From the NCBI GenBank assembly GCA_964443245.1, contig CAYUEG010000006.1, positions 1 to 61,289 on the forward strand: 61,289 nucleotides of DNA, read 5' to 3'. Positions 1 to 61,289 of this stretch are shown piece by piece. The translations under genes were made by a program, and so were the position numbers. The notes below the pieces were generated by a model that was given only the letters and a program-made list of their open reading frames with translations, was not told the origin of the DNA and searched no databases. Numbering within the stretch: position 1 is the first letter of the stretch; the number at the start of each line of letters is the position of its first letter. The DNA is from an uncultured Burkholderiales bacterium (GTDB taxonomy: Bacteria > Pseudomonadota > Gammaproteobacteria > Burkholderiales > JAEUOS01).

Positions 1-542
1 AGGCGGTCAAACTCGGCTTTCGAGCGTTGGGCCCAGCGCATCGACAGTTCCATGGAGGTGCGCGCCTCGGCTTCGGTGGTGGGGCGACCGTCAATTTCGT
101 ACGGTGTGCACTCGTCGAACACCATCACGATGTCCGAGTTCAGGACGTGCTGAATACGCATCGACTCTTCCGGCGTCAGGAACAAGCGATCACCGTTGAT
201 CGGGGAGGCAAAACGTACGCCTTCCTCACTGATTTTGCGCAACTCGCCCAGGCTCCAGACCTGAAAGCCGCCCGAGTCGGTGAGGAGAGGCCGATCCCAG
301 CCCATGAAGCGGTGGAGACCATCGTGTCGGGCGATGACGTCGAGCCCCGGACGCAGCCAGAGATGGAAGGTATTGCCCAGCACGATTTGCGCGCCAATGT
401 CACGCAGCTCGGCTGGCGACATTGCCTTGACGCTGCCATAGGTACCGACCGGCATGAAAACGGGTGTTTCCACGGTGCCATGGTTGAGGGTCAGCGTGCC
501 GCGGCGCGCCTGACCGTCCGTAGAAAGGAGCTGGTAGTTCAT
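1..542 (-). CDS. tgt: tRNA-guanine transglycosylase (queuine tRNA-ribosyltransferase), 3' end runs off the window
   Basis: Not in the ORF track. Manual translation of the minus strand from ATG 542 gives [41 protein letters not shown]...[12 protein letters not shown]...[12 protein letters not shown]...[13 protein letters not shown], which are hallmark Tgt motifs. Confidence 0.96.
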
Positions 543-589
543 CTATCTGAAGGGTGGGGAAATCCGCCCGCGCATGCGGGGCCGGGTGG

Positions 590-916
590 TCAGAATCTGA
601 TCTTGCCTGACCAGATATGGAAGTACATCACCCAATCTCCGGCGAAGGAATAGAACGGATGCTTGAAGGTAGCCGGGCGGTTCTTCTCGAACACGAAGTG
701 CCCGATCCACGCAAAACTGTAGCCGCACACCAGCGCTGCCAGCAGCCACCATGGATTGCGCGTCACAACGAGTGCTGCCAGACAGCACAGCGACAAACTG
801 CTGCCGACGAAATGCAGGCGACGGCAGGTTCGGTTTCCGTGTTCGGAAAGGTAAAAAGGGTAGAAATCAGCAAATCGCGCGAACCTGCGGGAGACGTCGG
901 CGTTTTCGGTGGGCAT
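590..916 (-). CDS. DUF962 / Mpo1-like small membrane protein
   Basis: FADFYPFYLSEH...RRLHFVG...GYSFAWIGHFVFEKNRPATFKHPFYS pattern of DUF962. Start placed at the second Met (MPTEN). Confidence 0.85.
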   Translation of the reverse strand: MPTENADVSRRFARFADFYPFYLSEHGNRTCRRLHFVGSSLSLCCLAALVVTRNPWWLLAALVCGYSFAWIGHFVFEKNRPATFKHPFYSFAGDWVMYFHIWSGKIRF

Positions 917-1014
917 GGGGCAACTCCGCGCCGGCAATCACGGGCCGGGTGGCCGCGATTATCCTACAGCCGACGGGCCCGCCAGTCGTGCGCTTCCTGC
1001 TCTCAGGAGAAACA

Positions 1015-1043
1015 CGGAAACCCTTGGTGGACAAGGGTTTCCG
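1015..1043 (-). terminator. Palindromic repeat element, probable terminator of qor
   Basis: CGGAAACCCTTG-GTGGA-CAAGGGTTTCCG is a perfect 12-bp stem, followed on the minus strand by TGTTTCT, 23 nt after the qor stop. Confidence 0.6.
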
Positions 1044-1066
1044 CCGCATTGCCGGATTCGGGCAGG

Positions 1067-2041
1067 TCAGGGCACCAGCACGGTGGAGCCGGTGGTCTTG
1101 CGTCCCGCGAGGGCGATGTGCGATTCCCCTGCATCCTTCAGGGCGAAGCGCTGGTTGACTTCGATCTTTACCTTGCCCGAGGTGACGGCCTCAAACAGAT
1201 CGTTGGCGGTTTCTTCGAGTAGTGGCCGCGTGGCGGTGTAGGTCATCAACGTCGGACGCTGCACGTACAGCGAACCCTTGGCCGACAGCGTCGTCAGTGC
1301 CACCGGTGGTACCGCGCCGGACGCATTGCCGAAGCTGATCATGTAGCCTAAGGGCGCGATGCAGTCGAGCGATTTTTCCCAGGTGTCCTTGCCGATGGAA
1401 TCGAACACCACCGGCAGTTTCTTGCCGCCGTTGATCTCCAGCACGCGCTTGGCAAAATCCTCCTTGGTGTAATCGATCGTGTGCGTGCAACCATGCGCCT
1501 TGGCGAGCGCAGCCTTCTCGTCGCTGGATACCGTGCCAATCACCGTTACTCCCAGCGCCTTGAGCCACTGGCAGGCGATCAGGCCGACACCGCCGGCGGC
1601 GGCGTGCCAGAGCACCGTGTCGCCGGCCTTGACCGGGAAGGACTTCTTGATCAGGTACTGCACGGTCATGCCTTGCAGCATCATGGCCGCCCCTTGTTCG
1701 AATGACAAGGCATCCGGCAGCTTGACCAGCTTTTCCGCCGGCATCACGCGCGCTTCAGAATAAGCCCCCTGCGGGCCACCGGCATAGGCCACGCGATCGC
1801 CCGCCTTGACGTGCGTGACGCCACTGCCGACAGCTTCGACGACACCGGCACCTTCCGTGCCCAGGCCGGAAGGCAGGGGAGTCGGGTAAAGGCCGGTGCG
1901 GAAATAGATGTCAATGAAATTCAATCCCACGGCGTGGTGCTTGATGCGTGCTTCGCCGGGGCCGGGCTCGCCGACGGCGACGTCTTCCCACTTAAGGACT
2001 TCGGGGCCGCCGGTCTGGTGGAAGCGGATGGCTTTGGTCAT
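1067..2041 (-). CDS. qor: NADPH:quinone oxidoreductase (zeta-crystallin/MDR family)
   Basis: GLNFIDIYFRTGLYP, HAAAGGVG nucleotide-binding motif, C-terminal GRKTTGSTVLVP. Confidence 0.92.
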   Translation of the reverse strand: MTKAIRFHQTGGPEVLKWEDVAVGEPGPGEARIKHHAVGLNFIDIYFRTGLYPTPLPSGLGTEGAGVVEAVGSGVTHVKAGDRVAYAGGPQGAYSEARVMPAEKLVKLPDALSFEQGAAMMLQGMTVQYLIKKSFPVKAGDTVLWHAAAGGVGLIACQWLKALGVTVIGTVSSDEKAALAKAHGCTHTIDYTKEDFAKRVLEINGGKKLPVVFDSIGKDTWEKSLDCIAPLGYMISFGNASGAVPPVALTTLSAKGSLYVQRPTLMTYTATRPLLEETANDLFEAVTSGKVKIEVNQRFALKDAGESHIALAGRKTTGSTVLVP

Positions 2042-2180
2042 GATGTTCTCCTGTCAATCGATCAATTGGTGTGCGAATGAATGGTGCGGGCTGGGCAACG
2101 CGGCGCGAAGCATAGCACTGCTGCGCCGGAATCGCGGCATAATTACCGATCATCATCATGAGTTTCCCGCGGAGCGTTCG

Positions 2181-2753
2181 ATGAAACATTGGCTGGCAGG
2201 CGTGGTTCTTTTCTGGTGTGCAGCAACGGCGGGTGCTGCGGAGATCAACGGCGTTCAGGTGCCCGACACCATCAAGCTCGGCGGTGCAGATCTTCTCCTC
2301 AATGGCGCCGGCTTGCGCACCCGGGCCGTCTTCAAGGTGTACGTGGGCGCGCTTTACCTGACGGAAAAGAAGACCGCCGCCGCCGATGCGCTGAATCTGA
2401 AAGGCCCGAAGCGCGTGGCCCTGTTCATGCTGCGTGACCTCTCTGCTGACCAGCTTTCCGGTGCGCTGAGCGACAGCTTGAACGACAACCTGACGGATGC
2501 CGAGCGGGAGAGGTTCAAGCCGCAGATCGAGGAACTCAAGGCCACCATGGAGGCCGTGGGTGCGGCCAGGGAAAAGAGCGTGGTGACGCTGGACTTCACA
2601 CCGGATACGGGGCTGCGCATTGCACTCAACGGAGCGCCGCGGGGCAAACCCATCGCCGGTGAAGACTTCTATCGTGCGCTGCTCAGGATCTGGTTGGGCG
2701 ACAAGCCGGTCGATCGTGCACTCAAAGCCGGCATGCTTGGCACACCGCAGTAA
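2181..2753 (+). CDS. Exported chalcone isomerase-like (CHI-fold) protein
   Basis: Signal peptide MKHWLAGVVLFWCAATAGA, then LLLNGAGLRTRAVFKVYVGALYL and FYRALLRIWLGDKPVD, typical of the Chalcone_3 family. Confidence 0.85.
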   Translation: MKHWLAGVVLFWCAATAGAAEINGVQVPDTIKLGGADLLLNGAGLRTRAVFKVYVGALYLTEKKTAAADALNLKGPKRVALFMLRDLSADQLSGALSDSLNDNLTDAERERFKPQIEELKATMEAVGAAREKSVVTLDFTPDTGLRIALNGAPRGKPIAGEDFYRALLRIWLGDKPVDRALKAGMLGTPQ

Positions 2754-2789
2754 TCTGGCAGGCTCACTTCACTGGCGGGGAGGTCGGAC

Positions 2790-3278
2790 GTGAGCCTGGC
2801 ACTTCTCGAGTTTGCTGCGGTCATCGAAATGCCGTTTGGCGGCATCGGTGTGCGTACTGCTGAAGGCGCGGTAAGTGAGATGGTTTATCTGCCAGCCTCC
2901 ATTGCGCCGGTGAAACCACGTGATCCATTGGCGCGTGAGGTGGCGCGCCAGATCAAGGCCTACGTGAAGCACCCGTCACACCGGTTTGACTTGCCGCTGG
3001 CCACGCGCGGGAGCGCATTTCAGCGCAAGGTGTGGGAGGTGATTGCCTCGATTCCCGCCGGACACACCTTGAGCTACGGCGAGGTTGCCCGGCGCATTCG
3101 CTCCGCGCCGCGCGCTGTCGGGCAGGCCTGCGGTGCCAACTGGTTCTCTCTCGTGGTGCCGTGCCACCGCGTGCTGGCAGCGCATGGCATTGGCGGCTTT
3201 GGCAGCGACGACGATGGCTTTCCGATGCAGATCAAGCGCTGGTTGCTGGCGCACGAGCGTGTGCCGGGGTATGTCTGA
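2790..3278 (+). CDS. ogt: Methylated-DNA--protein-cysteine methyltransferase
   Basis: FQRKVW...IPAGHTLSYGEVA...RAVGQAC..N...VPCHRV with the active-site PCHR motif. Confidence 0.93.
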   Translation: MSLALLEFAAVIEMPFGGIGVRTAEGAVSEMVYLPASIAPVKPRDPLAREVARQIKAYVKHPSHRFDLPLATRGSAFQRKVWEVIASIPAGHTLSYGEVARRIRSAPRAVGQACGANWFSLVVPCHRVLAAHGIGGFGSDDDGFPMQIKRWLLAHERVPGYV

Positions 3279-4164
3279 GCCACTGATTGACGAGTTTTGT
3301 GATGCCCTCTGGCTGGAAGACGGGCTTGCCAAACTGACTCTGGAAGCCTACCGGCGTGACCTGACCCAGTTTGGCGCGTGGTTGGCTGGGGAAGGCGCCA
3401 CGCTGCACAGTGCCCAACCAGTGCATGTCCAGGGCTACATTCAGGCACGTCATGCCGAGGGGGCCAAGGCCACTTCGGCCAACCGGCGGCTCTCCGCACT
3501 CAAACGCTTTTACCGCTGGTTACTGCGGCAGGGACGTCGTGGTGACGATCCCACCAGCGACCTGGATTCGGCCAAGCAGCCGGCGCGGTTTCCGAAGACC
3601 TTGAGCGAGGCCAGCGTCGAAGCGCTGCTGGCAGCACCGAATTCCGAGACGCCATTGGGCTTGCGCGATCGCGCCATGCTTGAATTGCTGTACGCCAGCG
3701 GCTTGCGTGTATCGGAACTGGTGTCGGTCAAGACCATTGAAGTCAGCCTGAACGACGGCGTCGTGCGCGTTGCGGCCGGCAAGGGCGCCAAGACGCGGCT
3801 GGTACCGTTTGGCGAGGAGGCATCGGCGTGGATCGCGCGTTACCTTGCCGAGGCACGCCAGGAGTTGCTGGGTGCCAGGCAGGTCGAGGCGCTGTTTGTC
3901 ACCGGCCGCGGCGCGGCGATGACGCGCCACAACTTCTGGCACATGGTCAAGCGCTACGCTTTGGTGGCAGGGATTGCGCCGGCACTGATTTCCCCGCACA
4001 CCTTGCGGCATGCGTTTGCCACCCACCTGCTCAACCACGGTGCCGACCTGCGCGTCGTACAGATGCTGCTGGGTCATGCCGACATTTCGACCACGCAAAT
4101 CTACACCCACGTGGCGCGGGCACGGCTGAAGGAACTGCATGCACGGAATCATCCGCGCGGGTGA
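3271..4164 (+). CDS. xerD: Site-specific tyrosine recombinase XerD
   Basis: LWLEDGLAKLTLEAYRRDL, LRDRAMLELLYASGLRVSEL, SPHTLRHAFATHLLNHGADLRVVQMLLGHADISTTQIYTHVA. ATG at 3271 overlaps the ogt end. Confidence 0.96.
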   Translation: MSEPLIDEFCDALWLEDGLAKLTLEAYRRDLTQFGAWLAGEGATLHSAQPVHVQGYIQARHAEGAKATSANRRLSALKRFYRWLLRQGRRGDDPTSDLDSAKQPARFPKTLSEASVEALLAAPNSETPLGLRDRAMLELLYASGLRVSELVSVKTIEVSLNDGVVRVAAGKGAKTRLVPFGEEASAWIARYLAEARQELLGARQVEALFVTGRGAAMTRHNFWHMVKRYALVAGIAPALISPHTLRHAFATHLLNHGADLRVVQMLLGHADISTTQIYTHVARARLKELHARNHPRG

Positions 4165-4199
4165 TTCCGTTATCCTTGCGCTTTTACAAGGAGAGTTGC

Positions 4200-4625
4200 A
4201 TGAGCCGTTTGACCCTGGCGCAAGCCAACCAGATCATTGCCGGTGCCCTGGCACATTCGAAGCAAAAGGGATTCAAGCCGATGGGCGTGGTGGTGCTGGA
4301 CGACGCCGGCCATCTCAAGGCGGGGCAGCGCGAAGACGGTGCCAGCATGTTCCGCATCGACGTCGCTACGGGGAAGGCCTGGGGTGCAATCGGCATGGGT
4401 GCCTCCAGCCGCGTGCTGGCCCAGCGCGCCAAGGACAATCCGAACTTCTTCACTACGCTTGCCGATACGGCCCACGGCAAATTTCTGCCGCAAACCGGGG
4501 CCGTGCTGATCAAGGATGCTGCCGGCAATATCCTTGGTGCAGCGGGTGCCAGCGGAGGCACTGGCGATGAAGACGAAGAGATTTGCATTGCCGGTGTGGT
4601 GTCAGCGGGCTTGCAGCACGGCTAA
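4200..4625 (+). CDS. GlcG/HbpS-like heme-binding protein
   Basis: VVVLDDAGHL...REDGA...A.GKAWGA...GAVLI.DAAGNILGAAGASG.TGDEDE. RBS AAGGAG just upstream. Confidence 0.85.
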   Translation: MSRLTLAQANQIIAGALAHSKQKGFKPMGVVVLDDAGHLKAGQREDGASMFRIDVATGKAWGAIGMGASSRVLAQRAKDNPNFFTTLADTAHGKFLPQTGAVLIKDAAGNILGAAGASGGTGDEDEEICIAGVVSAGLQHG

Positions 4626-4691
4626 AGCCGCGCAGGGCAGGCGCGCGGTTCGCCCCGGTTCATCGTTACCCATCGATTCGTTTTTCGCAGC

Positions 4692-5183
4692 ATGGCCAAG
4701 AAGCAGCATGTCTCGGAGACGCCGGCGACGGCGTTCCTGAAGCAGCACAAAGTGGGATTTACCGAGCATCCTTACGCCTATGAGGAGCACGGGGGCACCG
4801 AAGTGTCTGCGCGTGAACTGGGCGTGGCCGAGCATGTGGTCGTCAAGACGCTGGTGATGGAAGACCAGGATGGCAGACCGATGCTGGTTCTCATGCACGG
4901 CGACTGCAAGGTGTCCACCAAGAATCTGGCGCGCCAGGCCGGCGTCAAATCGGTCGCTCCGTGCAAGCCGGAGGTCGCCAATCGCCATTCCGGCTATCTG
5001 ATTGGCGGCACCTCGCCGTTCGGTACCCGCAAGCCCATGCCGGTATATGCCGAAGCGAGCATATTTGAATTGCCGAAGATCTACATCAACGGCGGCCGGC
5101 GCGGCTTTCTCGTGGGGATCGAGCCGGCCGAGCTGGCACGTGTGCTGCCAGTGACCAAGGTCTCGGCTGCCCTCGCCGAATGA
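4692..5183 (+). CDS. ybaK: Cys-tRNA(Pro) deacylase
   Basis: TPATAFL, VVKTLV, SGYLIGGTSPFG, INGGRRG motifs. Confidence 0.93.
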   Translation: MAKKQHVSETPATAFLKQHKVGFTEHPYAYEEHGGTEVSARELGVAEHVVVKTLVMEDQDGRPMLVLMHGDCKVSTKNLARQAGVKSVAPCKPEVANRHSGYLIGGTSPFGTRKPMPVYAEASIFELPKIYINGGRRGFLVGIEPAELARVLPVTKVSAALAE

Positions 5184-5228
5184 GGTAATGCGCGTTCCGG
5201 CAAGGCGCGCCCGGCGTTCGGTGACGCC

Positions 5229-5582
5229 TCAGTTGCCGCTGCGTTCGACCACCACGCCAACGTGCCGCACCCCTTTGAGGATCCCGAGCTTGACCACCTC
5301 CAGTTTGACGTAAGGTGTGCGGAATTCGGTGATGATGGCGCGTGCCAGATGGTCGGCCATGCGTTCGAGCAGGCGAAAGTGGTGCGCGTCGCATTCGCGC
5401 CGGATGAAGTCAGCGACAGCCGCGTAGTTGATCGTGTCATGCAGCCGATCGCTCTGGAAGGCTTCCGCGCTGGGGATGGCCAGTTGCAGGTCAAACTCGA
5501 GCGGCTGGGGCGCTTCGCGTTCGTAGGGGTAGTGGCCGACGATGGTGTCGATACGCAGGCCGCGAATCACAATCAAGTCCAT
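5229..5582 (-). CDS. folB: Dihydroneopterin aldolase
   Basis: MDLIVIRGLRIDTIVGHYPYER...Q...DTINYAAV...FRLLERMA. Divergent from plsY as in the conserved folB/plsY pair. Confidence 0.92.
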   Translation of the reverse strand: MDLIVIRGLRIDTIVGHYPYEREAPQPLEFDLQLAIPSAEAFQSDRLHDTINYAAVADFIRRECDAHHFRLLERMADHLARAIITEFRTPYVKLEVVKLGILKGVRHVGVVVERSGN

Positions 5583-5618
5583 TAGAATCCCTCGTTGTTG
5601 TTGCCATTCTAAGAGAAG

Positions 5619-6254
5619 ATGATGGTTGCCCAACTACCGGTTCCCGTGCTCGCTGTGCTCAGTGCCGTGCTTGCCTATCTGATCGGCTCAATTTCGTTTG
5701 CGGTGGTGGTCAGCCGGCTTTACGGCCTGGCCGATCCGCGCACCTATGGCTCCGGCAATCCGGGAGCCACCAACGTGCTGCGTTCGGGCAACAAGGCTGC
5801 CGCGGTGCTCACGCTGGTGGGTGATGCACTGAAGGGATGGGTCGCCGTGTTTCTGGTACAGAAGTTCGGGCCCCTGTACGGTTTGCTCGAGGGCACCCTG
5901 GCGCTGGTCGCGCTTGCGGTCTTTCTCGGCCACCTGTTTCCGGTGTTTTTTCGTTTTCAGGGTGGCAAAGGGGTGGCGACAGCGCTGGGCATACTGCTCG
6001 CCATTGATCCGTGGCTCGGGCTGGCCACCCTGGCCACCTGGCTCATCATTGCCGGGTTCTTTCGCTACTCCAGCCTGGCGGCGGTGGTATCGGCATTGTT
6101 TGCGCCGCTTTATCACGCCATGTTCTGGGAAATGGGCGAGACCACCCTGGCCATTGGCCTGATGTCGCTGTTGCTGCTGTGGCGCCACGGCGAGAACATC
6201 GGCAAGCTGATTGCCGGCAAGGAATCACGGATCGGCGAAAAGAAGAAACCCTAG
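5619..6254 (+). CDS. plsY: Glycerol-3-phosphate 1-O-acyltransferase
   Basis: [46 protein letters not shown]. Confidence 0.96.
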
Positions 6255-6263
6255 GCACGGTCG

Positions 6264-7100
6264 CTAGGAGCGCATGAATGCGTTCAGGTCCGGGGTAGTG
6301 ATGGTGGAATCCAGATAGCTGAACGTTCCCTGCTCCTGCACTTCACGTGCGGCGGCGATGAGGCCGGAGACGGCGGCGCGATACAGCGATGTCGCCAGGC
6401 TAATGCGGCGCACGCCGGCGGCCGCCAGTTCAGTGACCGTGAATGACTTGCCCTTGATGCCCGCCATGAAGTTGACCGGTTTGCCGACGGCTGCACACAC
6501 TGTCCGCACCGCATCCAGTGAAGGCAGGCCGGGTGCCATCAGCACGTCCGCGCCGGCCGCTTCAAACGCCTGCAGGCGGCGAATCGTATCGTCCAGATCC
6601 GGGTTGCCGCGCAGGAAATTCTCTGCGCGCGCGGTGAGCATGAAGGGGTAAGGCAGGGCGCGGGCGGCGGCTGCAGCGGCGCGGATGCGCGCTGCGGCTT
6701 CATCGATCGTGAACAGGGGCTTTGCGGGATCACCGGTGGCATCCTCAATCGATCCGCCGACCAAGCCCGCGTCAGCGCCCGCGCGAATCGTGGCTGCTGC
6801 GTCTTCCGGCGTGTCGCCAAAGCCCTTTTCCAGATCCGCCGATACTGGCAGATCAGTCGCCTCGACGATGGCACGTACGTGCGCCAGCGCTTGCTCACGG
6901 CTGATCTTGCCATCCCGTTTGCCGTAGACACCAGCCGAGGCGCCGCTCGACGTGGCGAGGGCCTTGAAGCCGAGTCCGGCCAGGATGCGCGCCGACCCGG
7001 CATCCCAGGGATTGGCGATGACGAACGTCCCCGGTCCTTGGTGCAAAGCCTGAAAGGTTCTGGCTTTGTCGGCTTGGCTTGGTTGGCTGCGATCGGTCAT
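6264..7100 (-). CDS. Isocitrate lyase/PEP mutase superfamily protein
   Basis: NPWDAGSARIL, ATSSG, PVSADLEKGFG, GGSIED, ARAEN, EAAGADVLMAP. Start at MTDRS with an upstream RBS. Confidence 0.88.
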   Translation of the reverse strand: MTDRSQPSQADKARTFQALHQGPGTFVIANPWDAGSARILAGLGFKALATSSGASAGVYGKRDGKISREQALAHVRAIVEATDLPVSADLEKGFGDTPEDAAATIRAGADAGLVGGSIEDATGDPAKPLFTIDEAAARIRAAAAAARALPYPFMLTARAENFLRGNPDLDDTIRRLQAFEAAGADVLMAPGLPSLDAVRTVCAAVGKPVNFMAGIKGKSFTVTELAAAGVRRISLATSLYRAAVSGLIAAAREVQEQGTFSYLDSTITTPDLNAFMRS

Positions 7101-7182
7101 GGCAATTTCCTTCGCTGGAGGCACTGACAACACGGGGATGGTACCAGCACGCCCAACCCTATCCGCTGTGTCGGGCGCGTCC

Positions 7183-7223
7183 AAGAAAAAGCCGGAAACC
7201 GTTGTGAGACAACGGTTTCCGGC
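7183..7223 (-). terminator. Rho-independent terminator of iorAB, member of the palindromic repeat family
   Basis: GCCGGAAACCGTTG-TGAGA-CAACGGTTTCCGGC is a perfect 14-bp stem, followed on the minus strand by TTTTTCTT. Confidence 0.8.
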
Positions 7224-7281
7224 CGGTGGCCATGCGCTGCTTCAGGAGCAGCGGCACAGCGAGCCGCGCGCTCGTTGCTGA

Positions 7282-9489
7282 TCAGGCCAGGGCGGCCTTC
7301 ACGCGCTCCGGTGTGAACGGCTGGTGGCGCAGGTATTTGCCAGTGAGCTTGGCGACGGCGTTGGCAATGGCGGGGGCGACCGGCGGCAAACCGCACTCGC
7401 CGACCCCCCCAGGCGGATTGTCTGTCACCATCACCTTGACCTGGATCGGCGGGATCTCGTTCATGCGCGCCACCGGATAATCATGGAAATTGGATTGCTG
7501 GACAGCGCCATTGACGAGCGTGATCTGCTCCTTCAGGGTGCCGGACAGGCCGTAGACGATGCTGCCCTCGACCTGAGTGGCGACGTTCTGCGGCAACACG
7601 GCCACCCCGGTATCGACTGCCGCCCATACACCGTGCACCTTGATCACGCCGGACTTCTTGTCCACCGAGACTTCGACAACTTCGGCAATATGGGTTTCCC
7701 ACATCTCGGAGTAGGCAATCCCCAGGGCGCGGCCGGCCGGGCGCTTCTTGTCCCAGCCTGCCATCTTCGCCACTTCGCGGATGACCGCCTGCGCGCGAGG
7801 ATGTTTGGCCAGCATCTTCAGTCGGTATTCCACCGGGTCGGTCTTGCTCAAGGCTGCGACTTCGTCGATCAACATCTCGACAGCGTGCTTGGTGTAGCCA
7901 CCACCTACGGCGCGCCAGAAGCCATTGTCGACGCCGCGTTCCTGTCTGGCGTACTCGATCAGTGAATCCTTGATGTCGTAGAGGAATTCTGCACCTTCAT
8001 GGAACGGCTGATCCTTTCCGCCAGCTGCCTTGAACGCACCCGGATTGGCACGGGCGTAGATCGATTCGCCGGCCAAGCGGGCGTGCCAGCCGACGATGTT
8101 GTTCGAAGCATCCAGGCCCACCTCCAGGTGCTGTGCCACCAGCGGCCGGAATTTGTCGTTCTTGACATCGTCCTCGCGCGTCCAGGTCACCTTGACCGGC
8201 TTGCCGTCGGCAGCCTTGGCCAGCAACACCGCATCAAGGGTGAAGTCAGCGTCGACCCGGCGACCGAAGCCGCCACCGAGCAAGGTGTTGTTGACCTTGA
8301 TGTTCGGTACCGGCACCTTGGTGACGATGTTGGTGACGATCGCGGCGATGGTCGGGCTTTGGCAAGGCGACCAGATCTCGATGCGGTCGTCGCCGGTCCA
8401 CTGGGCGGTGGCATTCATCGGCTCCAGGCACATGTGCGCCATGTGTTCGGAGAGAAAATCGGCCTTCAGCACCTTGGCCGCACTTTTGATGTTGCCGTTG
8501 CCGGCACCGTGCTTTTCGACTTCGACGCCGGCCTTGGAAAGGTCCAGATCGGCCGCTGCCGCTGCGTAGGCCTTGCCCACATCAGCCGAGTTGTAGGTCT
8601 TGGTGATGGCATCGTTGGCCCAGGTGACCTTGAGCGCATCCCTGGCCTGGCGCGCGGACCAGGTGTTGTCGGCCAGCACACCTACGCCATAGGGCAGGGG
8701 CACGGTCTTGATGAAGCCCTTGACGGCCTTGGCAGCCGAATCGTCCATCGTGGCCAGCTTGTCCTTGTGCATCGGCGGGCGCAGCACGGCGCCGTACAGC
8801 ATGCCGGGCAAGCGGGTGTCGATGCCGTAGATGGCGGCGCCGCGTACCTTGTCGGCCAGGTCAATGCGCGCCACATTCTTGCCGATATAACGAAAGCTGC
8901 TGGCCGGCTTCAGTTGCGCGGCCGTCACGGTCGGCAGGGTGGCTGGCACCTTGGCAAAGCCGGCGATCTCGCCATAGCCCATGCTGCGGTTGGAAGCCTT
9001 GTGCCACACCACGCCAGGTTCGGTGCTCAGTTCCGAGACCGGCACGTTCCAGCGCTCCGCCGCTGCACCGAGCAAGACCAGCCGGGTTTGGGCGCCAGCG
9101 ATGCGCAACACCTCGTAGTAGCCACGCGTGGTGCGCGACGCACCTGTCACCATGCCCCCATTGAAAAGCTTGTTGCCGTAGGCTTTGGGGTTATGGCCGG
9201 CCTGCACGACTTTGACCTTCGACCAGTCCGCATCCATGTCCTCGGCCAGGCACAAAGGCATGGCGGTCATGGTGCCCTGGCCCATTTCGGAGGCCGGGGA
9301 AAGAATCGACACGATGCCGTCGGTGCCGATGGTGACCCACTGGTTCGGGGCCAGGCCGGCTGCCTGGGCAGCGGCCTTCTTGGAAGCGGTCAGGGCGGGC
9401 ACGCCAAAGGCGACGCCGATGGCCACGCTACCGGAGCCAACCAGAAACTGGCGGCGCGAAAGGGTCAGGGTCTTGATCCTGGATGTCAT
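7282..9489 (-). CDS. Molybdopterin-binding subunit, isoquinoline 1-oxidoreductase beta (IorB)-like, Tat-exported
   Basis: Tat motif SRRQFL, SEMGQG, GGGFGRR, FWRAVG, GGVGE. IorB-type architecture. Confidence 0.88.
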   Translation of the reverse strand: MTSRIKTLTLSRRQFLVGSGSVAIGVAFGVPALTASKKAAAQAAGLAPNQWVTIGTDGIVSILSPASEMGQGTMTAMPLCLAEDMDADWSKVKVVQAGHNPKAYGNKLFNGGMVTGASRTTRGYYEVLRIAGAQTRLVLLGAAAERWNVPVSELSTEPGVVWHKASNRSMGYGEIAGFAKVPATLPTVTAAQLKPASSFRYIGKNVARIDLADKVRGAAIYGIDTRLPGMLYGAVLRPPMHKDKLATMDDSAAKAVKGFIKTVPLPYGVGVLADNTWSARQARDALKVTWANDAITKTYNSADVGKAYAAAAADLDLSKAGVEVEKHGAGNGNIKSAAKVLKADFLSEHMAHMCLEPMNATAQWTGDDRIEIWSPCQSPTIAAIVTNIVTKVPVPNIKVNNTLLGGGFGRRVDADFTLDAVLLAKAADGKPVKVTWTREDDVKNDKFRPLVAQHLEVGLDASNNIVGWHARLAGESIYARANPGAFKAAGGKDQPFHEGAEFLYDIKDSLIEYARQERGVDNGFWRAVGGGYTKHAVEMLIDEVAALSKTDPVEYRLKMLAKHPRAQAVIREVAKMAGWDKKRPAGRALGIAYSEMWETHIAEVVEVSVDKKSGVIKVHGVWAAVDTGVAVLPQNVATQVEGSIVYGLSGTLKEQITLVNGAVQQSNFHDYPVARMNEIPPIQVKVMVTDNPPGGVGECGLPPVAPAIANAVAKLTGKYLRHQPFTPERVKAALA

Positions 9490-9499
9490 CGTCTTCTCC

Positions 9500-9976
9500 T
9501 TACGCCTTGGCCGCGGGGGCGGCTTTGGCCTTGGTGCCGGCTGCACGCTCGATCGCGCTGACGATCTGCTGGTAAGTGCCGCAGCGGCAGATGTTGCCGC
9601 TCATCGCATCGACAATCTGCTTGCGGTTTGGCTTCGGTGTCTTCTTGAGCAGGGCGGCGGCCGTCATCAGCTGGCCGGACTGGCAGTAGCCGCACTGCGG
9701 CACGCCTTCGGCAATCCAGGCTTTCTGCAGCGGGTGATCGCCATTGGCAGACAGGCCTTCAATGGTGGTCACCGGCTTGGTGCCGACGCTGGCGGCCGGC
9801 GTCACACAGGAGCGGGTCGGCACGCCGTTGATGTGTACGGTGCAGGCGCCGCACTGCGCAATGCCGCAGCCGAATTTGGTGCCGGTCATGCCGAGCGTAT
9901 CGCGCAGGACCCACAAGAGGGGCATTTCGCCGGGGACGTCTGCTTCGACGCGCTTGCCATTGACGTTCAATTGCAT
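9500..9976 (-). CDS. (2Fe-2S)-binding subunit, IorA-like
   Basis: [41 protein letters not shown] before MQLNVNG. Confidence 0.92.
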
Positions 9977-10018
9977 GGTGTCTCCTTGGTCCATCTTTGT
10001 TGAGTGGTAAAGCGGCCG

Positions 10019-11071
10019 CTAGGATGCCCTGATTGCGGCCAAATGTACAGTGTCTGCCAAATTCCAGCGCGGATGGATAGTGAAGGCATACCCCGCTGGC
10101 GCGCGGTCGCCACGAAGCAGGCGGCAGGCACCGGCAAAAGCGATCATGGCTCCGTTGTCGGTACACAGCGCCGGCTCCGGCATGTAGACCCGGGCGCCGG
10201 TCTTGGCTGCAGCGGCATCCAGGGCGGCGCGCAGTGTCAGGTTGGCGCTGACGCCGCCGGCAATCACCAGGCTGCGCAGCCCGGTTTGTGCCAGTGCAGC
10301 CATCGATTTGGCCACCAGCACATCCACAATTGCCAGTTCGACGGCACTGGCGATGCTGGCGGCATCGGTGGCACCGTACGCTGCCACCAGTTTGCCGACA
10401 GCGGTCTTGAGGCCGCTGAAGCTGAACATCAGATCACCACTGTCGCGCAAGGGCCGCGGCAGCTTGAAGCGCTGCGGATCTCCCGAGCGCGCCAGGTACG
10501 CCAGGGCCGGCCCCCCCGGATAGCCCAGGCCGAGCAATTTGGCACTCTTGTCAAAAGCCTCCCCGGCGGCATCGTCAATCGATTCACCCAGCAGTTCGTA
10601 TGCGCCAATGCCGGTCACATGCATCAGCTGGGTATGGCCGCCCGACACCAGCAGGGCGATGAATGGAAAAGTCGGCGGGTCTCTCGACAGGAGGGGGGAA
10701 AGCAAATGCCCTTCAAGGTGATGTATGCCAAGAGCCGGTACGCCCAGTGACATGGCAAGGGCGCTTCCCGCTGCCGCTCCGACCAGCAGGGCGCCGGCCA
10801 GGCCGGGCCCCTGGGTGAAGGCCACCGCATCAATCTGACTTGCGGTGAGGCCCGCTTCGTTGAGGGCAATGCGGGTGAGTGGCAGCACGCGGCGGATGTG
10901 GTCGCGCGAGGCCAGTTCCGGTACCACGCCGCCGTAGTCCTCGTGCATCGCCACTTGCGAATGCAGGGCCTGCCCGATCAGGCCGTCTGCAGCGCGGGTG
11001 TGGCCACGCGCGGTGTCATACAAGGCGACGCCAGTTTCGTCGCAAGAAGTTTCGATGCCGAGTACGCGCAT
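10019..11071 (-). CDS. tsaD: tRNA N6-adenosine threonylcarbamoyltransferase
   Basis: [49 protein letters not shown]. Confidence 0.96.
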
Positions 11072-11134
11072 GGTGTGGGTCGATTTTAGCCCCCGCGGTG
11101 GTGCCCCCGCTTGGTTCCCGCAATTGGACGGCGG

Positions 11135-11168
11135 GTTAAGCATCGATTAAGCGATTGCCCGTCATAAT
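11135..11168 (+). promoter_or_regulatory. PmrA/QseB-type direct-repeat box and candidate -10 of the two-component operon
   Basis: GTTAAG-CATCG-ATTAAG (TTAAG at 11136 and 11147, 11-bp period), then CATAAT at 11163-11168. Confidence 0.6.
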
Positions 11169-11229
11169 CTGGCGCTGCGCTGCCGCGGGCCGTTTTTTGC
11201 GTGCGTGGCGTGCTCGATGGAGATGAACC

Positions 11230-11892
11230 ATGCGCGTCTTGCTGGTAGAAGACGATTTGATGATCGGTGAAAGTGTCCGCAAAGGCCTGATCCAGGACGG
11301 CTTTGCCGTCGACTGGGTGGAAGATGGCCTCGCGGCCGAGGTGGCGCTGGACGCACATGCCTACGATCTGATGTTGCTCGACCTGGGATTGCCGCGCAAG
11401 TCGGGTCTGGACGTGCTCAAAAGCATTCGCCGCCGGGGCCTCAACCTCCCGGTGCTGGTTGCCACCGCGCGTGATGCCGTGGCAGATCGGGTCGAAGGTC
11501 TGGATGCGGGCGCGGACGATTATCTGGTCAAGCCATTCGATCTGGACGAACTGGCGGCACGGATCCGTGCCTTGCTGCGGCGCGCGGCGGGCCGTTCCGA
11601 TCCGGTGATGCGCCATCGCGGCATCGAACTGGACCCGGCAGCACGTTCGGTGACGCGTGATGGCCAGTCGATCCCTCTGTCGGCACGCGAACTGGCATTG
11701 CTGCAGGCGTTCATGGACCGTCCTGGCACCGTGTACTCCAAGGCGCAGCTGGAGGAGAAGCTCTACGGCTGGGGTGGCGAGGTCGAGAGCAATACCGTGG
11801 AGGTCTACATTCACGCATTGCGCAAGAAGCTCGGGGCGGAGTTCATCCAGAATGTGCGGGGCGTCGGCTATCTCTCCCCCAAGGAAACCTGA
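11230..11892 (+). CDS. OmpR-family response regulator, QseB/PmrA-like
   Basis: MRVLLVEDD, LLDLGLPRKSG, GADDYLVKPFDLDEL, ESNTVEVYIHALRKKLG. Confidence 0.9.
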   Translation: MRVLLVEDDLMIGESVRKGLIQDGFAVDWVEDGLAAEVALDAHAYDLMLLDLGLPRKSGLDVLKSIRRRGLNLPVLVATARDAVADRVEGLDAGADDYLVKPFDLDELAARIRALLRRAAGRSDPVMRHRGIELDPAARSVTRDGQSIPLSARELALLQAFMDRPGTVYSKAQLEEKLYGWGGEVESNTVEVYIHALRKKLGAEFIQNVRGVGYLSPKET

Positions 11893-11925
11893 GGCTGCAA
11901 GCCTCACGTACGCCTGAGCGCGCGC

Positions 11926-13236
11926 ATGAATTCGATCCGTCGCCACTTGCTCTTGTGGTTGCTGCTGGCATTGGGATTGGCGCTGGTGGCGGCGGGCAGC
12001 GCCGTCTACATGGCAGCGCGCCAGGTCACGAATGACCTGGCGGACCTGCACATGCGCCAGGTTGCCGGGGCATTGCCGAGCCAGGCGTTTCCGGCGATTC
12101 GCGCGCTCTCTCGGGATGAAGAGCTGCAGGAACGCATCGTGGTGCAGATCTGGGATCGTTCCGGCAACGTGCTGTATGTGTCGGATCGGGCCTCCGGCAT
12201 GCCGCCACGCGGGGTGGCGGGGTTCTCTACGTACGCGGGCGCTGACGGGGATTGGCGCATGTATGTCGAATCCAGCGGTGATAACGTGGTGCAGGTGGGA
12301 CAGCCCATGAGTACGCGCATCGAACTGGCGGCGCGCATGGCCTTGCGCACCGTATGGCCCCTGCTGATTGTGTTTCCGCTGCTGGCGATCGCGATCCTGC
12401 TTACCGTGCGACGCGGTCTTCGGCCGCTCGAACGGGTGGCCCTCGAGGTGGAGCAGCGTTCGGCAGAATCACTGGATGCCCTCAACTCCGGTCCGGTACC
12501 CAGCGAAGTACGCCCGCTGGTCGAGGCGCTCAATCGGCTGCTGCAGCGCCTGCGCAGCGCCTTCGATGCGCAGCGAGCCTTCGTGGCGGACGCGGCACAC
12601 GAACTGCGTACGCCGATTGCGGCGCTCAAGCTGCAAACCCAGCTGGCGGAACGGGCGCGCGAAGCCACCGGACGTGCCGCCGCCTTGAAAGAGCTCCATG
12701 CCGGCATCGATCGCGCCGGCCACCTGATCCAGCAACTGCTTGACCTGGCGCGCGAAGAGGAGGCGTCGCGGGTGCGCTTGCGCCAGCGCTGCGCGCTTGA
12801 CGATCTGGCCCGTCAGGTGGTGGCCGAGCGTGCCCCGGTGGCAATCGAGCGGGGGATCGACCTGGGCGTGGCACGTGCCGATCCGGCTGTCGTGATGGGA
12901 GACCCTTCCAGCCTCAAGCGCCTGATCGGCAACCTGGTCGACAACGCGTTGCGCTATACGCCCAAAGGAGGCAGGGTCGATGTGGAGGTCCTGCTCGACC
13001 CCCCGGGGGCGACATTGCACGTCAGCGATACCGGGCCCGGTATCCCCGCCGAGCACCGGGCGCGCGTATTCGACCGCTTTTATCGCGTGCCAGGAACACG
13101 CGAATCGGGCAGCGGATTGGGCCTGGCGATTGCGAGCAGCATTGCGGGTGCGCATCTGGCCCGCATCGCGCTGGAAGATCGGCCCGGGGGAGGGCTATTG
13201 GCGAACGTCACGTTTGATCAAGTAGCGGCTGCATGA
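11926..13236 (+). CDS. Sensor histidine kinase, QseC/PmrB-like
   Basis: Two TM segments, HAMP, H-box DAAHELRTP, N-box NLVDNALRY, DTGPGI, FYRV..GSGLGLAI. Confidence 0.9.
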   Translation: MNSIRRHLLLWLLLALGLALVAAGSAVYMAARQVTNDLADLHMRQVAGALPSQAFPAIRALSRDEELQERIVVQIWDRSGNVLYVSDRASGMPPRGVAGFSTYAGADGDWRMYVESSGDNVVQVGQPMSTRIELAARMALRTVWPLLIVFPLLAIAILLTVRRGLRPLERVALEVEQRSAESLDALNSGPVPSEVRPLVEALNRLLQRLRSAFDAQRAFVADAAHELRTPIAALKLQTQLAERAREATGRAAALKELHAGIDRAGHLIQQLLDLAREEEASRVRLRQRCALDDLARQVVAERAPVAIERGIDLGVARADPAVVMGDPSSLKRLIGNLVDNALRYTPKGGRVDVEVLLDPPGATLHVSDTGPGIPAEHRARVFDRFYRVPGTRESGSGLGLAIASSIAGAHLARIALEDRPGGGLLANVTFDQVAAA

Positions 13237-13254
13237 TGTTGTTTTTTGCAGAAC

Positions 13255-13271
13255 CTTAATGCCCGCTTAAG
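13255..13271 (+). promoter_or_regulatory. PmrA/QseB-type box upstream of the RND efflux operon
   Basis: CTTAAT-GCCCG-CTTAAG matches the YTTAAK-N5-YTTAAK consensus exactly. Confidence 0.7.
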
Positions 13272-13296
13272 GCTGTTCCGCCAGACTCGCGCCCCC

Positions 13297-14730
13297 ATGT
13301 TGTCCGCCCCTGCTCATTTACCCCTGGAATGCTTCGTGCCGCCGAAGCCGCGCGGGTCGCTGGCATCCTTGCCCGTCCGGGCGTCAAGGTGGTGGGTTGG
13401 GTCGGCGTTGATCACCCTCACGCTGTGCGTCCAGACCATTCTCGTTGTCAGGCCGGCCGTGGCGCAGGCCCCTGCGCTGTTGCGTAGTCTCACGCTGGCC
13501 GCAGCGGAGGACCTGATGATCCAGCGCAATCGGGATCTGGCTGTTGCACGCCGCGCACTCGAGCAGGCACAGGCGGATGTGCTGACCGCCGGCCAGAGGC
13601 CGAATCCCCAATTGTCGTGGACGACGCAAAACATCAATCCGAATCGCGGCATCGGCAATGGCGATCCGCGCAGCAAGACGGTGGACACCATCTTTCGGGT
13701 GGATCAGCTGATTGAGCGTGGCGGCAAGGCCGAGCTGCGGACCGAGACCGCCCGTCGCCTCGAAGCGGCGGTGAGCGAAGACATCTCGGAACTGAACCGG
13801 CAACAGCGCCTGGCCTTGCGCTACGCCTATTTCGATGTTCTGGCGGCCCAGGAAAAAGTGGCCAGCAGCAACGAAACGGTCCAGCTTTACGCACGCACGG
13901 TGGAAGCGGCGCAGCTCCGTCTCAAGGCCGGAGACCTTGCCGCTGCCGATGTGGCGCGCATTCGGGTGGATGCGCTGCGGGCGCAGAACGACAGCCGGGC
14001 GCTCGAAGCCGAAGCCAGCCGCCAGCGGGTGGCACTGGCTTATCTGATCGGGGCCGAAAAGGAAGCCGGCGAGATCCGCGTGGTATCGCCCTGGCCCGCG
14101 GTGGCACCGGGAATGGTGGCGCCTGCCTCGATCGATGCCGGTCAACTTGATGCCCGCCCCGATATCCGGGCCGCGCAGGCGCGGGTAGCCGCGGCAGACA
14201 AGGCACGCGAACTGGCGCAATCGCTGCGCACCCGTGACGTTTCCGTCGGCGTGCAGGTGGAACACTGGCCGAATCGGGCGGATGCCAACAATCAGGGTAC
14301 CGGCAATAGTGTTGGTGTGGCCTTGTCGGTGCCGCTGTTCCTGCGGCATAGCAATGAAGGCGAGATCGCACGCGCCCAGGCAGACTGGTACGCCGCGCGC
14401 GATGCGCTGGAGCGCGTGCAGGCGCAGGCGCGCAGCGAAGTGGCGCGTGCAGCGGGCGACCTGGCGGCAGCGCGCGAGCGGCTCACCCGGTTTGAGGCGG
14501 AGTTGCTGAAGGAAGCCGAGCGCAGCGCGGCGGCAGCCGAGTTTGCGTTCAGGAATGGCGCCATCGGGGTCATGGACCTGCTCGATGCGCGACGCACGCT
14601 GAAGTTGATCCAGCTGGAAGCCATCAGCGCCCGTGCGGATCTGGCGAAGGCCACCGCCGCCTGGGAAGTCAGTATCGGCGCCGGCGCTGCAGCAAGTCCT
14701 GGTACAGATGCCGCGAAAAGCGGCCGGTAA
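13297..14730 (+). CDS. TolC/CzcC-family outer membrane efflux protein
   Basis: Two OEP-type helical repeats (NRDLAVARRALEQAQAD; FRNGAIGVMDLLDARRT). Start uncertain; the TTG at 13246 lies upstream of the regulator box. Confidence 0.85.
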   Translation: MLSAPAHLPLECFVPPKPRGSLASLPVRASRWWVGSALITLTLCVQTILVVRPAVAQAPALLRSLTLAAAEDLMIQRNRDLAVARRALEQAQADVLTAGQRPNPQLSWTTQNINPNRGIGNGDPRSKTVDTIFRVDQLIERGGKAELRTETARRLEAAVSEDISELNRQQRLALRYAYFDVLAAQEKVASSNETVQLYARTVEAAQLRLKAGDLAAADVARIRVDALRAQNDSRALEAEASRQRVALAYLIGAEKEAGEIRVVSPWPAVAPGMVAPASIDAGQLDARPDIRAAQARVAAADKARELAQSLRTRDVSVGVQVEHWPNRADANNQGTGNSVGVALSVPLFLRHSNEGEIARAQADWYAARDALERVQAQARSEVARAAGDLAAARERLTRFEAELLKEAERSAAAAEFAFRNGAIGVMDLLDARRTLKLIQLEAISARADLAKATAAWEVSIGAGAAASPGTDAAKSGR

Positions 14731-14749
14731 AGGCTCAGGGAGACAACGG

Positions 14750-15910
14750 TTGAAGCGAATCATTCATCTTGACCTGCCGGATTGGACGGGACTGTTTGCC
14801 ATCACTCTGGCGCTGTTGGCAGCCGGTTGCAGCGACAAACCGGCCACACCGACCCTGCCCAAGCCCGTTGTTGCCGGCAATGTGATCACGTTTGCCCCCG
14901 ATAGTCCGCAGCTGGCCATACTCACGGTCGTTGAAGCGCAGTCGGCGGTCGAATCCAGGATCGAACTGACTGGCCGACTCACCTGGAATGAAGATCGCAC
15001 GGTGCGGATCTATCCGCCCCTGGGCGGCCGCGTCACGCGCATTGCTGCGCAGGCGGGAGATCAGGTCAAAGCCGGACAGGTGTTGGCTTACATCGCCTCA
15101 CCGGAGTTCGGCCAGGCACAGGCAGACGTGGGCAAGGCGCAGGCGGATTTTGCGCTGGCTGAAAAAAGCCTGGCACGAATCAGGGAATTGCTCGAGAACG
15201 GCGTCGCTCCCCGGAAGGACCTGGTGCAGGCGGAGGCTGACCACGCTCGTGCCAGGAGCGAGCTGAATCGCGCGCAGGCGCGGGTGCAACTGTATGGTGG
15301 TGGAGCGGGCATCGATCAGTCGCTGGCATTGAGGACACCGGTCGCCGGTGTTGTGGTGGAGCGCAACATCAATCCGGGCCAGGAGTTGCGCAGTGACCAG
15401 GCCGGGGCCCCGGCGCTGTTTGTGGTGACGGATCCATCGCGTTTATGGGTGCAGATTGACGCACACGAGCAGGATTTGCCGTTTCTGTCCAAAGGCAGCT
15501 CCTTTGTGTTGCGTTCCCCGAGTGTTCCGGGTGAAACCTTCGAAGCAAAGGTGGATGCAGTGGCCGATTTCATTGATCCGCAATCGCGCGTGATCAAGGC
15601 GCGTGGTGCCATCGACAACTCGGCGCGCAAGCTCAAGGGAGAAATGCTGGTGACGGCCGAGTTCAGTGCAAATGGCCTGTCGGCGGTAATGGTGCCCTCC
15701 CGTGCGGTGATGTTTACCGAAGGAAAACACTACGTTTTTGCCGAGCTTGGCAAAGGCAGGTTCGAGCGCTTGCCGGTGACAGTCGGGGTGGAGCGCAAGG
15801 GACAACTTGCGGTCATGTCGGGCCTGCAGCCCAGGCAGCGGATCGTCATCGAAGGTGTCCTGTTGCTGCAGCAGTTGATGCGTGCGGCTGGGTCAAAGAC
15901 CGAAGACTGA
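14750..15910 (+). CDS. RND efflux periplasmic adaptor, CzcB/CusB-like
   Basis: Lipobox-like LAAGC, barrel-sandwich hybrid IYPPLGGRVTRI..GDQVKAGQVL. TTG start with RBS GGGAGA. Confidence 0.85.
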   Translation: MKRIIHLDLPDWTGLFAITLALLAAGCSDKPATPTLPKPVVAGNVITFAPDSPQLAILTVVEAQSAVESRIELTGRLTWNEDRTVRIYPPLGGRVTRIAAQAGDQVKAGQVLAYIASPEFGQAQADVGKAQADFALAEKSLARIRELLENGVAPRKDLVQAEADHARARSELNRAQARVQLYGGGAGIDQSLALRTPVAGVVVERNINPGQELRSDQAGAPALFVVTDPSRLWVQIDAHEQDLPFLSKGSSFVLRSPSVPGETFEAKVDAVADFIDPQSRVIKARGAIDNSARKLKGEMLVTAEFSANGLSAVMVPSRAVMFTEGKHYVFAELGKGRFERLPVTVGVERKGQLAVMSGLQPRQRIVIEGVLLLQQLMRAAGSKTED

Positions 15911-15919
15911 CCCCCTCGC

Positions 15920-18900
15920 ATGATCAAGCGCACTGTTTCGTTTGCCCTTCACCAGCCGCTGGTCATTTTCTTCGCCACGCTGCTGTTTGTGGGCGCGGGG
16001 TTGATCGCGTTCAAGAATCTCCCCGTAGAAGCATTTCCGGATGTGACCGATACCCAGGTCACGGTCATCACGCTCTTCCCCGGCCGAGCCGCCGAAGAAG
16101 TGGAAAAGCAGGTCACCATTCCGCTTGAAGTGGCCTTGTCCGGGTTGCCCAACGCGGTGCGCATGTTCTCGCACACCCAGTTTGGCCTCTCGTTCCTGAT
16201 CCTGACGTTCGACGACGATGCCAACGTCAACCTTGCTCGTCAGCAGGTTGGAGAGCGCCTGCGCAGCGTGCAATTGCCCCAGGGGGTGGAGCCGGACATT
16301 GCGCCTCTCTCGACCGCTATTGGTGAAGTCTATCGCTACCGCGTCAAGTCCGATACGCTCGACTCCAAAGAACTGCGCACCCTGGAAGATTGGGTGATCG
16401 AGCGTGCGCTGAAACGCGTGCCCGGCGTGGCGGACATCGTGCCCATGGGCGGCCTGATCAAGCAGTATGAGGTGCAGCCTGACATGGCCAAGCTGCGTGC
16501 CTTCAAACTGACGCTGCAGAACCTGCAGACCGCCCTGGAGCGGGGCAACAGCAACGCCGGTGGCGGTTATGTGGAGCAGGGCGGGCAGCAATACACGATC
16601 CGCGGCATTGGCCTGTTGCAGGATGCGTCGGACATCGACAGCATCGTCCTGGCAGAGCGCAACGGCACACCGGTGCTGGTGCGCGACGTGGCGCGCGTCG
16701 TGGTCGGGAACGTACCGCGCCAGGGCATCGTCGGACAGGACCTTGACGATGATGCCGTCACCGGCGTGGTGCTGATGCGCAAGGGCGAGAATCCCTCCAA
16801 GGTACTCAAGGAGGTAAAGGCCAGAGTGGAGGAGCTGAATCACGGCATCCTGCCGAAGGGGGTGCAGATCGTGCCCTTCTACGATCGCAGCTGGCTGATC
16901 GGCAAGACCCTCAACACCGTGTTCAAGAACCTGGTCGAAGGCGCACTGCTGGTCTCGATCGTGCTGTATCTGTTCCTGGCCAACTTCAGGGCGGCGGCCA
17001 TTGTGGCGTTGGTGATCCCACTTTCGCTGCTCTCCACCTTTGTCGGACTCACCTTTGTCGGCATCCCTGCCAATTTGCTCTCGCTGGGGGCGATGGATTT
17101 CGGCATCATCGTCGATGGTGCGGTGATTGTTGTGGAAAACGTCTTCCGGCGGCTTTCCATGGTCGACCAGTTCCATGATGACAAGGTAGATCGCAAGGAG
17201 GACCGCTACCGTCTGCACACCATCATCGAAGCGGCGGTCGAGGTGGGGCGCCCCACGCTGTTTTCGATGATCATCATCATCGCCGCGCATATCCCGATCT
17301 TCACCCTGCAGCGGCATGAGGGACGCATCTTCGCGCCGATGGCTTATTCGGTCACCTTTGCGCTGATCGGATCACTGATCCTGTCGCTGACGCTGGTGCC
17401 ACTGCTGTGCTACCAATGGCTCTCGAAGAACCTGCCCAGCCATGACAACCTCATCGTCGACTATTGCAAGCGGATTTACGCGCCGATCCTCAAATGGAGT
17501 CTGGCCCATCGGGTCAGGGTGATCGTGATCGCGCTGGTGGGGTTGACCGCCAGCTTTGCCGCCATACCTCGATTGGGTACCGAGTTCCTGCCGGAACTGA
17601 ATGAAGGTTCGCTCTGGCTCAATGTGAAACTGCCTTCGTCAGTTTCAGTTTCCGAGGCACAACGGGAGAACGGTCTGATCCGGCGCTTGCTGTTGCGTAC
17701 GCCGGAGGTGAACTCCGTGATCTCCAAGGCAGGGCGCCCGGAAGATGGTACCGATCCTAAGCTGATCAACATGGCCGAGTTCCTGGTGGACCTGAAGCCG
17801 GAGAACGAATGGAAGCGGGGTTTGAGCAAACGGCAGGTAATGGACGAGATGGAGCAGGCACTGCTCACGCTGCCGGCCATCAAACCCTCATTCTCCCAAC
17901 CCATCCGCGACAACATCCTCGAGAGCATTTCCCAGATCGATGGCCAGATTGTGATCAAGGTGTTCGGTGACGACATTCCGACACTGCGCAAGGTGGCTGA
18001 AGACGTGCTGGGTCAGGTCGGTGAAGTCAGGGGCGTCACGCGCGCGCTGATTGATCGCGTTGGTGAGCTGCCCAATTATCTGGTCAACATCGACCGTGCC
18101 CGAGCCGCACGTTATGGTCTGAATGTGGCTGACATACAGGATGTGATCGAGGCCGGCATCGGCGGGCGTGCGGCCAGCTATCTTTGGGAAGGCGAGCGCC
18201 GCTTTGCCATTGCGATCCGCATGAAGGAAGAGGAGCGTGGTCTTGAACGCATGAAGGGCGTTCTCCTGGCAACCAGCAGCGGTGCCTACATTCCCTTGTC
18301 GGAGGTGGCCACATTCAAGGCAGCTGCCGGCAGCATGAACATCGCACGCGAGAACGGTGGCCGCGTGATGGCGATCGGCATCTTCATTCGTGATCGTGAC
18401 ATGGGCAGCGTCGTGGCCGACATGCAGGCGGCGGTAAAGAGGAATGTCAGGCTGCCCGAGGGTTATCGCATTACGTGGTCGGGAGAGTTCGAGAACCAGG
18501 AGCGGGCGATGTCCCGCCTGGCACTGGTGGTGCCGATTTCCATTCTGCTGATCTTCGTGCTCCTGTTCAACGCCTTCAACTCGATCAAGAGCGCCGTGCT
18601 GATCATCCTTAATGTGCCTTTCGCCATGATTGGCGGCATTTTTGCGCTTCTGGTGACCGGCATTCCCCTGAGCGTCTCGGCGGCGATCGGTTTCATCGCA
18701 CTGTTTGGGCAGGCAGTATTGAATGGTGTGGTGATGGTGACGGTGTTCAACCAGCTGCGGAACGCCGGCGCGTCTCCGGAGCAAGCCGTGGTCGACGGCT
18801 CGATCCAGCGCCTGCGTACCGTTTTGATGACCGGGCTGTTGGCAATGCTGGGACTGTTGCCGATGGCGCTCTCTACCGACATCGGTTCTGAGACGCAAAA

Positions 18901-19081
18901 GCCGCTGGCGGTAGTGGTCATCGGCGGCCTCATCTCCGCCACGCTCCTGACGCTGATCGTGCTGCCGGTGCTCTACGTGGCGTTCAACACGCACCGTGTC
19001 TACTTCCGCCGCAAAGGCCGCGGCGACGCGAACTCGACGCAGAATGGGTCAGCGGTCGCCGGACCTGGGCCGAAGCCATGA
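15920..19081 (+). CDS. CusA/CzcA-family heavy-metal efflux RND transporter
   Basis: LPVEAFPDVTDTQV, MDFGIIVDGAVIVVEN (HME proton-relay D/D/E), GTEFLPELNEG, QKPLAVVVIGGLISATLLTL. Confidence 0.92.
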   Translation: MIKRTVSFALHQPLVIFFATLLFVGAGLIAFKNLPVEAFPDVTDTQVTVITLFPGRAAEEVEKQVTIPLEVALSGLPNAVRMFSHTQFGLSFLILTFDDDANVNLARQQVGERLRSVQLPQGVEPDIAPLSTAIGEVYRYRVKSDTLDSKELRTLEDWVIERALKRVPGVADIVPMGGLIKQYEVQPDMAKLRAFKLTLQNLQTALERGNSNAGGGYVEQGGQQYTIRGIGLLQDASDIDSIVLAERNGTPVLVRDVARVVVGNVPRQGIVGQDLDDDAVTGVVLMRKGENPSKVLKEVKARVEELNHGILPKGVQIVPFYDRSWLIGKTLNTVFKNLVEGALLVSIVLYLFLANFRAAAIVALVIPLSLLSTFVGLTFVGIPANLLSLGAMDFGIIVDGAVIVVENVFRRLSMVDQFHDDKVDRKEDRYRLHTIIEAAVEVGRPTLFSMIIIIAAHIPIFTLQRHEGRIFAPMAYSVTFALIGSLILSLTLVPLLCYQWLSKNLPSHDNLIVDYCKRIYAPILKWSLAHRVRVIVIALVGLTASFAAIPRLGTEFLPELNEGSLWLNVKLPSSVSVSEAQRENGLIRRLLLRTPEVNSVISKAGRPEDGTDPKLINMAEFLVDLKPENEWKRGLSKRQVMDEMEQALLTLPAIKPSFSQPIRDNILESISQIDGQIVIKVFGDDIPTLRKVAEDVLGQVGEVRGVTRALIDRVGELPNYLVNIDRARAARYGLNVADIQDVIEAGIGGRAASYLWEGERRFAIAIRMKEEERGLERMKGVLLATSSGAYIPLSEVATFKAAAGSMNIARENGGRVMAIGIFIRDRDMGSVVADMQAAVKRNVRLPEGYRITWSGEFENQERAMSRLALVVPISILLIFVLLFNAFNSIKSAVLIILNVPFAMIGGIFALLVTGIPLSVSAAIGFIALFGQAVLNGVVMVTVFNQLRNAGASPEQAVVDGSIQRLRTVLMTGLLAMLGLLPMALSTDIGSETQKPLAVVVIGGLISATLLTLIVLPVLYVAFNTHRVYFRRKGRGDANSTQNGSAVAGPGPKP

Positions 19082-19746
19082 TTCGCGCTGTCCTGTTTGA
19101 CCTCGATGGCACGCTGCTGCACACGTCGCCCGATCTGGCTGCCGCTGCCAGTGCGGCGTTGCATGAGTGCGGCCTGCCGCAGGTGGATGCAAAGCTGGTC
19201 GAATCGTTTGTCGGCAAAGGTATTGACGTTCTGGTGCAGCGCTGCTTGAAGCAGGTCGGGCATGCCCAGACCGGCCCGACCTTTGAAGCGCTGCGCGATG
19301 CCTACATGCGCTACTACGAGCAGAACAACGGCCGCTACGCCGCGCCCTACGATGGTGTGTTCGAAGGTCTGGAAGCCATGCGCCAGATGGGCCTGAATCT
19401 GGGCGTGTGCACCAACAAGTCGACGCGCTTTGCCGAACCATTGTTGGCGCGCTGCAACATGGCGCATTACTTCAGCGTGGTGGTGTGCGGCGATACCACG
19501 GCTTACAAGAAGCCTCACCCGGCGATGATCGAATATGCCGCAAAGCGTTGGGGGACAACGGTTTCCGACATTCTGTTCATCGGTGATTCGGGCAACGACA
19601 CGGCCGCGGCGCGCGCGGCCGGCTGCCCGGTCTGGGTGGTGCCCTACGGCTACAACGAGGGCCGTCCGGTGCAAACCCTGGACTGCGATGGTATAGTTTC
19701 GACGTTGCAGGAAGCGGCCCAACGGCTTCTTGCAGAGAACAGATAA
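19078..19746 (+). CDS. gph: Phosphoglycolate phosphatase
   Basis: HAD motif DLDGT, TNK, KKPHP, IGDS.ND, VPYGYN. Sits directly before trpE. Confidence 0.9.
   Translation: MIRAVLFDLDGTLLHTSPDLAAAASAALHECGLPQVDAKLVESFVGKGIDVLVQRCLKQVGHAQTGPTFEALRDAYMRYYEQNNGRYAAPYDGVFEGLEAMRQMGLNLGVCTNKSTRFAEPLLARCNMAHYFSVVVCGDTTAYKKPHPAMIEYAAKRWGTTVSDILFIGDSGNDTAAARAAGCPVWVVPYGYNEGRPVQTLDCDGIVSTLQEAAQRLLAENR
19669..19697 (+). promoter_or_regulatory. Candidate sigma70 promoter of the trp operon inside the 3' end of gph
   Basis: GTGCAA-N17-TATAGT, 71 nt upstream of the leader-peptide ATG. Confidence 0.45.
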
Positions 19747-19768
19747 GCGCCATCAAGCATTCCGTCCA

Positions 19769-19852
19769 ATGAACCTGACGAACAAACATCGTGTGTGGAG
19801 CGCCGCTCCGGGGGCATGGCCCTGGCGCCCTGCGGAGATCTCGCGCGGCTGA
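19769..19852 (+). CDS. Putative trp leader peptide, 27 aa MNLTNKHRVWSAAPGAWPWRPAEISRG
   Basis: Manual translation, below the ORF-track cutoff. Three TGG codons (W10, W17, W19) in the gph-trpE gap. Confidence 0.75.
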   Translation: MNLTNKHRVWSAAPGAWPWRPAEISRG

Positions 19853-19868
19853 AAAAGCCCGCCCGTCC

Positions 19869-19910
19869 CGCCGGATCAGCAATCCCGGCGCCTGATGTTG
19901 TTTGACTTTC
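19869..19910 (+). terminator. Candidate attenuator hairpin before trpE
   Basis: CGCCGGAT-CAGCA-ATCCCGGCG stem with one bulge, followed by a broken U-rich run CCTGATGTTGTTTGACTTTC. Confidence 0.4.
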
Positions 19911-19921
19911 AAGGTTCGATC

Positions 19922-21487
19922 ATGACTCCGCAGCAATTCGACGCGCTCGCAGAGCGCGGCTATAACCGCATTCCCCTGGTGCTCGAGACCTTTGCCGATC
20001 TCGATACCCCCCTTTCGATCTATCTGAAGCTGGCCAATCGGCCCTACACCTACCTGCTGGAGTCCGTGCAAGGGGGCGAGCGCTTTGGCCGTTATTCGTT
20101 CATTGGCTTGCCGTGCCAGACGCGCATCGTGGTGCGTGGCGACGTTACGCAAGTGGTGCACGGCGAGACGGTGGCCGAGCAGTCCACCGGGGCCAATCCG
20201 CTCGATTTCATCCGCACCTACATGCGGCGCTTCAAGGTGGCGCCACTGCCCGGTCTGCCCCGGTTTGCGGGTGGTCTGGTTGGCGCCTTCGGGTATGACT
20301 GTGTCCGCTATGTCGAACCCCGCCTGGACAAATTCATTCGTCGCCGCCCGCAGAAGCCGGATCCGATCGGGGCGCCGGACATCGTGCTGTTGCAGAGTGA
20401 AGAAGTGGCGATTGTCGACAATCTGGCCGGCAAGCTCTACCTGGTGGTGTATGCGGATCCGCGCAATCCGGGCAGCTATGCCTACGGGCAGGAGCGCCTG
20501 CGGCAGTTGCTGGCACTGCTGCGCGAGCCGGCCGACATTCCCGACCATGCGCCGGCCGTGGCCCATGTGGCGCAGTCCAACTTCGGCGAGGCGAGCTACC
20601 TGGAAGCCGTGGCGCGCTCCAAGCAATACATCCTTGATGGCGACGTGATGCAGGTGCAGCTTGGCCAGCGCCTGACAAGGCGTTTTGATGCCGAACCGCT
20701 GGCGCTGTACCGGGCGTTGCGTACGCTCAACCCGTCGCCCTACATGTTCTATTTCAATTTTCGCGAGTTTCATGTGGTGGCCGCCTCGCCGGAAATTCTG
20801 GTTCGCGTGGAACCCGAATCGCCCGAGGCAGCCGCTGCCGAAGGCGGCGGAGGCAGCAAGCGCGTGACCATCCGTCCGCTTGCCGGCACGCGCAAGCGCG
20901 GCGCCACGCCGGAAGAGGACAAGGCGCTCGCGGCGGAACTCCTGGCTGACCCCAAGGAGCGCGCGGAACATGTGATGCTGATCGATCTGGGCCGCAACGA
21001 TCTGGGCCGGATTGCCGAGATTGGCAGTGTGAAGGTGACGGACACGATGGTGATCGAGCGCTATTCGCACGTGATGCATATCGTGTCGAACGTCGAAGCG
21101 CGCCTCAAACCGGGCCTGGATGCCATCGACGTCTTCAAGGCGTCGTTTCCCGCCGGCACATTGACGGGCGCACCCAAGGTGCGGGCGATGGAGATCATCG
21201 AGGAACTGGAGCCGGTCAAACGCGGCATTTACGGCGGTGCTGCCGGCTACCTGGGCTTTCATGGCGACATGGACCTGGCCATTACCATTCGCACCGGCGT
21301 GATCAAGGATGGCCTGCTGCATGTACAGGCGGCAGCCGGCATTGTTGCCGATTCAGTACCGGAAGCCGAATGGAACGAGACCCGTATCAAGGCGCAGGCG
21401 GTGTTGCGCGCGGCAGAAATGGCCACAGCGGGTCTGGATACCAAGAGCGGGTCGCGTGCGGCGCCAGCGGCGGGAGGCAAGCCATGA
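19922..21487 (+). CDS. trpE: Anthranilate synthase component I
   Basis: [77 protein letters not shown]. Confidence 0.97.
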
Positions 21488-22056
21488 TCCTGATGATCGA
21501 CAACTACGATTCGTTCACCTGGAATCTGGTGCAGTACTTCGGTGAGCTGGGTGCCGACATGAAGGTCGTCCTCAATGATGAACTGACGGTGGCCGACGTG
21601 GCGGCCATGCGCCCCGAGAAGATTGTGGTGTCTCCCGGGCCTTGTTCGCCGAACGAAGCCGGCATTTCACTGGAGGCGATCACCACCTTTGCCGGCAAGC
21701 TGCCGATTCTCGGCGTATGCCTGGGACACCAGGCCATTGGTCAGGCCTTTGGTGGCAAGGTGGTACACGCCAAGACCCTGATGCATGGCAAGACAGCGCC
21801 GGTCGAGCACACCAGCCAAGGCGTTTTTGCCGGCTTGCCCTCGCCGTTTACTGCCACGCGCTATCACTCGCTGGCGGTGGAGCGCGCCAGCCTGCCAGAC
21901 TGCCTTGAAGTGACCGCCTGGACGGCCGACGGCGAGATCATGGGCGTCAAGCACAGGACCCTGCCGATCGAAGGCGTACAGTTTCACCCTGAATCGATAC
22001 TGACCGAGCATGGCCATCAGATGCTGAAGAATTTTCTACAAGGAGAGAACCCATGA
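21484..22056 (+). CDS. trpG: Anthranilate synthase component II (glutamine amidotransferase)
   Basis: [39 protein letters not shown]. Confidence 0.96.
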
Positions 22057-23078
22057 TTACCCCCCAGGAAGCCCTCACCCGCGTGATCGAACACCGGGAG
22101 ATTTTTCACGACGAGATGCTCGAGATCATGCGCCAGATCATGAGCGGCCAGATGTCGCCGGTGCTGATTTCGGCCATCATCATCGGCCTGCGCGTGAAGA
22201 AGGAAACGATTGGCGAAATCACCGCTGCGGCACAGGTGATGCGCGAATTGGCGACCAAGGTCAATGTCAAGGATCCGCAGAATCTGGTCGATATCGTCGG
22301 CACCGGCGGCGATGGGTCGCACACCTTCAACATTTCCACTGCGTCGATGTTTGTGACCGCGGCCGCCGGCGCGCGCGTCGCCAAGCACGGCAACCGGGCG
22401 GTGTCGTCCAAATCGGGGGCGGCGGACGTGCTGGAGGCGTTCGGTGCCAACATCGTGCTGCCACCGGCACAGGTCGGCCAGTGCATTGACGAGGTGGGCA
22501 TCGGATTCATGTTTGCCCCCAACCACCATTCGGCGATGAAGCACGCCGCGCCGGTGCGCCGCGAACTGGGCGTGCGTACGATCTTCAACATCCTCGGCCC
22601 GCTCACCAATCCGGCTGGTGCGCCGACGCAACTGATGGGCGTGTTCCACAGCGACCTCGTGGGCATTCAGGCGCGCGTGCTGCAACGTTTGGGTACGCGC
22701 CATGCCATGGTGGTCTACGGCCTTGAAGGCCTGGACGAAATCTCGGTTTCCGGCCGCACTTGCGTCGGCGAGCTGAAGAATGGCAAGGTCGAGGAGTACG
22801 AGATTCACCCAGAGCGCTTCGGCCTGGGCGTGCATGATCCGCGCACCATCAAGGTGGGAACGGTAGAGGAGTCGCGTGACATGGTGCTCTCGGCACTGGA
22901 GAACAAGCCGGGCGCCCCGCGCGACATCGTGGCGGTCAACGCCGGCGCGAGCATCTATGTTTCCGGCAAGGCCGATTCCCTCGAGGCCGGTGTGGAGAAG
23001 GCGTTCGAGATCATCAAGAGTGGTGCGGCGCGTGCCAAGCTGGACGATTTTGTCCGCGCGACCAACCAGTTCAAATAG
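22053..23078 (+). CDS. trpD: Anthranilate phosphoribosyltransferase
   Basis: [43 protein letters not shown]. Confidence 0.97.
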
Positions 23079-23081
23079 GCG

Positions 23082-23870
23082 ATGAGCGACATTCTCGACA
23101 GGATTCTGGCTGTCAAGGCCACCGAAGTTGCCGCTGCCAAGGGACGCATGGACCTTGCAGCGATCCGACGTGCGGCCGAGAGCGCAGTGCCGGTGCGCGA
23201 CTTTGCCGGTGCCCTGCGCAGCAAGATTGCCGCAGGCCGGCCTGCCGTGATCGCCGAGATCAAGAAAGCCAGCCCGTCCAAAGGCGTGATCCGCGCGGAC
23301 TTCAAGCCGGCAGAGATTGCGGCGGATTACGCAGCGCATGGGGCGGCCTGCCTTTCGGTACTGACAGACCAGGAGTTCTTCCAGGGCCATGCCGAGTACC
23401 TCAAGGGAGCCCGTGCCGCCTGCCACCTGCCGGTCCTGCGCAAGGATTTCATGGTCGATGAATACCAGGTCTTTGAGGCACGCGCCTGGGGTGCGGATGC
23501 GATTTTGTTGATTGTCGCCGCGCTTGATGCAGGTCAAATGAAGGCGTTTGAGTCCGTCGCGCACGAACTGGGTATGGCAGTATTGGTCGAAGTACATGAT
23601 GCTGCCGAGCTGGACATGGCATTGCAGCTCAAGACCCCGCTTCTCGGCATCAACAACCGCAACCTGCGCACCTTTGAGACTTCGCTGGAATCCACCTTGA
23701 CACTGTTGCCACGCATTCCGCAAGACAGGCTGGTCGTCACCGAATCCGGCATTCTCGGCCCGGCGGATGTGGCGCGGATGCGCTCTGCCGGTGTCAATGC
23801 GTTTTTGGTAGGTGAGGCGTTCATGAAGGCCCCCAGTCCTGGAGAGGAACTGGCACGTTTGTTCGCGTAG
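23082..23870 (+). CDS. trpC: Indole-3-glycerol phosphate synthase
   Basis: [46 protein letters not shown]. Confidence 0.97.
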
Positions 23871-23894
23871 TCCCGCAGTCCTTTGGGAGGATCT

Positions 23895-24341
23895 ATGGCC
23901 GCAAAACAGCATGGATACTGGCTCGCAGCCTTCATCGGCCTGACAGCCTTGTGCACCAACGCTTTCGGGCAATTGCCCCAGGTGAAAACCCAGGGCGTCG
24001 TGAGTTACGTTTCCGGTGGGATTGGTGACGACGAAGAGGCCGCCATCCGCGGTGCCGCCAAGGAGTATGGCGTGCTACTGGAATTCACCGAGGTCGAGCG
24101 CGGCACGTCCCACGGCCGCTGGACTGCGGATGTCGGCATCAGCATCAGGGCCGGCAACGAAGTCGTCCTGAACGCCCGCTCCGACGGGCCGCTGATGCTG
24201 GTCAAGCTGAAGCCCGGCAGTTATGTGGCCGAGGCGGACCGCCAGGGCGCAAAGCTCACCAAGCGGCTGGAGGTCAAGGCCAACGCCGTGGCGCGCGAGC
24301 GCTTCTTCTGGATCGTCGAAGGGCCGCTTACGCCACGCTAG
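23895..24341 (+). CDS. Exported hypothetical protein (carboxypeptidase-regulatory/transthyretin-like fold suspected)
   Basis: RBS GGAGGA and signal peptide. YVSGGIGDDEE...GPLMLVKLKPGSY pattern is common in exported betaproteobacterial proteins. Confidence 0.7.
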   Translation: MAAKQHGYWLAAFIGLTALCTNAFGQLPQVKTQGVVSYVSGGIGDDEEAAIRGAAKEYGVLLEFTEVERGTSHGRWTADVGISIRAGNEVVLNARSDGPLMLVKLKPGSYVAEADRQGAKLTKRLEVKANAVARERFFWIVEGPLTPR

Positions 24342-25359
24342 CGGCTTCGCGCGCCACTTCGGCCGCCAGCAACTTGCGAAACTGCACCAGGGCCGCATCC
24401 ATCCACAGCGGCTGCATCGCGCTATCCGGATTCAGGTTCTGGTGCTGCGCGGTGATCATGTCGCGGTCTTCATTGAAAGCCGTCAACAGACTGTTGAAGA
24501 TGCCGTCGGTGATCGCGGAGGCGCCGGCACCGGCCTGATGCGCCTGCTGAAAAAAGTAGTGGGTCGTGGTTTCGGTTTCCGGGGTGAGGGTCTGGCAGCT
24601 GTGCAACTGCACGGCGTTGGCAAGATTGTCGGGTGCATCGGCGACGGGTCGGCCGCCTGATTTCATCAACAGGGTGCCGGGCAGGAGAAAATCGTAGATG
24701 AACCAGCGATCCACGTGGGTGGCGAGCGGGCGGATCTTGCTGTAGTAAGGTGGTGGCGGCACGTTGGGCACGTGGCGGCTGACCCGCAGGCCGCGCTGGC
24801 CACAGGTGTCGATGGGCTCGATCGTCGGGCGCGCCTGCGCGATCGCGGTTGAGCCGCCCAGTGTCTTTTCATGCACGTAAGAGAGATGCGAAAAATCGAG
24901 CAGGTTGTCGCAAATGAGCAGATACGGCGTGTCGTAGTGCATGTAGCCAGGCTTGTAGTGCCACGCCGGATCATCGTTCGAGAAGTTGTCGGGCAACAGG
25001 GCCGTGTCGGCGCGCGCCGCATCTCCCATCCACACAAACACCCACTTGTTCCTTGACACCACGGGGTAGGTCCTGACGCGCAAGCCCGCCGGCGCCTTCT
25101 CCAGCCCCGGGACTTCGACGCACCGACCTGTGGCGTCGAATTTGAGCCCGTGGTAACCGCAGCGAATGCAGTCGCCCTCACGTTTGCCTTTCGAGAGCGG
25201 CGCCTGACGGTGGCAACAGCGGTCTTCCAGCACCGTCCATTCGCGGGCTGCGGTACGGTAGACGAGGAGTGGTTCTCCCAGCACCTTGCGGGCAAGGACG
25301 CCTCCTTCAGGGATCTCATGATCCCAGGCGATGACATACCAGCAATTGCGCAACCACAT
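24328..25359 (-). CDS. Rieske non-heme iron oxygenase alpha subunit, VanA/TsaM-like
   Basis: Rieske ligands DRCCHR...CGYHG, mononuclear Fe motif DNLLDFSHLSYVH, C-terminal FNEDR. RBS GGAGA before MWLRNCWY. Confidence 0.92.
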   Translation of the reverse strand: MWLRNCWYVIAWDHEIPEGGVLARKVLGEPLLVYRTAAREWTVLEDRCCHRQAPLSKGKREGDCIRCGYHGLKFDATGRCVEVPGLEKAPAGLRVRTYPVVSRNKWVFVWMGDAARADTALLPDNFSNDDPAWHYKPGYMHYDTPYLLICDNLLDFSHLSYVHEKTLGGSTAIAQARPTIEPIDTCGQRGLRVSRHVPNVPPPPYYSKIRPLATHVDRWFIYDFLLPGTLLMKSGGRPVADAPDNLANAVQLHSCQTLTPETETTTHYFFQQAHQAGAGASAITDGIFNSLLTAFNEDRDMITAQHQNLNPDSAMQPLWMDAALVQFRKLLAAEVAREAASVA

Positions 25360-25501
25360 GAGGGTTTCTCCAGGCCGGGGGTATGGCAGGGGGCGGTGGC
25401 GGGTCGGGACACGCCGCCGCCGGCGAAATGGTACACGCCGGGCGCGCGGTTTGGCTGCAGGCGATGTACCGGCCAGGCGCATGCGGCAAGGTTACAGGCG
25501 C

Positions 25502-25518
25502 CATAATGGAAACTTATG
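25502..25518. promoter_or_regulatory. LysR recognition site (T-N11-A) in the divergent promoter
   Basis: CATAA-TGGAAAC-TTATG inverted repeat between the Rieske gene and lysR. Confidence 0.7.
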
Positions 25519-25586
25519 CCATCACGGGTTGCGCGTTTTCGTTCGCCCACCCAAAATGAACCGGTTCAACAGAAGGAAGCGACGCA

Positions 25587-26552
25587 ATGCGTGCCCCCCC
25601 GCTTGACTTGAGGCTGCTGGAAGTGTTCGAGGCAGTATTCGTGGAGAAAAGCCTGACCAACGCCGCCGTCAAGCTTTCCATGAGCCAACCGGCGGTCAGC
25701 CAGGGTCTGGCGCGCCTGCGCGCCCATTTTGGCGATCCGTTGTTTGTGCGCCTGGTCGGCGGCATGGAGCCGACGCCGCGTGCCAAAGAGTTGTTCGGTT
25801 CGGTCAGCAGCATTCTTAAGGAAGCGCGCGAATCGCTGGTGGCCAAGCCTGCATTCGAAGCGGCCGACAGTACGCGTGAATTCGTCATTGCCACCACCGA
25901 TCTGGGGGCGGCGGCACTGATCCCCGGCCTGATCGATGCCGTGCGCAAAAGTGCACCGCACGTGCGGATCGCCAGTGTGAGTGCAGACGGGCGCGACCTT
26001 GCCGAGGCGATGGCCGCCGGCGATGTGGACCTGGCGATCGGCAATTTCCCTGTTTTGCAAACCGGCTTTTACCAGCAGGGCCTGTACCAGGAAACCTATG
26101 TGCTGCTCGCCAACCCGGCACGCGCGCGTGCCGAGGAGGAACTCACTCTGGAGGAGTTCCGTGCTTCGCGGCATGTCCTGGTGACGGCGGGCACCTCCGG
26201 GCATTTCCACGGCGAGATCGAGCGACGCCTGCGGGCGCTGATTCCACCCGACCATGTGGTGGCAACGCTGTCCAATTTCATTGTGGCGCCGCTGGTGGCG
26301 CGCGGTAGTGATCTTCTGGTGACCGTTCCCAGCAGGGTGGCGCGTATCTATGCCACGCTGTTCGGGCTGGAAGAACTGGCACCGCCGCTCGAACTCCCCG
26401 CCTATCCGATCACCCAGTACTGGCATGCGCGTTATCACCATGATCCGGGGTTGATGTGGATGCGGCGTCTGGTGCACGAACTGTACTCGGCAGGAGGCGA
26501 GGCACATGCCGTGTTTTCAGGGGGTGATGCCAGTGTGGAGTACAGCGAATGA
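25587..26552 (+). CDS. LysR-family regulator (NahR/DntR/NodD-like subgroup)
   Basis: LDLRLLEVFEAV...SLTNAAVKLSMSQPAVSQGLARLR.HFGDPLFVR..GGMEPTPRA, and YWHARYHHDPG..WMR. Confidence 0.93.
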   Translation: MRAPPLDLRLLEVFEAVFVEKSLTNAAVKLSMSQPAVSQGLARLRAHFGDPLFVRLVGGMEPTPRAKELFGSVSSILKEARESLVAKPAFEAADSTREFVIATTDLGAAALIPGLIDAVRKSAPHVRIASVSADGRDLAEAMAAGDVDLAIGNFPVLQTGFYQQGLYQETYVLLANPARARAEEELTLEEFRASRHVLVTAGTSGHFHGEIERRLRALIPPDHVVATLSNFIVAPLVARGSDLLVTVPSRVARIYATLFGLEELAPPLELPAYPITQYWHARYHHDPGLMWMRRLVHELYSAGGEAHAVFSGGDASVEYSE

Positions 26553-27427
26553 GCGCGCTCCAGTACTTGCGGCCGACCCGGCTGGACGAAGCGCTCGCCG
26601 CGCTGGCGGCGCAACCCTGGGCGGTGCTGGCCGGCGGCACGGACTTTTATCCGGCACGTGTGGGAAAACCGGTCGATATGGACATTCTCGATATCACCCG
26701 GGTGGCGAACCTGCGCGGGATCCGCGAGGAAGGCCACTGCTTTCGTATCGGAGCTGCCGTCACCTGGAGCGAACTGATCGCCACCTCGCTGCCGCCCCAG
26801 TTTGATGGATTGAAGGCCGCCGCCCGTGAAGTGGGCGGTGCGCAGATCCAGAATGCCGGCACCGTGGTGGGTAACCTGTGCAACGCCTCCCCGGCAGCGG
26901 ATGGCGTTCCTGCGTTGCTGGCGTTGGGGGCGCAGGTCGAGTTGGCCTCGACGAAAGCGAAGCGCCGCTTGCCGCTGGCCGATTTTGTGTGCGGCAACCG
27001 CAAGACTGCCCGCCGGCCACAGGAACTGGTGACGGCGGTGCTGGTGCCCAAATGGCGTGCCAATGCCCAAGGGGTGTTTCTGAAGCTGGGCCACCGGCGC
27101 TATCTGGTGATCTCGATTGCGATGGTATCGGCGGTCGTAGCGTTGGACGACGCCGGGCGGGTGGCCATGTGCGGCATCGCCGTGGGGGCCTGCTCTGCCG
27201 TCGCGCAACGGCTGCCCGGGCTGGAAGCCAGGCTCACCGGTCGGCCGGCACGGGAGGCCGCCGGGCTGGTCACAGCGGAGGATCTGCGTCACTTGACCCC
27301 GATCGATGATGTGCGCGGCAGTGCGGCCTACCGCCTCGATGCCGCACTGACGCTGGTGCGTGAGGCCGTCGCGCTGGCGGTGGATGCCAAGGCCGCAGCG
27401 GCGTTGGCCGGTGGAGGAATGCGATGA
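26549..27427 (+). CDS. Xanthine dehydrogenase-family FAD-binding subunit
   Basis: LAGGTDFYP, AQIQNAGTVVGNLCNASPAADG, PIDDVRGSAAYR. Confidence 0.92.
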   Translation: MSALQYLRPTRLDEALAALAAQPWAVLAGGTDFYPARVGKPVDMDILDITRVANLRGIREEGHCFRIGAAVTWSELIATSLPPQFDGLKAAAREVGGAQIQNAGTVVGNLCNASPAADGVPALLALGAQVELASTKAKRRLPLADFVCGNRKTARRPQELVTAVLVPKWRANAQGVFLKLGHRRYLVISIAMVSAVVALDDAGRVAMCGIAVGACSAVAQRLPGLEARLTGRPAREAAGLVTAEDLRHLTPIDDVRGSAAYRLDAALTLVREAVALAVDAKAAAALAGGGMR

Positions 27428-30291
27428 ACCAGCCACGCGAGCGCGGCCTGTTTGATGAACTGGAAAAAGAGCCAGGATCGTTGGTGGGAGCCGATCTGGC
27501 GGGCATGGCCCTGACCGTCAATGGCAAACCCCAGATCCTGCACTGTGCCCCCTCCAAGCGCCTGGTGTATGCCTTGCGCGAAGACCTGGGCCTCACCGGA
27601 ACCAAGGTCGGTTGCGATGCCGGGGATTGCGGCGCCTGCACGGTCCTCCTTGAGGGCAAGCAGGTGTGTGCGTGCATCACGCCGGCGGCGCAGGCGGAAG
27701 GCTGCAATGTAACCACCGTGGAAGGCCTGGCGGAAGAAGGCAAGCTCAACACCCTGCAACAGGCATTTCTCAAGCATGGCGCGGCCCAGTGCGGCATTTG
27801 CACGCCTGGCATGCTGATGGCGGCCAGCGACCTGTTGTCGCGCAACGCCGCACCGAGCGAGGCCCAGGTGCAGGACGCATTGGGTGGCGTGTTGTGTCGC
27901 TGCACCGGTTATCGCAAGATCATTGATGCCGTGCTGGCCGTGGCCAGCGGGGATATCGCGCTGGATGGTGAGGATTATCAGGCGCCGGTCGGCAAGGCGG
28001 TCGGCAGCCGCCTGGCGCGTCTCGATGGCCCGGCCAAGCTCACCGGTGCCGAGAAATATGGGGCGGATGTCGTGCCGGAAGGCGCCCTGACGTTACGCAT
28101 CATCCGCTCGCCGCATGCACGTGCCACTTTCACCTTGGGCGATCTCGAAGCGTTTCGTGCCGCCTACCCGCAGGTGGAAGGCATCATCACCGCAGCGGAT
28201 GTGCCGGAGAATTCTTTTGCCGTGTTCCCCACACCGAAAGACCAACCCGTCCTCGCAGATGGCCATGTGCGCTTTCGCGGTGAGGCGGTGCTGGGCCTGA
28301 TCGGCGCGGAAGAGGCGATTCGCGCGATTCCCGAAAGTGCGGTGCCGATTACATGGCATGTCGGCCAGGCTTTGGAAACCTCCGAAGCGGCGCTGGCTGC
28401 CGCATTGGTCGCTCCTGACGATGCTCTGCATGCGTTTGCTGCGGACAATGTGCTGTGCCGCGGCCGGGTGGTGAAGGGCGACATCGCCACAGGCTTGCAA
28501 CAGGCTGCCTTCAAGGCCGAGGGCAGGTTTGAAACCACGCACGTCGAGCATGCCTACATCGAGCCGGAGGCTGGCTATGCCGAGGTGTTCGAGCAGGATG
28601 GCAAGCAACGCATCCGCATCTTTGCCTGCACGCAAACGCCGTACATGGATAAGGAAGAGGTGGCGCGCGTACTGAAGCTGCCGCTGGATGCCGTACACGT
28701 TGTGCCCTCGGCCATCGGCGGCGGCTTTGGCGGCAAGCTGGATGTTTCGATTCAACCGCTGCTCGCAGTGGCGGCCTGGAAGATGAAGCGGCCAGTGCGG
28801 ATTGTCTACACCCGGCCCGAATCGATGGTCTCCACCACCAAGCGGCACCCGGCCGACATGCAGGTCACCCTGGGCTGTGACGCATCGGGCCAGTTGACGG
28901 CGGTTGATTTTGCCGGCGATTTCAATACCGGTGCCTACGCCTCGTGGGGTTCCACCGTGGCCAACCGCGTGCCGGTACACGCCAGCGGGCCTTACAAGGT
29001 GCCCCATGTGCGTGCGTTGACGCGCGCCGTCTACACTCACAATGCGATTGCCGGGGCGTTCCGTGGCTTCGGCGTGCCGCAAGCCTGCATCGCCACCGAA
29101 GCGCTGATGGACGATCTGGCCGCCCAGTGCGGCATGGATCGCTTTGAGTTTCGCCTGAAGAACGCGATTCGCGCCGGCGACCAAACCGCAACTGGTCAGG
29201 AGCTCAAAGCCAGCGTCGGTATGGCAGCCTGCCTTGAAGCCTTGCGCCCCGCCTGGCTCAATACGCAGAGCGAGGTGGCGCGCAAGAATGGCTCCAGGAG
29301 CGCTTCTCCGGGCCATGGCGCCGTCTCTTCCAATCTGCGCTATGGCGCGGGCATCGCATGCATGTGGTACGGCATTGGCAATACGGTGATTGCCAATCCC
29401 TCCACCATCACCATCGGCTTGCGTCAGAACGGGCGCTTCATGCTCTACAACGGCGCGCAGGAGATCGGGCAGGGTACCTACACCATCATGCCGCAGATTG
29501 CGGCGGATGCCCTGGGCGTATCGGTGACGCTGATTGACCAGATTCATGGCGATACGGATCTCACCGAGGACGCCGGCAAGTCGTCGGCATCGCGGCAGAC
29601 CTTCGTGTCCGGCAATGCCACCAAATTCGCTTCCGAGGATCTGAAGCAGCAGTTGTGCGCGTTGCTCGGTGTCGCGGAGGATGCCACGCTGACGCTCGAA
29701 GGCGCAGTATTGGTAGGGCGCGATGCAGAGGGTGAGAAGCGCCTGGATCTGGCTCAGGCGAAAGCCGATGCGCGTGGTGATGTTGCCCTGGGTCGCGGCA
29801 CCTTCAGCCCGCCGACGGTCCCGCTGGATGGCGATGGCCAGGGTGTGCCCTACGCCACCTACGGCTTTGCCGCCCAAATCGCGGAGGTGGAAGTCGATAT
29901 GGACCTCGGCACCGTCAAGGTGCTGCACATCCATGCCGCCCATGACGTCGGCCGCGCCGTCAATCCGACCCAGGTCGAAGGCCAGATCCACGGCGGCGTT
30001 GCGCAAGGCTTGGGGCTGGCACTGATGGAGGAATACATCAGCGGCCGTACCGACAACCTGCACGACTACCTGATCCCGACGATTGGCGACATTCCACCGA
30101 TCACCACCTACATCATCGAGGATGCGGAGCCGATTGCACCCTATGGTGCCAAGGGGGTGGGGGAGCCGGCGTTGATTGCGACGGCACCGGCCATCTTTGG
30201 CGCCATCCGGCAGGCGACGGGGGTGCGGGTGGATGTCGCACCGTGTACGCCGGATCGACTACGCCAGCGCATCAAGGCACAGCATTCATGA
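27424..30291 (+). CDS. Molybdenum hydroxylase with the 2x[2Fe-2S] domain fused to the molybdopterin domain (nicotinate dehydrogenase-like family suspected)
   Basis: N-terminal GCDAGDCGAC, QCGICTPG, CRCTGY. Mo domain GGGFGGK, AFRGFGVPQ, GAKGVGEP. Confidence 0.9.
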   Translation: MNQPRERGLFDELEKEPGSLVGADLAGMALTVNGKPQILHCAPSKRLVYALREDLGLTGTKVGCDAGDCGACTVLLEGKQVCACITPAAQAEGCNVTTVEGLAEEGKLNTLQQAFLKHGAAQCGICTPGMLMAASDLLSRNAAPSEAQVQDALGGVLCRCTGYRKIIDAVLAVASGDIALDGEDYQAPVGKAVGSRLARLDGPAKLTGAEKYGADVVPEGALTLRIIRSPHARATFTLGDLEAFRAAYPQVEGIITAADVPENSFAVFPTPKDQPVLADGHVRFRGEAVLGLIGAEEAIRAIPESAVPITWHVGQALETSEAALAAALVAPDDALHAFAADNVLCRGRVVKGDIATGLQQAAFKAEGRFETTHVEHAYIEPEAGYAEVFEQDGKQRIRIFACTQTPYMDKEEVARVLKLPLDAVHVVPSAIGGGFGGKLDVSIQPLLAVAAWKMKRPVRIVYTRPESMVSTTKRHPADMQVTLGCDASGQLTAVDFAGDFNTGAYASWGSTVANRVPVHASGPYKVPHVRALTRAVYTHNAIAGAFRGFGVPQACIATEALMDDLAAQCGMDRFEFRLKNAIRAGDQTATGQELKASVGMAACLEALRPAWLNTQSEVARKNGSRSASPGHGAVSSNLRYGAGIACMWYGIGNTVIANPSTITIGLRQNGRFMLYNGAQEIGQGTYTIMPQIAADALGVSVTLIDQIHGDTDLTEDAGKSSASRQTFVSGNATKFASEDLKQQLCALLGVAEDATLTLEGAVLVGRDAEGEKRLDLAQAKADARGDVALGRGTFSPPTVPLDGDGQGVPYATYGFAAQIAEVEVDMDLGTVKVLHIHAAHDVGRAVNPTQVEGQIHGGVAQGLGLALMEEYISGRTDNLHDYLIPTIGDIPPITTYIIEDAEPIAPYGAKGVGEPALIATAPAIFGAIRQATGVRVDVAPCTPDRLRQRIKAQHS

Positions 30292-31070
30292 GCGCCCGCG
30301 CGCCAGTGGCGCTGGTGACCGGTGGCCGCCGCGGCATCGGTCGTGGCATCGCTTTCGCGATGGCCGATGCCGGTTACGACGTGGTGATCAACGACATCGA
30401 GTTCGATGCGGCGACCACCGAAACGCTGGAAGCCATCATGGCCAAAGGCCGGCGCGCGCGCTTTGTGCTGGGGGATCTGGCCGACATCGAATCGCACCAG
30501 GCGATGCTTGATCAGGCTTGGTCGTCCTTCGGCACGCTCGACGTATTGGTCAACAACGCCGGCGTGCAGGTGAAGGTGCGTGGCGATATCCTGGACGTGA
30601 TGCCGGAAAGCTTTGACCGGCTGATGGACACCAACCTGCGCGGCACCTTTTTCCTGACGCAGGCGGTGGCCAAGCGCATGGTGAAAGAGAAGCGCACAGC
30701 CGATGATCCGCCGCGCGCCATCGTGACGATCTCTTCGGCCAATGCGATCACCATCGTCGGTCCCAATCGCGCGGAGTACTGCATTTCCAAAACCGGCTTG
30801 TCGATGATGACGCAGCTGTATGCCGAGCGTCTCGCCCAGGACGACATCATGTGCTACGAGATTCGCCCGGGCATCATCGCCACTGACATGACCCGGCCGG
30901 CCAAGGAGCGTTACGACAAATTGATCGCCGAGGGCATCACGCCAGTGCGGCGCTGGGGCCTGCCGGAGGACATCGGCAAGACGGTGGTGGCGCTGGCGGG
31001 CCGGGCGCTGCCGTTCAACACCGGCGCGGCCTTCTACGTCGATGGCGGCTTGCACATGAAGGTCATGTAG
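30288..31070 (+). CDS. Short-chain dehydrogenase/reductase (FabG-like)
   Basis: TGGRRGIG, NNAG, catalytic YCISK, IRPGII.TDM. Confidence 0.9.
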   Translation: MSARAPVALVTGGRRGIGRGIAFAMADAGYDVVINDIEFDAATTETLEAIMAKGRRARFVLGDLADIESHQAMLDQAWSSFGTLDVLVNNAGVQVKVRGDILDVMPESFDRLMDTNLRGTFFLTQAVAKRMVKEKRTADDPPRAIVTISSANAITIVGPNRAEYCISKTGLSMMTQLYAERLAQDDIMCYEIRPGIIATDMTRPAKERYDKLIAEGITPVRRWGLPEDIGKTVVALAGRALPFNTGAAFYVDGGLHMKVM

Positions 31071-31088
31071 CCTGCCGACCCTGCCGCT

Positions 31089-31107
31089 GCCGGAGCGTGG
31101 CTCCGGC
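31089..31107. terminator. GC hairpin between convergent SDR and ABC genes
   Basis: GCCGGAGC-GTG-GCTCCGGC 8-bp stem. No clear U tract. Confidence 0.35.
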
Positions 31108-31109
31108 GG

Positions 31110-32918
31110 TTAGTCTTGCCCGAACTGCAGTGTCGCCAGGCGGGCGTAGAGGCCACCGGCCGCCAGCAGTGATTCATGGGTGCCAATGGCATCGATGCGC
31201 CCGTGATCCATGACAACGATGCGATCGGCTTTCCTCACCGTGGCCAGGCGATGGGCAATTACCAGGGTAGTGCGGCCCTGCATCAGGTTCTCCAGCGCCT
31301 GCTGGACATGGCGCTCGCTCTCGGCGTCCAGCGCGCTGGTGGCTTCATCGAGCAGCAATACCGGCGGATTCTTCAGGATCGCCCGCGCGATGGCGATGCG
31401 CTGGCGCTGGCCACCGGACAGGCGCACGCCGCGTTCACCGACAAAGGTGGCATAGCCTTCCGGCAGGCGGGCGATGAATTCATCCGCCATGGCGGCTTTG
31501 GCCGCCGCCTTCACGTCTTCATCGGAGGCATCGGCGCGGCCGTAGCGGATGTTCTCCATCGCGTCGGCAGAGAACACCACCGTGTCCTGCGGCACGATGC
31601 CGATGCGGGCGCGCAACGCGAGCGGATCGACTTGCGCAATATCGGTGCCGTCCAGCAGGATGCGCCCGTGCTGGGGATCATAGAAACGCAGCAACAACTG
31701 GAACAATGTGGTCTTGCCGGCACCCGAGGGGCCGACCACGGCCACTGTTTCTCCAGCGCGCACGTGCAGGTCGAAATGGTCGAGGGCGGCCTGCTCGGGG
31801 CGTGAAGGGTAGTGAAAGCGCACCGCTTCCATGCGGATGTCGCCACTCTTGCCCGGTTCCGCGGGGCGGAGTGGCAATGGGTGTGCCGCCACGATGATGG
31901 CGGGCTTGGCGGCCAGCAGCTCCATCAGGCGTTCGGTGGCGCCGGCGGCGCGCTGCACATCACCCCACACTTCCGAGAGCGCGCCGATGCTGGTGGCGAC
32001 CAATACGGCATACAGCACGAACTGCGACAAGACACCCGCCGTCATGCTGCCCTCCAGTACGGCCCGGGCGCCCAGCCACAGCACCAGCACGATGGCGCCA
32101 AACACCATGACGATGATGATCGCCGTGAGCGCAGCACGAGCCTGGATGCGGCGGCGCGCAGTATCGAAAGAGGCTTCCACCGAATCATCGAAGCGGGCGA
32201 CCTCGCGGCCTTCCTGGGTGAAGGCCTGCACGGTGGGCATGGCATTCAGCTTCTCGCCGGCCAGGGCCGAGGAATCGGCCACCCGATCCTGGCTCGCGCG
32301 GGAGAGTTTGCGCACCTGCCGGCCAAACGCAATGATCGGCAGGATCACGCACAGCAGCAGGGCGAGCGTGAATCCGGTCAGGCGCGGGCTGGTAACGCCC
32401 ATCATGACGAGGCCGCCGATCAGCATCACGAAGCTGCGTAGCGCCATCGACATGCTGGTTCCCACCACGGTCTGGATCAGGGTGGTATCCGTGGTGAGGC
32501 GCGACAACACCTCACCGGTGCGCGTGGTTTCAAAGAAAGCCGGGCTCATGCCCAGCACGTGGCGATAGACCGCGCTGCGCACGTCCGCTACGACCCGCTC
32601 GCCCAGCCAGGAAACGAAGTAGAAGCGTGCGGCAGTGAAGATACCGAGCACTGCCGCCACTCCGAAGAGCAGCAGGAAGTAGCGGTCAATGTGGGCGGCA
32701 TTCGAGCTCGAAAAACCCTGGTCGATCATCTGGCGCACTGCCAGTGGCAGGACCAGCGAGGCGCCGGCGGCAATCAGGAGCGCAATCAGCGCCAGCAGCA
32801 GCGTGCCGCGATACGGCCACAGGAAGGGCGCCAGTTGGCCCAGGGGGCCGAGGCGCGCGGTCTGCACAGGGGCGGGCTTTCCGGATGGGGCCGCCGTGGC
32901 AGCCGTGAAGTCGGTCAT
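31110..32918 (-). CDS. ABC transporter, fused permease and ATPase, MsbA-related
   Basis: TM domain with [10 protein letters not shown] and [15 protein letters not shown]. Walker A GPSGAGKT, signature [21 protein letters not shown]. Confidence 0.92.
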
Positions 32919-32926
32919 GAGGTGGT

Positions 32927-34732
32927 TCAGGAAAGCAGCGTGGAGCCGGACTGTACTGGAAGATGCAGGGTCACAGCCACGCCGCTCTCGCCATTCGGCC
33001 CGGACTGATTGCGCGCTGCGCAGGAGCCACCGTGAAAGGTGGCCACCAGGCGCACGATGTAAAGCCCCAGGCCGAGGTGGGGTTCAGCCAGTGGAGTCCG
33101 GATGGGGGGCGCTCCGGCATCGACAGGTTGTGCGCTTTCCGGGGGGGCTTCATCGCGGATCGAAGTCATCGAATCAAACAGCTGGTCGGGCGGTCCGGGC
33201 GGCAACGACGGGCCTTGGTTGGCAACCTCCAGATGCGCCAGCTGTTTGTCCGCTGTTAACGTGATGCGAATGGCGGTACCGCTGCGCGCAAAACTGACGG
33301 CATTGGCAATGAGTTTGTCCAATGCCTGTGCCAGCAACTCCGGTGCGCCCCGCACCAGGACCGGCTCCTGCGGCGTTGCGCAAAGAAATACCTGGTTTTC
33401 ATAGGCGGCGCGATAGCCTTCGACGCAGCCGGTCACGACCGCTTGCAGGTCGTAGGCCTCACGCGACGATTGGGCGATCGCCGATTCGACCCGGCGCGCT
33501 TCACCCAGGCGGGTGATCAGCAGGTTGAGGCGGCGAATGCCGTCCTGCGCACGTTGCATGTACGCACGCGCTTCGGCCGGCAGGGGTTGCATGGCCAGAT
33601 TGTCGAGGGAGGATTGCACCACCGCCACCGGGGTGCGGAATTCGTGGGTGATGCGCGAACCCAGATTTTCGAGGTAATCGTGGTGCTGGCCGAGGCGCCC
33701 CAGGAGACGGGAGAAACTGCGGGAAAGGTCACCGATCTCGTCACCGCTTGCCCCGCTTGCAGCGAGGGTGCGCACGGCACCCTGCATCCGGCCCTCCGCG
33801 TCCACAGCCGCCTCGGCCTCATCGCGCAGCGCCCGGATCCGCTGCGCCAGACGACTGGCGAACAGCAGCATGATCGCAGCGACGACGCCAAACGCTGCCA
33901 GCGTGGCAGTAATCAGTTTCTCGAAGGCGCGGTTGGTAAAGGAGGCAATGGCGTTGCCGGATTCTTCGACCACCACCACGGCTACAACCTCGTCTCCCGC
34001 CCACACCGGATGCGCGGCCGACAGGATGCGCGCACGGTTGTCGGGTGTGGCGCGCCAGCGAGTGGCACCGCTACCGGCAAAGGCGCGCAGTACTTCGCTG
34101 CCACTGACGATGGTGTCCTCCGGCAAGGAGTCGTCAAACTGCTCGGTCGGGCGTGTCAACAACCGTTCGTAAAGCGGGCGCAGCAACGTGGCTTCGCTTG
34201 CTTCCCACCAGGTGATCGGGCTGGAGCCCTTGTCCACCAAGGGTTTTGGCGCAGGTCCCCCCTTGGGCTGGGCATTGCTGCCAGCTTCGGGGGTTTTGAG
34301 GGAACCCGCGAGTGCGAGCAGGCGGTAGCGCTTGTCGATCACCCAGATGCGGCTTTTGGCCCGGTTCAGGGTCGAGACGATCGATTCGACCTGCTCCGCA
34401 ACCGGCAGTGGTTCTGCCACACTGTCGATGGCAATCACTGTTGTGCCGCTGGTCGCCGTCCCGTCTCCGGCGATGGTGCGCAGCGCTTCTTCGCGTTCCC
34501 GCTTCAGCACCGGGTCTTCGGGTTTGAGTCTGAGCAGCGCCGGACGATCGTTCAGCGCGGTGGCAATCGCCCTTGCGGCGGCCAGGAGATTCTGCTCCTG
34601 CTGTGCGATCAGGAGTGACTCCATCTCGCGTACATAGCCGATGCCGACCAACGGAATGGCAGCCAGCGACAGCGTGGCCAGAAACAGTTTGGCACGCAGT
34701 CCGGGCGAGAAGCGGATTGGCAGAACGGGCAT
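32927..34732 (-). CDS. pdsS: Sensor histidine kinase, PdsS-like (proteobacterial dedicated sortase system type, ChvG-related)
   Basis: [79 protein letters not shown]. Confidence 0.8.
34227..34246. repeat. Copy of the palindromic element inside pdsS
   Basis: CCCTTGTCCACCAAGGGTTT is the exact reverse complement of 1018-1037. Confidence 0.75.
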
Positions 34733-34780
34733 CGACGTCAAGCGTAGCCGATTCGGTGGCCGCCCGGGCGCCACCCCGGC

Positions 34781-35476
34781 TCAGGTGGCCGCACGCCAGC
34801 GATAGCCCATGCCGTAGACCGTGTCGATACAGTCAAAGGCGGCATCTTCGGCGACGAATTTCTTGCGGATGCGCTTGATGTGCGAGGTGATGGTGCCGTC
34901 GTCGACGACGATCTTGGCTTCTCCCATCAATTGGTCCCGATTCTTGACGTGCCCGGGAAACTTGGCCATGGCGTGCACCATCCAGAATTCGGTCAGGGTG
35001 AGATCGATCTCGCGACCGTTCCAGGTGGCCAGAAAGCGCTTCATGTCGAGGCGCAGGGGACCGCGATCAAGAACTTCCTCCTGCGATTTCGGTTCGTTGG
35101 CCAGGTCAGCACGACGAAACAGGGCGGAGATGCGCGCCAGCAGATGGGGCAGGGAGATATCCTTGGTCAGATAGTCATCCGCACCCAGGCGCAGGCCGGA
35201 CACCACGTCGAAATCGGAATCGCGGGCGGTGAGGAAAATGATGGGCAAGGTCGCGGACTGGGCGCGCAGTTCGCGGCACAGGGTGAAGCCGCCATCCGGC
35301 TCGTTCCCGAGGCCGATGTCGATGATTGCCAGTTCGGGCAAACGCAGCTTGAACGCAGCTGACGCCTCCGGTCGGCTGCCATAGGCCACGACCTCATAGC
35401 CGTGTTTCTTGATGGCGTCGGTGTAGTTGGCACGGATGGCAGGTTCGTCTTCGATCAGGGCAATGCGTTTGGCCAT
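34781..35476 (-). CDS. pdsR: Response regulator, PdsR-like (ChvI-related, OmpR family)
   Basis: MAKRIALIEDEPAIRANY, IFLTARDSDFDVVSGLRLGADDYLTKDISLPHL, GHVKNRDQLM, TITSHIKRIRKKF, IDTVYGMGYRW. Confidence 0.85.
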   Translation of the reverse strand: MAKRIALIEDEPAIRANYTDAIKKHGYEVVAYGSRPEASAAFKLRLPELAIIDIGLGNEPDGGFTLCRELRAQSATLPIIFLTARDSDFDVVSGLRLGADDYLTKDISLPHLLARISALFRRADLANEPKSQEEVLDRGPLRLDMKRFLATWNGREIDLTLTEFWMVHAMAKFPGHVKNRDQLMGEAKIVVDDGTITSHIKRIRKKFVAEDAAFDCIDTVYGMGYRWRAAT

Positions 35477-35681
35477 GGCTTGCTTCGGGTCGGTTTTGGT
35501 GTGTGGTGGTGTGTGCGATGGTGCCGCGGAGCATAGCGGAACAGCTGCGCCCGTGACAGGGATGCGTGCAAATTTCATTTTTTCGCCAGATTTGGTCAGG
35601 GCATACCCGGATTTGTGCGGCAATGGCGTCGCTTTGCCCGAGCAGGATGTCGGCATTCCCAACGCACCGAAGGAGCACGAC

Positions 35682-35840
35682 ATGCCTGCACTCGACTTGC
35701 CGCAGCCGACTCAACCGCTGGCTGACATGCATCTGTTGACCGATACGCTGCATGCCGTCGCATTGGCCCTGGCAATCGGGCTCGGGACGGCCTTGGGCGC
35801 CGGCGCACTGGTGTTGATGCTGGCCTCGATTGCGCCCTGA
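35682..35840 (+). CDS. 52-aa predicted single-TM microprotein
   Basis: RBS AAGGAG. MPALDLPQPTQPLADMHLLTDTLHAVALALAIGLGTALGAGALVLMLASIAP. It is the 3' part of track ORF 35427..35840. Confidence 0.65.
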   Translation: MPALDLPQPTQPLADMHLLTDTLHAVALALAIGLGTALGAGALVLMLASIAP

Positions 35841-35918
35841 TCGGGGGTCCGCCTGGGGCAGCGGGTCCCTGGGGATGAGGCAGAATGGCGGGGGTGCGCT
35901 CCCTCATTGTTGCTTCCC

Positions 35919-38900
35919 ATGTCTGACGTCATCGCATCCTCCCCCACGCCTGATGGTGGTACGCCGGTTGCCAAGCCTCGAAGGGCGGGCTTGCGCTGGC
36001 AACGCTGGTCAGCGGTACTGCTGGTCTTGTTCCTGGCAATCGCACTGGGCGGCTTCGTTGCATTGCCGTCGCTGATCCAGTCAAAGTTGCCCCAATGGAT
36101 TGAGTCGCAACTCAAGCGCAAGGCCTCCATCGGCGCGGTCAAGATTAACCCGTTCTCGCTGCGTGTTGAAGCACGCGATTTCAAGCTCACGGAAGCGGGT
36201 GGCCAGCCAATCGCCGGATTTGCGGGCCTGGTGGTGGATCTGGAGTGGTCATCGCTGACTCGACGTGCATGGCACCTGGCGGAGATTCGGCTGACGGAGC
36301 CGCAAGTGCTGCTCGATATTGCGCCGGATGGGCGCATCAATCTTGCCCAACTGCTGGCCGATCTGACCCGCGATGCCGAACCAAAGCAGTCTGCCGGAAT
36401 GCCCCGGCTCGTGATCGATACCGTGGTGGTGGAGCGCGGGCGCGCGGATTTCACGGATCGTCGCGCCGGGTACAGCAATGCGTTATCGCCAGTTGACTTG
36501 CGTCTGGAGCACTTCAGCACCCTGCCCAAGGACAAGGGCCCCTATACGTTCAGCGCCAGCACGGCACGCGGCGGGGTGCTGCGCTGGAAGGGGGAGATTT
36601 CGATGAACCCGCTTTCGGCCAGCGGTGTCATCAGCGGATCCGCCATTTCCTTGCCGGAACTGGCCACCTATCTGAAGCCTTATGCGGCGGTGCAGGTCGC
36701 AAGCGGCAAACTCGGGTTCGACCTGCCGTATCGCGTTGCCTATCGCGAAGGGGCGCTGGATGCCGGTGTGGATGCGGCCTCGCTCAAGCTGGAACAGGTA
36801 TCGCTCAAGGGCCCGGGTGCGACGGACCCGTTTCTGGCCGTGACAGGGCTGACGGTGGACAAGCTCAGTGCCGATTACGCCAGGCGTGAGGTAGCCGTGG
36901 GTGAGGTGCTGCTGGATGGTGGCAAAGTGCAGGCCAGGCGCGATGAGCAGGGTGGCGTGGATGTATTGGGCTGGATTGTCCCGGCGCCGGTCTCGACGCC
37001 TTCGACACGCGAAGCGCCCGCTGCGTCGAGCACCGCTGCAGCAGCGGCTGCGCAGGCTGCACCCCCTGCCGCCCCGGCATGGAAAGCCAGGATCGGGAGG
37101 GTCGGATTGGACAACATGGCTCTGGCATTCGAGGATCGGACGGCGCCAGTGCCGCTGGGGGTGGCACTTGAGCGTCTCAAGGCAAGCGTCAGCATCGAAC
37201 TGGAAGCCAGCGCGGTCCCGAAGTTGTCGGTAACCAGTGCCGACGTCGCCTTGCGCAACCTGATAGTGGGAGCGAGGACAGCACCGCCGGTGCGGATTGG
37301 CGAGATCGCATTGAGTGGTGGCGAAGTCAATCTCGCCGCGCGTACCGCCAAATTGGCAAACGTGGCGATCAGCGATGGCCAGGTGAGGGTGGTGCGCAGC
37401 AGCACAGGAGGGCTGAACTTGCTCGACCTGATTCCTCGCTCTGCGGGAGCACAGCACGCCGGTGCCTCCCCATCCAACCCGGCGGTGCCGCCACGCAAGG
37501 GCCCTTCAGGCAAACCGGCTGCGATCCAGGCCGATGCGTGGAAAGCGTTGGTGGGAGCGGTTCTTCTCAGCAAGTTCACGGTCGATCTGGAGGATCAGGC
37601 AACGGCCGTGGCGTTGCGCGCTCAGGACATGTCCATCAAGCTGAATGACCTGTCGAGCGATCCGGCGCAGCCGGTCAAGTTTGATGCCGGCCTGACCTTG
37701 CGCGAAGGAGGCAGGTTGGCGGCACAGGGCCGGGCCGTTCCCGCCAAGGGCACTGTGGATGCCAATGTGCGGATTGACCAGTTGGCCCTCAAGCCCGCTC
37801 AGCCCGTGCTGGCGCGCTACGTCAAGCTCAAGATTGCCGACGGCACGGTGTCTGCGCAAGGCAAGCTGGTCGCCTCTTCCGATGGTGGCGCAGCGGGCTT
37901 GCTGCGCTATGTTGGCAGTGCCGACGTTTCCAATCTCAAGCTCGACGAAGAAAGTGGTGACGTTTTTGCCGCCTGGAAGCGGGTCGCGGCCGACCAGCTG
38001 ACATTGGCGCTGCAGCCCAACCTGCTGGATGTCCCGGAGCTGCGCCTGGAGGAAATCAATGCCAAGTTGCTGATCGACGCTGATCGCAGTCTGAACGCCA
38101 CCCGCCTGCTGGTGAACCGTGAGGCGGCGCCTGTCACGGGCAGCGCCGTCGTTGCCGCGCCGCCGCCAGCGCCCGCGGTGGCTGTGCCATCGTCGGCGCC
38201 CTCCGCGAGTCCGACGGCCGGTTCGGCGGCCGAACTGCATCAGGCCTTCCCGGTCACGGTACGCCGGGTGCGGGTGCTGAACAGCAAACTCGAGTTCGCC
38301 GACTTGAGTCTGCGACCGCAGTTTGGCGCCAGGATCCACGAGCTCAACGGGGTCATCAACGGGCTCTCGACCAACCCGGCCACCCGCAGCCAGCTGGAGC
38401 TGGATGGAAGGGTCGACGAGTTTGGTCTGGCGCGCATTCGCGGCGAGTTGAACCCGTTTGCACCGCGCATCAATACTGATGTGTCGCTGGTGTTCAAGAA
38501 CGTCGATCTGGTGTCGGCATCGCCCTATTCGATGAAGTTTGCCGGTTACAAGATCGCCTCGGGCAAGATATCGCTCGACCTCAATTACAAGGTTCGCGCC
38601 AGCCAGCTGGAAGGGCAAAACAGCGTGATCCTGGATCAACTCACGCTGGGCGAACGCGTCGACAGCCCTGATGCACTCAAGCTCCCGCTGGAGCTGGCAC
38701 TGGCGATCCTGAAGGACAGTGACGGCAAGATCGACCTGGACCTGCCGGTCTCAGGCAGTCTGGACGACCCGCAGTTCAGCTACGGCGCCATCGTCTGGAA
38801 GGCCATTACCAACGTGCTGACCAAGATCGTGACAGCGCCGTTCCGGGCCTTGGGTGCGCTCTTTGGCATCAGTGGAGACAAGCTGGAGGCGATCGATTTC

Positions 38901-39509
38901 GATGCCGGCAGTGCGGTGTTGCTGCCACCGGAACGGGAGAAACTCAAGCAGGTGGCGACGGTGCTCGCCAAACGTGCCCAGCTGAAACTGGCGGTACCGG
39001 GGCAATTCAATGAGGCTGCAGATGGCGCGGCGCTCAAGGTCCGGGCAGTACGCCTGGAAGTTGCGCGGCGCGCCGGCATTCGAGTGGCCGATGGCGAAGA
39101 GCCTGGCCCTGCCGACCTGACGGATCGGGCTGTGCGCACGGCGTTGCGCGCCATGCTGACCGAACGGCATGGCGCAGGCGAATGGGATCAGCGCAAGGCG
39201 CAGGCCGAGAAAGACGCAGCCGGGGCGCCGGTTTCGATGCTGGAGCGGGCCCAGCGCATCACCCAGGGCGAGCCCCAGGTGGCAGACCTGGGGCCACTCT
39301 ATCGCGGCATCGTCGAGCGGCTTAACCAGTCTCAGCCCCTGGCCCCTGAGGCGCTGCAGCAGCTGGCGAAGCGGCGGTCGGATGCGATTGTCGAGGCGCT
39401 CAAGGGGGCGGGGATCGAGTCGGCGCGTCTGGTGCAGCCGTCGAGCGAACGCGTTGAAGGAGCTGCGGGCAAATTGGTGTCGGTCAAGCTGGGCCTCTCG
39501 TCGCGCTGA
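35919..39509 (+). CDS. DUF748 domain protein (AsmA-like clan), N-terminal membrane anchor
   Basis: TM WSAVLLVLFLAIALGGFVALP, INPFSL, repeated beta-strand blocks, SPYSMKFAGYKIASGKISLDLNY, LAILKDSDGKIDLDLPVSGSLDDPQFS, OmpA-like tail LAKRRSDAIV. Confidence 0.85.
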   Translation: MSDVIASSPTPDGGTPVAKPRRAGLRWQRWSAVLLVLFLAIALGGFVALPSLIQSKLPQWIESQLKRKASIGAVKINPFSLRVEARDFKLTEAGGQPIAGFAGLVVDLEWSSLTRRAWHLAEIRLTEPQVLLDIAPDGRINLAQLLADLTRDAEPKQSAGMPRLVIDTVVVERGRADFTDRRAGYSNALSPVDLRLEHFSTLPKDKGPYTFSASTARGGVLRWKGEISMNPLSASGVISGSAISLPELATYLKPYAAVQVASGKLGFDLPYRVAYREGALDAGVDAASLKLEQVSLKGPGATDPFLAVTGLTVDKLSADYARREVAVGEVLLDGGKVQARRDEQGGVDVLGWIVPAPVSTPSTREAPAASSTAAAAAAQAAPPAAPAWKARIGRVGLDNMALAFEDRTAPVPLGVALERLKASVSIELEASAVPKLSVTSADVALRNLIVGARTAPPVRIGEIALSGGEVNLAARTAKLANVAISDGQVRVVRSSTGGLNLLDLIPRSAGAQHAGASPSNPAVPPRKGPSGKPAAIQADAWKALVGAVLLSKFTVDLEDQATAVALRAQDMSIKLNDLSSDPAQPVKFDAGLTLREGGRLAAQGRAVPAKGTVDANVRIDQLALKPAQPVLARYVKLKIADGTVSAQGKLVASSDGGAAGLLRYVGSADVSNLKLDEESGDVFAAWKRVAADQLTLALQPNLLDVPELRLEEINAKLLIDADRSLNATRLLVNREAAPVTGSAVVAAPPPAPAVAVPSSAPSASPTAGSAAELHQAFPVTVRRVRVLNSKLEFADLSLRPQFGARIHELNGVINGLSTNPATRSQLELDGRVDEFGLARIRGELNPFAPRINTDVSLVFKNVDLVSASPYSMKFAGYKIASGKISLDLNYKVRASQLEGQNSVILDQLTLGERVDSPDALKLPLELALAILKDSDGKIDLDLPVSGSLDDPQFSYGAIVWKAITNVLTKIVTAPFRALGALFGISGDKLEAIDFDAGSAVLLPPEREKLKQVATVLAKRAQLKLAVPGQFNEAADGAALKVRAVRLEVARRAGIRVADGEEPGPADLTDRAVRTALRAMLTERHGAGEWDQRKAQAEKDAAGAPVSMLERAQRITQGEPQVADLGPLYRGIVERLNQSQPLAPEALQQLAKRRSDAIVEALKGAGIESARLVQPSSERVEGAAGKLVSVKLGLSSR

Positions 39510-39568
39510 CGGTATCATCTGCGGCCAGGGAATCTCTTTCGCGCAACCACCTTTTCGGAACCTTCACT

Positions 39569-39895
39569 ATGCGATCCAACCATGACATGGGAGGGCTTAC
39601 CGCTGGCCGCATCGTGCCGCGTGAGCATACCTACGAGCCTTGGGAAAAGCGTGTTGATGCACTGATGATGCTGCTCTCGCATCGCGACCGCCAGTTGCTG
39701 AAGGTGGATGAGTTGCGGCGCAACATCGAAACCCTGGGCGCGGATGCCTATGACCGCATGAGCTATTACGAGCGCTGGATGCACGCGATCTGCCAGACAC
39801 TGATTCAGCGCGGTGTGATCAATCTGGACGAGCTAGGCCGGCGCATGGAAGAGGTGAAGGCGCGCGGCGCACTGCCTGACGAGGGCAAGTGCTGA
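39569..39895 (+). CDS. Nitrile hydratase beta N-terminal half / thiocyanate hydrolase beta (ScnB)-like subunit
   Basis: HDMGG, EPWEKR, DELRRNIE, YDRMSYYERW, RGVINLDEL. Confidence 0.85.
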   Translation: MRSNHDMGGLTAGRIVPREHTYEPWEKRVDALMMLLSHRDRQLLKVDELRRNIETLGADAYDRMSYYERWMHAICQTLIQRGVINLDELGRRMEEVKARGALPDEGKC

Positions 39896-40236
39896 TGGAA
39901 GCGATGGGCATGTACGGGGTGGAGCCTGCGGTTGCACCGCATGTACCGGCGGCATTTGCCGTCGGCGATCGGGTGCGGGTACGGGTTGCCTCGCCGCCAG
40001 GGCATGTGCGCACGCCTGCCTATTGCCGGGGGAAGGCCGGTACCATCGAACGCCTGTGCGGCGCGTTTGCCAACCCGGAAGAGCTGGCCTACAACCGCTC
40101 CGGATTGCCGGCCCAACCGCTCTACCGTGTCCGATTTGCCGCGCGCGACTTGTTCGCCGGCTATGCCGGGTTGCCGGCAGATGTGGTGGAGATCGAAATC
40201 TTCCAGCACTGGCTTGAACCGGAGGAAGCACCATGA
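39895..40236 (+). CDS. Nitrile hydratase beta C-terminal SH3-like half / thiocyanate hydrolase alpha (ScnA)-like subunit
   Basis: FAVGDRVRV, GHVRTPAYCRGKAGTIER..G.F.NPE..A, LYRVRF, IEIFQHWLEP. The ATG overlaps the upstream TGA. Confidence 0.85.
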   Translation: MEAMGMYGVEPAVAPHVPAAFAVGDRVRVRVASPPGHVRTPAYCRGKAGTIERLCGAFANPEELAYNRSGLPAQPLYRVRFAARDLFAGYAGLPADVVEIEIFQHWLEPEEAP

Positions 40237-40844
40237 ACGCGCCGCATGACCATACCCATTTTGGGGATGACGAGGATTCGGTTTCCTATTACCGCACCAT
40301 GGAGATCGCGGTACGTGAGCTGCTGATCGAGAAGAATGTCTTTACGGCAAGCGATTTGCGCGCCCAGATCGAAGCCATGGATGCGCGCTCGCCGGCACGC
40401 GGCGCGAAGGTGGTGGCGCGTGCGTGGCGGGATGGTGATTTCAAGGCGCGCTTGCTGGCAAACGGCACGCAGGCCTGCGAAGAACTGGGCCTCGAACTGG
40501 GACCGTTGAAGCTGGTGGTGGTGGAGAACACGCCTGACGTCCATAACGTCATCGTGTGTACCTTGTGTTCCTGTTATCCGCGCATGCTGCTCGGTTTGCC
40601 TCCGGATTGGTACAAGAGCCGCGAGTACCGCTCGCGCGTGGTCCATGAACCACGGCGCGTGCTCGAAGAGTTTGGCACCCGCCTGCCTGAGCAAGTGGCT
40701 CTGCGGGTACACGATTCGACCGCTGACATGCGCTATCTGGTGTTGCCGATGCAGCCACCCGGGAGCGCCGGTCTGGATGAGACGGCGCTCGCCGCGCTGG
40801 TCACGCGCGATGCCATGATTGGCACAGCCGTGATTGACCGGTAG
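40233..40844 (+). CDS. Cobalt-type nitrile hydratase alpha / thiocyanate hydrolase gamma (ScnC)-like subunit
   Basis: Metal-binding claw VCTLCSCYPR (40554-40583), WYKSREYRSRVV.EPR.VL.EFG, VHDSTADMRYLVLP, VTRDAMIG. Confidence 0.9.
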   Translation: MNAPHDHTHFGDDEDSVSYYRTMEIAVRELLIEKNVFTASDLRAQIEAMDARSPARGAKVVARAWRDGDFKARLLANGTQACEELGLELGPLKLVVVENTPDVHNVIVCTLCSCYPRMLLGLPPDWYKSREYRSRVVHEPRRVLEEFGTRLPEQVALRVHDSTADMRYLVLPMQPPGSAGLDETALAALVTRDAMIGTAVIDR

Positions 40845-40845
40845 A

Positions 40846-42462
40846 TCATTCGGGGTCCGGGAATCCGTCCAGTTCGGGAGGCGCACGGTTGAGCGCAGGC
40901 CGCTCGCCCGGTGGTGGCCGGTAAAAAGCGACGCGCGAAACGGTCGAATGTTTGGCCTTGTACATCGCACTGTCGGCGCGTGCCAGCAGGTTCACCGAGT
41001 CGGTTGCGTCCACCGGATAGATGGCAACCCCCACACTGGCACCGACGCGCGCATTGGGGTCGATGCCGGGGAACGGCGCATCGAGGGATTTGACCAGCTT
41101 GTTGGCGATATCGGCGAGGACGCCATCGTTACCCGCCTGTTCCAGCAGAACGATGAATTCATCGCCGCCCAACCGGGCGATGGTATCGCTGGCGCGCAAC
41201 AGCGCCTTAAAGCGTTTGGCCGCTTCGGCCAGAACAACGTCACCGGCGCTGTGGCCGAGCGCGTCGTTGACCAGCTTGAAGCCGTCCAGGTCGATGAACA
41301 GGAGGGCCATGCGCCAGCCGTTGCGCTCCGAACGCGCGATACCCTTGTCGAGTTCGGCATGGAATGAAAGACGGTTGCGCAGGCCCGTCAAGGCATCATG
41401 CGTGGCGGCATACGTCAATCGCGCTTCGGCTTCGCGCCGCAGCCAGAACAGGGATACGTGATGATTCAGCGCCTCGCTGACCGATTCGACCAGATCGTCG
41501 CTTTGCTGGATCGACGGGCCGAAGAACTCGAGCAGGCAGACCGGCTCTCCCTGAACCATGACCGGGACGACGAAACTGGCGGCAAGACCGGCCTCGACCA
41601 GTGCGGCCTGGCGCACACTGGCAGGGTCGGTGCGGGCATCGGTCACCCACACGGCCACCTGGTGGCGCCAGGCCCGTGCGAGCGGATCGTAGCCGTCTGC
41701 AGAGATCCTCGCCTGCTTGGAGGCCGTTACCAGAGGCTGGGCTCGTGCCATGGCCCAGATTTCGCCGCATACCAGGTGGTTATCGCGCGGATCCCGCATC
41801 CACCTTGCGCCGTACAGCCACTCGAGTGGACGGCACACGGCTTCGAGCAACTCGGGCATCGCGTCTGAGAGCCGATGGTGTGCCGACAGGGCACGGGTGA
41901 CGCCGTCGGAGATCTGCATGCGCAGTTGCGCCAGCCGAAACCGCGTGATGTCCCGGCTGGCGGCGCGATAGCCGGCGAAGCCGCCGCGCGCATCAAACAC
42001 CGGCGTACCGCTGATGCTGCCAAACCGCAGTCGCCCATGCGCATCAATGCGACCCACGATGAAATCATGAAAGGGCTTATGCCCTTCCATCAGCTTGCGC
42101 AGGCGTTCCCACTCCGCTGCACTGACGCCGACCGCAGGAATTTCCCAGGGAGTCTTGCCTTCAAAGGACCCAAGATCAAAGCCGTCGAAGGCCTGCTGGC
42201 GCCCGTAAAACTTGACGTACCGATGGCTGGCATCCGATTCCCAGAATGCGTCGTTTGACGTGATGGTGATGTGGCCCAGCGACGAGACCCAGGACTCGGG
42301 CAGATCAATCCAGTCATTGCGCATGATGGTGTCTGCGCCCAACGGTACCCGCACAGTCGCTTCGAGCCGGCGCAAGCGCAGGGTGGCGCGTACCAGGAGC
42401 GCTGCGATCACCGCCACGCCGACCAACAGCAGCAGCGCGGCGATGTTCAGCGGCGCGCTCAT
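40846..42462 (-). CDS. Diguanylate cyclase, TM-PAS-GAF-GGDEF
   Basis: PAS FWESDASHR, GAF-like region, HDALTGLRNR, intact GGDEF with I-site RASD five residues upstream. Confidence 0.9.
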   Translation of the reverse strand: MSAPLNIAALLLLVGVAVIAALLVRATLRLRRLEATVRVPLGADTIMRNDWIDLPESWVSSLGHITITSNDAFWESDASHRYVKFYGRQQAFDGFDLGSFEGKTPWEIPAVGVSAAEWERLRKLMEGHKPFHDFIVGRIDAHGRLRFGSISGTPVFDARGGFAGYRAASRDITRFRLAQLRMQISDGVTRALSAHHRLSDAMPELLEAVCRPLEWLYGARWMRDPRDNHLVCGEIWAMARAQPLVTASKQARISADGYDPLARAWRHQVAVWVTDARTDPASVRQAALVEAGLAASFVVPVMVQGEPVCLLEFFGPSIQQSDDLVESVSEALNHHVSLFWLRREAEARLTYAATHDALTGLRNRLSFHAELDKGIARSERNGWRMALLFIDLDGFKLVNDALGHSAGDVVLAEAAKRFKALLRASDTIARLGGDEFIVLLEQAGNDGVLADIANKLVKSLDAPFPGIDPNARVGASVGVAIYPVDATDSVNLLARADSAMYKAKHSTVSRVAFYRPPPGERPALNRAPPELDGFPDPE

Positions 42463-42470
42463 GGCGTCAA

Positions 42471-43238
42471 TCAGGCGATGGTAACGCCGCCGTCGGCGAC
42501 AAACGTCTGCCCGGTGATGAAGGCACCCGCTGGCGAGGCGAGCAGCACGGCGAGGCCGGCGATGTCATCCGGTTCCCCCAGGCGACGCAAAGGGGTCTGT
42601 TCTTCACGGGTCTTGCGCGCCGTGTCGTCTTCCCACAAGGCGCGCGCGAAGTCGGTTTTGACCAGGCCTGGGGCGATCGCGTTGACCCGGATGTTGGAGG
42701 GGCCCCATTCGACGGCGAGGTTGCGTACCAGCGCCGAATCGGCCGCCTTGGATACGCCGTACAGGCCGATGACCGAGTTGCCGCGGATGCCGGCGATGGA
42801 CGATACGAGGATCACCGCGCCGTCCTTGCGGGCTGCCATTTGCGGAATCACCTGGTTGCACAGCGACCACACGCTCTTGACGTTGGTGCCGATGATTTTG
42901 TCGAAGGCATCGCCTGAGGCACTGGCCGTCGGACCGTAGACCGGATTGGTGGCTGCATTGCAGACCAGAATGTCGATCTTGCCGTAGGCTTCCATGGTCT
43001 TGCGCACCAATGCTTCGACCTCGTCAGGCCGAGCGACGTTGCAGGGCAGGGAGATGGCTTCCAGACCTTCAGCGGCAAACTCTTTTTGCACCGCCGCACA
43101 AGCCTCTGCCTTGCGGCTGGAAATGACGACCCGGGCGCCCGCGAGGGCGAGCTGGCGCGCGATCGCTTTGCCGATCCCTTTGGTGGAACCGGTGATCAGC
43201 GCAGTCTTGCCAGTGATATCAAAAAGGGGAGAGGGCAT
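42471..43238 (-). CDS. Short-chain dehydrogenase/reductase (DHRS4-like)
   Basis: TGSTKGIG, NAATNPVYG, YGVSK, PGLVKTDFARALW. Confidence 0.9.
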   Translation of the reverse strand: MPSPLFDITGKTALITGSTKGIGKAIARQLALAGARVVISSRKAEACAAVQKEFAAEGLEAISLPCNVARPDEVEALVRKTMEAYGKIDILVCNAATNPVYGPTASASGDAFDKIIGTNVKSVWSLCNQVIPQMAARKDGAVILVSSIAGIRGNSVIGLYGVSKAADSALVRNLAVEWGPSNIRVNAIAPGLVKTDFARALWEDDTARKTREEQTPLRRLGEPDDIAGLAVLLASPAGAFITGQTFVADGGVTIA

Positions 43239-43282
43239 AATGCTTGTTTCTTCGACGCAGTCTGGACTGGATTGATTGTAAC

Positions 43283-43855
43283 GTGAGCCCTACCGCCGTT
43301 CTGGATTTCTGGTTCGGGCCTTCGGACGCAGCCTCGCATGGCAAAAGCCGGCCCGAATGGTTCCGCAAGGACGACGCATTTGATGCGGCGTTGCGGGAAC
43401 GGTTCAGCATGCTGCATGCCGATGTGGCGGCGGGGAGAATGCCGGACTGGGAGCGCAGCGTTGAAGGGGTGCTGGCACAGATCATTGTGCTCGACCAGTT
43501 CTCACGCAACATGTTTCGCAACACGCCAGCCGCGTTTGCGAGTGACGCCAAGGCCCTGCGGCTGGCCAGGGCACTGGTTGGGCGGGCGGCCGATCTCCCC
43601 TTGCTGCCGGTCATGCGCTGGTTTGTCTACCTGCCGTTCGAGCACAGCGAAAACCTGGCTGATCAGGATGAGGCGGTACGGCTGTTCCGCACACTGCCGC
43701 CCGGTCCGGATGCGGATGGCGTGATCGAGTATGCGGAAAAGCATCGCGACGTGATCCGTCGATTCGGGCGCTTCCCGCACCGTAACGCGATTCTGGGGCG
43801 GACATCGACGGCCGAGGAGACCGCCTTCCTGCAAACGCCCGGTTCGTCCTTTTGA
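43283..43855 (+). CDS. DUF924 family protein
   Basis: VLDFWFG, WFRKDDAFD, IIVLDQFSRNMFR, YLPFEHSE, HRDVIRRFGRFPHRNAILGR.ST.EE..FL. Confidence 0.92.
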   Translation: MSPTAVLDFWFGPSDAASHGKSRPEWFRKDDAFDAALRERFSMLHADVAAGRMPDWERSVEGVLAQIIVLDQFSRNMFRNTPAAFASDAKALRLARALVGRAADLPLLPVMRWFVYLPFEHSENLADQDEAVRLFRTLPPGPDADGVIEYAEKHRDVIRRFGRFPHRNAILGRTSTAEETAFLQTPGSSF

Positions 43856-43856
43856 A

Positions 43857-44423
43857 ATGACGGGCCCAGGTCACATGCCTCTTTCCCAGGCCTCGCGCTG
43901 GGTGGTACGCTGGGCGCCTGCCATCGCTGCCGGGGGCGAGGTGCTTGACCTGGCCTGCGGGAGCGGCCGCCACGCGCTTCATCTGGCGGCCTTGGGCTTG
44001 CAGGTGGACGCGGTGGACAGGGATGCGGTGGCAATATCGGGTCTGCAGGCGCGGCCAGGCATCCGGACCTGTATTGCCGACCTCGAGACGGGCACATGGC
44101 CCTTTGAAGGACGCCGGTTCGATGCCATTGTGGTTACAAATTACCTCCATCGGCCATTGTTTCCCTGGCTCATCGCGGCGCTGAGCCCTGGGGGGCTCCT
44201 GATCTATGAAACTTTCCGCCAGGGCAATGAGTCCTACGGGAAGCCGTCGAACCCCGCTTTCTTGCTGGCCCCGCAGGAATTGCTGTCCGTGGCACACGCG
44301 GGCGGGCTGCAGGTCGTTGCCTTCGAAGAGGGTTTTCTGGCACTTCCCAAGCCCGCCATGGTGCAGCGGCTTTGCGCCCGGAAGCCGCCTCTGCATGAGC
44401 ATGGAGGGGTGCCTTTGGAGTAA
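43857..44423 (+). CDS. Class I SAM-dependent methyltransferase
   Basis: [39 protein letters not shown]. Confidence 0.88.
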
Positions 44424-44464
44424 AATCGGGGGTTATTTTCGCGCTGTCGCCGGGGTTTTCAAAA

Positions 44465-45361
44465 ATGGTCAAGTTCAAGGGCAGTCTGGTTGCAATTGTC
44501 ACTCCCATGCAGGAGGATGGCTCGCTTGACCTGCCGGCACTCAAACGCCTGCTCGACTGGCATGTCGAGCAGGGTACCGATGGCATCGTGATTGTCGGTA
44601 CGACTGGCGAATCGCCGACTGTGGATCACGATGAGCACTGCCTGCTGATCAAGACCACCATCGATCACATTGCGCGCCGCATTCCGGTGATTGCGGGAAC
44701 CGGGGCCAATTCCACAGCGGAAGCCATCGACCTGATGAAATATGCCAAGTCGGCGGGTGCAGACGCCTGCCTCTCGGTTGTGCCTTACTACAACAAGCCG
44801 ACCCAGGAAGGGCTGTACCGCCATTTCCGTGCCCAGGCGGAAGCGGTCGACTTGCCCGTGGTGATGTACAACGTACCCGGGCGGACGGTTGCCGATATGG
44901 CGCACGAAACCGTCTTGCGGCTTGCGCAAGTCCCCGGCATCGTCGGGCTAAAGGATGCTACTGACAACATCGAGCGTGCGTCCCACTTGTTGCGCGACCT
45001 CGCACGGGCCGGCAAGAATGATTTCGCCATGCTTTCCGGCTGTGATGGCACGGCTCTGGCGTTTACCCTCATGGGAGGGCACGGTACCATCTCCGTGACA
45101 GCCAATGTGGCGCCGCGCCTGATGCACGACATGATTGCGGCGGGCCTTGCCGGCGATGCCATCAAGGGCCGTGAAATCAATCAGAAATTGCTTCCCCTGC
45201 ACCAGAAACTGTTTGTTGAAGCCAATCCGATCCCGGTCAAGTGGGTGGTGGCGCGGATGGGTTTGGCGGGCGGTGCGTTGCGCTTGCCGATGACTCCCCT
45301 CATGCCGCAATACCATGCCGTTCTGGAAGATGCCATGCGTCAGGCGGGCATCTCCTTCTGA
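44465..45361 (+). CDS. dapA: 4-hydroxy-tetrahydrodipicolinate synthase
   Basis: [48 protein letters not shown]. Confidence 0.97.
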
Positions 45362-46506
45362 TGAAGAAACCCATGAATGCTTCCCGCTTGATCCGTGCCT
45401 TGCTCTGGTGCGGTACTGCCTTGTCGGTGGCTGGTTGCGGCTGGACCGGCAATTTGCTGCAGGGCGACAAGGTCGAATACAAAAGCAAGGGTCAGGCGGC
45501 CGCGCCGTCTCTCGAGATCCCCCCCGACCTGACCAGCCCCACCCGCGACGGTCGCTTCGAGCTGCCGAACGATACGCGGTTGCGGACGGCGCGCGCGAGC
45601 GACGTTTCACGGGCGTCGGGTCAGCCGGTTTCGACGGCCATCCTGCCTTCCGTGAGCAACGCACGGATTGAGCGCGCAGGCACACAACGCTGGATGGTTG
45701 TGAGCGCCAAACCAGACCAGCTATGGCAGAACGTCAAGGAATTCTGGCAGGAAACTGGATTTGTCATCGAAATTGAGCGGCCTGAATCCGGCGTGATGGA
45801 AACGGATTGGGCGGAGAATCGTGCCAAGATCGGGCAGGACATCATCCGCAGCACGATCGGTCGATTTCTCGACGCACTGTATTCGACACCGGAGCGCGAC
45901 AAATTCCGTACCCGTCTGGAGGTCAATGCCGCCGGGGAGACCGAAATCTTCATCAGCCACCGGGGCATGATCGAGGTCTACAAGACTGAGGGGCGGGATC
46001 AGACCGTTTGGCAGCCACGCCCGGCCGATCCTGAACTGGAGGCGGATTTTCTGCGTCGTCTGATGGTGCGACTGGGAACTGAAGACAGTCGCGCCAAACA
46101 GCTGGTGGTAGCGCCGGAGCGCACGGTCGAGCGTGCCAAGATTGTGCGCACGGGTGACAGCAGCATCATGGAAGTGGACGAAACCTTCGATCGGGCATGG
46201 CGCCGGGTTGGTCTGGCGCTCGATCGGGTCGGCTTTACGGTGGAGGATCGTGATCGCGCCAAGGGCTTGTACTACGTCCGCTATGTCGATTCGGACGCCG
46301 GCCAGAAGCCGGTCCAATCGGGTCTGATCGGGCGAGTGACGAACATTTTCCGGACGGAAACCGTGAAGTCAGCCGAGCAGTACCAGATACAGGTGCGCAA
46401 TGTGCAGTCGGCGACTCAAGTGGCTGTGCTGTCCAAGACCGGGGCAGCGGAGAACAGCGCCACTTCGCAGCGCATCCTGGGTCTTCTTCACGAGCAGTTG
46501 AAGTAG
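45361..46506 (+). CDS. bamC: Outer membrane protein assembly factor BamC (lipoprotein)
   Basis: Lipobox VAGC, LEIPPDL, METDWAENRA, FDRAWRRVGLALDRVGFTVEDRDR. Overlaps the dapA stop. Confidence 0.92.
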   Translation: MKKPMNASRLIRALLWCGTALSVAGCGWTGNLLQGDKVEYKSKGQAAAPSLEIPPDLTSPTRDGRFELPNDTRLRTARASDVSRASGQPVSTAILPSVSNARIERAGTQRWMVVSAKPDQLWQNVKEFWQETGFVIEIERPESGVMETDWAENRAKIGQDIIRSTIGRFLDALYSTPERDKFRTRLEVNAAGETEIFISHRGMIEVYKTEGRDQTVWQPRPADPELEADFLRRLMVRLGTEDSRAKQLVVAPERTVERAKIVRTGDSSIMEVDETFDRAWRRVGLALDRVGFTVEDRDRAKGLYYVRYVDSDAGQKPVQSGLIGRVTNIFRTETVKSAEQYQIQVRNVQSATQVAVLSKTGAAENSATSQRILGLLHEQLK

Positions 46507-46512
46507 CCGCCG

Positions 46513-47316
46513 GTGGTACGTCGGCTGCGTTTCGCCTCGCTCGGTTCGGGTAGCGAAGGCAATGCCCTGATTGTCGAAGCGCATGCCGGCGGGTCGGTCA
46601 CCCGCATCCTGCTTGATTGCGGTTTCGGCATTCGCGAGATCGAGCGCAGGTTGGAACGGTTCGGGGTCGTGCCAGCGGAAGTCGACGCCATCATCGTTAC
46701 CCATGAGCATGGGGATCACATCGGCGGCGCCCCTCGCCTGGCGCGCAAGTACCAGATTCCGCTGTGGATGACGCACGGCACGCTGACGGCTTCCGGTGCG
46801 ATGACGGCGCAGGCCAGCCCGGAGGATCGACCGGGGGTCCGGCTGATCGATCATCATGCGCGTTTTTCCATCGGTAACCTTGAGATCACGCCTTTCCCCG
46901 TCCCGCATGATGCACGGGAGCCGGCGCAGTTTGTTTTTTCCGATGGTGTCGTGCGACTGGGTGTCCTTACCGATCTGGGAAGCTCCACCCAGCATGTCGA
47001 ATCGATGCTGGCAGCGTGTGATGGCCTGGTGCTTGAATGCAATCACGATCAGGGCATGCTCGCCAGCGGGCCGTATCCGGCTTCGCTCAAGGCCAGGGTC
47101 GGGGGCCGCTACGGCCATCTGGACAACGACCAGGCGGCCGCATTATTGCGCACCGTTCGGCATGAACGGTTGCAACACGTGATTGCGGCCCACTTGAGCC
47201 AGCAAAACAACACACCCATGTTGGCGCAGGAGGCGCTCGCGGGGGCGCTGGGGTGTGAGCCAGGCTGGATTGGAATCGCGGACCAGACCGAGGGTTTTGC
47301 CTGGCGTGATCTGTGA
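46513..47316 (+). CDS. MBL-fold metallo-hydrolase (YycJ/WalJ-like)
   Basis: SLGSGSEGNA, THEHGDH, VPHDAREP, LECNHD, GHLDN, AHLSQQNN. Confidence 0.9.
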   Translation: MVRRLRFASLGSGSEGNALIVEAHAGGSVTRILLDCGFGIREIERRLERFGVVPAEVDAIIVTHEHGDHIGGAPRLARKYQIPLWMTHGTLTASGAMTAQASPEDRPGVRLIDHHARFSIGNLEITPFPVPHDAREPAQFVFSDGVVRLGVLTDLGSSTQHVESMLAACDGLVLECNHDQGMLASGPYPASLKARVGGRYGHLDNDQAAALLRTVRHERLQHVIAAHLSQQNNTPMLAQEALAGALGCEPGWIGIADQTEGFAWRDL

Positions 47317-47396
47317 GGCGGGGCGTGCTGCCGGCAATGCGAGCAGGACGTCCCGGGGCCGCGATGCGGTGCAGAAGGGTCTAGGAAAGAGGCAAC

Positions 47397-47425
47397 AAAA
47401 AAGCCGGGCATCGCCCGGCTTTTTT
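47397..47425. terminator. Bidirectional Rho-independent terminator
   Basis: AAAAAAGCCGGGC-ATC-GCCCGGCTTTTTT between convergent genes. Confidence 0.9.
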
Positions 47426-47443
47426 GCGCAGCACAACGAAGAA

Positions 47444-47812
47444 TTACTTCTTCATTGCATCCTTGGCAGCGTCCTTGGCTTTGTCGACGGCAGCACCGGC
47501 AGCAGCTTTGGCGGCGTCTACTGCGGGAGCAGCAGCGGCTTTGGCAGCGTCAGCGGCGGGAGCAGCGGCAGGAGCCGGAGCGGCAGCAGCGCCGTCCTTC
47601 TTCTCGTCTTTCTTCTCTTCAGCCTTGGGGGCATCAGCCGGCTTGGCGGCGTCAGCAGCCGGGGCAGGAGCCGGAGCAGCAGCAGGAGCCGGAGCAGGCG
47701 CGGGAGCCGGGGCGGCGGCAGGGGCCGGTGCCGGGGCGGGTTTCGGTTCTTCTTTGCCGCAAGCGGCAACTGCGGCGGCCACGAGGGCTGCCAGGAGGAG
47801 CGACTTCTTCAT
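47444..47812 (-). CDS. 122-aa Ala/Pro/Lys-rich low-complexity lipoprotein
   Basis: MKKSLLLAALVAAAVAAC lipobox (Cys18), PA repeats, RBS AAAGGA, own terminator. Confidence 0.85.
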   Translation of the reverse strand: MKKSLLLAALVAAAVAACGKEEPKPAPAPAPAAAPAPAPAPAPAAAPAPAPAADAAKPADAPKAEEKKDEKKDGAAAAPAPAAAPAADAAKAAAAPAVDAAKAAAGAAVDKAKDAAKDAMKK

Positions 47813-47860
47813 GATATTCCTTTGCATTGAATTGTAAGGAGGACGTATTGCCCGCGACAA

Positions 47861-47929
47861 TCATGCGCGAATTTCCGCGGAAACGAATTCGATTCGCGCA
47901 TGACTGCTACCAGACAACCCAAAATTATA
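47861..47929 (-). promoter_or_regulatory. Consensus -10 and structured 5' UTR of the lipoprotein gene
   Basis: TATAAT on the minus strand at 47924-47929. 12-bp inverted repeat TCATGCGCGAAT (47861-47872) / ATTCGCGCATGA (47892-47903). Confidence 0.55.
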
Positions 47930-48073
47930 GTACGAAAACTGGTGCGCTGCACCAATTTTGTGAGTCCATGCACTGTTGTAGTCGACGAGCCCTGCTTACC
48001 GCCCAGGACAGCCTCCGCCGCGCGCCGTTGGGTGCCTGGTCCCGAAGACCTTTAAGCTTGTGACTTCGCGAAC

Positions 48074-49279
48074 TCAGCGAATGACGTTGGCGATGGCGTC
48101 GGCGACGTAATCGATGTTCTTCGAATTGAGCGCCGCGACGCAGATCCGGCCGGTATCGATGGCATAGATCGAGTACTCGTTGCGCAGGCGCGCCACCTGT
48201 TCCTTGGTCAATCCGGAGTATGAAAACATTCCGCGTTGGCGAATCACAAACTTGAAGTCGGCTCCTGGCACGCGTGCCTCGATGCTCTCCACCAGTTTGG
48301 CCCGCATGGCCTTGATGCGGTCCCGCATGACGCCGAGCTCGGCTTCCCACATTGCGCGCAACTTCGGGCTGGCCAGGACGGTGGCGACGATCTTGCCACC
48401 GTGCGTTGGCGGGTTCGAGTAGTTGGTGCGAACGATGCGCTTGAGCTGCGAGAGCAGGCGGGCTGCTTCTTCTCCGTCCTTGCCGACCACGCAAAGCGAA
48501 CCAACGCGTTCGCCATAGAGCGAGAATGATTTGGAGAACGAGGTCGATACCAGCAATGGCCCCGGCGTGGCCGCAAACCGGCGCACCACCGCGCCATCCG
48601 CATCGATTCCTTCGGCAAAGCCCTGATAAGCAATATCGAGGAAGGGGACCAGATCGCGCTCGCGTACGGTGGCGATGACCTCACCCCACTGTGCGTCATT
48701 GAGGTCATAGCCGGTCGGGTTGTGGCAGCAGGCATGCAGCAGGATGATCGTGCCAGCTTTGGCGCCCTTGAGTGCGGCCAGCATGGCCGAAAAATTCACA
48801 TCCCGTGCGGCGGCGTCATAGTATGGGTAGGTATTGACGACAAAACCGGCACTTTCAAACAGCGCGCGGTGGTTCTCCCAGGAAGGATCGCTGATCCACA
48901 CTTCGGCGTCGGGGCTGAAACGCTTGAGGAAATCGGCTCCGATCTTCAGGCCGCCAGTCCCTCCCAACCCCTGCACAGTGACGCCGCGGCCGGACTTGAC
49001 GATGTCGCTATCGGCGCCAAACACGAGTTCGCGCACGGCATTGTCATAAGCCGCCAATCCATCAATGGGCAGGTAGCCACGCGGTGCCGGGTTGCGCACC
49101 ATTTCTTCTTCGGCTTCCTTGACGCAGGCAAGAAGCGGGAGCTTGCCGCTGTCGTCGTTGTAGACGCCTACGCCCAGATTGACCTTGTTCGGATTCTTGT
49201 CTGCCACAAACGCTTCAGTCACGCCCAGAATCGGGTCTTTTGGGGCGAGGTCAATGCTTGCAAAAAGAGGGGAGGCCAT
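48074..49279 (-). CDS. tyrB: Aromatic amino acid / aspartate aminotransferase (class I PLP)
   Basis: DPILGV, KVNLGVGVY, GGTGGL, LHACCHNPTG, DIAYQGF, SFSKSFSLYGERVG, GRICVAAL. Confidence 0.9.
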   Translation of the reverse strand: MASPLFASIDLAPKDPILGVTEAFVADKNPNKVNLGVGVYNDDSGKLPLLACVKEAEEEMVRNPAPRGYLPIDGLAAYDNAVRELVFGADSDIVKSGRGVTVQGLGGTGGLKIGADFLKRFSPDAEVWISDPSWENHRALFESAGFVVNTYPYYDAAARDVNFSAMLAALKGAKAGTIILLHACCHNPTGYDLNDAQWGEVIATVRERDLVPFLDIAYQGFAEGIDADGAVVRRFAATPGPLLVSTSFSKSFSLYGERVGSLCVVGKDGEEAARLLSQLKRIVRTNYSNPPTHGGKIVATVLASPKLRAMWEAELGVMRDRIKAMRAKLVESIEARVPGADFKFVIRQRGMFSYSGLTKEQVARLRNEYSIYAIDTGRICVAALNSKNIDYVADAIANVIR

Positions 49280-49526
49280 GTCGTCGTGGAGGATAAAGGG
49301 GTCGAAATGTGGGCATCACGCGGCAGGGCGCGATGCTGCAGGGCAATATGTTAATCCATGGACGTGGTATTGATCGCTGCATGCACCAGAAAAGTGTCTG
49401 CCAGCATCGAAAAGGGGCAGGTTAGTCCCTGTGTTCGCCGTCGCAATCGCGCGGTGGTTCCCTAGAATCGGAGATGCAAATTGCTGCCTGGTCAGGCGGC
49501 ATCGGGTCTGGATGAGCGGGGTAATC

Positions 49527-51950
49527 ATGGCGGCTGTGCCGGACGACCTGATGGCAGAAGCCATCGGCCGGTTCATTGTGGAGCGTGAGTTGGGGCGTGG
49601 AGCCCAGGGTACCGTCTACCTCGCCACCGACCCGCGCCTGCAGCGCAAGGTTGCCGTGAAAACCCTGCGTACCGGGCGCCGCACCAGCGTGCCGCCCGCT
49701 GAAACCATGCGCCTCCTGATGGATGAGGCGCGCATCGTCGGCCAGTTGCAGCACCCCAATATCGTGACGCTATACGATGCCGGGGAGCAGGGCGGCCTGC
49801 CCTACCTGGTGTTCGAGTATGTCGAAGGCAGCCCGCTTTCCGATTTGATCAGCGATGAGGGACGGATCGCGCCGGCTGAAGCGGCCGCGATGGCCCTGCA
49901 GGTGCTGCGCGGCATTGCCTATGCCCACGAACGCAATGTGGTCCATCGCGACATCAAGCCGGGCAACATCATGATCACGGGTGAGCGGGTGGCCCGCATC
50001 ATGGATTTTGGTATCGCTCTGCGCACCAACGAGGGCACCAGCAGCGGCGCCGGGCTCAGCGGTACCCCACGCTATATGGCTCCGGAGTACCTGAAGGGCG
50101 GCACCTATACCCCGGCATGCGAGGTGTTTGCCGTCGGCATGGTGCTCTATGAGATGCTGACCGGGACGCCGGCGGTGCGTGGCAGCGACCCGCATGCCAT
50201 CATGTATGCGATGGTGCACCAGCCATTTGAGCGACCCTCGGCGCGCAACGTTTCTGTCGACGAGAAAATCGAGGCCATTGTGATGCGCGCGCTGGCCAAG
50301 GACCCCGCGCAGCGTTATGCCGGGCCGGATGCGATGATCGAGGCACTTGCCGAATACTGTCGCCCGGCCGGTGGCGCACGCCAGGGAGCCGGGGATGACA
50401 GTGACAACGCGGCACTTGAATACGTACTGCGGCGAATGCGCCACAAGACCGATTTTCCGGCGCTCTCGTCCACCATTGCCACCGTCAATCGCGTGGCGGC
50501 TTCGGATACGGAGTCCACCAGCGGCCTGGCCGACAGCATCCTGAAGGATGTGGCACTGACCAACAAGATCCTGCGCATGGTCAATGCGGTGGCGTTTTCA
50601 CAGTTTGGCGGTTCCATCAGCACGATCTCGCGGGCAGTGTCGATTCTTGGTGTGCAGCGAGTGCGCAGTGCCGCTCTCTCGCTGATGCTGTTCGAGCATC
50701 TGCAGAACAAGAGCCAGGCGGCGGACCTGAAGGACCTGGTCTCGGCGAGCTATTTCAGCGGCACCCTGGCGCGTGATCTGGCGTCACACGCCGGCCTGCG
50801 CCTTCCGGAAGAGGTGTTCATCTGTTCGATGTTCCACCGGCTGGGAAAACTGCTGGCAACGTTCTACCTGCACGAGGAGGCTTCGGACATTGCGCGCCTG
50901 GCGCGAACCGAGCGCATCGATGAAGACGCGGCTGCTGCTGATGTGCTCGGCCTGACCTACACCGCGCTGGGCGCTGGTGTGGCAGAGAAATGGAATCTGC
51001 CCGAGCGGATCGTCAAATCCATGGTGCCCTTTACGGAAGCCAGTGTCGGTGTGCTGCACACCGACGTGCAAAAACTGCGTGCGGTATCGGATCTGTCGAA
51101 TCGTCTGACTGATGTGGTGCGTCTGCCGGAGGGCAAGGAGCGCAGGCGTGCCTTGCAGCAACTGTCTACCAAGTATGAGAAATCCCTCGACTTGAGCATG
51201 GAGGCACTGTCCGGGGCGCTGGAGCGCTCGGCGCAAGCCTTCGCCAGCGAGGCGCAGACCTTGGGCCTCTCGGTAGGAAATGGCGAGTTCATGCAGAAGC
51301 TGCTGGGCGTGGCTGGGGCGCGCAGCACACCGGCCCCGGCTGAAGTGCCGTCCACAACGGAAGTGGGTCTGGCAGAAACGGTGATGAACGTCTCACCGGA
51401 GGCGGGTACCACGTTCGACCGCCCGGCCGAAGCGAGGCAATCGATGCTCAGTGCCGGCATTTCGGACATTACCCAGGCACTCTCGGGTGAATATGTGCTC
51501 AATGATGTCCTGCGCATCATTCTTGAAACCATGTATCGGGCGATCGGGTTCAAACGGGTGATGCTGTTTACACTGGATGGAGCTACCCGACGCCTGAAGG
51601 TGCGCTTCGGCTTCGGGGATGATGCGGAGCGGATGGTCAAGGGCGGCCTGTCGATTCCTCTGGATGCGACGCGTGATGTGTTTGCCCTGGCGCTGGCGAA
51701 GGGCGTCGACATCTGCATCGAGGATCGCGACTCCGGGAAGATGAAATCCCATGTCCCGGACTGGTATCGCAGTGCTGTCACCGCGCGGGGGTTCATCCTG
51801 TTCCCGGTCCTGATCAACCAGAGACCCCTGGCCATGATCTACGCCGATGCCGACGATGGCGCATCCATGCAGTTCGAGAAGAGCGAGTTGGGCATGCTCA
51901 AGACGCTGCGCGATCAGGCCATATTGGCCATTCGCCGCAAGAGCGCCTGA
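49527..51950 (+). CDS. Hanks-type Ser/Thr kinase fused to HDOD and a C-terminal GAF-like domain
   Basis: LGRGAQGTVY, VAVK, HRDIKPGN, DFG, GTPRYMAPE. HDOD DFPAL...ILKDVALTNKILRMVN...ISTISRAVSILG. Start uncertain (49512/49527/49551). Confidence 0.88.
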   Translation: MAAVPDDLMAEAIGRFIVERELGRGAQGTVYLATDPRLQRKVAVKTLRTGRRTSVPPAETMRLLMDEARIVGQLQHPNIVTLYDAGEQGGLPYLVFEYVEGSPLSDLISDEGRIAPAEAAAMALQVLRGIAYAHERNVVHRDIKPGNIMITGERVARIMDFGIALRTNEGTSSGAGLSGTPRYMAPEYLKGGTYTPACEVFAVGMVLYEMLTGTPAVRGSDPHAIMYAMVHQPFERPSARNVSVDEKIEAIVMRALAKDPAQRYAGPDAMIEALAEYCRPAGGARQGAGDDSDNAALEYVLRRMRHKTDFPALSSTIATVNRVAASDTESTSGLADSILKDVALTNKILRMVNAVAFSQFGGSISTISRAVSILGVQRVRSAALSLMLFEHLQNKSQAADLKDLVSASYFSGTLARDLASHAGLRLPEEVFICSMFHRLGKLLATFYLHEEASDIARLARTERIDEDAAAADVLGLTYTALGAGVAEKWNLPERIVKSMVPFTEASVGVLHTDVQKLRAVSDLSNRLTDVVRLPEGKERRRALQQLSTKYEKSLDLSMEALSGALERSAQAFASEAQTLGLSVGNGEFMQKLLGVAGARSTPAPAEVPSTTEVGLAETVMNVSPEAGTTFDRPAEARQSMLSAGISDITQALSGEYVLNDVLRIILETMYRAIGFKRVMLFTLDGATRRLKVRFGFGDDAERMVKGGLSIPLDATRDVFALALAKGVDICIEDRDSGKMKSHVPDWYRSAVTARGFILFPVLINQRPLAMIYADADDGASMQFEKSELGMLKTLRDQAILAIRRKSA

Positions 51951-52027
51951 GGGCCCTTCGCTTCGGTCTTTCCGGCCCCGGGGCCGCTCGGAGAAACGAG
52001 TGCAAGTGACGGAGGCCGCTGGGTGCT

Positions 52028-52036
52028 TGCTAGAAT
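52028..52036 (+). promoter_or_regulatory. Extended -10 promoter candidate for uvrB
   Basis: TG-C-TAGAAT, 37 nt upstream of the uvrB ATG. Confidence 0.5.
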
Positions 52037-52073
52037 GCCAAGTTGCCCCTCGTGGCAGTGCCCCCGATCCCCG

Positions 52074-54128
52074 ATGACCCTGCGAACCTTTCCCGGCAGT
52101 CCCTATCAGCTGTTCGAGCCATTTCAGCCCGCCGGTGATCAGCCGACCGCCATCGCACAGCTGGTGGAGGGGGTCAATGACGGACTTGCCTTCCAGACAC
52201 TGCTTGGTGTCACCGGTTCCGGCAAGACCTTCACCATGGCACAGGTGATTGCACGCACCGGACGTCCGGCGCTGGTGCTGGCGCCGAACAAGACACTTGC
52301 TGCCCAGCTCTATGCTGAGTTTCGCGAGTTCTTTCCTCACAACGCGGTGGAATACTTCGTCAGCTATTACGACTACTACCAGCCTGAAGCCTATGTTCCA
52401 TCGCGCGACCTGTTCATCGAGAAGGATTCCTCGATCAACGACCATATCGAGCAGATGCGCCTGTCGGCAACCAAGAGCCTGATGGAGCGGCGCGATGCCA
52501 TCATCGTGGGCACAGTATCGACCATCTACGGCATCGGCGATCCCGAGGATTATCACAAGATGGTCTTGACGATGCGGGTGGGCGACAAGCTCTCGCAACG
52601 CGACATCATTGTGCGCCTCACCACGATGCAGTACTCGCGCAACGAGATCGACTTCGCGCGCGGCAGCTTTCGCGTGCGCGGCGACGTCATCGACATCTTT
52701 CCAGCCGAGCACAACGAAACGGCGATTCGCGTCTCGCTGTTCGACGACGAGATCGAGTCGATGCAGCTGTTCGACCCGCTCACCGGTCACATTCGCCAGA
52801 AGATTCCGCGCTTTACAGTCTATCCCGGCTCGCACTACGTCAGCACGCGCGAGACCACGTTGCGTGCTGCTGAGGCAATCAAGATCGAGTTGCAGGAGCG
52901 CACGGAGTTCTTCGTCAAGGAGAACAAGCTGGTGGAAGCGCAACGCATCGAACAACGCACGCGATTTGATCTGGAGATGCTCTACCAGATCGGCTTCTGC
53001 AAGGGCATCGAGAACTACTCACGCCACCTGTCCGGGCGGGAGGCGGGCGAACCGCCGCCGACCCTGATCGACTATCTGCCCAAGGACGCATTGATGTTCC
53101 TGGACGAATCCCATGTGTTGATCGGCCAGCTCGGTGCGATGTACAAGGGCGATCGTTCGCGCAAGGAGAATCTGGTCAACTACGGTTTTCGCCTGCCCTC
53201 GGCGCTCGATAACCGGCCGCTCAAGTTTGAAGAATTCGAGGGCATGCTGCGCCAGACCATTTTCGTTTCAGCCACGCCGGCGGAATACGAGCGCACGCAT
53301 TCGGGCGAGGACGTGGCAGAGCAGGTGGTACGACCTACTGGCCTGGTAGATCCGTTGCTCATCGTGCGGCCGGCTTCTGCCCAGGTCGACGATTTGCTGT
53401 CCGAGGTATCGGCTCGTGTCAAGGCCGGCGAACGGGTGCTGGTGACCACGCTCACCAAACGCATGTCCGAACAGCTTACCGACTATCTGGCCGACCATGG
53501 TGTCAAGGTGCGCTACCTCCATTCGGACATCGAAACCGTGGAGCGCGTGGAGATCATTCGCGACCTGCGCCTGGGCGTTTTCGATGTCCTGGTCGGCATC
53601 AACCTGTTGCGCGAGGGCCTGGACATCCCGGAGGTGTCACTGGTGGCGATTCTGGACGCCGACAAAGAGGGGTTCTTGCGCAGCGAGCGTTCCCTGATCC
53701 AGACCATCGGGCGGGCCGCGCGGCACATCAATGGCACGGCCATTCTTTACGCCGATAAGGTGACCGATTCGATGCGTCAGGCGATGAACGAAACCGAACG
53801 CCGGCGCAAAAAGCAGATTGCTTACAACGAAGCGAATGGGATTACCCCGGTCGGCGTGGCCAAGCGCATCAAGGACATCATCGATGGTGTCTATGACGCC
53901 AAGGCAGCGCGCGAAGAAGCGGAAGAGGCCAAGGCGACAGCGCGCTTCGAGGTCATGAGCGAGAAGCAGATTGCCAAACAGATCCAGCATCTTGAAAAGA
54001 AGATGCTGGAGCACGCCAAGAACCTGGAGTTCGAGAAAGCAGCGCAAATGCGCGACGAGCTGACCAAGTTGAAAGAGCGCCTGTTCGGCGTTGGGGGCAG
54101 CAACGTGGTGGCGATCAAGGCGGCCTAG
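52074..54128 (+). CDS. uvrB: Excinuclease ABC subunit B
   Basis: [50 protein letters not shown]-terminal UVR domain [11 protein letters not shown]. Confidence 0.98.
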
Positions 54129-54197
54129 GCGGCGGCACGGTCAGGCGCGCCGGGTTGAATCGGTTACAGTTGTTCTTCCATATTTTTCAGCGTTCTC

Positions 54198-55820
54198 ATG
54201 CCGGTATTCGAGACACAAATCGCCGTTGCTGATCCGCTTTTTGCGGAGAATCGCGATCACATGCTCGCGCTGCTGGCCGAAGCCAAAGCGCTGGAGCAGC
54301 GTACCGCAGACAAATCCGCATCCGCCAAGCCCCTGTTCGACAAGCGGGGTCAATTGCTGCCGCGCGAGCGGGTGGCGCTTCTGCTGGACCCGGGTGCGCC
54401 GTTCATCGAAATGTCCGCACTGGCGGGTTACCAGCTCGATCGTCCCGAGGCCGACAAGAGCGTTCCGGGAGGCGGCTGCATCAGCGGGGTCGGCTTTGTG
54501 TCGGGCGTGCGCTGTGTCGTGATGGCGTCGGATTCGGGTGTGGAAGCCGGATCCATCCGGCCGATGGGGCAGGACAAGATTGTGCGTGCGCAGACCATCG
54601 CACTGGAGAACAAGCTTCCTTTCGTGCATCTGGTGGAGAGTGCCGGCGCCAATCTGCCGCAGTACAAGGTGGAAGGCTTTGTGCGCGGTGGTGCGATTTT
54701 TCGCAACCTGGCGCGCTTGTCGGCCGCCGGTTTACCCGTGGTCACCGTGGTTCACGGTTCGTCCACTGCGGGGGGCGCCTACATGCCCGGCCTGTCGGAT
54801 TACGTGATCATGGTGCGGGGCCGGGCGCGCGCCTTCCTGGCCGGCCCGCCGCTTCTGAAGGCGGCGACGGGCGAGATCGCGACCGAGGAAGAACTGGGTG
54901 GCGCGGACATGCACACCAGCGTCTCTGGCCTTGGGGAGTATCTGGCCGAAGACGACCGTGACGGCATACGCCTGGCGCGCGACGTCATCGCCCGGCTGGA
55001 CTGGAATCGCCATCTGACCCCTGCGCCTGCGCGCCATTTCAAGCCGCCGCGGCTTTCGGCAGAGGAGCTCTTGGGCATCATGCCAGCGGGAGGCAAGAAG
55101 CCTGTCGATATGCGCGAGGTGATTGCGCGCATTGTTGACGACTCCGACTTCCTCGACTTCAAGGCCGGCTATGGTGTGGCTACCGTCTGTGGCCATGCAG
55201 CGATCGAAGGTTTTCCGGTCGGCATCATCACCAACAACGGCCCGCTTGATCCGGATGGTTCCAACAAGGCCACGCACTTCATCCAGGCCTGTTGCCAGAG
55301 CGGTACGCCGTTGCTCTACCTGCAGAATACGACCGGCTACATTGTCGGCAAGTCTTACGAGCAGGGTGGCATGATCAAACATGGTTCCAAGATGATTCAG
55401 GCGGTGACCAATGCCACGGTGCCGCAGATCACCTTGATGTGCGGCGCCTCCTTTGGTGCAGGCAACTATGGCATGTGCGGTCGCGGCTTCGACCCGCGCT
55501 TCCTGTTTTCCTGGCCCAACACGCGCACTGCGGTCATGGGTGGTGCACAGGCGGCGATGGTCATGCGCATCGTTGCCGAAGCGGGTGCCAAAAGAAAAGG
55601 CGAGACCCTTGATCCGGCCGTGATGGCTGCCCAGGAGGCCAGGATCATCGAGAACTTCGAACGCCAGCAAAGCGCAATTGCCACCAGCGCACGTTTGCTG
55701 GACGATGGCATCATCGATCCGCGTGATACCCGCGCCGTGCTGGCATTCGTGCTGGCGACGGTGGACGAAGCGGCGCGCCGCACCCTGCGGCCGATGCAGT
55801 TTGGCGTGGCCAGACCGTAA
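54198..55820 (+). CDS. Acyl-CoA carboxylase carboxyltransferase subunit, AtuC (geranyl-CoA carboxylase beta)-like
   Basis: RGQLLPRERVALLLDPGAPF, VESAGANL, TAGGAYMPG, FLAGPPL.KAATGE, GASFGAGNYGMCGR. Confidence 0.88.
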   Translation: MPVFETQIAVADPLFAENRDHMLALLAEAKALEQRTADKSASAKPLFDKRGQLLPRERVALLLDPGAPFIEMSALAGYQLDRPEADKSVPGGGCISGVGFVSGVRCVVMASDSGVEAGSIRPMGQDKIVRAQTIALENKLPFVHLVESAGANLPQYKVEGFVRGGAIFRNLARLSAAGLPVVTVVHGSSTAGGAYMPGLSDYVIMVRGRARAFLAGPPLLKAATGEIATEEELGGADMHTSVSGLGEYLAEDDRDGIRLARDVIARLDWNRHLTPAPARHFKPPRLSAEELLGIMPAGGKKPVDMREVIARIVDDSDFLDFKAGYGVATVCGHAAIEGFPVGIITNNGPLDPDGSNKATHFIQACCQSGTPLLYLQNTTGYIVGKSYEQGGMIKHGSKMIQAVTNATVPQITLMCGASFGAGNYGMCGRGFDPRFLFSWPNTRTAVMGGAQAAMVMRIVAEAGAKRKGETLDPAVMAAQEARIIENFERQQSAIATSARLLDDGIIDPRDTRAVLAFVLATVDEAARRTLRPMQFGVARP

Positions 55821-55828
55821 GGCAAGCG

Positions 55829-57796
55829 ATGAGATTCCAGTCCCTGCTGGTTGCCAACCGTGGCGAAATCGCCTTGCGCATCATGCGCACGGCCAGAACC
55901 ATGGGCTTGCGCACCGTGGCGGTGTATTCGGATGCAGATGCCAATGCGCTGCACGTACGGGCAGCCGATCAGGCGGTCCATATCGGCGCGGCGCTGCCGC
56001 GCGCGTCGTATCTCAACATCGATGCGATCGTTGCTGCAGCGAAAGCCAGTGGCGCGCAAGCTGTGCATCCCGGCTATGGATTCCTGGCGGAAAACGATGC
56101 GTTCGCACAGGCGGTCATGGATGCCGGTCTGGCGTGGATCGGGCCGCCACCGCAGGCGATCCGCAGCATGGGCAACAAGGCGGGCGCCAAGCGCCTGATG
56201 AAGGCGGCCGGCGTGCCTTGCATTCCCGGTTATGACGAGCAAGACCAGTCCGATGCGGTTCTGGCGCAGGCAGCGGCGGTCATCGGCGTACCGCTGATGA
56301 TCAAGGCGACAGCCGGCGGCGGCGGGCGCGGGATGCGCCTGGTGACCGCAATGGCCGATTTTCCGTCTGCCCTGGCAACTGCGCGTTCCGAAGCGCAGAA
56401 CGCCTTCGGGTCACCCGAGGTGATTCTCGAAAAGGCCGTCATCGAGCCGCGCCACGTCGAGGTGCAGGTATTCGCCGATACCCATGGCAACGTGGTCCAC
56501 TTGGGCGAGCGCGATTGTTCGGTACAGCGGCGCCACCAGAAGGTGATCGAGGAGGCACCGTCCCCTGCAGTGCATCCAGATTTGCGACGTCGCATGGGCG
56601 CCATGGCGGTCTCTGCCGCTCGTGCGATCGGCTACGTGGGTGCCGGCACCATCGAGTGCCTGCTTGATGCCGACGGCAATTTCTACTTCATGGAAATGAA
56701 CACCCGCCTGCAGGTGGAGCATCCGGTGACGGAGGCGCTGACCGGTTTCGATCTGGTCGAATGGCAGTTGCGCGTGGCGCAGGGAGAAGCACTGCCGGTT
56801 ACCGATCAGGAGGCGATCCTGCAGCGTTATGAATCCGCTGGCCACGCCATCGAGGTTCGTCTGTGTGCGGAAGATGCAGACCAGGGTTTCTTGCCGCAAA
56901 GTGGCAAGGTTCTGGCATGGCAGCCGGCCGGTGGCGTACGCGTGGATGCCGCACTTGAGAGTGGCATGTTGGTGCCGCCGTTCTATGACTCCATGCTCGC
57001 CAAGCTGATCGCACACGGCGCCACCCGCGATGCGGCACGCGAGCAACTGGCGTTTGCGCTGGATGACACGGTGCTGCTCGGCTTTGCCAGCAACAAGCGG
57101 TTTCTGTCGGCCTGCCTGCGCCATCCGCAGTTTGCCGCCGGTGGCGCAACCACGGCATTCATTGCGCGGGAGGCCGATGACTTGGTCGAACCGCCCGTCA
57201 CCGAGGCGCCGCTGGTGCTGGCGGCCGCCGTGCACGTCTGGCGCGGCGGGGGGCGCAGTCGCCTGACGGCTGCATTCGCGTTGCCGCTGCGCCTGGAGGT
57301 GGATGGTGTAGTGCATGCCATCACGCTGAAACCGTTGGGAGACAAGGGTTTCGAGCTTGTTGGCGAGAGCGGTGCGGCGCGCTTTTCGATTGTCTTGCGC
57401 GAGCATGACCGGGTGCGCTTGCAGGGACAGCAGGGCCCGCTCACGATTCAATTGGCGTTTTCCGAATCGGCCGATCCGCTGGTTGGCGAGGCGCAATGGG
57501 CCGGTCGCCGCTATGTGTTGCGCGACCTGACCCTGGCGCCGATGCGGTCCGGTACCGCCGCAGGTGGCGATGGCAGCATCAAGGCGCCGATGGCGGGCCG
57601 TGTGGTTGCGGTACTGGCAAAGCAGGGGGATGTGGTGGAAAAGGGCACGCCGCTGCTGGTGCTCGAAGCCATGAAGATGGAACATCCGGTACGCGCATCC
57701 GGTGCTGGCAAACTGGTGGCGCTCGACGCTGTCGAGAATGCACAGGTTGCGTTGGGTCAGATGCTCGCCCGCATCGAAGCCGTTTCGCCATCTTGA
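55829..57796 (+). CDS. Acyl-CoA carboxylase biotin carboxylase/biotin carrier subunit, AtuF-like
   Basis: ANRGEIA, HPGYGFLAEN, GGGGRGMR, ERDCSVQRRHQK, EMNTRLQVEHPVTE, biotinylation motif EAMKME. Confidence 0.92.
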   Translation: MRFQSLLVANRGEIALRIMRTARTMGLRTVAVYSDADANALHVRAADQAVHIGAALPRASYLNIDAIVAAAKASGAQAVHPGYGFLAENDAFAQAVMDAGLAWIGPPPQAIRSMGNKAGAKRLMKAAGVPCIPGYDEQDQSDAVLAQAAAVIGVPLMIKATAGGGGRGMRLVTAMADFPSALATARSEAQNAFGSPEVILEKAVIEPRHVEVQVFADTHGNVVHLGERDCSVQRRHQKVIEEAPSPAVHPDLRRRMGAMAVSAARAIGYVGAGTIECLLDADGNFYFMEMNTRLQVEHPVTEALTGFDLVEWQLRVAQGEALPVTDQEAILQRYESAGHAIEVRLCAEDADQGFLPQSGKVLAWQPAGGVRVDAALESGMLVPPFYDSMLAKLIAHGATRDAAREQLAFALDDTVLLGFASNKRFLSACLRHPQFAAGGATTAFIAREADDLVEPPVTEAPLVLAAAVHVWRGGGRSRLTAAFALPLRLEVDGVVHAITLKPLGDKGFELVGESGAARFSIVLREHDRVRLQGQQGPLTIQLAFSESADPLVGEAQWAGRRYVLRDLTLAPMRSGTAAGGDGSIKAPMAGRVVAVLAKQGDVVEKGTPLLVLEAMKMEHPVRASGAGKLVALDAVENAQVALGQMLARIEAVSPS

Positions 57797-57839
57797 GTGG
57801 CGTTCCGGTCTGACCGACGAACCCAAGCGAAGGCAATCC

Positions 57840-58046
57840 ATGATTCCGACCGGAAGGTACCGGCACTACAAGGGCAATGAGTACCAGGTGATTGGTGTTG
57901 CGCGCCACTCCGAAAGCCACGAAGAGATGGTGGTGTACCGGCCACTGTATGGCGAGGGCGGTCTGTGGGTGCGGCCGCTTGCGATGTTCACCGAAAACGT
58001 CACGGTGGATGGCAATTCCGTGCCGCGCTTCACATTGCTAGGCTGA
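57840..58046 (+). CDS. DUF1653 domain protein
   Basis: GRYRHYKGNEYQVIGVARHSESHEEMVVYRPLYGEGGLWVRPLAMF. Confidence 0.93.
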   Translation: MIPTGRYRHYKGNEYQVIGVARHSESHEEMVVYRPLYGEGGLWVRPLAMFTENVTVDGNSVPRFTLLG

Positions 58047-58070
58047 AGGCCAGGCCCGCGTCACCTCCGG

Positions 58071-58088
58071 GGAGAAACGCGGAAACCC
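58071..58088 (+). repeat. Left-arm fragment of the palindromic repeat family
   Basis: GGAGAAACGCGGAAACCC matches 1006-1023 (GGAGAAACACGGAAACCC) at 17 of 18 positions. Confidence 0.55.
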
Positions 58089-58270
58089 AGGGAACGGCGT
58101 GATCATCGCAACAAACGAACCTTCCATCTTCCATTCCCTCGGGGCTTGGCCGTCAGGTACAGGGGAATCGCGCAAGTGAACCGCTAGAATGGATGGCAAA
58201 TGAAGCCTTTTCCCTCTGCCACCCGCCTCTGGATGCTGCCACCCGGTACTGCTTGCCGGATCTCTGCGCG

Positions 58271-59119
58271 ATGACGATTCAATGGTATCCCGGTCACATG
58301 GCCGCGGCGGTCGACAAGGTCAAGGAGGCGATGGCCGAGAACGACATGGTGGTCGAGGTGCTCGACGCCCGCTGCCCGCAGGCCAGCCGCAACCCGATGG
58401 TGGAAACGCTGCGCAATCATCGTCAGCGTCCCTGCCTGAAGGTACTCAACAAAGCCGATCTGGCAGACCCGGCGGCAACGGCCGCCTGGCTCAAGTTCTA
58501 TGGCGCGCAAAAGGGCGTCAGTGCGATTGCGCTTTCCTGCAAGAAGCCCGGCGAAGCCGCCAAGGTCCTGGCAGCAGCCAGGAAGCTTGCGCCGCACCGC
58601 AACGACAATTTCAAGCCCCTGCGCATGCTCATCATGGGTGTGCCCAACGTCGGCAAATCCACCCTGATCAATGCCCTGCTCAAAAAACGTGCGGCCAAGG
58701 TGGGGGATGAACCGGCCGTGACCAAGGTATTGCACCGCTACGACATTTCGTCGACGGTGCAGATTACCGATACGCCTGGACTGATGTGGCCGAAGATTGA
58801 TGAAGCGCATGCCGGACTGATGCTGGCCGCCAGTCACGTGATCGGCGCCAACGCGTATATCGAGAGTGACGTGGCGATTTTTCTGGGCGACGTGCTGCTC
58901 GCGCGCTATCCCGGGGCGCTGGCGGCGCGCTATGGTGTGGCCATCAGCACTGCGGTGGATGCGGCGCCGCTGGATGGTGTCAGTGTCGTGGAAGCCATTG
59001 CCGCCAAGCGCGGGTTGCGGCGAAAAGGTGGGGAAGCCGACTTCGACAAGGCCTCGCTGGTGCTTCTCGCAGACTACCGCAGTGGCGCGTTGGGTCGTGT
59101 GAGTCTGGAGGCGCCGTGA
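58271..59119 (+). CDS. ylqF: Ribosome biogenesis GTPase YlqF/RbgA
   Basis: MTIQWYPGHM, EVLDARCP..SRNP, NKADLAD, GVPNVGKST, DTPGLMWP (circularly permuted GTPase). Confidence 0.95.
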   Translation: MTIQWYPGHMAAAVDKVKEAMAENDMVVEVLDARCPQASRNPMVETLRNHRQRPCLKVLNKADLADPAATAAWLKFYGAQKGVSAIALSCKKPGEAAKVLAAARKLAPHRNDNFKPLRMLIMGVPNVGKSTLINALLKKRAAKVGDEPAVTKVLHRYDISSTVQITDTPGLMWPKIDEAHAGLMLAASHVIGANAYIESDVAIFLGDVLLARYPGALAARYGVAISTAVDAAPLDGVSVVEAIAAKRGLRRKGGEADFDKASLVLLADYRSGALGRVSLEAP

Positions 59120-60072
59120 GCGGGCGCCGCGGCAACCGGATCTGCGCGCTGCACGGTACCGTCTTCTTGCTTGCGCTGGCCAGCCTGCTCAACCTGGCAG
59201 GCTGCGCAGGTGTGAGCGTGGGCCCCAAGGTCATCTATGAGAGGCCCGCCATGTTTGGCCTGCTGATGGTGACGGACGACGGCAACGAGCGGCGTTCACT
59301 TCGTTTCGGCAACAGCGGCGCGCGCCAGAGCACCATCAAGATCGGCGATCCTGATCACCTGGAGTTCGAATACGCACAACTGATGGCTGCCAGCCTGGCG
59401 CTGGTGCCGGCGCCGCGCCGTCTGCTGGTGGTAGGCCTCGGCGGAGGCTCCTTGCCACTCTTCCTGCACCGCCGCTATCCGCAAGCAGTGGTGGAAGCGG
59501 TGGAGATCGATCCGGAGGTGGTGAAGGTCGCCAAGGCCTATTTTGGTGTGGTCGAGGATGCGCGCCTGAAGCTGCACGTGGGTGATGGCCGCGCCTTCAT
59601 CGAGCAGGCGCCGGCTGCGACCTACGACGCGATCCTGCTCGATGCGTTCGGCAGTCTGGAGGTGCCCGGCCATCTCACTACGCTTGAGTTTCTGGAAGTG
59701 GCAAGACGTGCCCTGGCGCCCCACGGCGTGGTGCTGAGCAATGTCTGGAACCAGCGCTACAACCGTCTGTATGACGGCATGCAGCGTACCCACCAGGAAG
59801 CGTTCGCCGAACTGCACCTGCTGGTGGCAGGGCGTGAAGTCAATCGGGTCTTTGTCGGCCTTGCGCAGCTGCGCGGGCTGACGGCGGCCCGGCTCACGGA
59901 CGCAGTCCGCCGCGAGGCAGCCGTGCGGCCTTACCGGTTTGACGCCGCCGACATCGTGGCGCGCAGCTATCTGGCGCTGCCGGCAAAGGATGCGGCGATG
60001 CCGGTTTTGCGTGATGGGGTGGGTCAAAGCGTGATTGCCCCGTTACGCATCCCGCAACGTGACAAGCCGTGA
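59116..60072 (+). CDS. Spermidine synthase-like SAM-dependent transferase with a predicted lipoprotein signal
   Basis: LLVVGLGGGSL, VEIDPEVV, VGDGRAF, YDAILLDAF. N-terminal RRGNR, hydrophobic stretch, LAGC (Cys30). Confidence 0.8.
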   Translation: MSGRRGNRICALHGTVFLLALASLLNLAGCAGVSVGPKVIYERPAMFGLLMVTDDGNERRSLRFGNSGARQSTIKIGDPDHLEFEYAQLMAASLALVPAPRRLLVVGLGGGSLPLFLHRRYPQAVVEAVEIDPEVVKVAKAYFGVVEDARLKLHVGDGRAFIEQAPAATYDAILLDAFGSLEVPGHLTTLEFLEVARRALAPHGVVLSNVWNQRYNRLYDGMQRTHQEAFAELHLLVAGREVNRVFVGLAQLRGLTAARLTDAVRREAAVRPYRFDAADIVARSYLALPAKDAAMPVLRDGVGQSVIAPLRIPQRDKP

Positions 60073-60126
60073 CCTGGCTTGGACCATAATTCATCCATTT
60101 ACCCGCACTTCGACAGGATCCTAGCC

Positions 60127-60702
60127 ATGAAAACCATCGCGATCTCGCAAGACCAAATGGAACAGCGCGTGGCACGCTTTGCGGCCTTGAAGCCACTTGC
60201 GATCCAGCAGGGGGATGTGGTGCCGCAAGCCGCACGTGATGTGGTGTACGCGCGCAAGCTCCTTTCCGTCATCGGACTGGAAGGGACCGCGAAGACGCCG
60301 ATCAACAGCGCGGCGCCGATCATTGGTGCCGGCGGCATGACGATGACGCTGGCCGTGTGCCCGCCCGGACAGGGGCCGGGACTGCACTCGCACCGAGAAA
60401 CCTACGAGACCTTTACCGTGCTTGCCGGCAAGTTCGAAGTGACCTGGAATGACAACGGCGAAAATCGCCTCGAACTGGATGTGTTCGACACGATTTCCAT
60501 TCCCCCCGGGGTATGCCGCGCGTTTCGCAATATCGGCACCGGCGAAGGCATCCTGCAGGTGCTGATTACCGGCGGGGTGCATGACATGAACGACATCGCG
60601 TTCTCGGCCAATGCGGCAGCCAAGATTGAATCCGCGGCGCCGGGCGCGTTGGGCCACTTCAAGGAAGTCGGCTTCCGCTTTGATGCCGGGCAGGAAGCCT
60701 GA
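60127..60702 (+). CDS. Cupin domain protein
   Basis: PPGQGPGLHSHRETYETFTVL.G.F and DTISIPPGVCRAFRN cupin motifs. Confidence 0.85.
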   Translation: MKTIAISQDQMEQRVARFAALKPLAIQQGDVVPQAARDVVYARKLLSVIGLEGTAKTPINSAAPIIGAGGMTMTLAVCPPGQGPGLHSHRETYETFTVLAGKFEVTWNDNGENRLELDVFDTISIPPGVCRAFRNIGTGEGILQVLITGGVHDMNDIAFSANAAAKIESAAPGALGHFKEVGFRFDAGQEA

Positions 60703-60721
60703 CCCGGGCTGGGCCGCCGCG

Positions 60722-60862
60722 TTACTGCTTCTTGTCTTTGGCGGCGTCTGCCGCCGGCGCGTCTTCCTTGGGCGCGTCGCCGATCACGCTCTTGAGGGGG
60801 CACATCGAAAACGCCGGGCATTTTTTGCAGCCGGCGACGATTGCAATCGGGCATAAGGTCAT
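60722..60862 (-). CDS. 46-aa four-cysteine microprotein
   Basis: RBS GAAGGG. MTLCPIAIVAGCKKCPAFSMCPLKSVIGDAPKEDAPAADAAKDKKQ. It is the 3' part of track ORF 60722..60967. Confidence 0.7.
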   Translation of the reverse strand: MTLCPIAIVAGCKKCPAFSMCPLKSVIGDAPKEDAPAADAAKDKKQ

Positions 60863-60992
60863 GGCAACCCCTTCAGGTTGGGTCGTGCGGGTGGGAGGAA
60901 TGACGGAAGTGCGCCGGTTCTGTCTGAAAACAAGCTGACTTGGCCAGCCCGATACCTCAGCCGTCAACCAGCTGCCCCAGCATACAGGGTTT

Positions 60993-61289
60993 TCATGACA
61001 ACACGGCTAAACCGTGTCGCGCCCGGGCCCTGAGGCACTTTTCGTCACCAGCCTGTACCTCCCGACAGGCTTCCGGGCGCTGGTCGTATACCGTGCACGC
61101 AACCTGCTCGCCAACCTTGCCAGCGAGCGCGACGCAACGCGGCTTCGGCAGGTCGGTGCCGGCCATGCACGAAAAACGTTCATTGATCTTGGCGGTCAGC
61201 TCTGCAGGCAGGCCGCGTGCGTCTGCCTCGGCCCAATAGAACGACACGCGAAAGGTTTCGCAGCAGGCACCACATTGCTGGCAGTCGAA
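60993..61289 (-). CDS. YkgJ-family cysteine-cluster protein, start lies beyond the window
   Basis: Frame is open to the window edge: FDCQQCGACCETFRVSFYWAE...RC.AL.G..G..V.C.VY..RP..CR. Confidence 0.9.
   Translation of the reverse strand, partial: FDCQQCGACCETFRVSFYWAEADARGLPAELTAKINERFSCMAGTDLPKPRCVALAGKVGEQVACTVYDQRPEACREVQAGDEKCLRARARHGLAVLS

Follow-up and report, generated by a model that had tools for sequence, protein, structure and literature searches.

A probable trpL-type leader of the gph–trpE family in an uncultured Burkholderiales bacterium, with a predicted, covariation-supported helix over the trpE Shine-Dalgarno sequence

The 27-codon open reading frame (ORF) located between gph and trpE in an uncultured Burkholderiales bacterium seems, judging from comparison with related loci, to belong to a widespread family of leader peptides, with an apparently unusual output stage, namely, a long-range helix that seems to hide the trpE Shine-Dalgarno (SD) sequence. 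The interpretation that we favor, with a probability of about 0.5, is that of a Trp-sensing, trpL-type leader of the gph–trpE family that would act mainly on the initiation of trpE translation, possibly in combination with Rho-dependent polarity. The locus comes from a stretch of 61,289 nt with a GC content of 63% (hereinafter, the window), in which the genes are arranged in the order CusA/CzcA-type RND permease, gph, leader ORF, trpE, trpG, trpD, trpC. The elements relevant for the argument (MFE denotes those taken from the minimum free energy structure) are as follows:

19078-19746, gph, the directly upstream neighbor of the leader
19689..19697, + strand, probable promoter with the extended -10 box TGGTATAGT, inside the 3' end of gph
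19769..19852, + strand, leader ORF (trpL-like), 27 codons, encoding the peptide MNLTNKHRVWSAAPGAWPWRPAEISRG
19771..19791, + strand, S1, the 5' strand of the closing helix, within leader codons 1-8 (MFE)
19797-19809 (GGAGC/GCTCC) and 19811/12-19822/23 (GGGC/GCCC), + strand, two small hairpins inside the ORF (MFE)
19832..19871, + strand, hairpin H3, whose loop contains or adjoins the leader stop codon at 19850-52 (MFE)
19869..19890, + strand, GC hairpin T (CGCCGG...CCGGCG), terminator-like, followed by CCUGAUGUUGUUUGAC
19893..19917, + strand, S4, the 3' strand of the closing helix (MFE)
19922..21487, + strand, trpE (anthranilate synthase component I), the first gene of trpEGDC (NCBIfam TIGR00564, 537 bits)

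The leader ORF starts with the ATG at 19769 and ends with the TGA at 19850-52, 69 nt upstream of the trpE start (19922); its three Trp codons, W10, W17 and W19, occupy positions 19796-98, 19817-19 and 19823-25, respectively. The initial annotation had given the positions of the ORF, the Trp codons, the small hairpins and the GC stem as well as the length of the 69-nt gap, all of them correctly. There is no SD sequence upstream of the leader ATG. A TTG at 19730 was considered as an upstream start of the leader and rejected because it is located inside gph. The start of trpE at 19922 is supported by the N-terminal sequence MTPQ(Q/E)FDAL, which is conserved among the relatives; the in-frame ATG at 19895, which is not conserved in the relatives, was rejected as the trpE start. 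Taken alone, the leader ORF is within chance expectation: among the 392 ATG-initiated ORFs of 20-40 codons in the window, 34 contain three or more Trp codons, and W-x-W is present in 20. Furthermore, the whole leader folds no better than shuffled sequences (z = -0.68), and an Rfam search with the leader at E <= 10 yields zero matches, including Trp_leader (RF00513), with no matches other than tRNA at the gathering score for 10 related loci. The ORF is considered significant because it is conserved across relatives, not on the basis of composition alone.

A TrpE-guided scan that included one genome per species produced 80 loci, the nearest of which come from uncultured Burkholderiales (TrpE identity of 77% and 73%); closer relatives, with full-length TrpE identity of 83-90% apart from two at 77-79%, were identified by protein search and contig look-ups, and TrpE identity across the set of distinct close relatives is about 75-90%. 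The order gph-leader-trpE is present in 13/13 distinct close relatives. Examination of the orthologous gph-trpE gaps, which had been proposed at the outset as a check for conserved TGG codons, shows that these codons are retained: W17 and W19 are found in all 13 distinct leaders of the clade and W10 in 12 (in the exception, L001, it is replaced by Arg, CGG), and the invariant core WSAAPGAWPWR is common to 12 of the 13. W10 is located 9 codons from the start throughout, with the exceptions of L087 and L090, and is specific to the window clade, with no equivalent in the sister clade. Codons 10-20 contain six variable sites, five of which are synonymous third positions and none of which are second positions. 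The frame, the start and the stop of the leader are retained by all relatives, and the 3' part of the ORF varies, such that the C-terminal tail following WPWR differs in both sequence and length (1-10 codons in the clade, up to 16 in the wider set). This combination of synonymous variation in the core and a divergent tail appears to be that of a translated frame with a core under selection. The proposal that the ORF upstream of trpE encodes a Trp leader peptide is thus borne out by its conservation in relatives.

The converse possibility, that the ORF is untranslated and the conserved entity is an RNA structure, i.e., a protein- or ligand-binding leader in which the Trp codons are incidental, is extremely improbable. 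It would be compatible with the ATG that lacks an SD sequence, with the use of a TTG start in two relatives, with the chance frequency of small Trp-rich ORFs in the GC-rich window, and with the strong conservation of the nucleotide motif GCNTGGCCCTGGCG, including the invariant CCC. However, the retention of frame, start and stop in all relatives and the synonymous character of the variable core sites would not be explained, and in other lineages the sequences are unlike, yet Trp-rich ORFs still precede trpE (e.g., WRWRA, DWRWQSWR, SWRRSWRG); in addition, translation has been demonstrated for the counterpart in Pseudomonas, and the leader lacks a match in Rfam.

The initial annotation regarded the spacing of the Trp codons as the mark of a variant leader. 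This view does not hold in the wider comparison: W-x-W followed by Arg is, in the sequences compared, the norm for gph-trpE leaders across beta- and gammaproteobacteria, including Pseudomonas trpL1, so that the spaced Trp codons are not new. The family motif is (G/E)AWPWR, and its W17-P18-W19 core in the window (TGG CCC TGG, 19817..19825, + strand) is invariant in all betaproteobacterial WPW leaders. When metagenomes are scanned for exact occurrences of the WPW motif at the nucleotide level, 120 matches are obtained, 76 of these directly upstream of trpE; most of the metagenomic matches represent a large group with the sequence MFIHRxxxTGxxDRGAWPWR. In 66/95 unique leaders, WPW begins at codon 17, i.e., the distance from the start to WPW is 16 codons. 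Distant Betaproteobacteria possess either (G/E)AWPWR leaders or other Trp-rich ones, such as ETWGLWRSWRRWRR, SSWPVLSWRRSWRG and DWRWQSWR; the Pseudomonas loci carry MKVIKALARWRWRA, and other Gammaproteobacteria have ...SWRWRH. The window leader fits this gph-trpE W-x-W-R family by both position and motif (AWPWRP compared to RWRWRA in Pseudomonas), and there are intermediate forms between the two (WRSWRRWRR, SWRRSWRG, DWRWQSWR). With peptides too short for statistics, the two types of leader may share common descent or may have converged. Earlier comparative surveys of the kind that might list betaproteobacterial trpE leaders exist.

The feature of the leader on which the favored interpretation hinges is the long-range closing helix. 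Its 5' strand, S1, consists of the anti-SD segment GAACCU (19771-76, codons 1-3), followed by CGAACAA (19779-85) and CAUCG (19787-91); the 3' strand, S4, includes the U/G-rich tail UGAUGUUGUUUG (19893-19904), the dinucleotide UC (19909-10) and the segment AGGUUC (19912-17), which overlaps the trpE SD sequence AAGG (19911-14). In the predicted structure, GAACCU pairs with AGGUUC, GA (19777-78) with UC, CGAACAA with UUGUUUG (19898-19904), and CAUCG with UGAUG (19893-97), for a total of 20 bp that enclose the entire leader, with a span of ~120 nt and three hairpins within. The closing helix is part of the MFE structure of the window and of 19/20 leaders of the clade, and the RNAalifold consensus of subclade a, the closest one, recovers it as well. 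The duplex in the window has a predicted energy of -26.0 kcal/mol, compared to -13.9 +/- 2.9 for shuffled 5' strands, none of which (0/200) equals it, and the predicted cost of opening the trpE ribosome-binding site (RBS) in the window is about 13 kcal/mol. Pairing of 5' with 3' strands is good within a subclade and poor between subclades.

Covariation was assessed in a gap-free alignment of 13 leaders, with 500 shuffles and with the partner strand slid by 1-3 columns as a control. In the S1b:S4a portion of the helix, 83% of the cells are paired, compared to 32-50% for the slid controls; both sides change in 7/13 pairs (e.g., A-U/A-U in the window versus U-A/G-C in subclades b-d), and the covariation score of 0.321 (versus 0.192 +/- 0.025) is reached in 0/500 shuffles. 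The anti-SD and the SD also vary in concert, with GAACCU:AGGUUC in the window, GAAUUGCCUGAA:UUCAGGUGAUUC in subclade b and GCUCCAC:GUGGAGC in the sister clade; this pairing is non-significant in subclades c and d and in L003, L066 and L014. Extended to the whole dataset, the duplex test is non-significant (p about 0.09) because the large MFIHR group has long spacers, and the duplex signal is limited to the window clade and the sister clade; a box at the 5' end of the MFIHR group leaders, found in about 20/64 of them, is non-significant compared to shuffles. Pairing of a comparable kind is detectable farther away: in Pseudomonas-type loci, the segment CC(A)UCGUGG of the 5' untranslated region (UTR) pairs with CCACGAGG, again an anti-SD:SD pairing at trpE, and L032/L054, L059 and L052 show analogous pairing with different sequences. 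In the window, the trpE SD sequence is thus located in a helix that is predicted and supported by covariation, which lends direct sequence support to the earlier suggestion that this leader might act on the translation of trpE.

The two small hairpins over the Trp codons are present where they were originally described, but show no covariation because their stems have zero variation in the close clade and because the second one, GGGC/GCCC, is lost in subclade d, which has GGGAGCC with an unchanged peptide. Hairpin H3, which overlaps the 5' arm of T by 3 nt, has an inner helix that subclade a retains, two of the pairs being compensatory; its sequence is unconserved beyond this subclade. The T stem is maintained in the relatives through compensatory changes. 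Neither a consensus scan nor a separate scan with canonical criteria detects a terminator between the leader and trpE, and T itself fails both scans, in agreement with its initial description as non-canonical. The broken U tract, however, is no peculiarity of this leader as had been assumed, given that canonical terminators are rare throughout the family: they are found in 12/95 unique betaproteobacterial leaders (83/95 lack one) and in 8/42 gammaproteobacterial loci, with 0/9 among the individually listed gammaproteobacterial loci with WRW-type leaders. Terminator-like sites are also close to the random expectation in the window as a whole (15 versus 11.4 +/- 3.5 in shuffles), and the best candidates elsewhere in the window likewise have short and broken U tracts. 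Because canonical terminators are scarce throughout the window and the genome, the absence of one at this locus carries little weight.

These observations bear directly on classical ribosome-mediated transcription attenuation, under which T together with the U/G-rich tail would be a weak intrinsic terminator, H3 and the pairing GGCGCC (19824-29):GGCGCC (19887-92) would be antiterminators set by the position of the ribosome, and the closing helix would be secondary. The layout is the expected one (leader, hairpin at the stop codon, GC hairpin, U-rich tract, gene), the compensatory changes preserve the T stem, both prospective antiterminators overlap the two T arms in the window, the terminators elsewhere in the window that look real have similar U tracts, and the Pseudomonas relatives are called attenuators in the literature. 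In subclade b, T is followed by UUUUGAUGCAGUUUUGUUUUUC, and there is a good U tract (UUUUGUUUUUC) after the helix strand that fits termination equally well. The response of T to the ribosome was modeled on a nascent RNA ending at the T 3' end, with the ribosome footprint at W10, W17, W19 or the stop. At every modeled ribosome position in the window, T forms with a predicted probability of 0.77-0.90, which is similarly high and independent of the ribosome position in most relatives, so that no conserved antiterminator selected by the ribosome is apparent. When the RNA is extended by 2 nt at the 3' end, T becomes more probable with the advance of the ribosome (predicted probability from 0.02 to 0.9); this switch between T and an antiterminator vanished with the RNA that ends at the T 3' end and is not conserved, and was therefore rejected as a conserved ribosome-controlled device. 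In addition, a stall at W17 or W19 would favor T, which is the wrong direction, and the first 9 nt 3' of the T stem are CCUGAUGUU. On balance, classical attenuation appears rather doubtful as an explanation of this locus, and T, together with the U/G-rich tail, would at best serve as a weak terminator or a pause site.

The lack of a canonical intrinsic terminator is also what would be expected if the primary output were Rho-dependent attenuation, whereby Rho would load on C-rich RNA left free of ribosomes, either downstream of the leader stop or in the first part of trpE, and terminate transcription before or within trpE, a route that had been raised as a possibility in the initial annotation. 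The composition is suitable: the spacer contains 33% C and 25% G, the first 150 nt of trpE contain 36% C and 23% G, with a GC skew of -0.21 that is the most negative in the interval 19000-22000, and the C-rich, G-poor bias is found in 20/20 relatives. However, the spacer is short, at 69 nt, with extensive structure predicted for it, and the composition of the trpE start may merely reflect the conserved protein sequence. As the primary output, Rho-dependent attenuation is therefore unlikely; it is compatible with the translational model and may be a downstream consequence of it.

Transcription of the leader probably depends on a promoter inside the 3' end of gph. In 20/20 loci of the clade and the sister clade, the box TG(G/C)TATAGT precedes the leader start by 45-109 nt; these loci include L002, in which the upstream sequence is unlike the gph 3' end. 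The box contains ATA, a rare Ile codon in the window genes (4 of about 165). A simple sigma-70 scan, which requires a -35 box, finds nothing at the leader. The box would place the transcription start near 19704.

In the sequence of events that we infer for the favored, translational model, transcription would start at the conserved TGnTATAGT box within the end of gph, and the pioneer ribosome would translate the leader ORF, which lacks an SD sequence, once and co-transcriptionally; because the closing helix buries both the leader start and the trpE RBS, escape is only possible during transcription. When charged tRNA-Trp is ample, the ribosome would reach the stop at 19850 and depart before the 3' strand is made, the freed codons 1-8 (19771-19791) would pair with the emerging tail and the trpE SD sequence (19893-19917), and the resulting 20-bp helix would hide the trpE RBS along with the leader's own start, leaving trpE untranslated; Rho may then act on the C-rich first part of the untranslated gene and halt transcription. 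When tRNA-Trp is scarce, the ribosome would wait at W10, sitting on the 5' strand of the helix, or else a second ribosome would queue over codons 2-11 behind one stalled at W17 or W19. With the 5' strand occupied, the trpE site would be open and trpEGDC would be expressed, and a queued ribosome would have an equal effect in leaders that lack W10.

The geometry of the leader is compatible with this scheme. The W10 codon is located 4 nt 3' of the 5' strand of the helix in 12/13 clade leaders, and with W10 in the A site, a footprint extending from P-12 to P+15 would cover 19781-19808 and abut the anti-SD; on geometric grounds, S1 is within reach of a ribosome stalled at W10 and out of reach of one stalled at W17 or W19. 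The spacing of 16 codons from the start to WPW would leave room for exactly one queued ribosome. The model requires queuing or kinetic effects because the stalls at W17 and W19 are off the helix strand, the sister clade has no W10, and the Pseudomonas anti-SD lies outside the ORF. Equilibrium folding with the ribosome footprint masked at W10, W17 and W19, which had been proposed as a further check, has a mixed outcome: the predicted relief in RBS opening is small, ~2 kcal/mol in the window and about 1-4 overall, and inconsistent in the relatives. These energies neither support nor refute the translational model.

The invariance of the proline codon between W17 and W19 calls for a separate comment. 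This codon is CCC in 20/20 leaders that were found without the motif as bait, whereas all four synonyms occur at the Ala and Arg codons that flank WPW, and Pro is more commonly encoded by CCG in the window. Slippage to +1 has been documented for the proline codon CCC when the next base is U (PMC7577736). The invariant UGG-CCC-UGG might function beyond its two sensing codons, as a sensor based on hungry-codon +1 frameshifting or on arrest. In the first version, a hungry UGG in the A site would cause a slip to +1, bypassing the Trp codon and the zero-frame stop, and the ribosome would read through H3 and T and terminate at the UGA at 19893-95, to which the +1 frame of the window runs, just before the trpE RBS; the closing helix would thereby be opened and termination coupled to trpE initiation. 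In the second version, the fixed distance of 16 codons from the start to WPW and the invariant peptide would reflect an arrest peptide tuned to the exit tunnel. Besides the codon bias, the frameshift version draws on the observation that, in 17/20 leaders, the +1 frame runs without a stop until close to the trpE start. In subclade b, however, this frame is closed after 5 codons, and the -1 frame is also open in 10/20 leaders, so that openness of the +1 frame is not clearly more frequent. Moreover, pairing with the upstream GGG can account for CCC, and the Pseudomonas WRW leaders have no slippery codon. Such a sensor is therefore very unlikely here; if real, the frameshift version would represent an amino-acid sensor based on hungry-codon frameshifting.

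Among the hallmarks of a leader-peptide regulator, the locus has the ORF, the position and the conserved cognate codons, and has no canonical intrinsic terminator. As in E. coli trpL (RF00513), which senses charged tRNA-Trp by stalling, a short ORF with Trp codons precedes trpE. The E. coli leader contains tandem WW codons and the 1:2/2:3/3:4 switch, and its terminator is strong and carries a long U run; the present leader, in contrast, shows no match to RF00513, no canonical terminator and no conserved switch, and has a long-range, predicted SD-sequestering helix instead. Concealment of a downstream RBS by an upstream translated segment that the ribosome opens is familiar from translational attenuation of the ermC and cat type and from the coat-replicase pair of MS2. 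These systems sense antibiotics or simply couple two genes, whereas in the present leader a shortage of tRNA-Trp would cause the stall.

In its architecture, the leader is closest to the actinobacterial LEU element located upstream of leuA, in which the base stem pairs a part of the leader ORF with the leuA SD sequence; this element has a candidate leader peptide in a compact structure and no terminator, and the authors who described it doubted a leader-peptide mechanism (Seliverstov et al. 2005, PMC1262725). For that element, it is the regulatory Leu codons that are paired with the SD sequence, and a pseudoknot was proposed, whereas here the first codons of the ORF pair and W10 adjoins them.

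The closest characterized system is Pseudomonas trpL1. The trpE leaders of P. aeruginosa PA14 (trpL1) and P. putida resemble the present one in being located between gph and trpE, in possessing a short ORF that ends with W-x-W-R-x and has its stop ~70 nt before trpE, and in combining the lack of a canonical terminator with a 5' segment that pairs with the trpE SD sequence. For P. aeruginosa trpL1 (RWRWRA), leader-reporter fusions are translated, and replacement of the W10 and W12 codons by Ala codons reverses the up-regulation of trpE in a miaA mutant (PMC13434334). The differences are that the Pseudomonas leader consists of 14 codons with RWRWRA as opposed to 27 codons with AWPWRP, lacks the third, upstream Trp that is present in the window clade, and has its anti-SD in the 5' UTR rather than inside the leader ORF; furthermore, trpGDC forms a separate operon with its own leader in Pseudomonas, whereas trpEGDC are together here.

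The trpL of Sinorhizobium meliloti also includes a Trp leader ORF upstream of trpE(G). The 14-aa leader peptide peTrpL and the attenuator RNA rnTrpL, the latter released by termination, are reported to act in trans; the leader ORF in the window has 27 codons. A trans role of the leader peptide is only hinted at here by the unusual conservation of its sequence.

Most knowledge of leader-peptide attenuation comes from enterobacteria, in which the sensing codons are in tandem and the terminator is strong. The present locus and about 100 relatives indicate that the trpE leaders of Burkholderiales mostly lack a strong terminator, and the Pseudomonas-type leaders apparently do so as well. In place of the terminator, there is a 5' segment that pairs with the trpE RBS, with compensatory changes between lineages. 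The leader family is missed in genome annotation because it is absent from Rfam, and gene callers mis-start trpE at such loci. If the helix is indeed the output stage, Trp control in these large, GC-rich groups would be primarily translational, maybe with a transcriptional component via Rho, and the reports of 'attenuation' in Pseudomonas would need re-reading.

In 66 of the 95 unique betaproteobacterial trpE leaders with a Trp-Pro-Trp core (WPW; TGG CCC TGG), codon 17 is the first Trp of that core despite N-terminal sequences that differ by group, so that the spacing between the start codon and WPW is fixed at 16 codons. The Pro codon is CCC, followed by U (window 19820-19823), in all 20 WPW leaders that were found without the motif as bait. 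CCC-U is a known +1-slippery context, and here it precedes a potentially hungry UGG. Between the leader stop and the GC hairpin (window 19869-19890), two related loci (L084 and L085) carry an insertion of about 50 nt consisting of GGAAAGCC-like repeats, which is missing in the window and the other relatives.

Burkholderiales trpE leaders of the form MFIHRxxxTGxxDRGAWPWR make up a large group (within loci L093-L210, e.g., L103, L110, L118, L136, L196 and L205). Their ATG follows the end of a -10-like box (TAcACT/TATAAA) at a distance of 6-9 nt, so the MFIHR-type leader ORF looks leaderless. About 20 of 64 leaders of this type have an AUGAAC-type box complementary to the leader 5' end, 35-60 nt upstream of trpE, a frequency without significance compared to shuffled sequences.

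Conservation of the MTPQ(Q/E)FDAL motif places the trpE start at 19922. An in-frame ATG located 27 nt upstream (window 19895-19921) leads ORF callers to a 530-aa trpE; the database-called lengths of the homologues range from 505 to 573 aa. The 5' end of the gene (window 19900-20049) shows a skew of C over G of -0.21, the strongest within 19000-22000, and a C-rich, G-poor trpE start is also present in 20 of 20 relatives.

On the 5' side, the gph start overlaps the stop codon of an ORF encoding a CusA/CzcA-type RND permease (15920-19081; ATGA, window 19078-19081), and among the relatives the gene preceding gph differs (ACR_tran, Uma2, FAD oxidoreductase or ShlB). Two further features flank the leader region and the trp genes:

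19705-19735, 31-nt hairpin UUGCAGGAAGC...GCUUCUUGCAG, inside the final gph codons
23883-24341, 152-aa ORF, immediately 3' of trpC

A transcript initiated from the TATAGT box, the probable promoter in the gph 3' end (19689-19697), would carry this hairpin at its extreme 5' end. The 152-aa ORF has no NCBIfam match. A sub-threshold match to the Rfam family AsdA inside gph (window 19235-19284) scored 29.6 bits with E = 0.0011, where the gathering score is 52, and was taken as a chance hit.

In Pseudomonas and other Gammaproteobacteria (loci L021-L065), the 5'-UTR sequence CC(A)UCGUGG(U/C)GG, upstream of the leader with the WRWRA motif, pairs with the trpE Shine-Dalgarno sequence (C/G)CCACGAGG; the same pairing is formed by other sequences in L032/L054, L059 and L052. 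This pairing between the 5'-UTR and the Shine-Dalgarno sequence may bear on how trpE 'attenuation' in Pseudomonas is read.

Follow-up and report, generated by a model that had tools for sequence, protein, structure and literature searches.

A putative nicotinate-type operon and a divergent Rieske oxygenase gene adjoin in a freshwater Burkholderiales lineage

Layout of the locus

Does a Rieske oxygenase gene that diverges from genes for a LysR-family regulator, a two-subunit molybdenum hydroxylase and a short-chain dehydrogenase (SDR) belong with them to a single, undescribed catabolic pathway, as an earlier sequence-only reading proposed, or do two separate units adjoin? Pfam matches confirmed all five genes in the window (the whole stretch of 61,289 nucleotides that was analysed). 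The other features on which that reading was built are also present, namely three 4-nt stop/start overlaps of the form ATGA (26549-26552, 27424-27427 and 30288-30291) and a LysR-type T-N11-A site, which lies within a 17-nt dyad. The features of the locus are as follows.

24328..25359, minus strand: Rieske non-haem-iron oxygenase alpha subunit, 343 aa (Pfam Rieske 7.8e-22, VanA_C 1e-38)
25427..25438, no strand: motif AATGGTACACGC, conserved, in the half of the intergenic gap nearer the Rieske gene
25502..25518, plus strand: LysR-type 17-nt dyad CATAATGGAAACTTATG, with T-N11-A inside it at 25504-25516
25529..25557, plus strand: putative lysR-operon promoter, TTGCGC (25529-25534), 17 nt, CAAAAT (25552-25557)
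25587..26552, plus strand: LysR-family regulator, first gene of the operon (Pfam HTH_1 and LysR_substrate)
26549..27427, plus strand: FAD-binding subunit of a xanthine-dehydrogenase-family hydroxylase, NdhF-like (Pfam FAD_binding_5 5e-41, CO_deh_flav_C)
27424..30291, plus strand: fused subunit with two [2Fe-2S] domains and a molybdopterin domain, 955 aa (Pfam Fer2, Fer2_2, hammerhead (Ald_Xan_dh_C), MoCoBD_1/2)
30288..31070, plus strand: short-chain dehydrogenase, 260 aa (Pfam adh_short_C2 1.6e-48; NCBIfam PRK12745 354 bits, cut-off 250)
31071..31109, no strand: 39-bp cluster break point, a GC-rich hairpin GCCGGAGC..GCTCCGGC followed by a converging ABC exporter gene

Independent contigs from a metagenome run (X1) span 19800-28869 and 30618-31343 at one even depth, leaving a gap of ~1.7 kb (28870-30617). 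They include the part from the Rieske gene to the molybdenum (Mo) gene and the junction between the SDR and ABC exporter genes, with the break point inside a contig, so that the stretches covered are not an assembly artefact. For comparison 170 loci were fetched (numbered here with the prefix L); orthologues of the Rieske gene were counted in 80 genome loci and those of the Mo gene in 83 loci. On the evidence below the locus is an ordinary catabolic operon of a known kind rather than a new pathway, because it holds the regulator and first enzyme of a known nicotinate route, and the Rieske gene adjoins these in a single lineage. Two separate things probably lie side by side here, a nicotinate-type operon (lysR-FAD-[FeS+Mo]-SDR) and a divergent Rieske gene.

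The molybdenum hydroxylase is probably a nicotinate dehydrogenase

The fused Mo protein retains the motifs CDAGDCGAC, CGIC..CRC, GGGFGGK and GVGEP, the last with the catalytic glutamate. Its scores against chains A, B and D of Eubacterium barkeri nicotinate dehydrogenase (NDH; 3HRD) were 229, 210 and 140 bits, respectively. Over the whole chain D. gigas aldehyde oxidoreductase, at 365 bits, ranks above any single NDH chain but below the three summed, and with the Mo domain alone NDH ranks top (203 bits over 262 residues) against 135 bits for the D. gigas enzyme. The Mo protein and NDH share the sequence GGGFGGKLD, the counterpart in xanthine dehydrogenase being GGGFGGKE (Glu802). Both the FAD and the Mo subunit fall below every cut-off of the NCBIfam equivalogs for xanthine, aldehyde and 4-hydroxybenzoyl-CoA enzymes, from which we take the subfamily to be uncurated.

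These comparisons suggest that the Mo protein is probably a nicotinate dehydrogenase, equivalent to NdhS, NdhL and NdhM together. The likeness to E. barkeri NdhFSLM, the source of the best solved relative of the Mo domain, extends to the FAD subunit, the two [2Fe-2S] domains and the molybdopterin domain, although the S, L and M chains are fused here into one protein of 955 aa and the host is an aerobic-type member of the Burkholderiales. The E. barkeri enzyme is selenium-dependent. NicAB of Pseudomonas putida presumably catalyses the same reaction, nicotinate to 6-hydroxynicotinate, but is built differently: its small FeS subunit is a protein of its own, its Mo subunit carries fused cytochrome c domains, and it has no FAD subunit. 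The window enzyme, by contrast, has a FAD subunit and lacks a cytochrome domain.

The operon resembles the head of a known nicotinate cluster

The FAD and fused FeS/Mo genes are orthologous (58-92% identity for the Mo protein) to the heads of clusters that contain a 6-hydroxynicotinate reductase gene (Hnr, 509 aa, the name used by both NCBI and JGI) at 83 loci, with the FAD gene lying 5' of the Mo gene in 70 of them. Among the 52 Mo loci with at least 2.5 kb of downstream sequence, Hnr follows the Mo gene in 50, and an ApbE-like gene (48/52), a DUF1185 gene (33/52) and an ABC binding protein gene (37/52) lie further downstream. Related clusters often include a PncA-like amidase, which matches PncA-type nicotinamidase at 201 bits against a cut-off of 174. 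Orthologues of lysR (68-95% identity) occupy the same position in L081, L082, L084, L086, L001, L164 and L169, and orthologues of the SDR (67-97%) separate the Mo gene from Hnr in 11 of the 83 loci as well as in L001 and L169; in L164, which is truncated, the SDR orthologue stands directly after the Mo gene. The SDR thus appears to be an optional member of the nicotinate cluster.

Clusters for nicotinate have been described in Azorhizobium caulinodans (AZC_2790-2804), Bradyrhizobium japonicum (blr3818-3830) and Rhodopseudomonas palustris (RPB_1658-1671), and comprise the route's three initial steps, an ABC transporter and two uncharacterised proteins (PMC3511419, after Alhapel et al. 2006). 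We read lysR-FAD-Mo-SDR, by orthology and synteny, as the head of this known proteobacterial cluster, that of the 6-hydroxynicotinate/tetrahydro-6-oxonicotinate (THON) route; its alphaproteobacterial form is likened to the window through the published description rather than by direct sequence comparison. The proposal of an undescribed pathway is accordingly withdrawn, the lysR-FAD-Mo(-SDR) head being that of the cluster described for Azorhizobium, Bradyrhizobium and other proteobacteria (PMC3511419), and reassigning the candidate to a known route keeps a wrong annotation from spreading. The window differs from the published cluster in holding the head only (regulator, hydroxylase and SDR), Hnr and the rest being absent from its 61 kb, and in its SDR, LysR and VanA_C Rieske genes, which are accessories of a Burkholderiales subclade and go unnamed in the published description.

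Homology and synteny together make a ring hydroxylase of pyridine carboxylates the best reading of the Mo enzyme, with nicotinate the right chemical neighbourhood. To this extent the substrate suggested earlier holds up, given the NDH relative, Hnr and PncA; the TsaMBCD-like order of reactions suggested with it does not. The analysis also provides a usable annotation, as probable nicotinate dehydrogenases, for the fused FeS-Mo hydroxylases of a large clade, hitherto without a name, from Burkholderiales of fresh water and soil.

A conserved LysR box precedes the putative promoter of the operon

The divergent Rieske gene had been given a start at 25482, yielding an over-extended reading frame of 384 aa (24328..25482, minus strand). 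The true start is almost certainly M42, the ATG at 25359, on the basis of homologue lengths and a ribosome-binding site: homologues are mostly ~340-360 aa long with the N-terminus MWLRNCWY, gene callers assign 343-346 aa to the Rieske genes of relatives, and GGAGA, the putative ribosome-binding site, sits 8 nt 5' of this ATG. The gap between the Rieske gene and lysR is therefore 227 bp rather than 104 bp.

Within this gap the dyad conforms to the pattern CATAA-N6-CTTATG, which has a single match in the 61 kb of the window, where 100 shuffles gave an expectation of 0.00, and is found in 10 of the 170 fetched loci, exclusively those with an orthologous lysR and always ~70-90 bp 5' of the lysR ATG. 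It is kept with or without a Rieske neighbour, four of its loci having none. The dyad could be aligned and is conserved in the window, L001, L081, L082, L084 and L086; in L167, which has a truncated lysR, it is degenerate, and L005 and L006 lack it along with lysR itself. In the window it lies ~20 nt 5' of the putative -35 element of the Mo operon, and GGTTGCGC and CACAAT/CAAAAT blocks recur in six loci at a constant distance from it. A sigma-70 consensus scan does not call this promoter, the match to consensus being weak, and its position at 25529..25557 is inferred from these blocks. Although lysR diverges from the Rieske gene, it opens the Mo operon and is read in the same direction as the Mo genes, and the LysR box appears to belong to the promoter of the lysR operon; LysR may also control the Rieske gene. 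The clade of fused FeS-Mo hydroxylases would come with a specific 17-nt LysR operator. On the other side of the gap, the core of AATGGTACACGC is invariant in the window, L164, L169, L167 and L001 while its flanks are not conserved, and it may be a promoter or operator element of the Rieske gene.

In our proposal lysR-FAD-[FeS+Mo]-SDR forms a translationally coupled operon, the orthologous counterpart of the THON-route cluster's head. LysR would bind the conserved dyad just 5' of the -35 element of its own operon and switch the operon on when an effector, presumably nicotinate or 6-hydroxynicotinate, is present. The two-subunit hydroxylase would then introduce water-derived oxygen at C6 of nicotinate, the electrons passing by way of the two [2Fe-2S] clusters to FAD and from there to an acceptor. 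A later step of the route would fall to the SDR; our guess is an oxidoreduction of a ring-opened product, e.g. 2-formylglutarate.

The Rieske gene is a lineage-specific neighbour

The Rieske and VanA_C Pfam matches of the divergent gene product exceed their cut-offs, and the motifs CxH-x17-CxxH (CCH..CGYH) and DxxHx4H (DFSHLSYVH) are intact. The best solved relatives are the guaiacol O-demethylase GdmA (7QWT) and the dicamba O-demethylase DdmC (3GKE), alpha3-type Rieske oxygenases with a VanA_C catalytic domain, at 150 bits each, with NdmA at 63 bits. Its sequence places the protein, as an intact oxygenase, in the VanA_C-domain group with GdmA and DdmC closest, although scores to the solved enzymes are at the level of remote homologues and NCBIfam cut-offs place it outside the characterised groups VanA, DdmC, GdmA, TsaM and NdmA; no equivalog reaches its cut-off, the top match scoring 94 bits where 600 are needed. 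Unlike GdmA and DdmC, it falls below the curated family cut-offs and has no reductase partner adjacent: the window ORFs scanned include no TsaB/VanB-type reductase gene, and an ORF combining a plant-type 2Fe-2S motif with RxYS was found within 7 kb in 0 of the 80 Rieske loci. The usual neighbours of this type of gene are likewise not those of lignin-monomer metabolism but a LuxR-type regulator upstream (35/80) and a Bug/TctC receptor downstream (46/80), among other contexts.

Co-occurrence across genomes, which the sequence-only reading had named as a check on its proposal, speaks against a shared pathway. Orthologues of the Rieske protein (64-83% identity) have a Mo hydroxylase nearby in 7 of the 80 genome loci, four of the seven being from the lineage of the window; in the other 73 no xanthine-dehydrogenase-family hydroxylase was detected within 10 kb, and a Rieske gene of the window type was found in 0 of the 83 Mo loci. 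A search for the five-gene synteny likewise returned one lineage only (the window, L001, L164-166 and L169/170). The adjacency of the Rieske and Mo genes is inherited within this lineage, and we propose that the Rieske gene came to lie beside the cluster a single time, in an ancestor common to these freshwater Burkholderiales, and would not normally take part in the pathway. It adjoins the operon and is at most a candidate member.

An unlikely alternative, but the best of those considered, is that the Rieske enzyme is a lineage-specific addition to nicotinate catabolism with the Mo operon as its functional partner, either making nicotinate from a pyridine carboxylate that bears a substituent (trigonelline, for instance, or another N- or O-methylated compound) or oxidising 6-hydroxynicotinate further. 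All fetched members of the lineage keep the Rieske gene beside FAD-Mo, in about six arrangements (the window; L164-166; L169/170; L167/168; L001; L003/L005/L006), through two different and independent truncations (window/L164 and L003/L005/L006) and the loss of lysR. In Variovorax the same Rieske family (~68% identity) adjoins PncA-NicA-NicB(cyt c), which includes a NicAB-like pair, and in L026 a single gene separates it from a hydroxylase with three subunits (FeS-Mo-FAD). Its position beside other Mo hydroxylases in Variovorax and in a genome bin of the Nitrosomonadales hints at more than accidental adjacency, and with different Mo hydroxylases adjoining in two other lineages a loose link to pyridine-carboxylate metabolism is possible. 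In close relatives the nicotinate cluster itself includes a second Rieske protein with a VanA_C domain (Rieske2), and the usual Bug/TctC receptor would fit a carboxylate substrate. Against these observations stand the co-occurrence counts above and the assignment of the LysR box to the lysR-operon promoter. Furthermore, the Rieske and Mo orthologues on chromosome OZ257137.1 are ~1.5 Mb apart, and the nearest Rieske orthologues outside the lineage (77-79%) lie with a hybrid kinase, a Zn-ADH, a flavin hydroxylase or a CoA ligase. Burkholderiales genomes carry, by our rough estimate, ~10 xanthine-dehydrogenase-family loci each, so that one to two chance adjacencies would be expected among 80 loci.

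VanA_C Rieske oxygenases do recur around nicotinate hydroxylases. A wider and quite speculative generalisation is that reductase-less enzymes of this kind (the window type and Rieske2) are recurrent accessories of nicotinate or N-heterocycle hydroxylase clusters in Burkholderiales. They might feed pyridine carboxylates with methyl or other substituents (e.g. trigonelline, N-methylnicotinamide) into the nicotinate route or oxidise 6-hydroxynicotinate, and in the boldest version they would draw their electrons from the neighbouring Mo hydroxylase, with no dedicated reductase. If the link were true, substituted pyridines such as trigonelline from plants or algae would gain a further way into the catabolism of vitamin B3.

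Other substrates and other routes

It is improbable that the Mo enzyme acts on another heterocycle (e.g. a pyridine or pyrazine carboxylate or amide) and that the conserved cluster has been misnamed by homology. The failure of the FAD and Mo subunits to reach any curated NCBIfam cut-off and the moderate identity to E. barkeri NDH would allow it, and an amide substrate would also suit both the amidase and the ABC binding protein, which is of the urea/branched-chain type. However, two sources name the Hnr orthologues 6-hydroxynicotinate reductase, a Bradyrhizobiaceae homologue of Hnr is reported to be 42% identical to the characterised E. barkeri enzyme, and the cluster type is present in Azorhizobium caulinodans, a reported THON-route nicotinate user (PMC3511419).

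The route first suggested for the locus, modelled on TsaMBCD/TsaR of Comamonas testosteroni (methyl oxidation of toluenesulfonate), has the Rieske enzyme hydroxylate a methyl or methoxy group, the SDR oxidise the alcohol and the Mo enzyme oxidise the aldehyde under a divergent LysR. The gene types are as named, with Rieske, SDR and LysR genes in one neighbourhood; TsaM falls in broadly the same class of Rieske oxygenases; O-demethylases are the nearest relatives of the Rieske protein; and the Mo subunit has a strong relative in D. gigas aldehyde oxidoreductase. The synteny data nevertheless largely refute this model, which we regard as highly improbable: the SDR travels not with the Rieske gene but with the Mo genes, in a different conserved cluster with Hnr, and the active-site domain of the Mo protein is closest to nicotinate dehydrogenase. 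There is neither a TsaB-type reductase, to judge by the window ORFs scanned, nor an NAD-dependent aldehyde dehydrogenase, the LysR belongs to the Mo operon and its box persists where the Rieske gene is absent, and the co-occurrence of the genes is not conserved beyond one lineage.

The cluster is cut after the SDR

At the position of the break, L001 and L169 continue with Hnr, an ApbE-like gene, AA_synth and Rieske2, followed in L169 by ABC transporter genes. In these two loci the cluster is complete, whereas in the window and L164-166 it ends after the SDR, at a break that they share; Hnr is also present in L167. Neither Hnr (tblastn with the L081 protein as query) nor an ApbE-like gene, DUF1185, a binding protein or a permease was found in the 61-kb window. 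As for the enamidase of the third step, the one Amidohydro_1/3 gene noticed lies at the margin of L083, and none adjoins the window module.

In four studies, with six runs between them, contigs carrying Hnr, the ApbE-like gene, AA_synth and Rieske2 match the window organism in depth (for example 14 vs 13.6, ~11 vs 12.3 and ~6 vs 5-7), and in X1 the sequence 5' of Hnr on the tail contig is unlike the SDR of L001. Contig depth, the basis for this placement, suggests that the missing tail is elsewhere in the same genome. In our proposal the cluster was cut right after the SDR in the window organism and its nearest relative, and the tail (6-hydroxynicotinate reductase, the ApbE-like protein, DUF1185 and the second Rieske protein) most likely resides at another site. 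A nicotinate cluster could, on this reading, split with both halves kept under selection.

That the four genes are a decaying remnant left by loss of the remaining cluster, as the absence of Hnr and later genes from the window and the presence of Hnr directly downstream in nearly all related loci might suggest, is scarcely credible and is contradicted by the selection analysis, by the intact genes and catalytic motifs, and by the depth-matched tail contigs in six metagenomes. Between the window and L164, which share the truncation, dN/dS across the remaining genes is 0.026-0.09 at dS 0.29-0.77, and these genes are under strong purifying selection: the values are 0.026 for lysR, 0.045 for the SDR, 0.063 for the FAD subunit and 0.088 for the Rieske gene.

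Gene content of the region

Pfam searches placed all five genes named in the sequence-only reading within 24328-31070:

Rieske oxygenase gene, - strand: Rieske and VanA_C domains
LysR-type regulator gene (lysR), + strand: HTH_1 and LysR_substrate domains
FAD subunit gene, + strand: FAD_binding_5 and CO_deh_flav_C domains
FeS-Mo subunit gene (Mo), + strand: 955 aa, with Fer2, Fer2_2, a/b hammerhead and both molybdopterin-binding domains
SDR gene, + strand: last of the five

At the lysR/FAD, FAD/Mo and Mo/SDR junctions the stop and start codons overlap as ATGA, in agreement with the 4-nt overlaps originally read. The GVGEP glutamate and GGGFGGK are preserved, as are both ferredoxin-type cysteine motifs, the Rieske motif and the mononuclear-iron motif. 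To the left of the five genes lie trpEGDC and a small secreted-looking ORF; to the right lie an ABC exporter gene in converging orientation, genes for a two-component system and one for a DUF748 protein. Core chromosome makes up the remainder of the window (tsaD, plsY, dapA and uvrB among others), and the organism is an uncultured Burkholderiales from freshwater or a biofilter.

The molybdenum operon most likely encodes a nicotinate dehydrogenase

Burkholderiales genomes and metagenomes commonly encode orthologues of the fused FeS-Mo protein, at 58-92% identity. Their synteny was surveyed in three genomic contexts and 80 metagenome loci, with neighbours placed by tblastn and counted over the 52 loci having at least 2.5 kb downstream.

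Table. Neighbours of Mo orthologues (52 loci).
509-aa protein lacking Pfam domains, immediately downstream of the Mo gene or, where there is an SDR, of the SDR: 50/52
ApbE-like/UPF0280 gene (PRK04334): 48/52
ABC binding protein, urea/branched-chain type: 37/52
DUF1185/AA_synth: 33/52
Isochorismatase-family gene: 13/52
SDR orthologue: 10/52
Second Rieske gene (Rieske2), VanA_C domain: 3/52

The 509-aa protein carries an N-terminal CxxCxxxC..C motif, and its homologues are named 6-hydroxynicotinate reductase (Hnr) by NCBI and JGI. According to PMC3511419, a Bradyrhizobiaceae homologue shares 42% identity with the characterised E. barkeri enzyme. The paper, which cites Alhapel et al. [quoted passage not shown] Among solved structures, the Mo domain scores highest with the large subunit of nicotinate dehydrogenase (NDH) from E. 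barkeri (203 bits over 262 residues), and the three NDH chains together match the FeS-Mo protein with 229, 210 and 140 bits. Neither the FAD nor the Mo subunit reaches the cut-off of any curated NCBIfam model. The Mo domain and E. barkeri NDH share GGGFGGKLD, as opposed to the GGGFGGKE (Glu802) of xanthine dehydrogenases; identity as a xanthine dehydrogenase was rejected on the leucine at the Glu802 position, and synteny also speaks against it.

Taken together, homology and synteny indicate that the FAD and FeS-Mo proteins are most likely a nicotinate dehydrogenase, and that the region most likely represents the regulator, hydroxylase and optional SDR of a known proteobacterial nicotinate cluster. 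The earlier guess of a nicotinate-related ring hydroxylation is thereby supported, with E. barkeri NDH the top match to the Mo domain and Hnr downstream in 50 of 52 related loci. The broader proposal, that the genes form an undescribed pathway of TsaMBCD type, finds no support: they are better described as the head of the described cluster plus a Rieske gene of unproven connection.

The SDR has only uncharacterised structural-genomics proteins as its closest solved structures, and the literature found on DUF1185 consists of structural-genomics reports. The ApbE-like/UPF0280 gene lies almost always after the Hnr homologue (L081 13560-15966 and equivalents; 48-50 of 52 loci). Since E. barkeri Hnr has a covalently bound flavin, the ApbE-like protein may be the Hnr flavin transferase.

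The Rieske gene and its neighbourhood

As an ORF, the Rieske gene is too long at its 5' end: codons 1-41 are rich in arginine and proline and unmatched in homologues, which are mostly about 340-360 aa long with the N-terminus MWLRNCWY. Gene callers give 343-346 aa in close relatives, and GGAGA precedes the ATG at 25359; a start at this position leaves a Rieske-lysR intergenic gap of 227 bp. The nearest solved relatives are the guaiacol O-demethylase GdmA (7QWT) and the dicamba O-demethylase DdmC, at about 150 bits each, with NdmA, KshA and carbazole dioxygenase scoring far below them. The protein fits no curated NCBIfam orthologue group. No VanB-type reductase signature was found within 7 kb of the Rieske gene in any of 80 surveyed loci, nor among the window ORFs scanned, and the literature search returned nothing relevant on demethylation of nicotinate or trigonelline by a Rieske enzyme.

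Those 80 genome loci hold Rieske orthologues at 64-83% identity, and only four (L001, L003, L005 and L006) have a window-type Mo operon nearby; a trpC-orf152 left flank like that of the window was likewise seen only among these four, L005 being too short to show it. The usual neighbours elsewhere are a LuxR-type regulator upstream (35 of 80 loci) and a Bug/TctC receptor downstream (46 of 80), the latter matching BugE (2DVZ) and the nicotinate-binding Bug27 (2QPQ) about equally. The closest orthologues outside the window's lineage (77-79%) lie beside a hybrid kinase and a Zn-ADH, or a flavin hydroxylase and a CoA ligase. Conversely, none of 83 Mo loci contains a window-type Rieske gene, and on chromosome OZ257137.1 both orthologues are present about 1.5 Mb apart. 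By the criterion set in the sequence-only reading, these co-occurrence data give the proposed five-gene unit no support. In two RNA-labelled runs, the Rieske and Mo genes were covered by scattered small contigs only (depth 2-6), too sparse to be informative.

The intergenic LysR site

The T-N11-A site noted between the divergent genes is real and lies inside a 17-nt dyad, CATAATGGAAACTTATG (25502-25518), but it appears to belong to the promoter of the lysR-headed operon and is not evidence on the Rieske gene. The box CATAA-N6-CTTATG occurs once in the window (0.00 expected) and, among the 170 fetched loci, only in the ten with an orthologous lysR (L001, L081, L082, L084, L086, L164-166 and L169-170), always about 70-90 bp ahead of the lysR ATG. 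The dyad is followed by conserved GGTTGCGC and CACAAT/CAAAAT blocks at -35/-10 spacing. In L081, L082, L084 and L086 the place upstream is occupied by a co-directional TPR or HD-domain gene instead of a Rieske gene, and it is the retention of the box there that assigns the site to the lysR-headed operon. A consensus sigma-70 scan of 24200-31300 gave no site, and the three terminator-like matches in this interval fall below shuffle counts; the putative promoter has weak hexamers and is called solely from cross-locus conservation. AATGGTACACGC (25427-25438), in the half of the intergenic region nearer the Rieske gene, is invariant in five lineage members and missing from L005 and L006.

A possible link between the Rieske gene and nicotinate genes

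Within the lineage, the Rieske gene stays beside FAD-Mo in every member fetched, including L003, L005 and L006, which have lost lysR, SDR and Hnr, and L167, where LysR is 101 aa. In Variovorax L060 (1073-12056) and L057, which has the same layout, a LuxR-Rieske-Bug unit adjoins nicotinate-hydroxylase-like genes of another type, in this order:

ABC ATPases
PncA-type amidase, 66-67% identical to the amidase of the nicotinate cluster
NicA-like FeS subunit
NicB-like Mo subunit fused to cytochrome c
415-aa ORF
LuxR-type regulator
window-type Rieske oxygenase
Bug/TctC receptor

In L026, a Nitrosomonadales genome bin, the Rieske gene is one gene away from an FeS-Mo-FAD hydroxylase of three subunits. 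By estimate, xanthine-dehydrogenase-family loci are numerous in Burkholderiales genomes, the window alone having two, and proximity to Mo hydroxylases in three lineages out of some 80 loci does not clearly exceed chance. We consider a real functional link between the Rieske gene and the Mo operon unlikely, and the connection of this orphan VanA_C oxygenase to the adjoining nicotinate module is unproven.

Rieske2, also with a VanA_C domain, lies inside the nicotinate cluster of the window cluster's close relatives:

L081 17348-18415
L001 5-1027, - strand
L167 17650-18756
L169 16966-18087
also L084 and L120

It is 36% identical to the window Rieske protein and closer to DdmC (196 bits). Found in one subclade only, it has DUF1185 or the amidase on one side and the ABC binding protein on the other, in a pathway that on paper requires no oxygenase.

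The cluster break and the fate of its downstream genes

In L001 and L169/170, whose Mo subunits are 86-87% identical to that of the window, the SDR is followed by Hnr, the ApbE-like gene, AA_synth and Rieske2, beyond which L169/170 also has the ABC transporter genes; the L001 sequence as fetched stops within Rieske2. In L167/168 a toxin-antitoxin pair replaces the SDR:

L167 12858-13516: RHH antitoxin and PIN toxin at the SDR position of sister clusters
L168 4056-4714: the same

In L167, moreover, lysR is reduced to a 101-aa DNA-binding domain and the box is degenerate.

The cluster stops 39 bp past the SDR both in the window and in L164-166, the window's closest relative (92%), meeting the same ABC exporter gene in converging orientation. 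An independent contig covers this junction, and the 61-kb window holds none of the genes from Hnr onward (the tail). A decaying remnant is rejected by the window-L164 dN/dS values (lysR 0.026, FAD 0.063, Mo 0.090, SDR 0.045, Rieske 0.088; dS 0.29-0.77). When metagenome contigs were compared to L001, six runs from four studies yielded a tail sequence about 85% identical to it with a recurring difference pattern, spanning Hnr, the ApbE-like gene, AA_synth and Rieske2. In depth, this sequence and the window organism agree (e.g. 14 against 13.6, about 11 against 12.3, and about 6 against 5-7); the organism is present at 5-14x in the freshwater samples of runs X1-X9. A 5-kb tail contig from run X1 carries roughly 2 kb upstream of Hnr unlike the SDR of L001. 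The simplest reading, drawn from depth only, is a split cluster with its tail elsewhere in the same genome. At 31014-31547, over the exporter's ATPase part, contig depth is very high (72-631) in all four metagenome runs, probably from cross-mapped conserved ABC sequence of other organisms.

Other features of the window

21370-22056, + strand: trpG ORF as listed, 228 aa, overlapping trpE by 118 nt
23883-24341, + strand: 152-aa ORF between trpC and the Rieske gene, with a signal-peptide-like N-terminus
7282-9985, - strand: second xanthine-dehydrogenase-family enzyme, with a 754-aa Mo subunit (7282-9546) and a small 2Fe-2S subunit (about 9551-9985)
49431-51950, + strand: 839-aa protein

As trpG is called at 190 aa in relatives, its true start is probably near 21484. 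The 152-aa ORF, for which Pfam gives no family, overlaps the 3' end of the Rieske gene tail to tail by 14 nt and is kept in all lineage members fetched (57-88% aa identity, dN/dS 0.085). The second enzyme has no adjoining FAD subunit, its layout resembling the isoquinoline-oxidoreductase or aldehyde-dehydrogenase type. In the 839-aa protein, a Ser/Thr protein kinase domain is combined with an HDOD domain.

Follow-up and report, generated by a model that had tools for sequence, protein, structure and literature searches.

The locus described here raises the question of how to read an enzyme that carries the active-site arginine of thiocyanate hydrolase (SCNase) on one side of its pocket and the hydrophobic residue of a nitrile hydratase (NHase) on the other. 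A sequence-only reading of the window, by which we mean the whole stretch of 61,289 nucleotides that was analysed, had taken this combination for a special hybrid that fits neither class and may act on another substrate. We find instead that the locus encodes a quite usual representative of a type of enzyme already known, neither an SCNase nor a new enzyme class. On sequence comparison we consider it quite probable that the product is a self-maturing, three-subunit cobalt NHase, made of alpha and a split beta, that belongs to a large and widespread clade.

Gene layout and subunit assignment

The features of the locus are the following.

39569..39895, + strand: beta-N, N-terminal half of the NHase beta subunit; 108 aa, 12.7 kDa; Pfam PF21006 (NHase_beta_N), 4.6e-20
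39707..39721, + strand: D47-E-L49-R50-R51 of beta-N, with Leu49 as pocket position, Arg50 as catalytic-site Arg and Arg51 as second clade-conserved Arg; from sequence and alignment
39895..40236, + strand: beta-C, C-terminal SH3-like half of the NHase beta subunit; 113 aa, 12.3 kDa; Pfam PF02211 (NHase_beta_C), 5.2e-24
40233..40844, + strand: alpha, the catalytic, metal-binding NHase subunit; 203 aa, 22.7 kDa; Pfam PF02979 (NHase_alpha), 1.5e-77
40557..40583, + strand: metal claw C109-T-L-C-S-C114, then Y-P-R117, with YPR at 40575-40583; read from the sequence

The open reading frames for beta-N, beta-C and alpha lie where they had been proposed, with Pfam matches far beyond chance. The three genes overlap and are translationally coupled: at the first junction (TGATG) the ATG of beta-C at 39895 overlaps the TGA of beta-N at 39893-39895, and at the second (ATGA) the ATG of alpha at 40233 overlaps the TGA of beta-C at 40234-40236. 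GC3 is about 0.71-0.75 in all three genes, similar to that of the neighbouring genes. A scan of 39300-41100 for promoters and terminators found none, and an activator or accessory gene, or a paralogue of beta-N, was found nowhere in the 61-kb window; beta-N itself has a weak match (0.0034) to the accessory-protein model TIGR03889. With its two beta genes, the lack of an activator gene and a presumed requirement for cobalt, the operon belongs to the split-beta subclass of NHases.

Residues 108-117 of alpha read VCTLCSCYPR (V108-C109-T-L-C112-S113-C114-Y115-P116-R117), which confirms the earlier call of a cobalt-type claw, VCTLCSC, followed by YPR. Alpha has the NHase alpha domain, the claw C-(T/S)-L-C-S-C and the cobalt-type markers, Thr110 after the first cysteine and Tyr115 after the last, and is thus a Co-type NHase alpha. 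In the PDB it comes nearest to the alphas of Co-NHases (about 1e-53, compared with 1.6e-46 for SCNase gamma). On the NCBIfam model TIGR01323 (nitrile_alph equivalog) it scores 240.2 bits, about 10 below the cut-off of 249.85; the homologues called nthA by PGAP reach 267.5 in Streptomyces, 255.7 in Microvirga and 248.0 in R. leguminosarum, so that the clade straddles this cut-off. The PGAP names given to homologues from cultured strains are nthA, nitrile hydratase or SH3-like domain protein. The AF2 model of alpha fits NHase alpha folds with a TM score of about 0.65-0.67, its pLDDT being below 50 at the claw (residues 112-128).

Weak matches of alpha to the NHLP leader and Frankia_peptide models could suggest a non-catalytic relic or a RiPP-related protein of the NHLP type. 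Such matches, however, reflect the homology of the NHLP leader to NHase alpha, and we rejected this explanation because alpha is full-length, its claw is intact and both beta halves are present. The claw is invariant in all 79 aligned alphas of the clade, no loss of a claw cysteine being seen among these relatives, and in many assemblies the operon recurs at 73-99% identity with its frames intact. We give the relic or NHLP-type explanation hardly any credence.

Beta-N starts with an HDxGG N-terminus. When it is aligned with the beta subunit of the P. thermophila enzyme (PtNHase), Arg50 corresponds to Arg52, Glu54 to Glu56, Tyr66 to Tyr68 and Trp70 to Trp72; of the pocket residues, Val46 corresponds to Leu48, and Leu49 shares its column with PtNHase Phe51 and SCNase beta-Arg90. 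Two further claims are borne out by this alignment, namely that DELRR places a leucine at the beta-Arg90 position and that a hydrophobic residue hence stands where SCNase has this arginine. The beta side of the pocket (Val46, Leu49, Tyr66, Trp70) is hydrophobic, as in ordinary NHases. In beta-C, the His37 of a GHVRTP motif corresponds to beta-His147 of P. putida NHase and to AnhE-His21 of Streptomyces canus, and Arg39 aligns with the GHxR arginine, which makes it the likely second arginine hydrogen-bonding the oxidised cysteine ligands. The best PDB matches of beta-C are C-terminal halves of NHase beta (2.7e-17, versus 2e-07 for SCNase alpha). Both domains of an NHase beta, its two arginines and its tyrosine are therefore present, spread over two polypeptides.

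Among 75 clade members, beta-N Arg50 and Glu54 are found in all 75, Tyr66 in 74, Arg51 in 69, Trp70 in 65 and Leu49 in 54, while His37 and Arg39 of beta-C are each kept in 72 of 75. By alignment, the catalytic and second-shell residues are all retained.

The conserved residues, together with the known chemistry of the family, suggest how the enzyme would work. Co(III) would be bound by Cys109, Cys112 and Cys114 of alpha and by the backbone amides of Ser113 and Cys114, with Cys112 oxidised to sulfinate and Cys114 to sulfenate. Arg50 of beta-N and Arg39 of beta-C would hydrogen-bond these oxygens, assisted by beta-N Tyr66, and a metal-bound nitrile would be attacked and leave as the amide. By analogy with S. 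canus AnhD, beta-N probably serves as metallochaperone and self-subunit-swapping partner (PMC7329996). Arg117 of alpha most likely tunes the polarity of the pocket and the substrate range, and would not convert the enzyme to a thiocyanate hydrolase.

The arginine after CSCYP and the case for thiocyanate hydrolase

The SCNase of T. thioparus (ScnB/ScnA/ScnC, PDB 2DD4) resembles the locus in several respects. The two share the split-beta order, since two beta genes followed by alpha match scnB-scnA-scnC as the sequence-only reading had noted, and they share the cobalt claw and the Arg after CSCYP. Arg117 aligns with SCNase gamma-Arg136 (2dd4_C: C128-T-L-C131-S-C133-Y-P-R136), so the gamma-type arginine is indeed kept, and the Arg-Arg pair that follows the beta pocket position, R91-R92 in SCNase, recurs as R50-R51 in beta-N. 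A divergent thiocyanate hydrolase, converting SCN- to COS and NH3, could account for these likenesses. SCNase differs, however, in its beta-Arg90, at which position the window has Leu, and in a gamma insertion at about 95-116 and a beta N-terminal extension of about 44 residues, the latter two being absent here. Alpha scores 203.1 bits on the SCNase gamma model TIGR03887, below the cut-off of 291.45, whereas the positive controls, T. thioparus gamma and R. marmotae ScnC, reach 400.6 and 359.2 bits; its identity is 42% to SCNase gamma and 51% to PtNHase alpha. All three subunits score nearer to NHases than to SCNase, and a search of the window for sulfur-oxidation genes found none. We therefore rejected this assignment and regard it as very improbable.

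The arginine itself turns out to be widespread. Our survey covered the best 80 genome loci from at least 600 matched species genomes, as well as the closest protein clusters, and CSCYPR is found in 120 of 120 of the latter. The beta subunit is split in 72 of the 80 loci. The 79 alphas from these loci with a residue at position 117 have R in 74 cases, K in 4 and V in 1, and alpha-Arg is most often paired with beta-Leu (47 of 74 loci). In family representatives at 50% identity the residue after CSCYP is R in 67, W in 17, K in 9, S in 9, T in 9 and L in 8, with others making up the rest. From these sequences we conclude that Trp after CSCYP marks the classical NHase clade only, that Arg at this place is not specific to SCNase, and that alpha-Arg with a hydrophobic beta residue is the rule in a very large, widespread clade. 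The pocket is thus no special hybrid outside both classes, as had been supposed, but the majority state of its clade.

A phylogeny of the alpha/gamma subunits had been proposed as a check. In a neighbour-joining tree, which carries no support values, SCNase forms a long branch nested among the Arg-type sequences, which lends the SCNase assignment some support. The reciprocal exchange of the two residues is represented by mutant structures, SCNase gamma R136W (3vyg) and NHase alpha-W116R (3vyh). Beyond these structures, a limited literature search found no support for beta-Arg90 and gamma-Arg136 as determinants of SCNase selectivity.

Characterised relatives

The classical two-subunit Co-type NHase of Pseudonocardia thermophila JCM 3095 (PDB 1IRE) has the same fold, the claw VCTLCSCY, both beta arginines, the beta-Tyr68 and Trp72 whose equivalents are kept here, and a hydrophobic beta side. 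It differs in having a single fused beta and a separate activator gene, and in having Trp116 in place of Arg117, alpha-Gln89 at the position aligned with Gly90, and Phe53 in place of beta-N Arg51. The toyocamycin NHase ToyJKL of S. rimosus was reportedly described by McCarty and Bandarian in 2008 and by Nelp et al. in 2014. It also has three subunits with beta split in two polypeptides, but its substrate is defined and it sits in a deazapurine antibiotic cluster, unlike the stand-alone operon of the window. ToyJKL is reported to group with that of S. canus (PMC13243292, PMC12648386).

A close counterpart in layout is AnhD-AnhE-AnhA of S. canus CGMCC 13662 (Guo et al. 2019, 2020, PMC7329996), which has the same order of beta-N, beta-C and alpha, uses cobalt and lacks an activator gene. 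Its subunits are of similar size (about 10-12, 11-12 and 21-23 kDa), and AnhD-Glu56 and AnhE-His21 have their conserved equivalents here in beta-N Glu54 and beta-C His37. A homologue on a Streptomyces plasmid (L081) is laid out in the same way and has the motif CSCYPR, and the window alpha is 54% identical to its alpha; AnhA's own Arg is deduced only from such congeners. A search for homologues that started from the Streptomyces alpha yielded many species of this genus, including the olivaceoviridis/corchorusii/canarius group, and no entry under the name of S. canus or S. rimosus. The plasmid NHase of M. flocculans CGMCC 1.16731, which hydrates flonicamid (Zhao et al. 2020), is also a split-beta cobalt enzyme according to the account that cites it (PMC11573777). 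A plasmid enzyme of the congeneric M. terrae (L087) has CSCYPR and 61.5% alpha identity to the window; the Microvirga type differs in its order of beta-C, alpha and beta-N, with HoxN adjacent, and in having Lys at the beta-N pocket position. In the Streptomyces-type beta-N (L081), too, Lys stands in place of the window's Leu. Judging from these two congeners, the characterised three-subunit enzymes probably carry the same Arg, while the exact Arg/Leu pocket is without a characterised representative because both congeners have Lys on the beta side.

AnhDEA, ToyJKL and the plasmid enzyme of M. flocculans are thus known examples of split-beta Co-NHases that lack an activator and hydrate neutral nitriles (PMC7329996, PMC11573777, PMC13243292). 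Activity of such enzymes has been shown by experiment on acetamiprid, thiacloprid, benzonitrile, flonicamid and toyocamycin (PMC7329996, PMC11573777, PMC12648386). With neutral nitriles known as substrates and all subunits nearer to NHases, the step from a hybrid pocket to a new substrate is not supported.

Genomic context and possible substrate

The order two-component system, DUF748, NHase trio, GGDEF, SDR, DUF924, methyltransferase, dapA and bamC is kept down to 73% alpha identity, and the best reading is that the operon is a stable, vertically inherited resident of a Burkholderiales or Burkholderiales-like chromosome. Relatives with the same architecture adjoin cobalt transporters, CbtA/CbtB in R. 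leguminosarum (L082) and HoxN in Streptomyces (L081), Microvirga (L087), L048 and L053. Because of these neighbours and of the claw we infer that the enzyme depends on cobalt; in the 80 surveyed loci a HoxN transporter is present in 2.

Conserved neighbours could offer a clue to the substrate, but in an all-against-all clustering of the open reading frames of the 80 loci nothing besides the trio itself recurred in more than 15 loci. The neighbours that recur (aconitase, DUF1223, FliG and a lipid A acyltransferase) reflect lineage synteny within Rhodobacteraceae. No amidase is linked to the window operon, and an amidase signature is present in 2 of the 80 loci and absent from 78, which is uncommon among catabolic NHases and counts against the reading favoured here.

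These observations bear on the new-substrate idea when it is extended to the whole clade, so that the Arg-type split-beta enzymes would have a physiological substrate class of their own, apart from classical aliphatic and aromatic nitriles, with Arg117, and perhaps beta-N Arg51, as the recognition element. The near invariance of Arg117 (74 of 79) and the frequency of Arg51 (69 of 75), where PtNHase has Trp116 and Phe53, argue for it. The operon, moreover, is passed on vertically amid housekeeping genes and without an amidase, which hints less at nitrile catabolism than at a dedicated task in metabolism or detoxification. Known three-subunit enzymes also act on N-cyano insecticides and toyocamycin (PMC7329996, PMC12648386). 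On the other hand, the N-cyano insecticides in question are hydrated by classical Trp-type NHases as well (PMC8278588) and hence cannot tell the two groups apart; on its beta side the pocket is hydrophobic like that of ordinary NHases, and no conserved neighbour in the 80 loci points to a pathway. We consider a separate substrate class unlikely, and equally tentative are the candidate substrates that could be named for it: beta-cyanoalanine, cyanoacetate or another polar or anionic nitrile, an N-cyano (cyanamide-type) compound, or a 7-cyano-7-deazapurine. Should the clade after all have a dedicated substrate, which we doubt, the window would hold a typical representative of a distinct functional subfamily found in hundreds of species.

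The reading that we favor, and suggest as the annotation of the locus, is a cobalt nitrile hydratase of three subunits, beta-N, beta-C and alpha. The consequences for the window locus itself are small, and the natural substrate of the clade is a modest question for the field. The textbook rule that Trp after CSCYP means NHase and Arg means SCNase does not hold, and we point out that SCNase calls made in metagenomes, for instance from thiocyanate bioreactors, on the basis of a split-beta layout or of this Arg would therefore be false positives. As the clade is abundant, activator-free and compact, it offers a sensible place to look for nitrile-hydrating biocatalysts that are easy to express.

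Results

We find that, judged by its sequence, the nitrile hydratase (NHase) operon is a typical representative of the Arg-type split-beta cobalt NHases, a very large clade that is mostly uncharacterised, and that its architecture already has characterised representatives, which are active on neutral nitriles. The sequence-only reading had seen a hybrid between NHase and thiocyanate hydrolase (SCNase); its family, metal type, layout and alignments hold, while the idea of a special hybrid, and with it of a new class of substrate, is not supported. ORF reading, Pfam and direct reading recovered all the genes, junctions and motifs that it had listed. The beta-C start overlaps the beta-N stop (TGATG) and the alpha start the beta-C stop (ATGA), and GC at third codon positions of the trio agrees with that of adjacent genes.

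Features of the NHase operon and the gene upstream
35907-39509, +, DUF748/AsmA-like protein, 1200 aa, 915 bits; 59 nt upstream of the trio
39569-39895, +, NHase beta-N, 108 aa; Pfam NHase_beta_N 4.6e-20
39707-39721, +, beta-N D47-E-L49-R50-R51, read from sequence
39895 (ATG) to 40236, +, NHase beta-C, 113 aa; Pfam NHase_beta_C 5.2e-24
40233 (ATG) to 40844, +, NHase alpha, 203 aa; Pfam NHase_alpha 1.5e-77
40575-40583, +, YPR of the alpha claw V108-C-T-L-C-S-C114-Y-P-R117, read from sequence

The cobalt-type claw and both beta arginines (beta-N Arg50, beta-C Arg39) are intact, and the claw, beta-N Arg50/Glu54/Tyr66/Trp70 and beta-C His37/Arg39 are conserved in the clade. An AF2 model gives alpha the NHase alpha fold, the model being unreliable at residues 112-128, which span Arg117.

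Nitrile hydratase or thiocyanate hydrolase

Reference sequences were checked against the PDB copy. The gamma subunit of Thiobacillus thioparus SCNase (2dd4_C) reads C128-T-L-C131-S132-C133-Y-P-R136, so gamma-Arg136 is the residue after CSCYP, and R117 keeps it as had been claimed. The beta subunit of Pseudonocardia thermophila NHase (PtNHase; 1ire_B / 3vyh_B) has Leu48, Phe51, Arg52, Tyr68 and Trp72. Alignment A2 and the HMMER alignment both place beta-N Leu49 in one column with PtNHase Phe51 and SCNase beta-Arg90, again as proposed; in A2, Arg50 further corresponds to PtNHase Arg52/SCNase Arg91, Tyr66 to Tyr68 and Trp70 to Trp72. That the alpha position has been examined for a part in determining specificity is shown by the entries 3vyg (SCNase gamma-R136W) and 3vyh (PtNHase alpha-W116R); for beta-Arg90 as a determinant of SCNase selectivity we found no text in the accessible literature.

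By sequence comparison, each of the three subunits is nearer to NHases than to SCNase. Alpha matches Co-NHase alphas at ~1e-53 and SCNase gamma at 1.6e-46 (51% identity to PtNHase alpha, 42% to SCNase gamma), beta-N matches P. putida NHase beta at 1.3e-07 and SCNase beta at 9e-05, and beta-C matches NHase beta at 2.7e-17 and SCNase alpha at 2e-07. On the NCBIfam SCNase-gamma equivalog TIGR03887, alpha scores 203 bits, below the cut-off of 291, the T. thioparus protein 400.6 and the plasmid ScnC of Roseomonas marmotae 359.2. The NHase-alpha equivalog gives the window alpha 240.2 bits, slightly below the cut-off of 249.85, where homologues named nthA by PGAP reach 248-268. SCNase has an insertion in gamma and an N-terminal extension of beta, both of which the window proteins lack.

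Two further positions differ from classical NHases. Gly90 (40500-40502) of the window alpha takes the place of PtNHase alpha-Gln89, the equivalent of the alpha-Gln90 examined in Fe-type NHase (PDB 2zcf); Gly stands there in 45 of 81 clade alphas, hence the Gln is not conserved in the Arg-type clade. Beta-N Arg51 (39719-39721), directly after the catalytic-site Arg, is kept in 69/75 clade members and shared with SCNase (Arg92), where Phe53 is found in PtNHase and His in P. putida NHase.

The R. marmotae plasmid p1318-8 (L083, 4086-5735) carries a genuine ScnC (TIGR03887, 359 bits), preceded by one 283-aa protein in which the SCNase beta and alpha parts are fused, with the EERRR motif; SCNase thus does not always consist of three subunits. 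Next come CbtB/CbtA and a TauE/SafE exporter, and IS elements flank the locus.

Pocket residues among relatives

Of the closest protein clusters made at 90% identity, 120/120 have CTLCSCYPR (68-100% identity). With each species represented by a single genome, a scan gave at least 600 matching stretches; among the best 80 of these loci, 72 have separate beta-N and beta-C ORFs, the majority of the others being cut by contig ends, and the residue after CSCYP is Arg in 74, Lys in 4 and Val in 1. The beta-N pocket position is Leu in 54/75 clade members, followed by Met, Asn, Lys, His, Ala and Val, with no Arg among the residues listed for these 75. The combination of alpha-Arg and beta-Leu, which had been taken for a special hybrid pocket, is the majority state (47/74 loci) and, by these sequences, is not unusual.

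An exhaustive search among representatives at 50% identity found 3096 relatives (E-value <=0.001); for the best 150 of them, CSCYP is followed by R in 67, W in 17, K, S and T in 9 each, L in 8, V in 5, A in 4, and others. In a neighbour-joining tree, indicative only as it has no support values, the Trp-type enzymes (P. thermophila, B. smithii) form one clade, the window falls within a wide radiation of Arg-type enzymes together with those of Streptomyces and Rhizobium plasmids, and the two SCNases, on a long branch of their own, nest among sequences of the Arg type. It looks from these sequences as if Arg is the common state and Trp a speciality of classical NHases, the SCNase-specific features apparently being beta-Arg90 and the insertions.

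Many relatives appear to be fused, either as beta-C+alpha of ~320 aa (310-340 aa; P0128-P0147) or as whole beta+alpha of ~450-520 aa (450-530 aa; P0137, P0153, P0157 and others), and the long forms have L, T, S, A or V after CSCYP, neither R nor W. Two loci (L013 5158-6648, L030 5269-6585) have beta-N and alpha matches in one stop-to-stop ORF. The clade reaches cyanobacteria, as a Planktothrix agardhii plasmid (hit H5, NZ_LR882951.1, 125765-126349) encodes an alpha that shares 61% identity with that of the window.

Characterised split-beta enzymes and proposed mechanism

Streptomyces canus CGMCC 13662 has a three-subunit cobalt NHase encoded in the order AnhD (beta N-terminal part), AnhE (beta C-terminal part), AnhA, without an activator; its substrates include acetamiprid, thiacloprid and benzonitrile, and AnhD additionally serves as metallochaperone and in self-subunit swapping (PMC7329996). 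The S. canus enzyme groups with ToyJKL, the toyocamycin NHase of S. rimosus (PMC13243292, PMC12648386), and in the flonicamid-hydrating plasmid NHase of Microvirga flocculans the alpha gene lies between the two beta genes (PMC11573777). The layouts of the S. canus and M. flocculans enzymes are those seen in cultured strains: beta-N, beta-C, nthA, then aquaporin and the HoxN cobalt transporter on a Streptomyces sp. NBC_01176 plasmid (L081); beta-C, alpha, beta-N adjoining CbtA/CbtB on an R. leguminosarum plasmid (L082); and beta-C, alpha, beta-N with HoxN on a Microvirga terrae plasmid (L087). All three alphas have CSCYPR, and by analogy it is reasonable to expect the same Arg in AnhA, ToyJ and PnhF; at the beta-N pocket position the three have Lys (EEKRR) where the window has Leu. 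The permuted order beta-C, alpha, beta-N occurs in a subclade (L002, L040, L048, L053, L082, L087) that matches the published description for M. flocculans, often adjoins cobalt transporters (CbtA/CbtB or HoxN) and has Lys at the beta-N pocket position in L082, L087 and two out of three permuted loci counted.

From the established chemistry of the NHase family, we infer that Co(III) would have three Cys and two amide nitrogens as ligands, with Cys112 as sulfinate and Cys114 as sulfenate, and that the nitrile would be activated at the metal and released as amide. Maturation would probably proceed without an activator via beta-N, as shown for AnhD; beta-N has a faint match to the accessory-protein model TIGR03889. 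That the Arg-type split-beta clade has a physiological substrate of its own seems improbable to us, and would be of moderate interest if true.

Genomic context

The window is an unremarkable piece of proteobacterial chromosome of high GC (63%), and its genes include trpEGDC, plsY, xerC-like, RND efflux, uvrB, dapA-bamC and acyl-CoA carboxylase genes; the nearest named genome match is a Burkholderiales MAG (79%). Alphas with 93% and 73% identity stand among neighbours in the same order, one of them within a 6.9 Mb contig, which argues that the operon is vertically inherited and not a recent island. A PAS-GAF-GGDEF gene lies tail-to-tail with the trio, one base apart, and a promoter and terminator scan of 39300-41100 detected neither a sigma-70-like promoter nor an intrinsic terminator at the trio. 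From its position, the DUF748/AsmA-like gene could be co-transcribed with the NHase operon. Within the 61 kb window we found neither an amidase nor a cobalt transporter, an activator or a paralogue of beta-N, and across 80 loci no functionally telling conserved neighbour. The pairing of the DUF748/AsmA-like gene with the trio is kept in the loci L084, L085 and L086.

Long antisense ORFs at 22017-23972 (-), over trpD/trpC, and 40161-40970 (-), over NHase alpha, lack a Pfam match or show atypical codon-position GC; they are spurious, as is typical of high-GC DNA.

Other features of the window
7282-9994, -, xanthine-dehydrogenase/CO-dehydrogenase-family molybdoenzyme, set 1 (MoCoBD, 2Fe-2S, FAD subunits)
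26549-30291, +, molybdoenzyme of the same family, set 2 (MoCoBD, 2Fe-2S, FAD subunits)
49431-51950, +, Ser/Thr kinase + HDOD protein, 839 aa

The second molybdoenzyme set follows a LysR regulator and is close to a Rieske/VanA-type oxygenase (24328-25482, -), and the joining of a eukaryotic-type Ser/Thr protein kinase domain and HDOD in one protein is an uncommon architecture.
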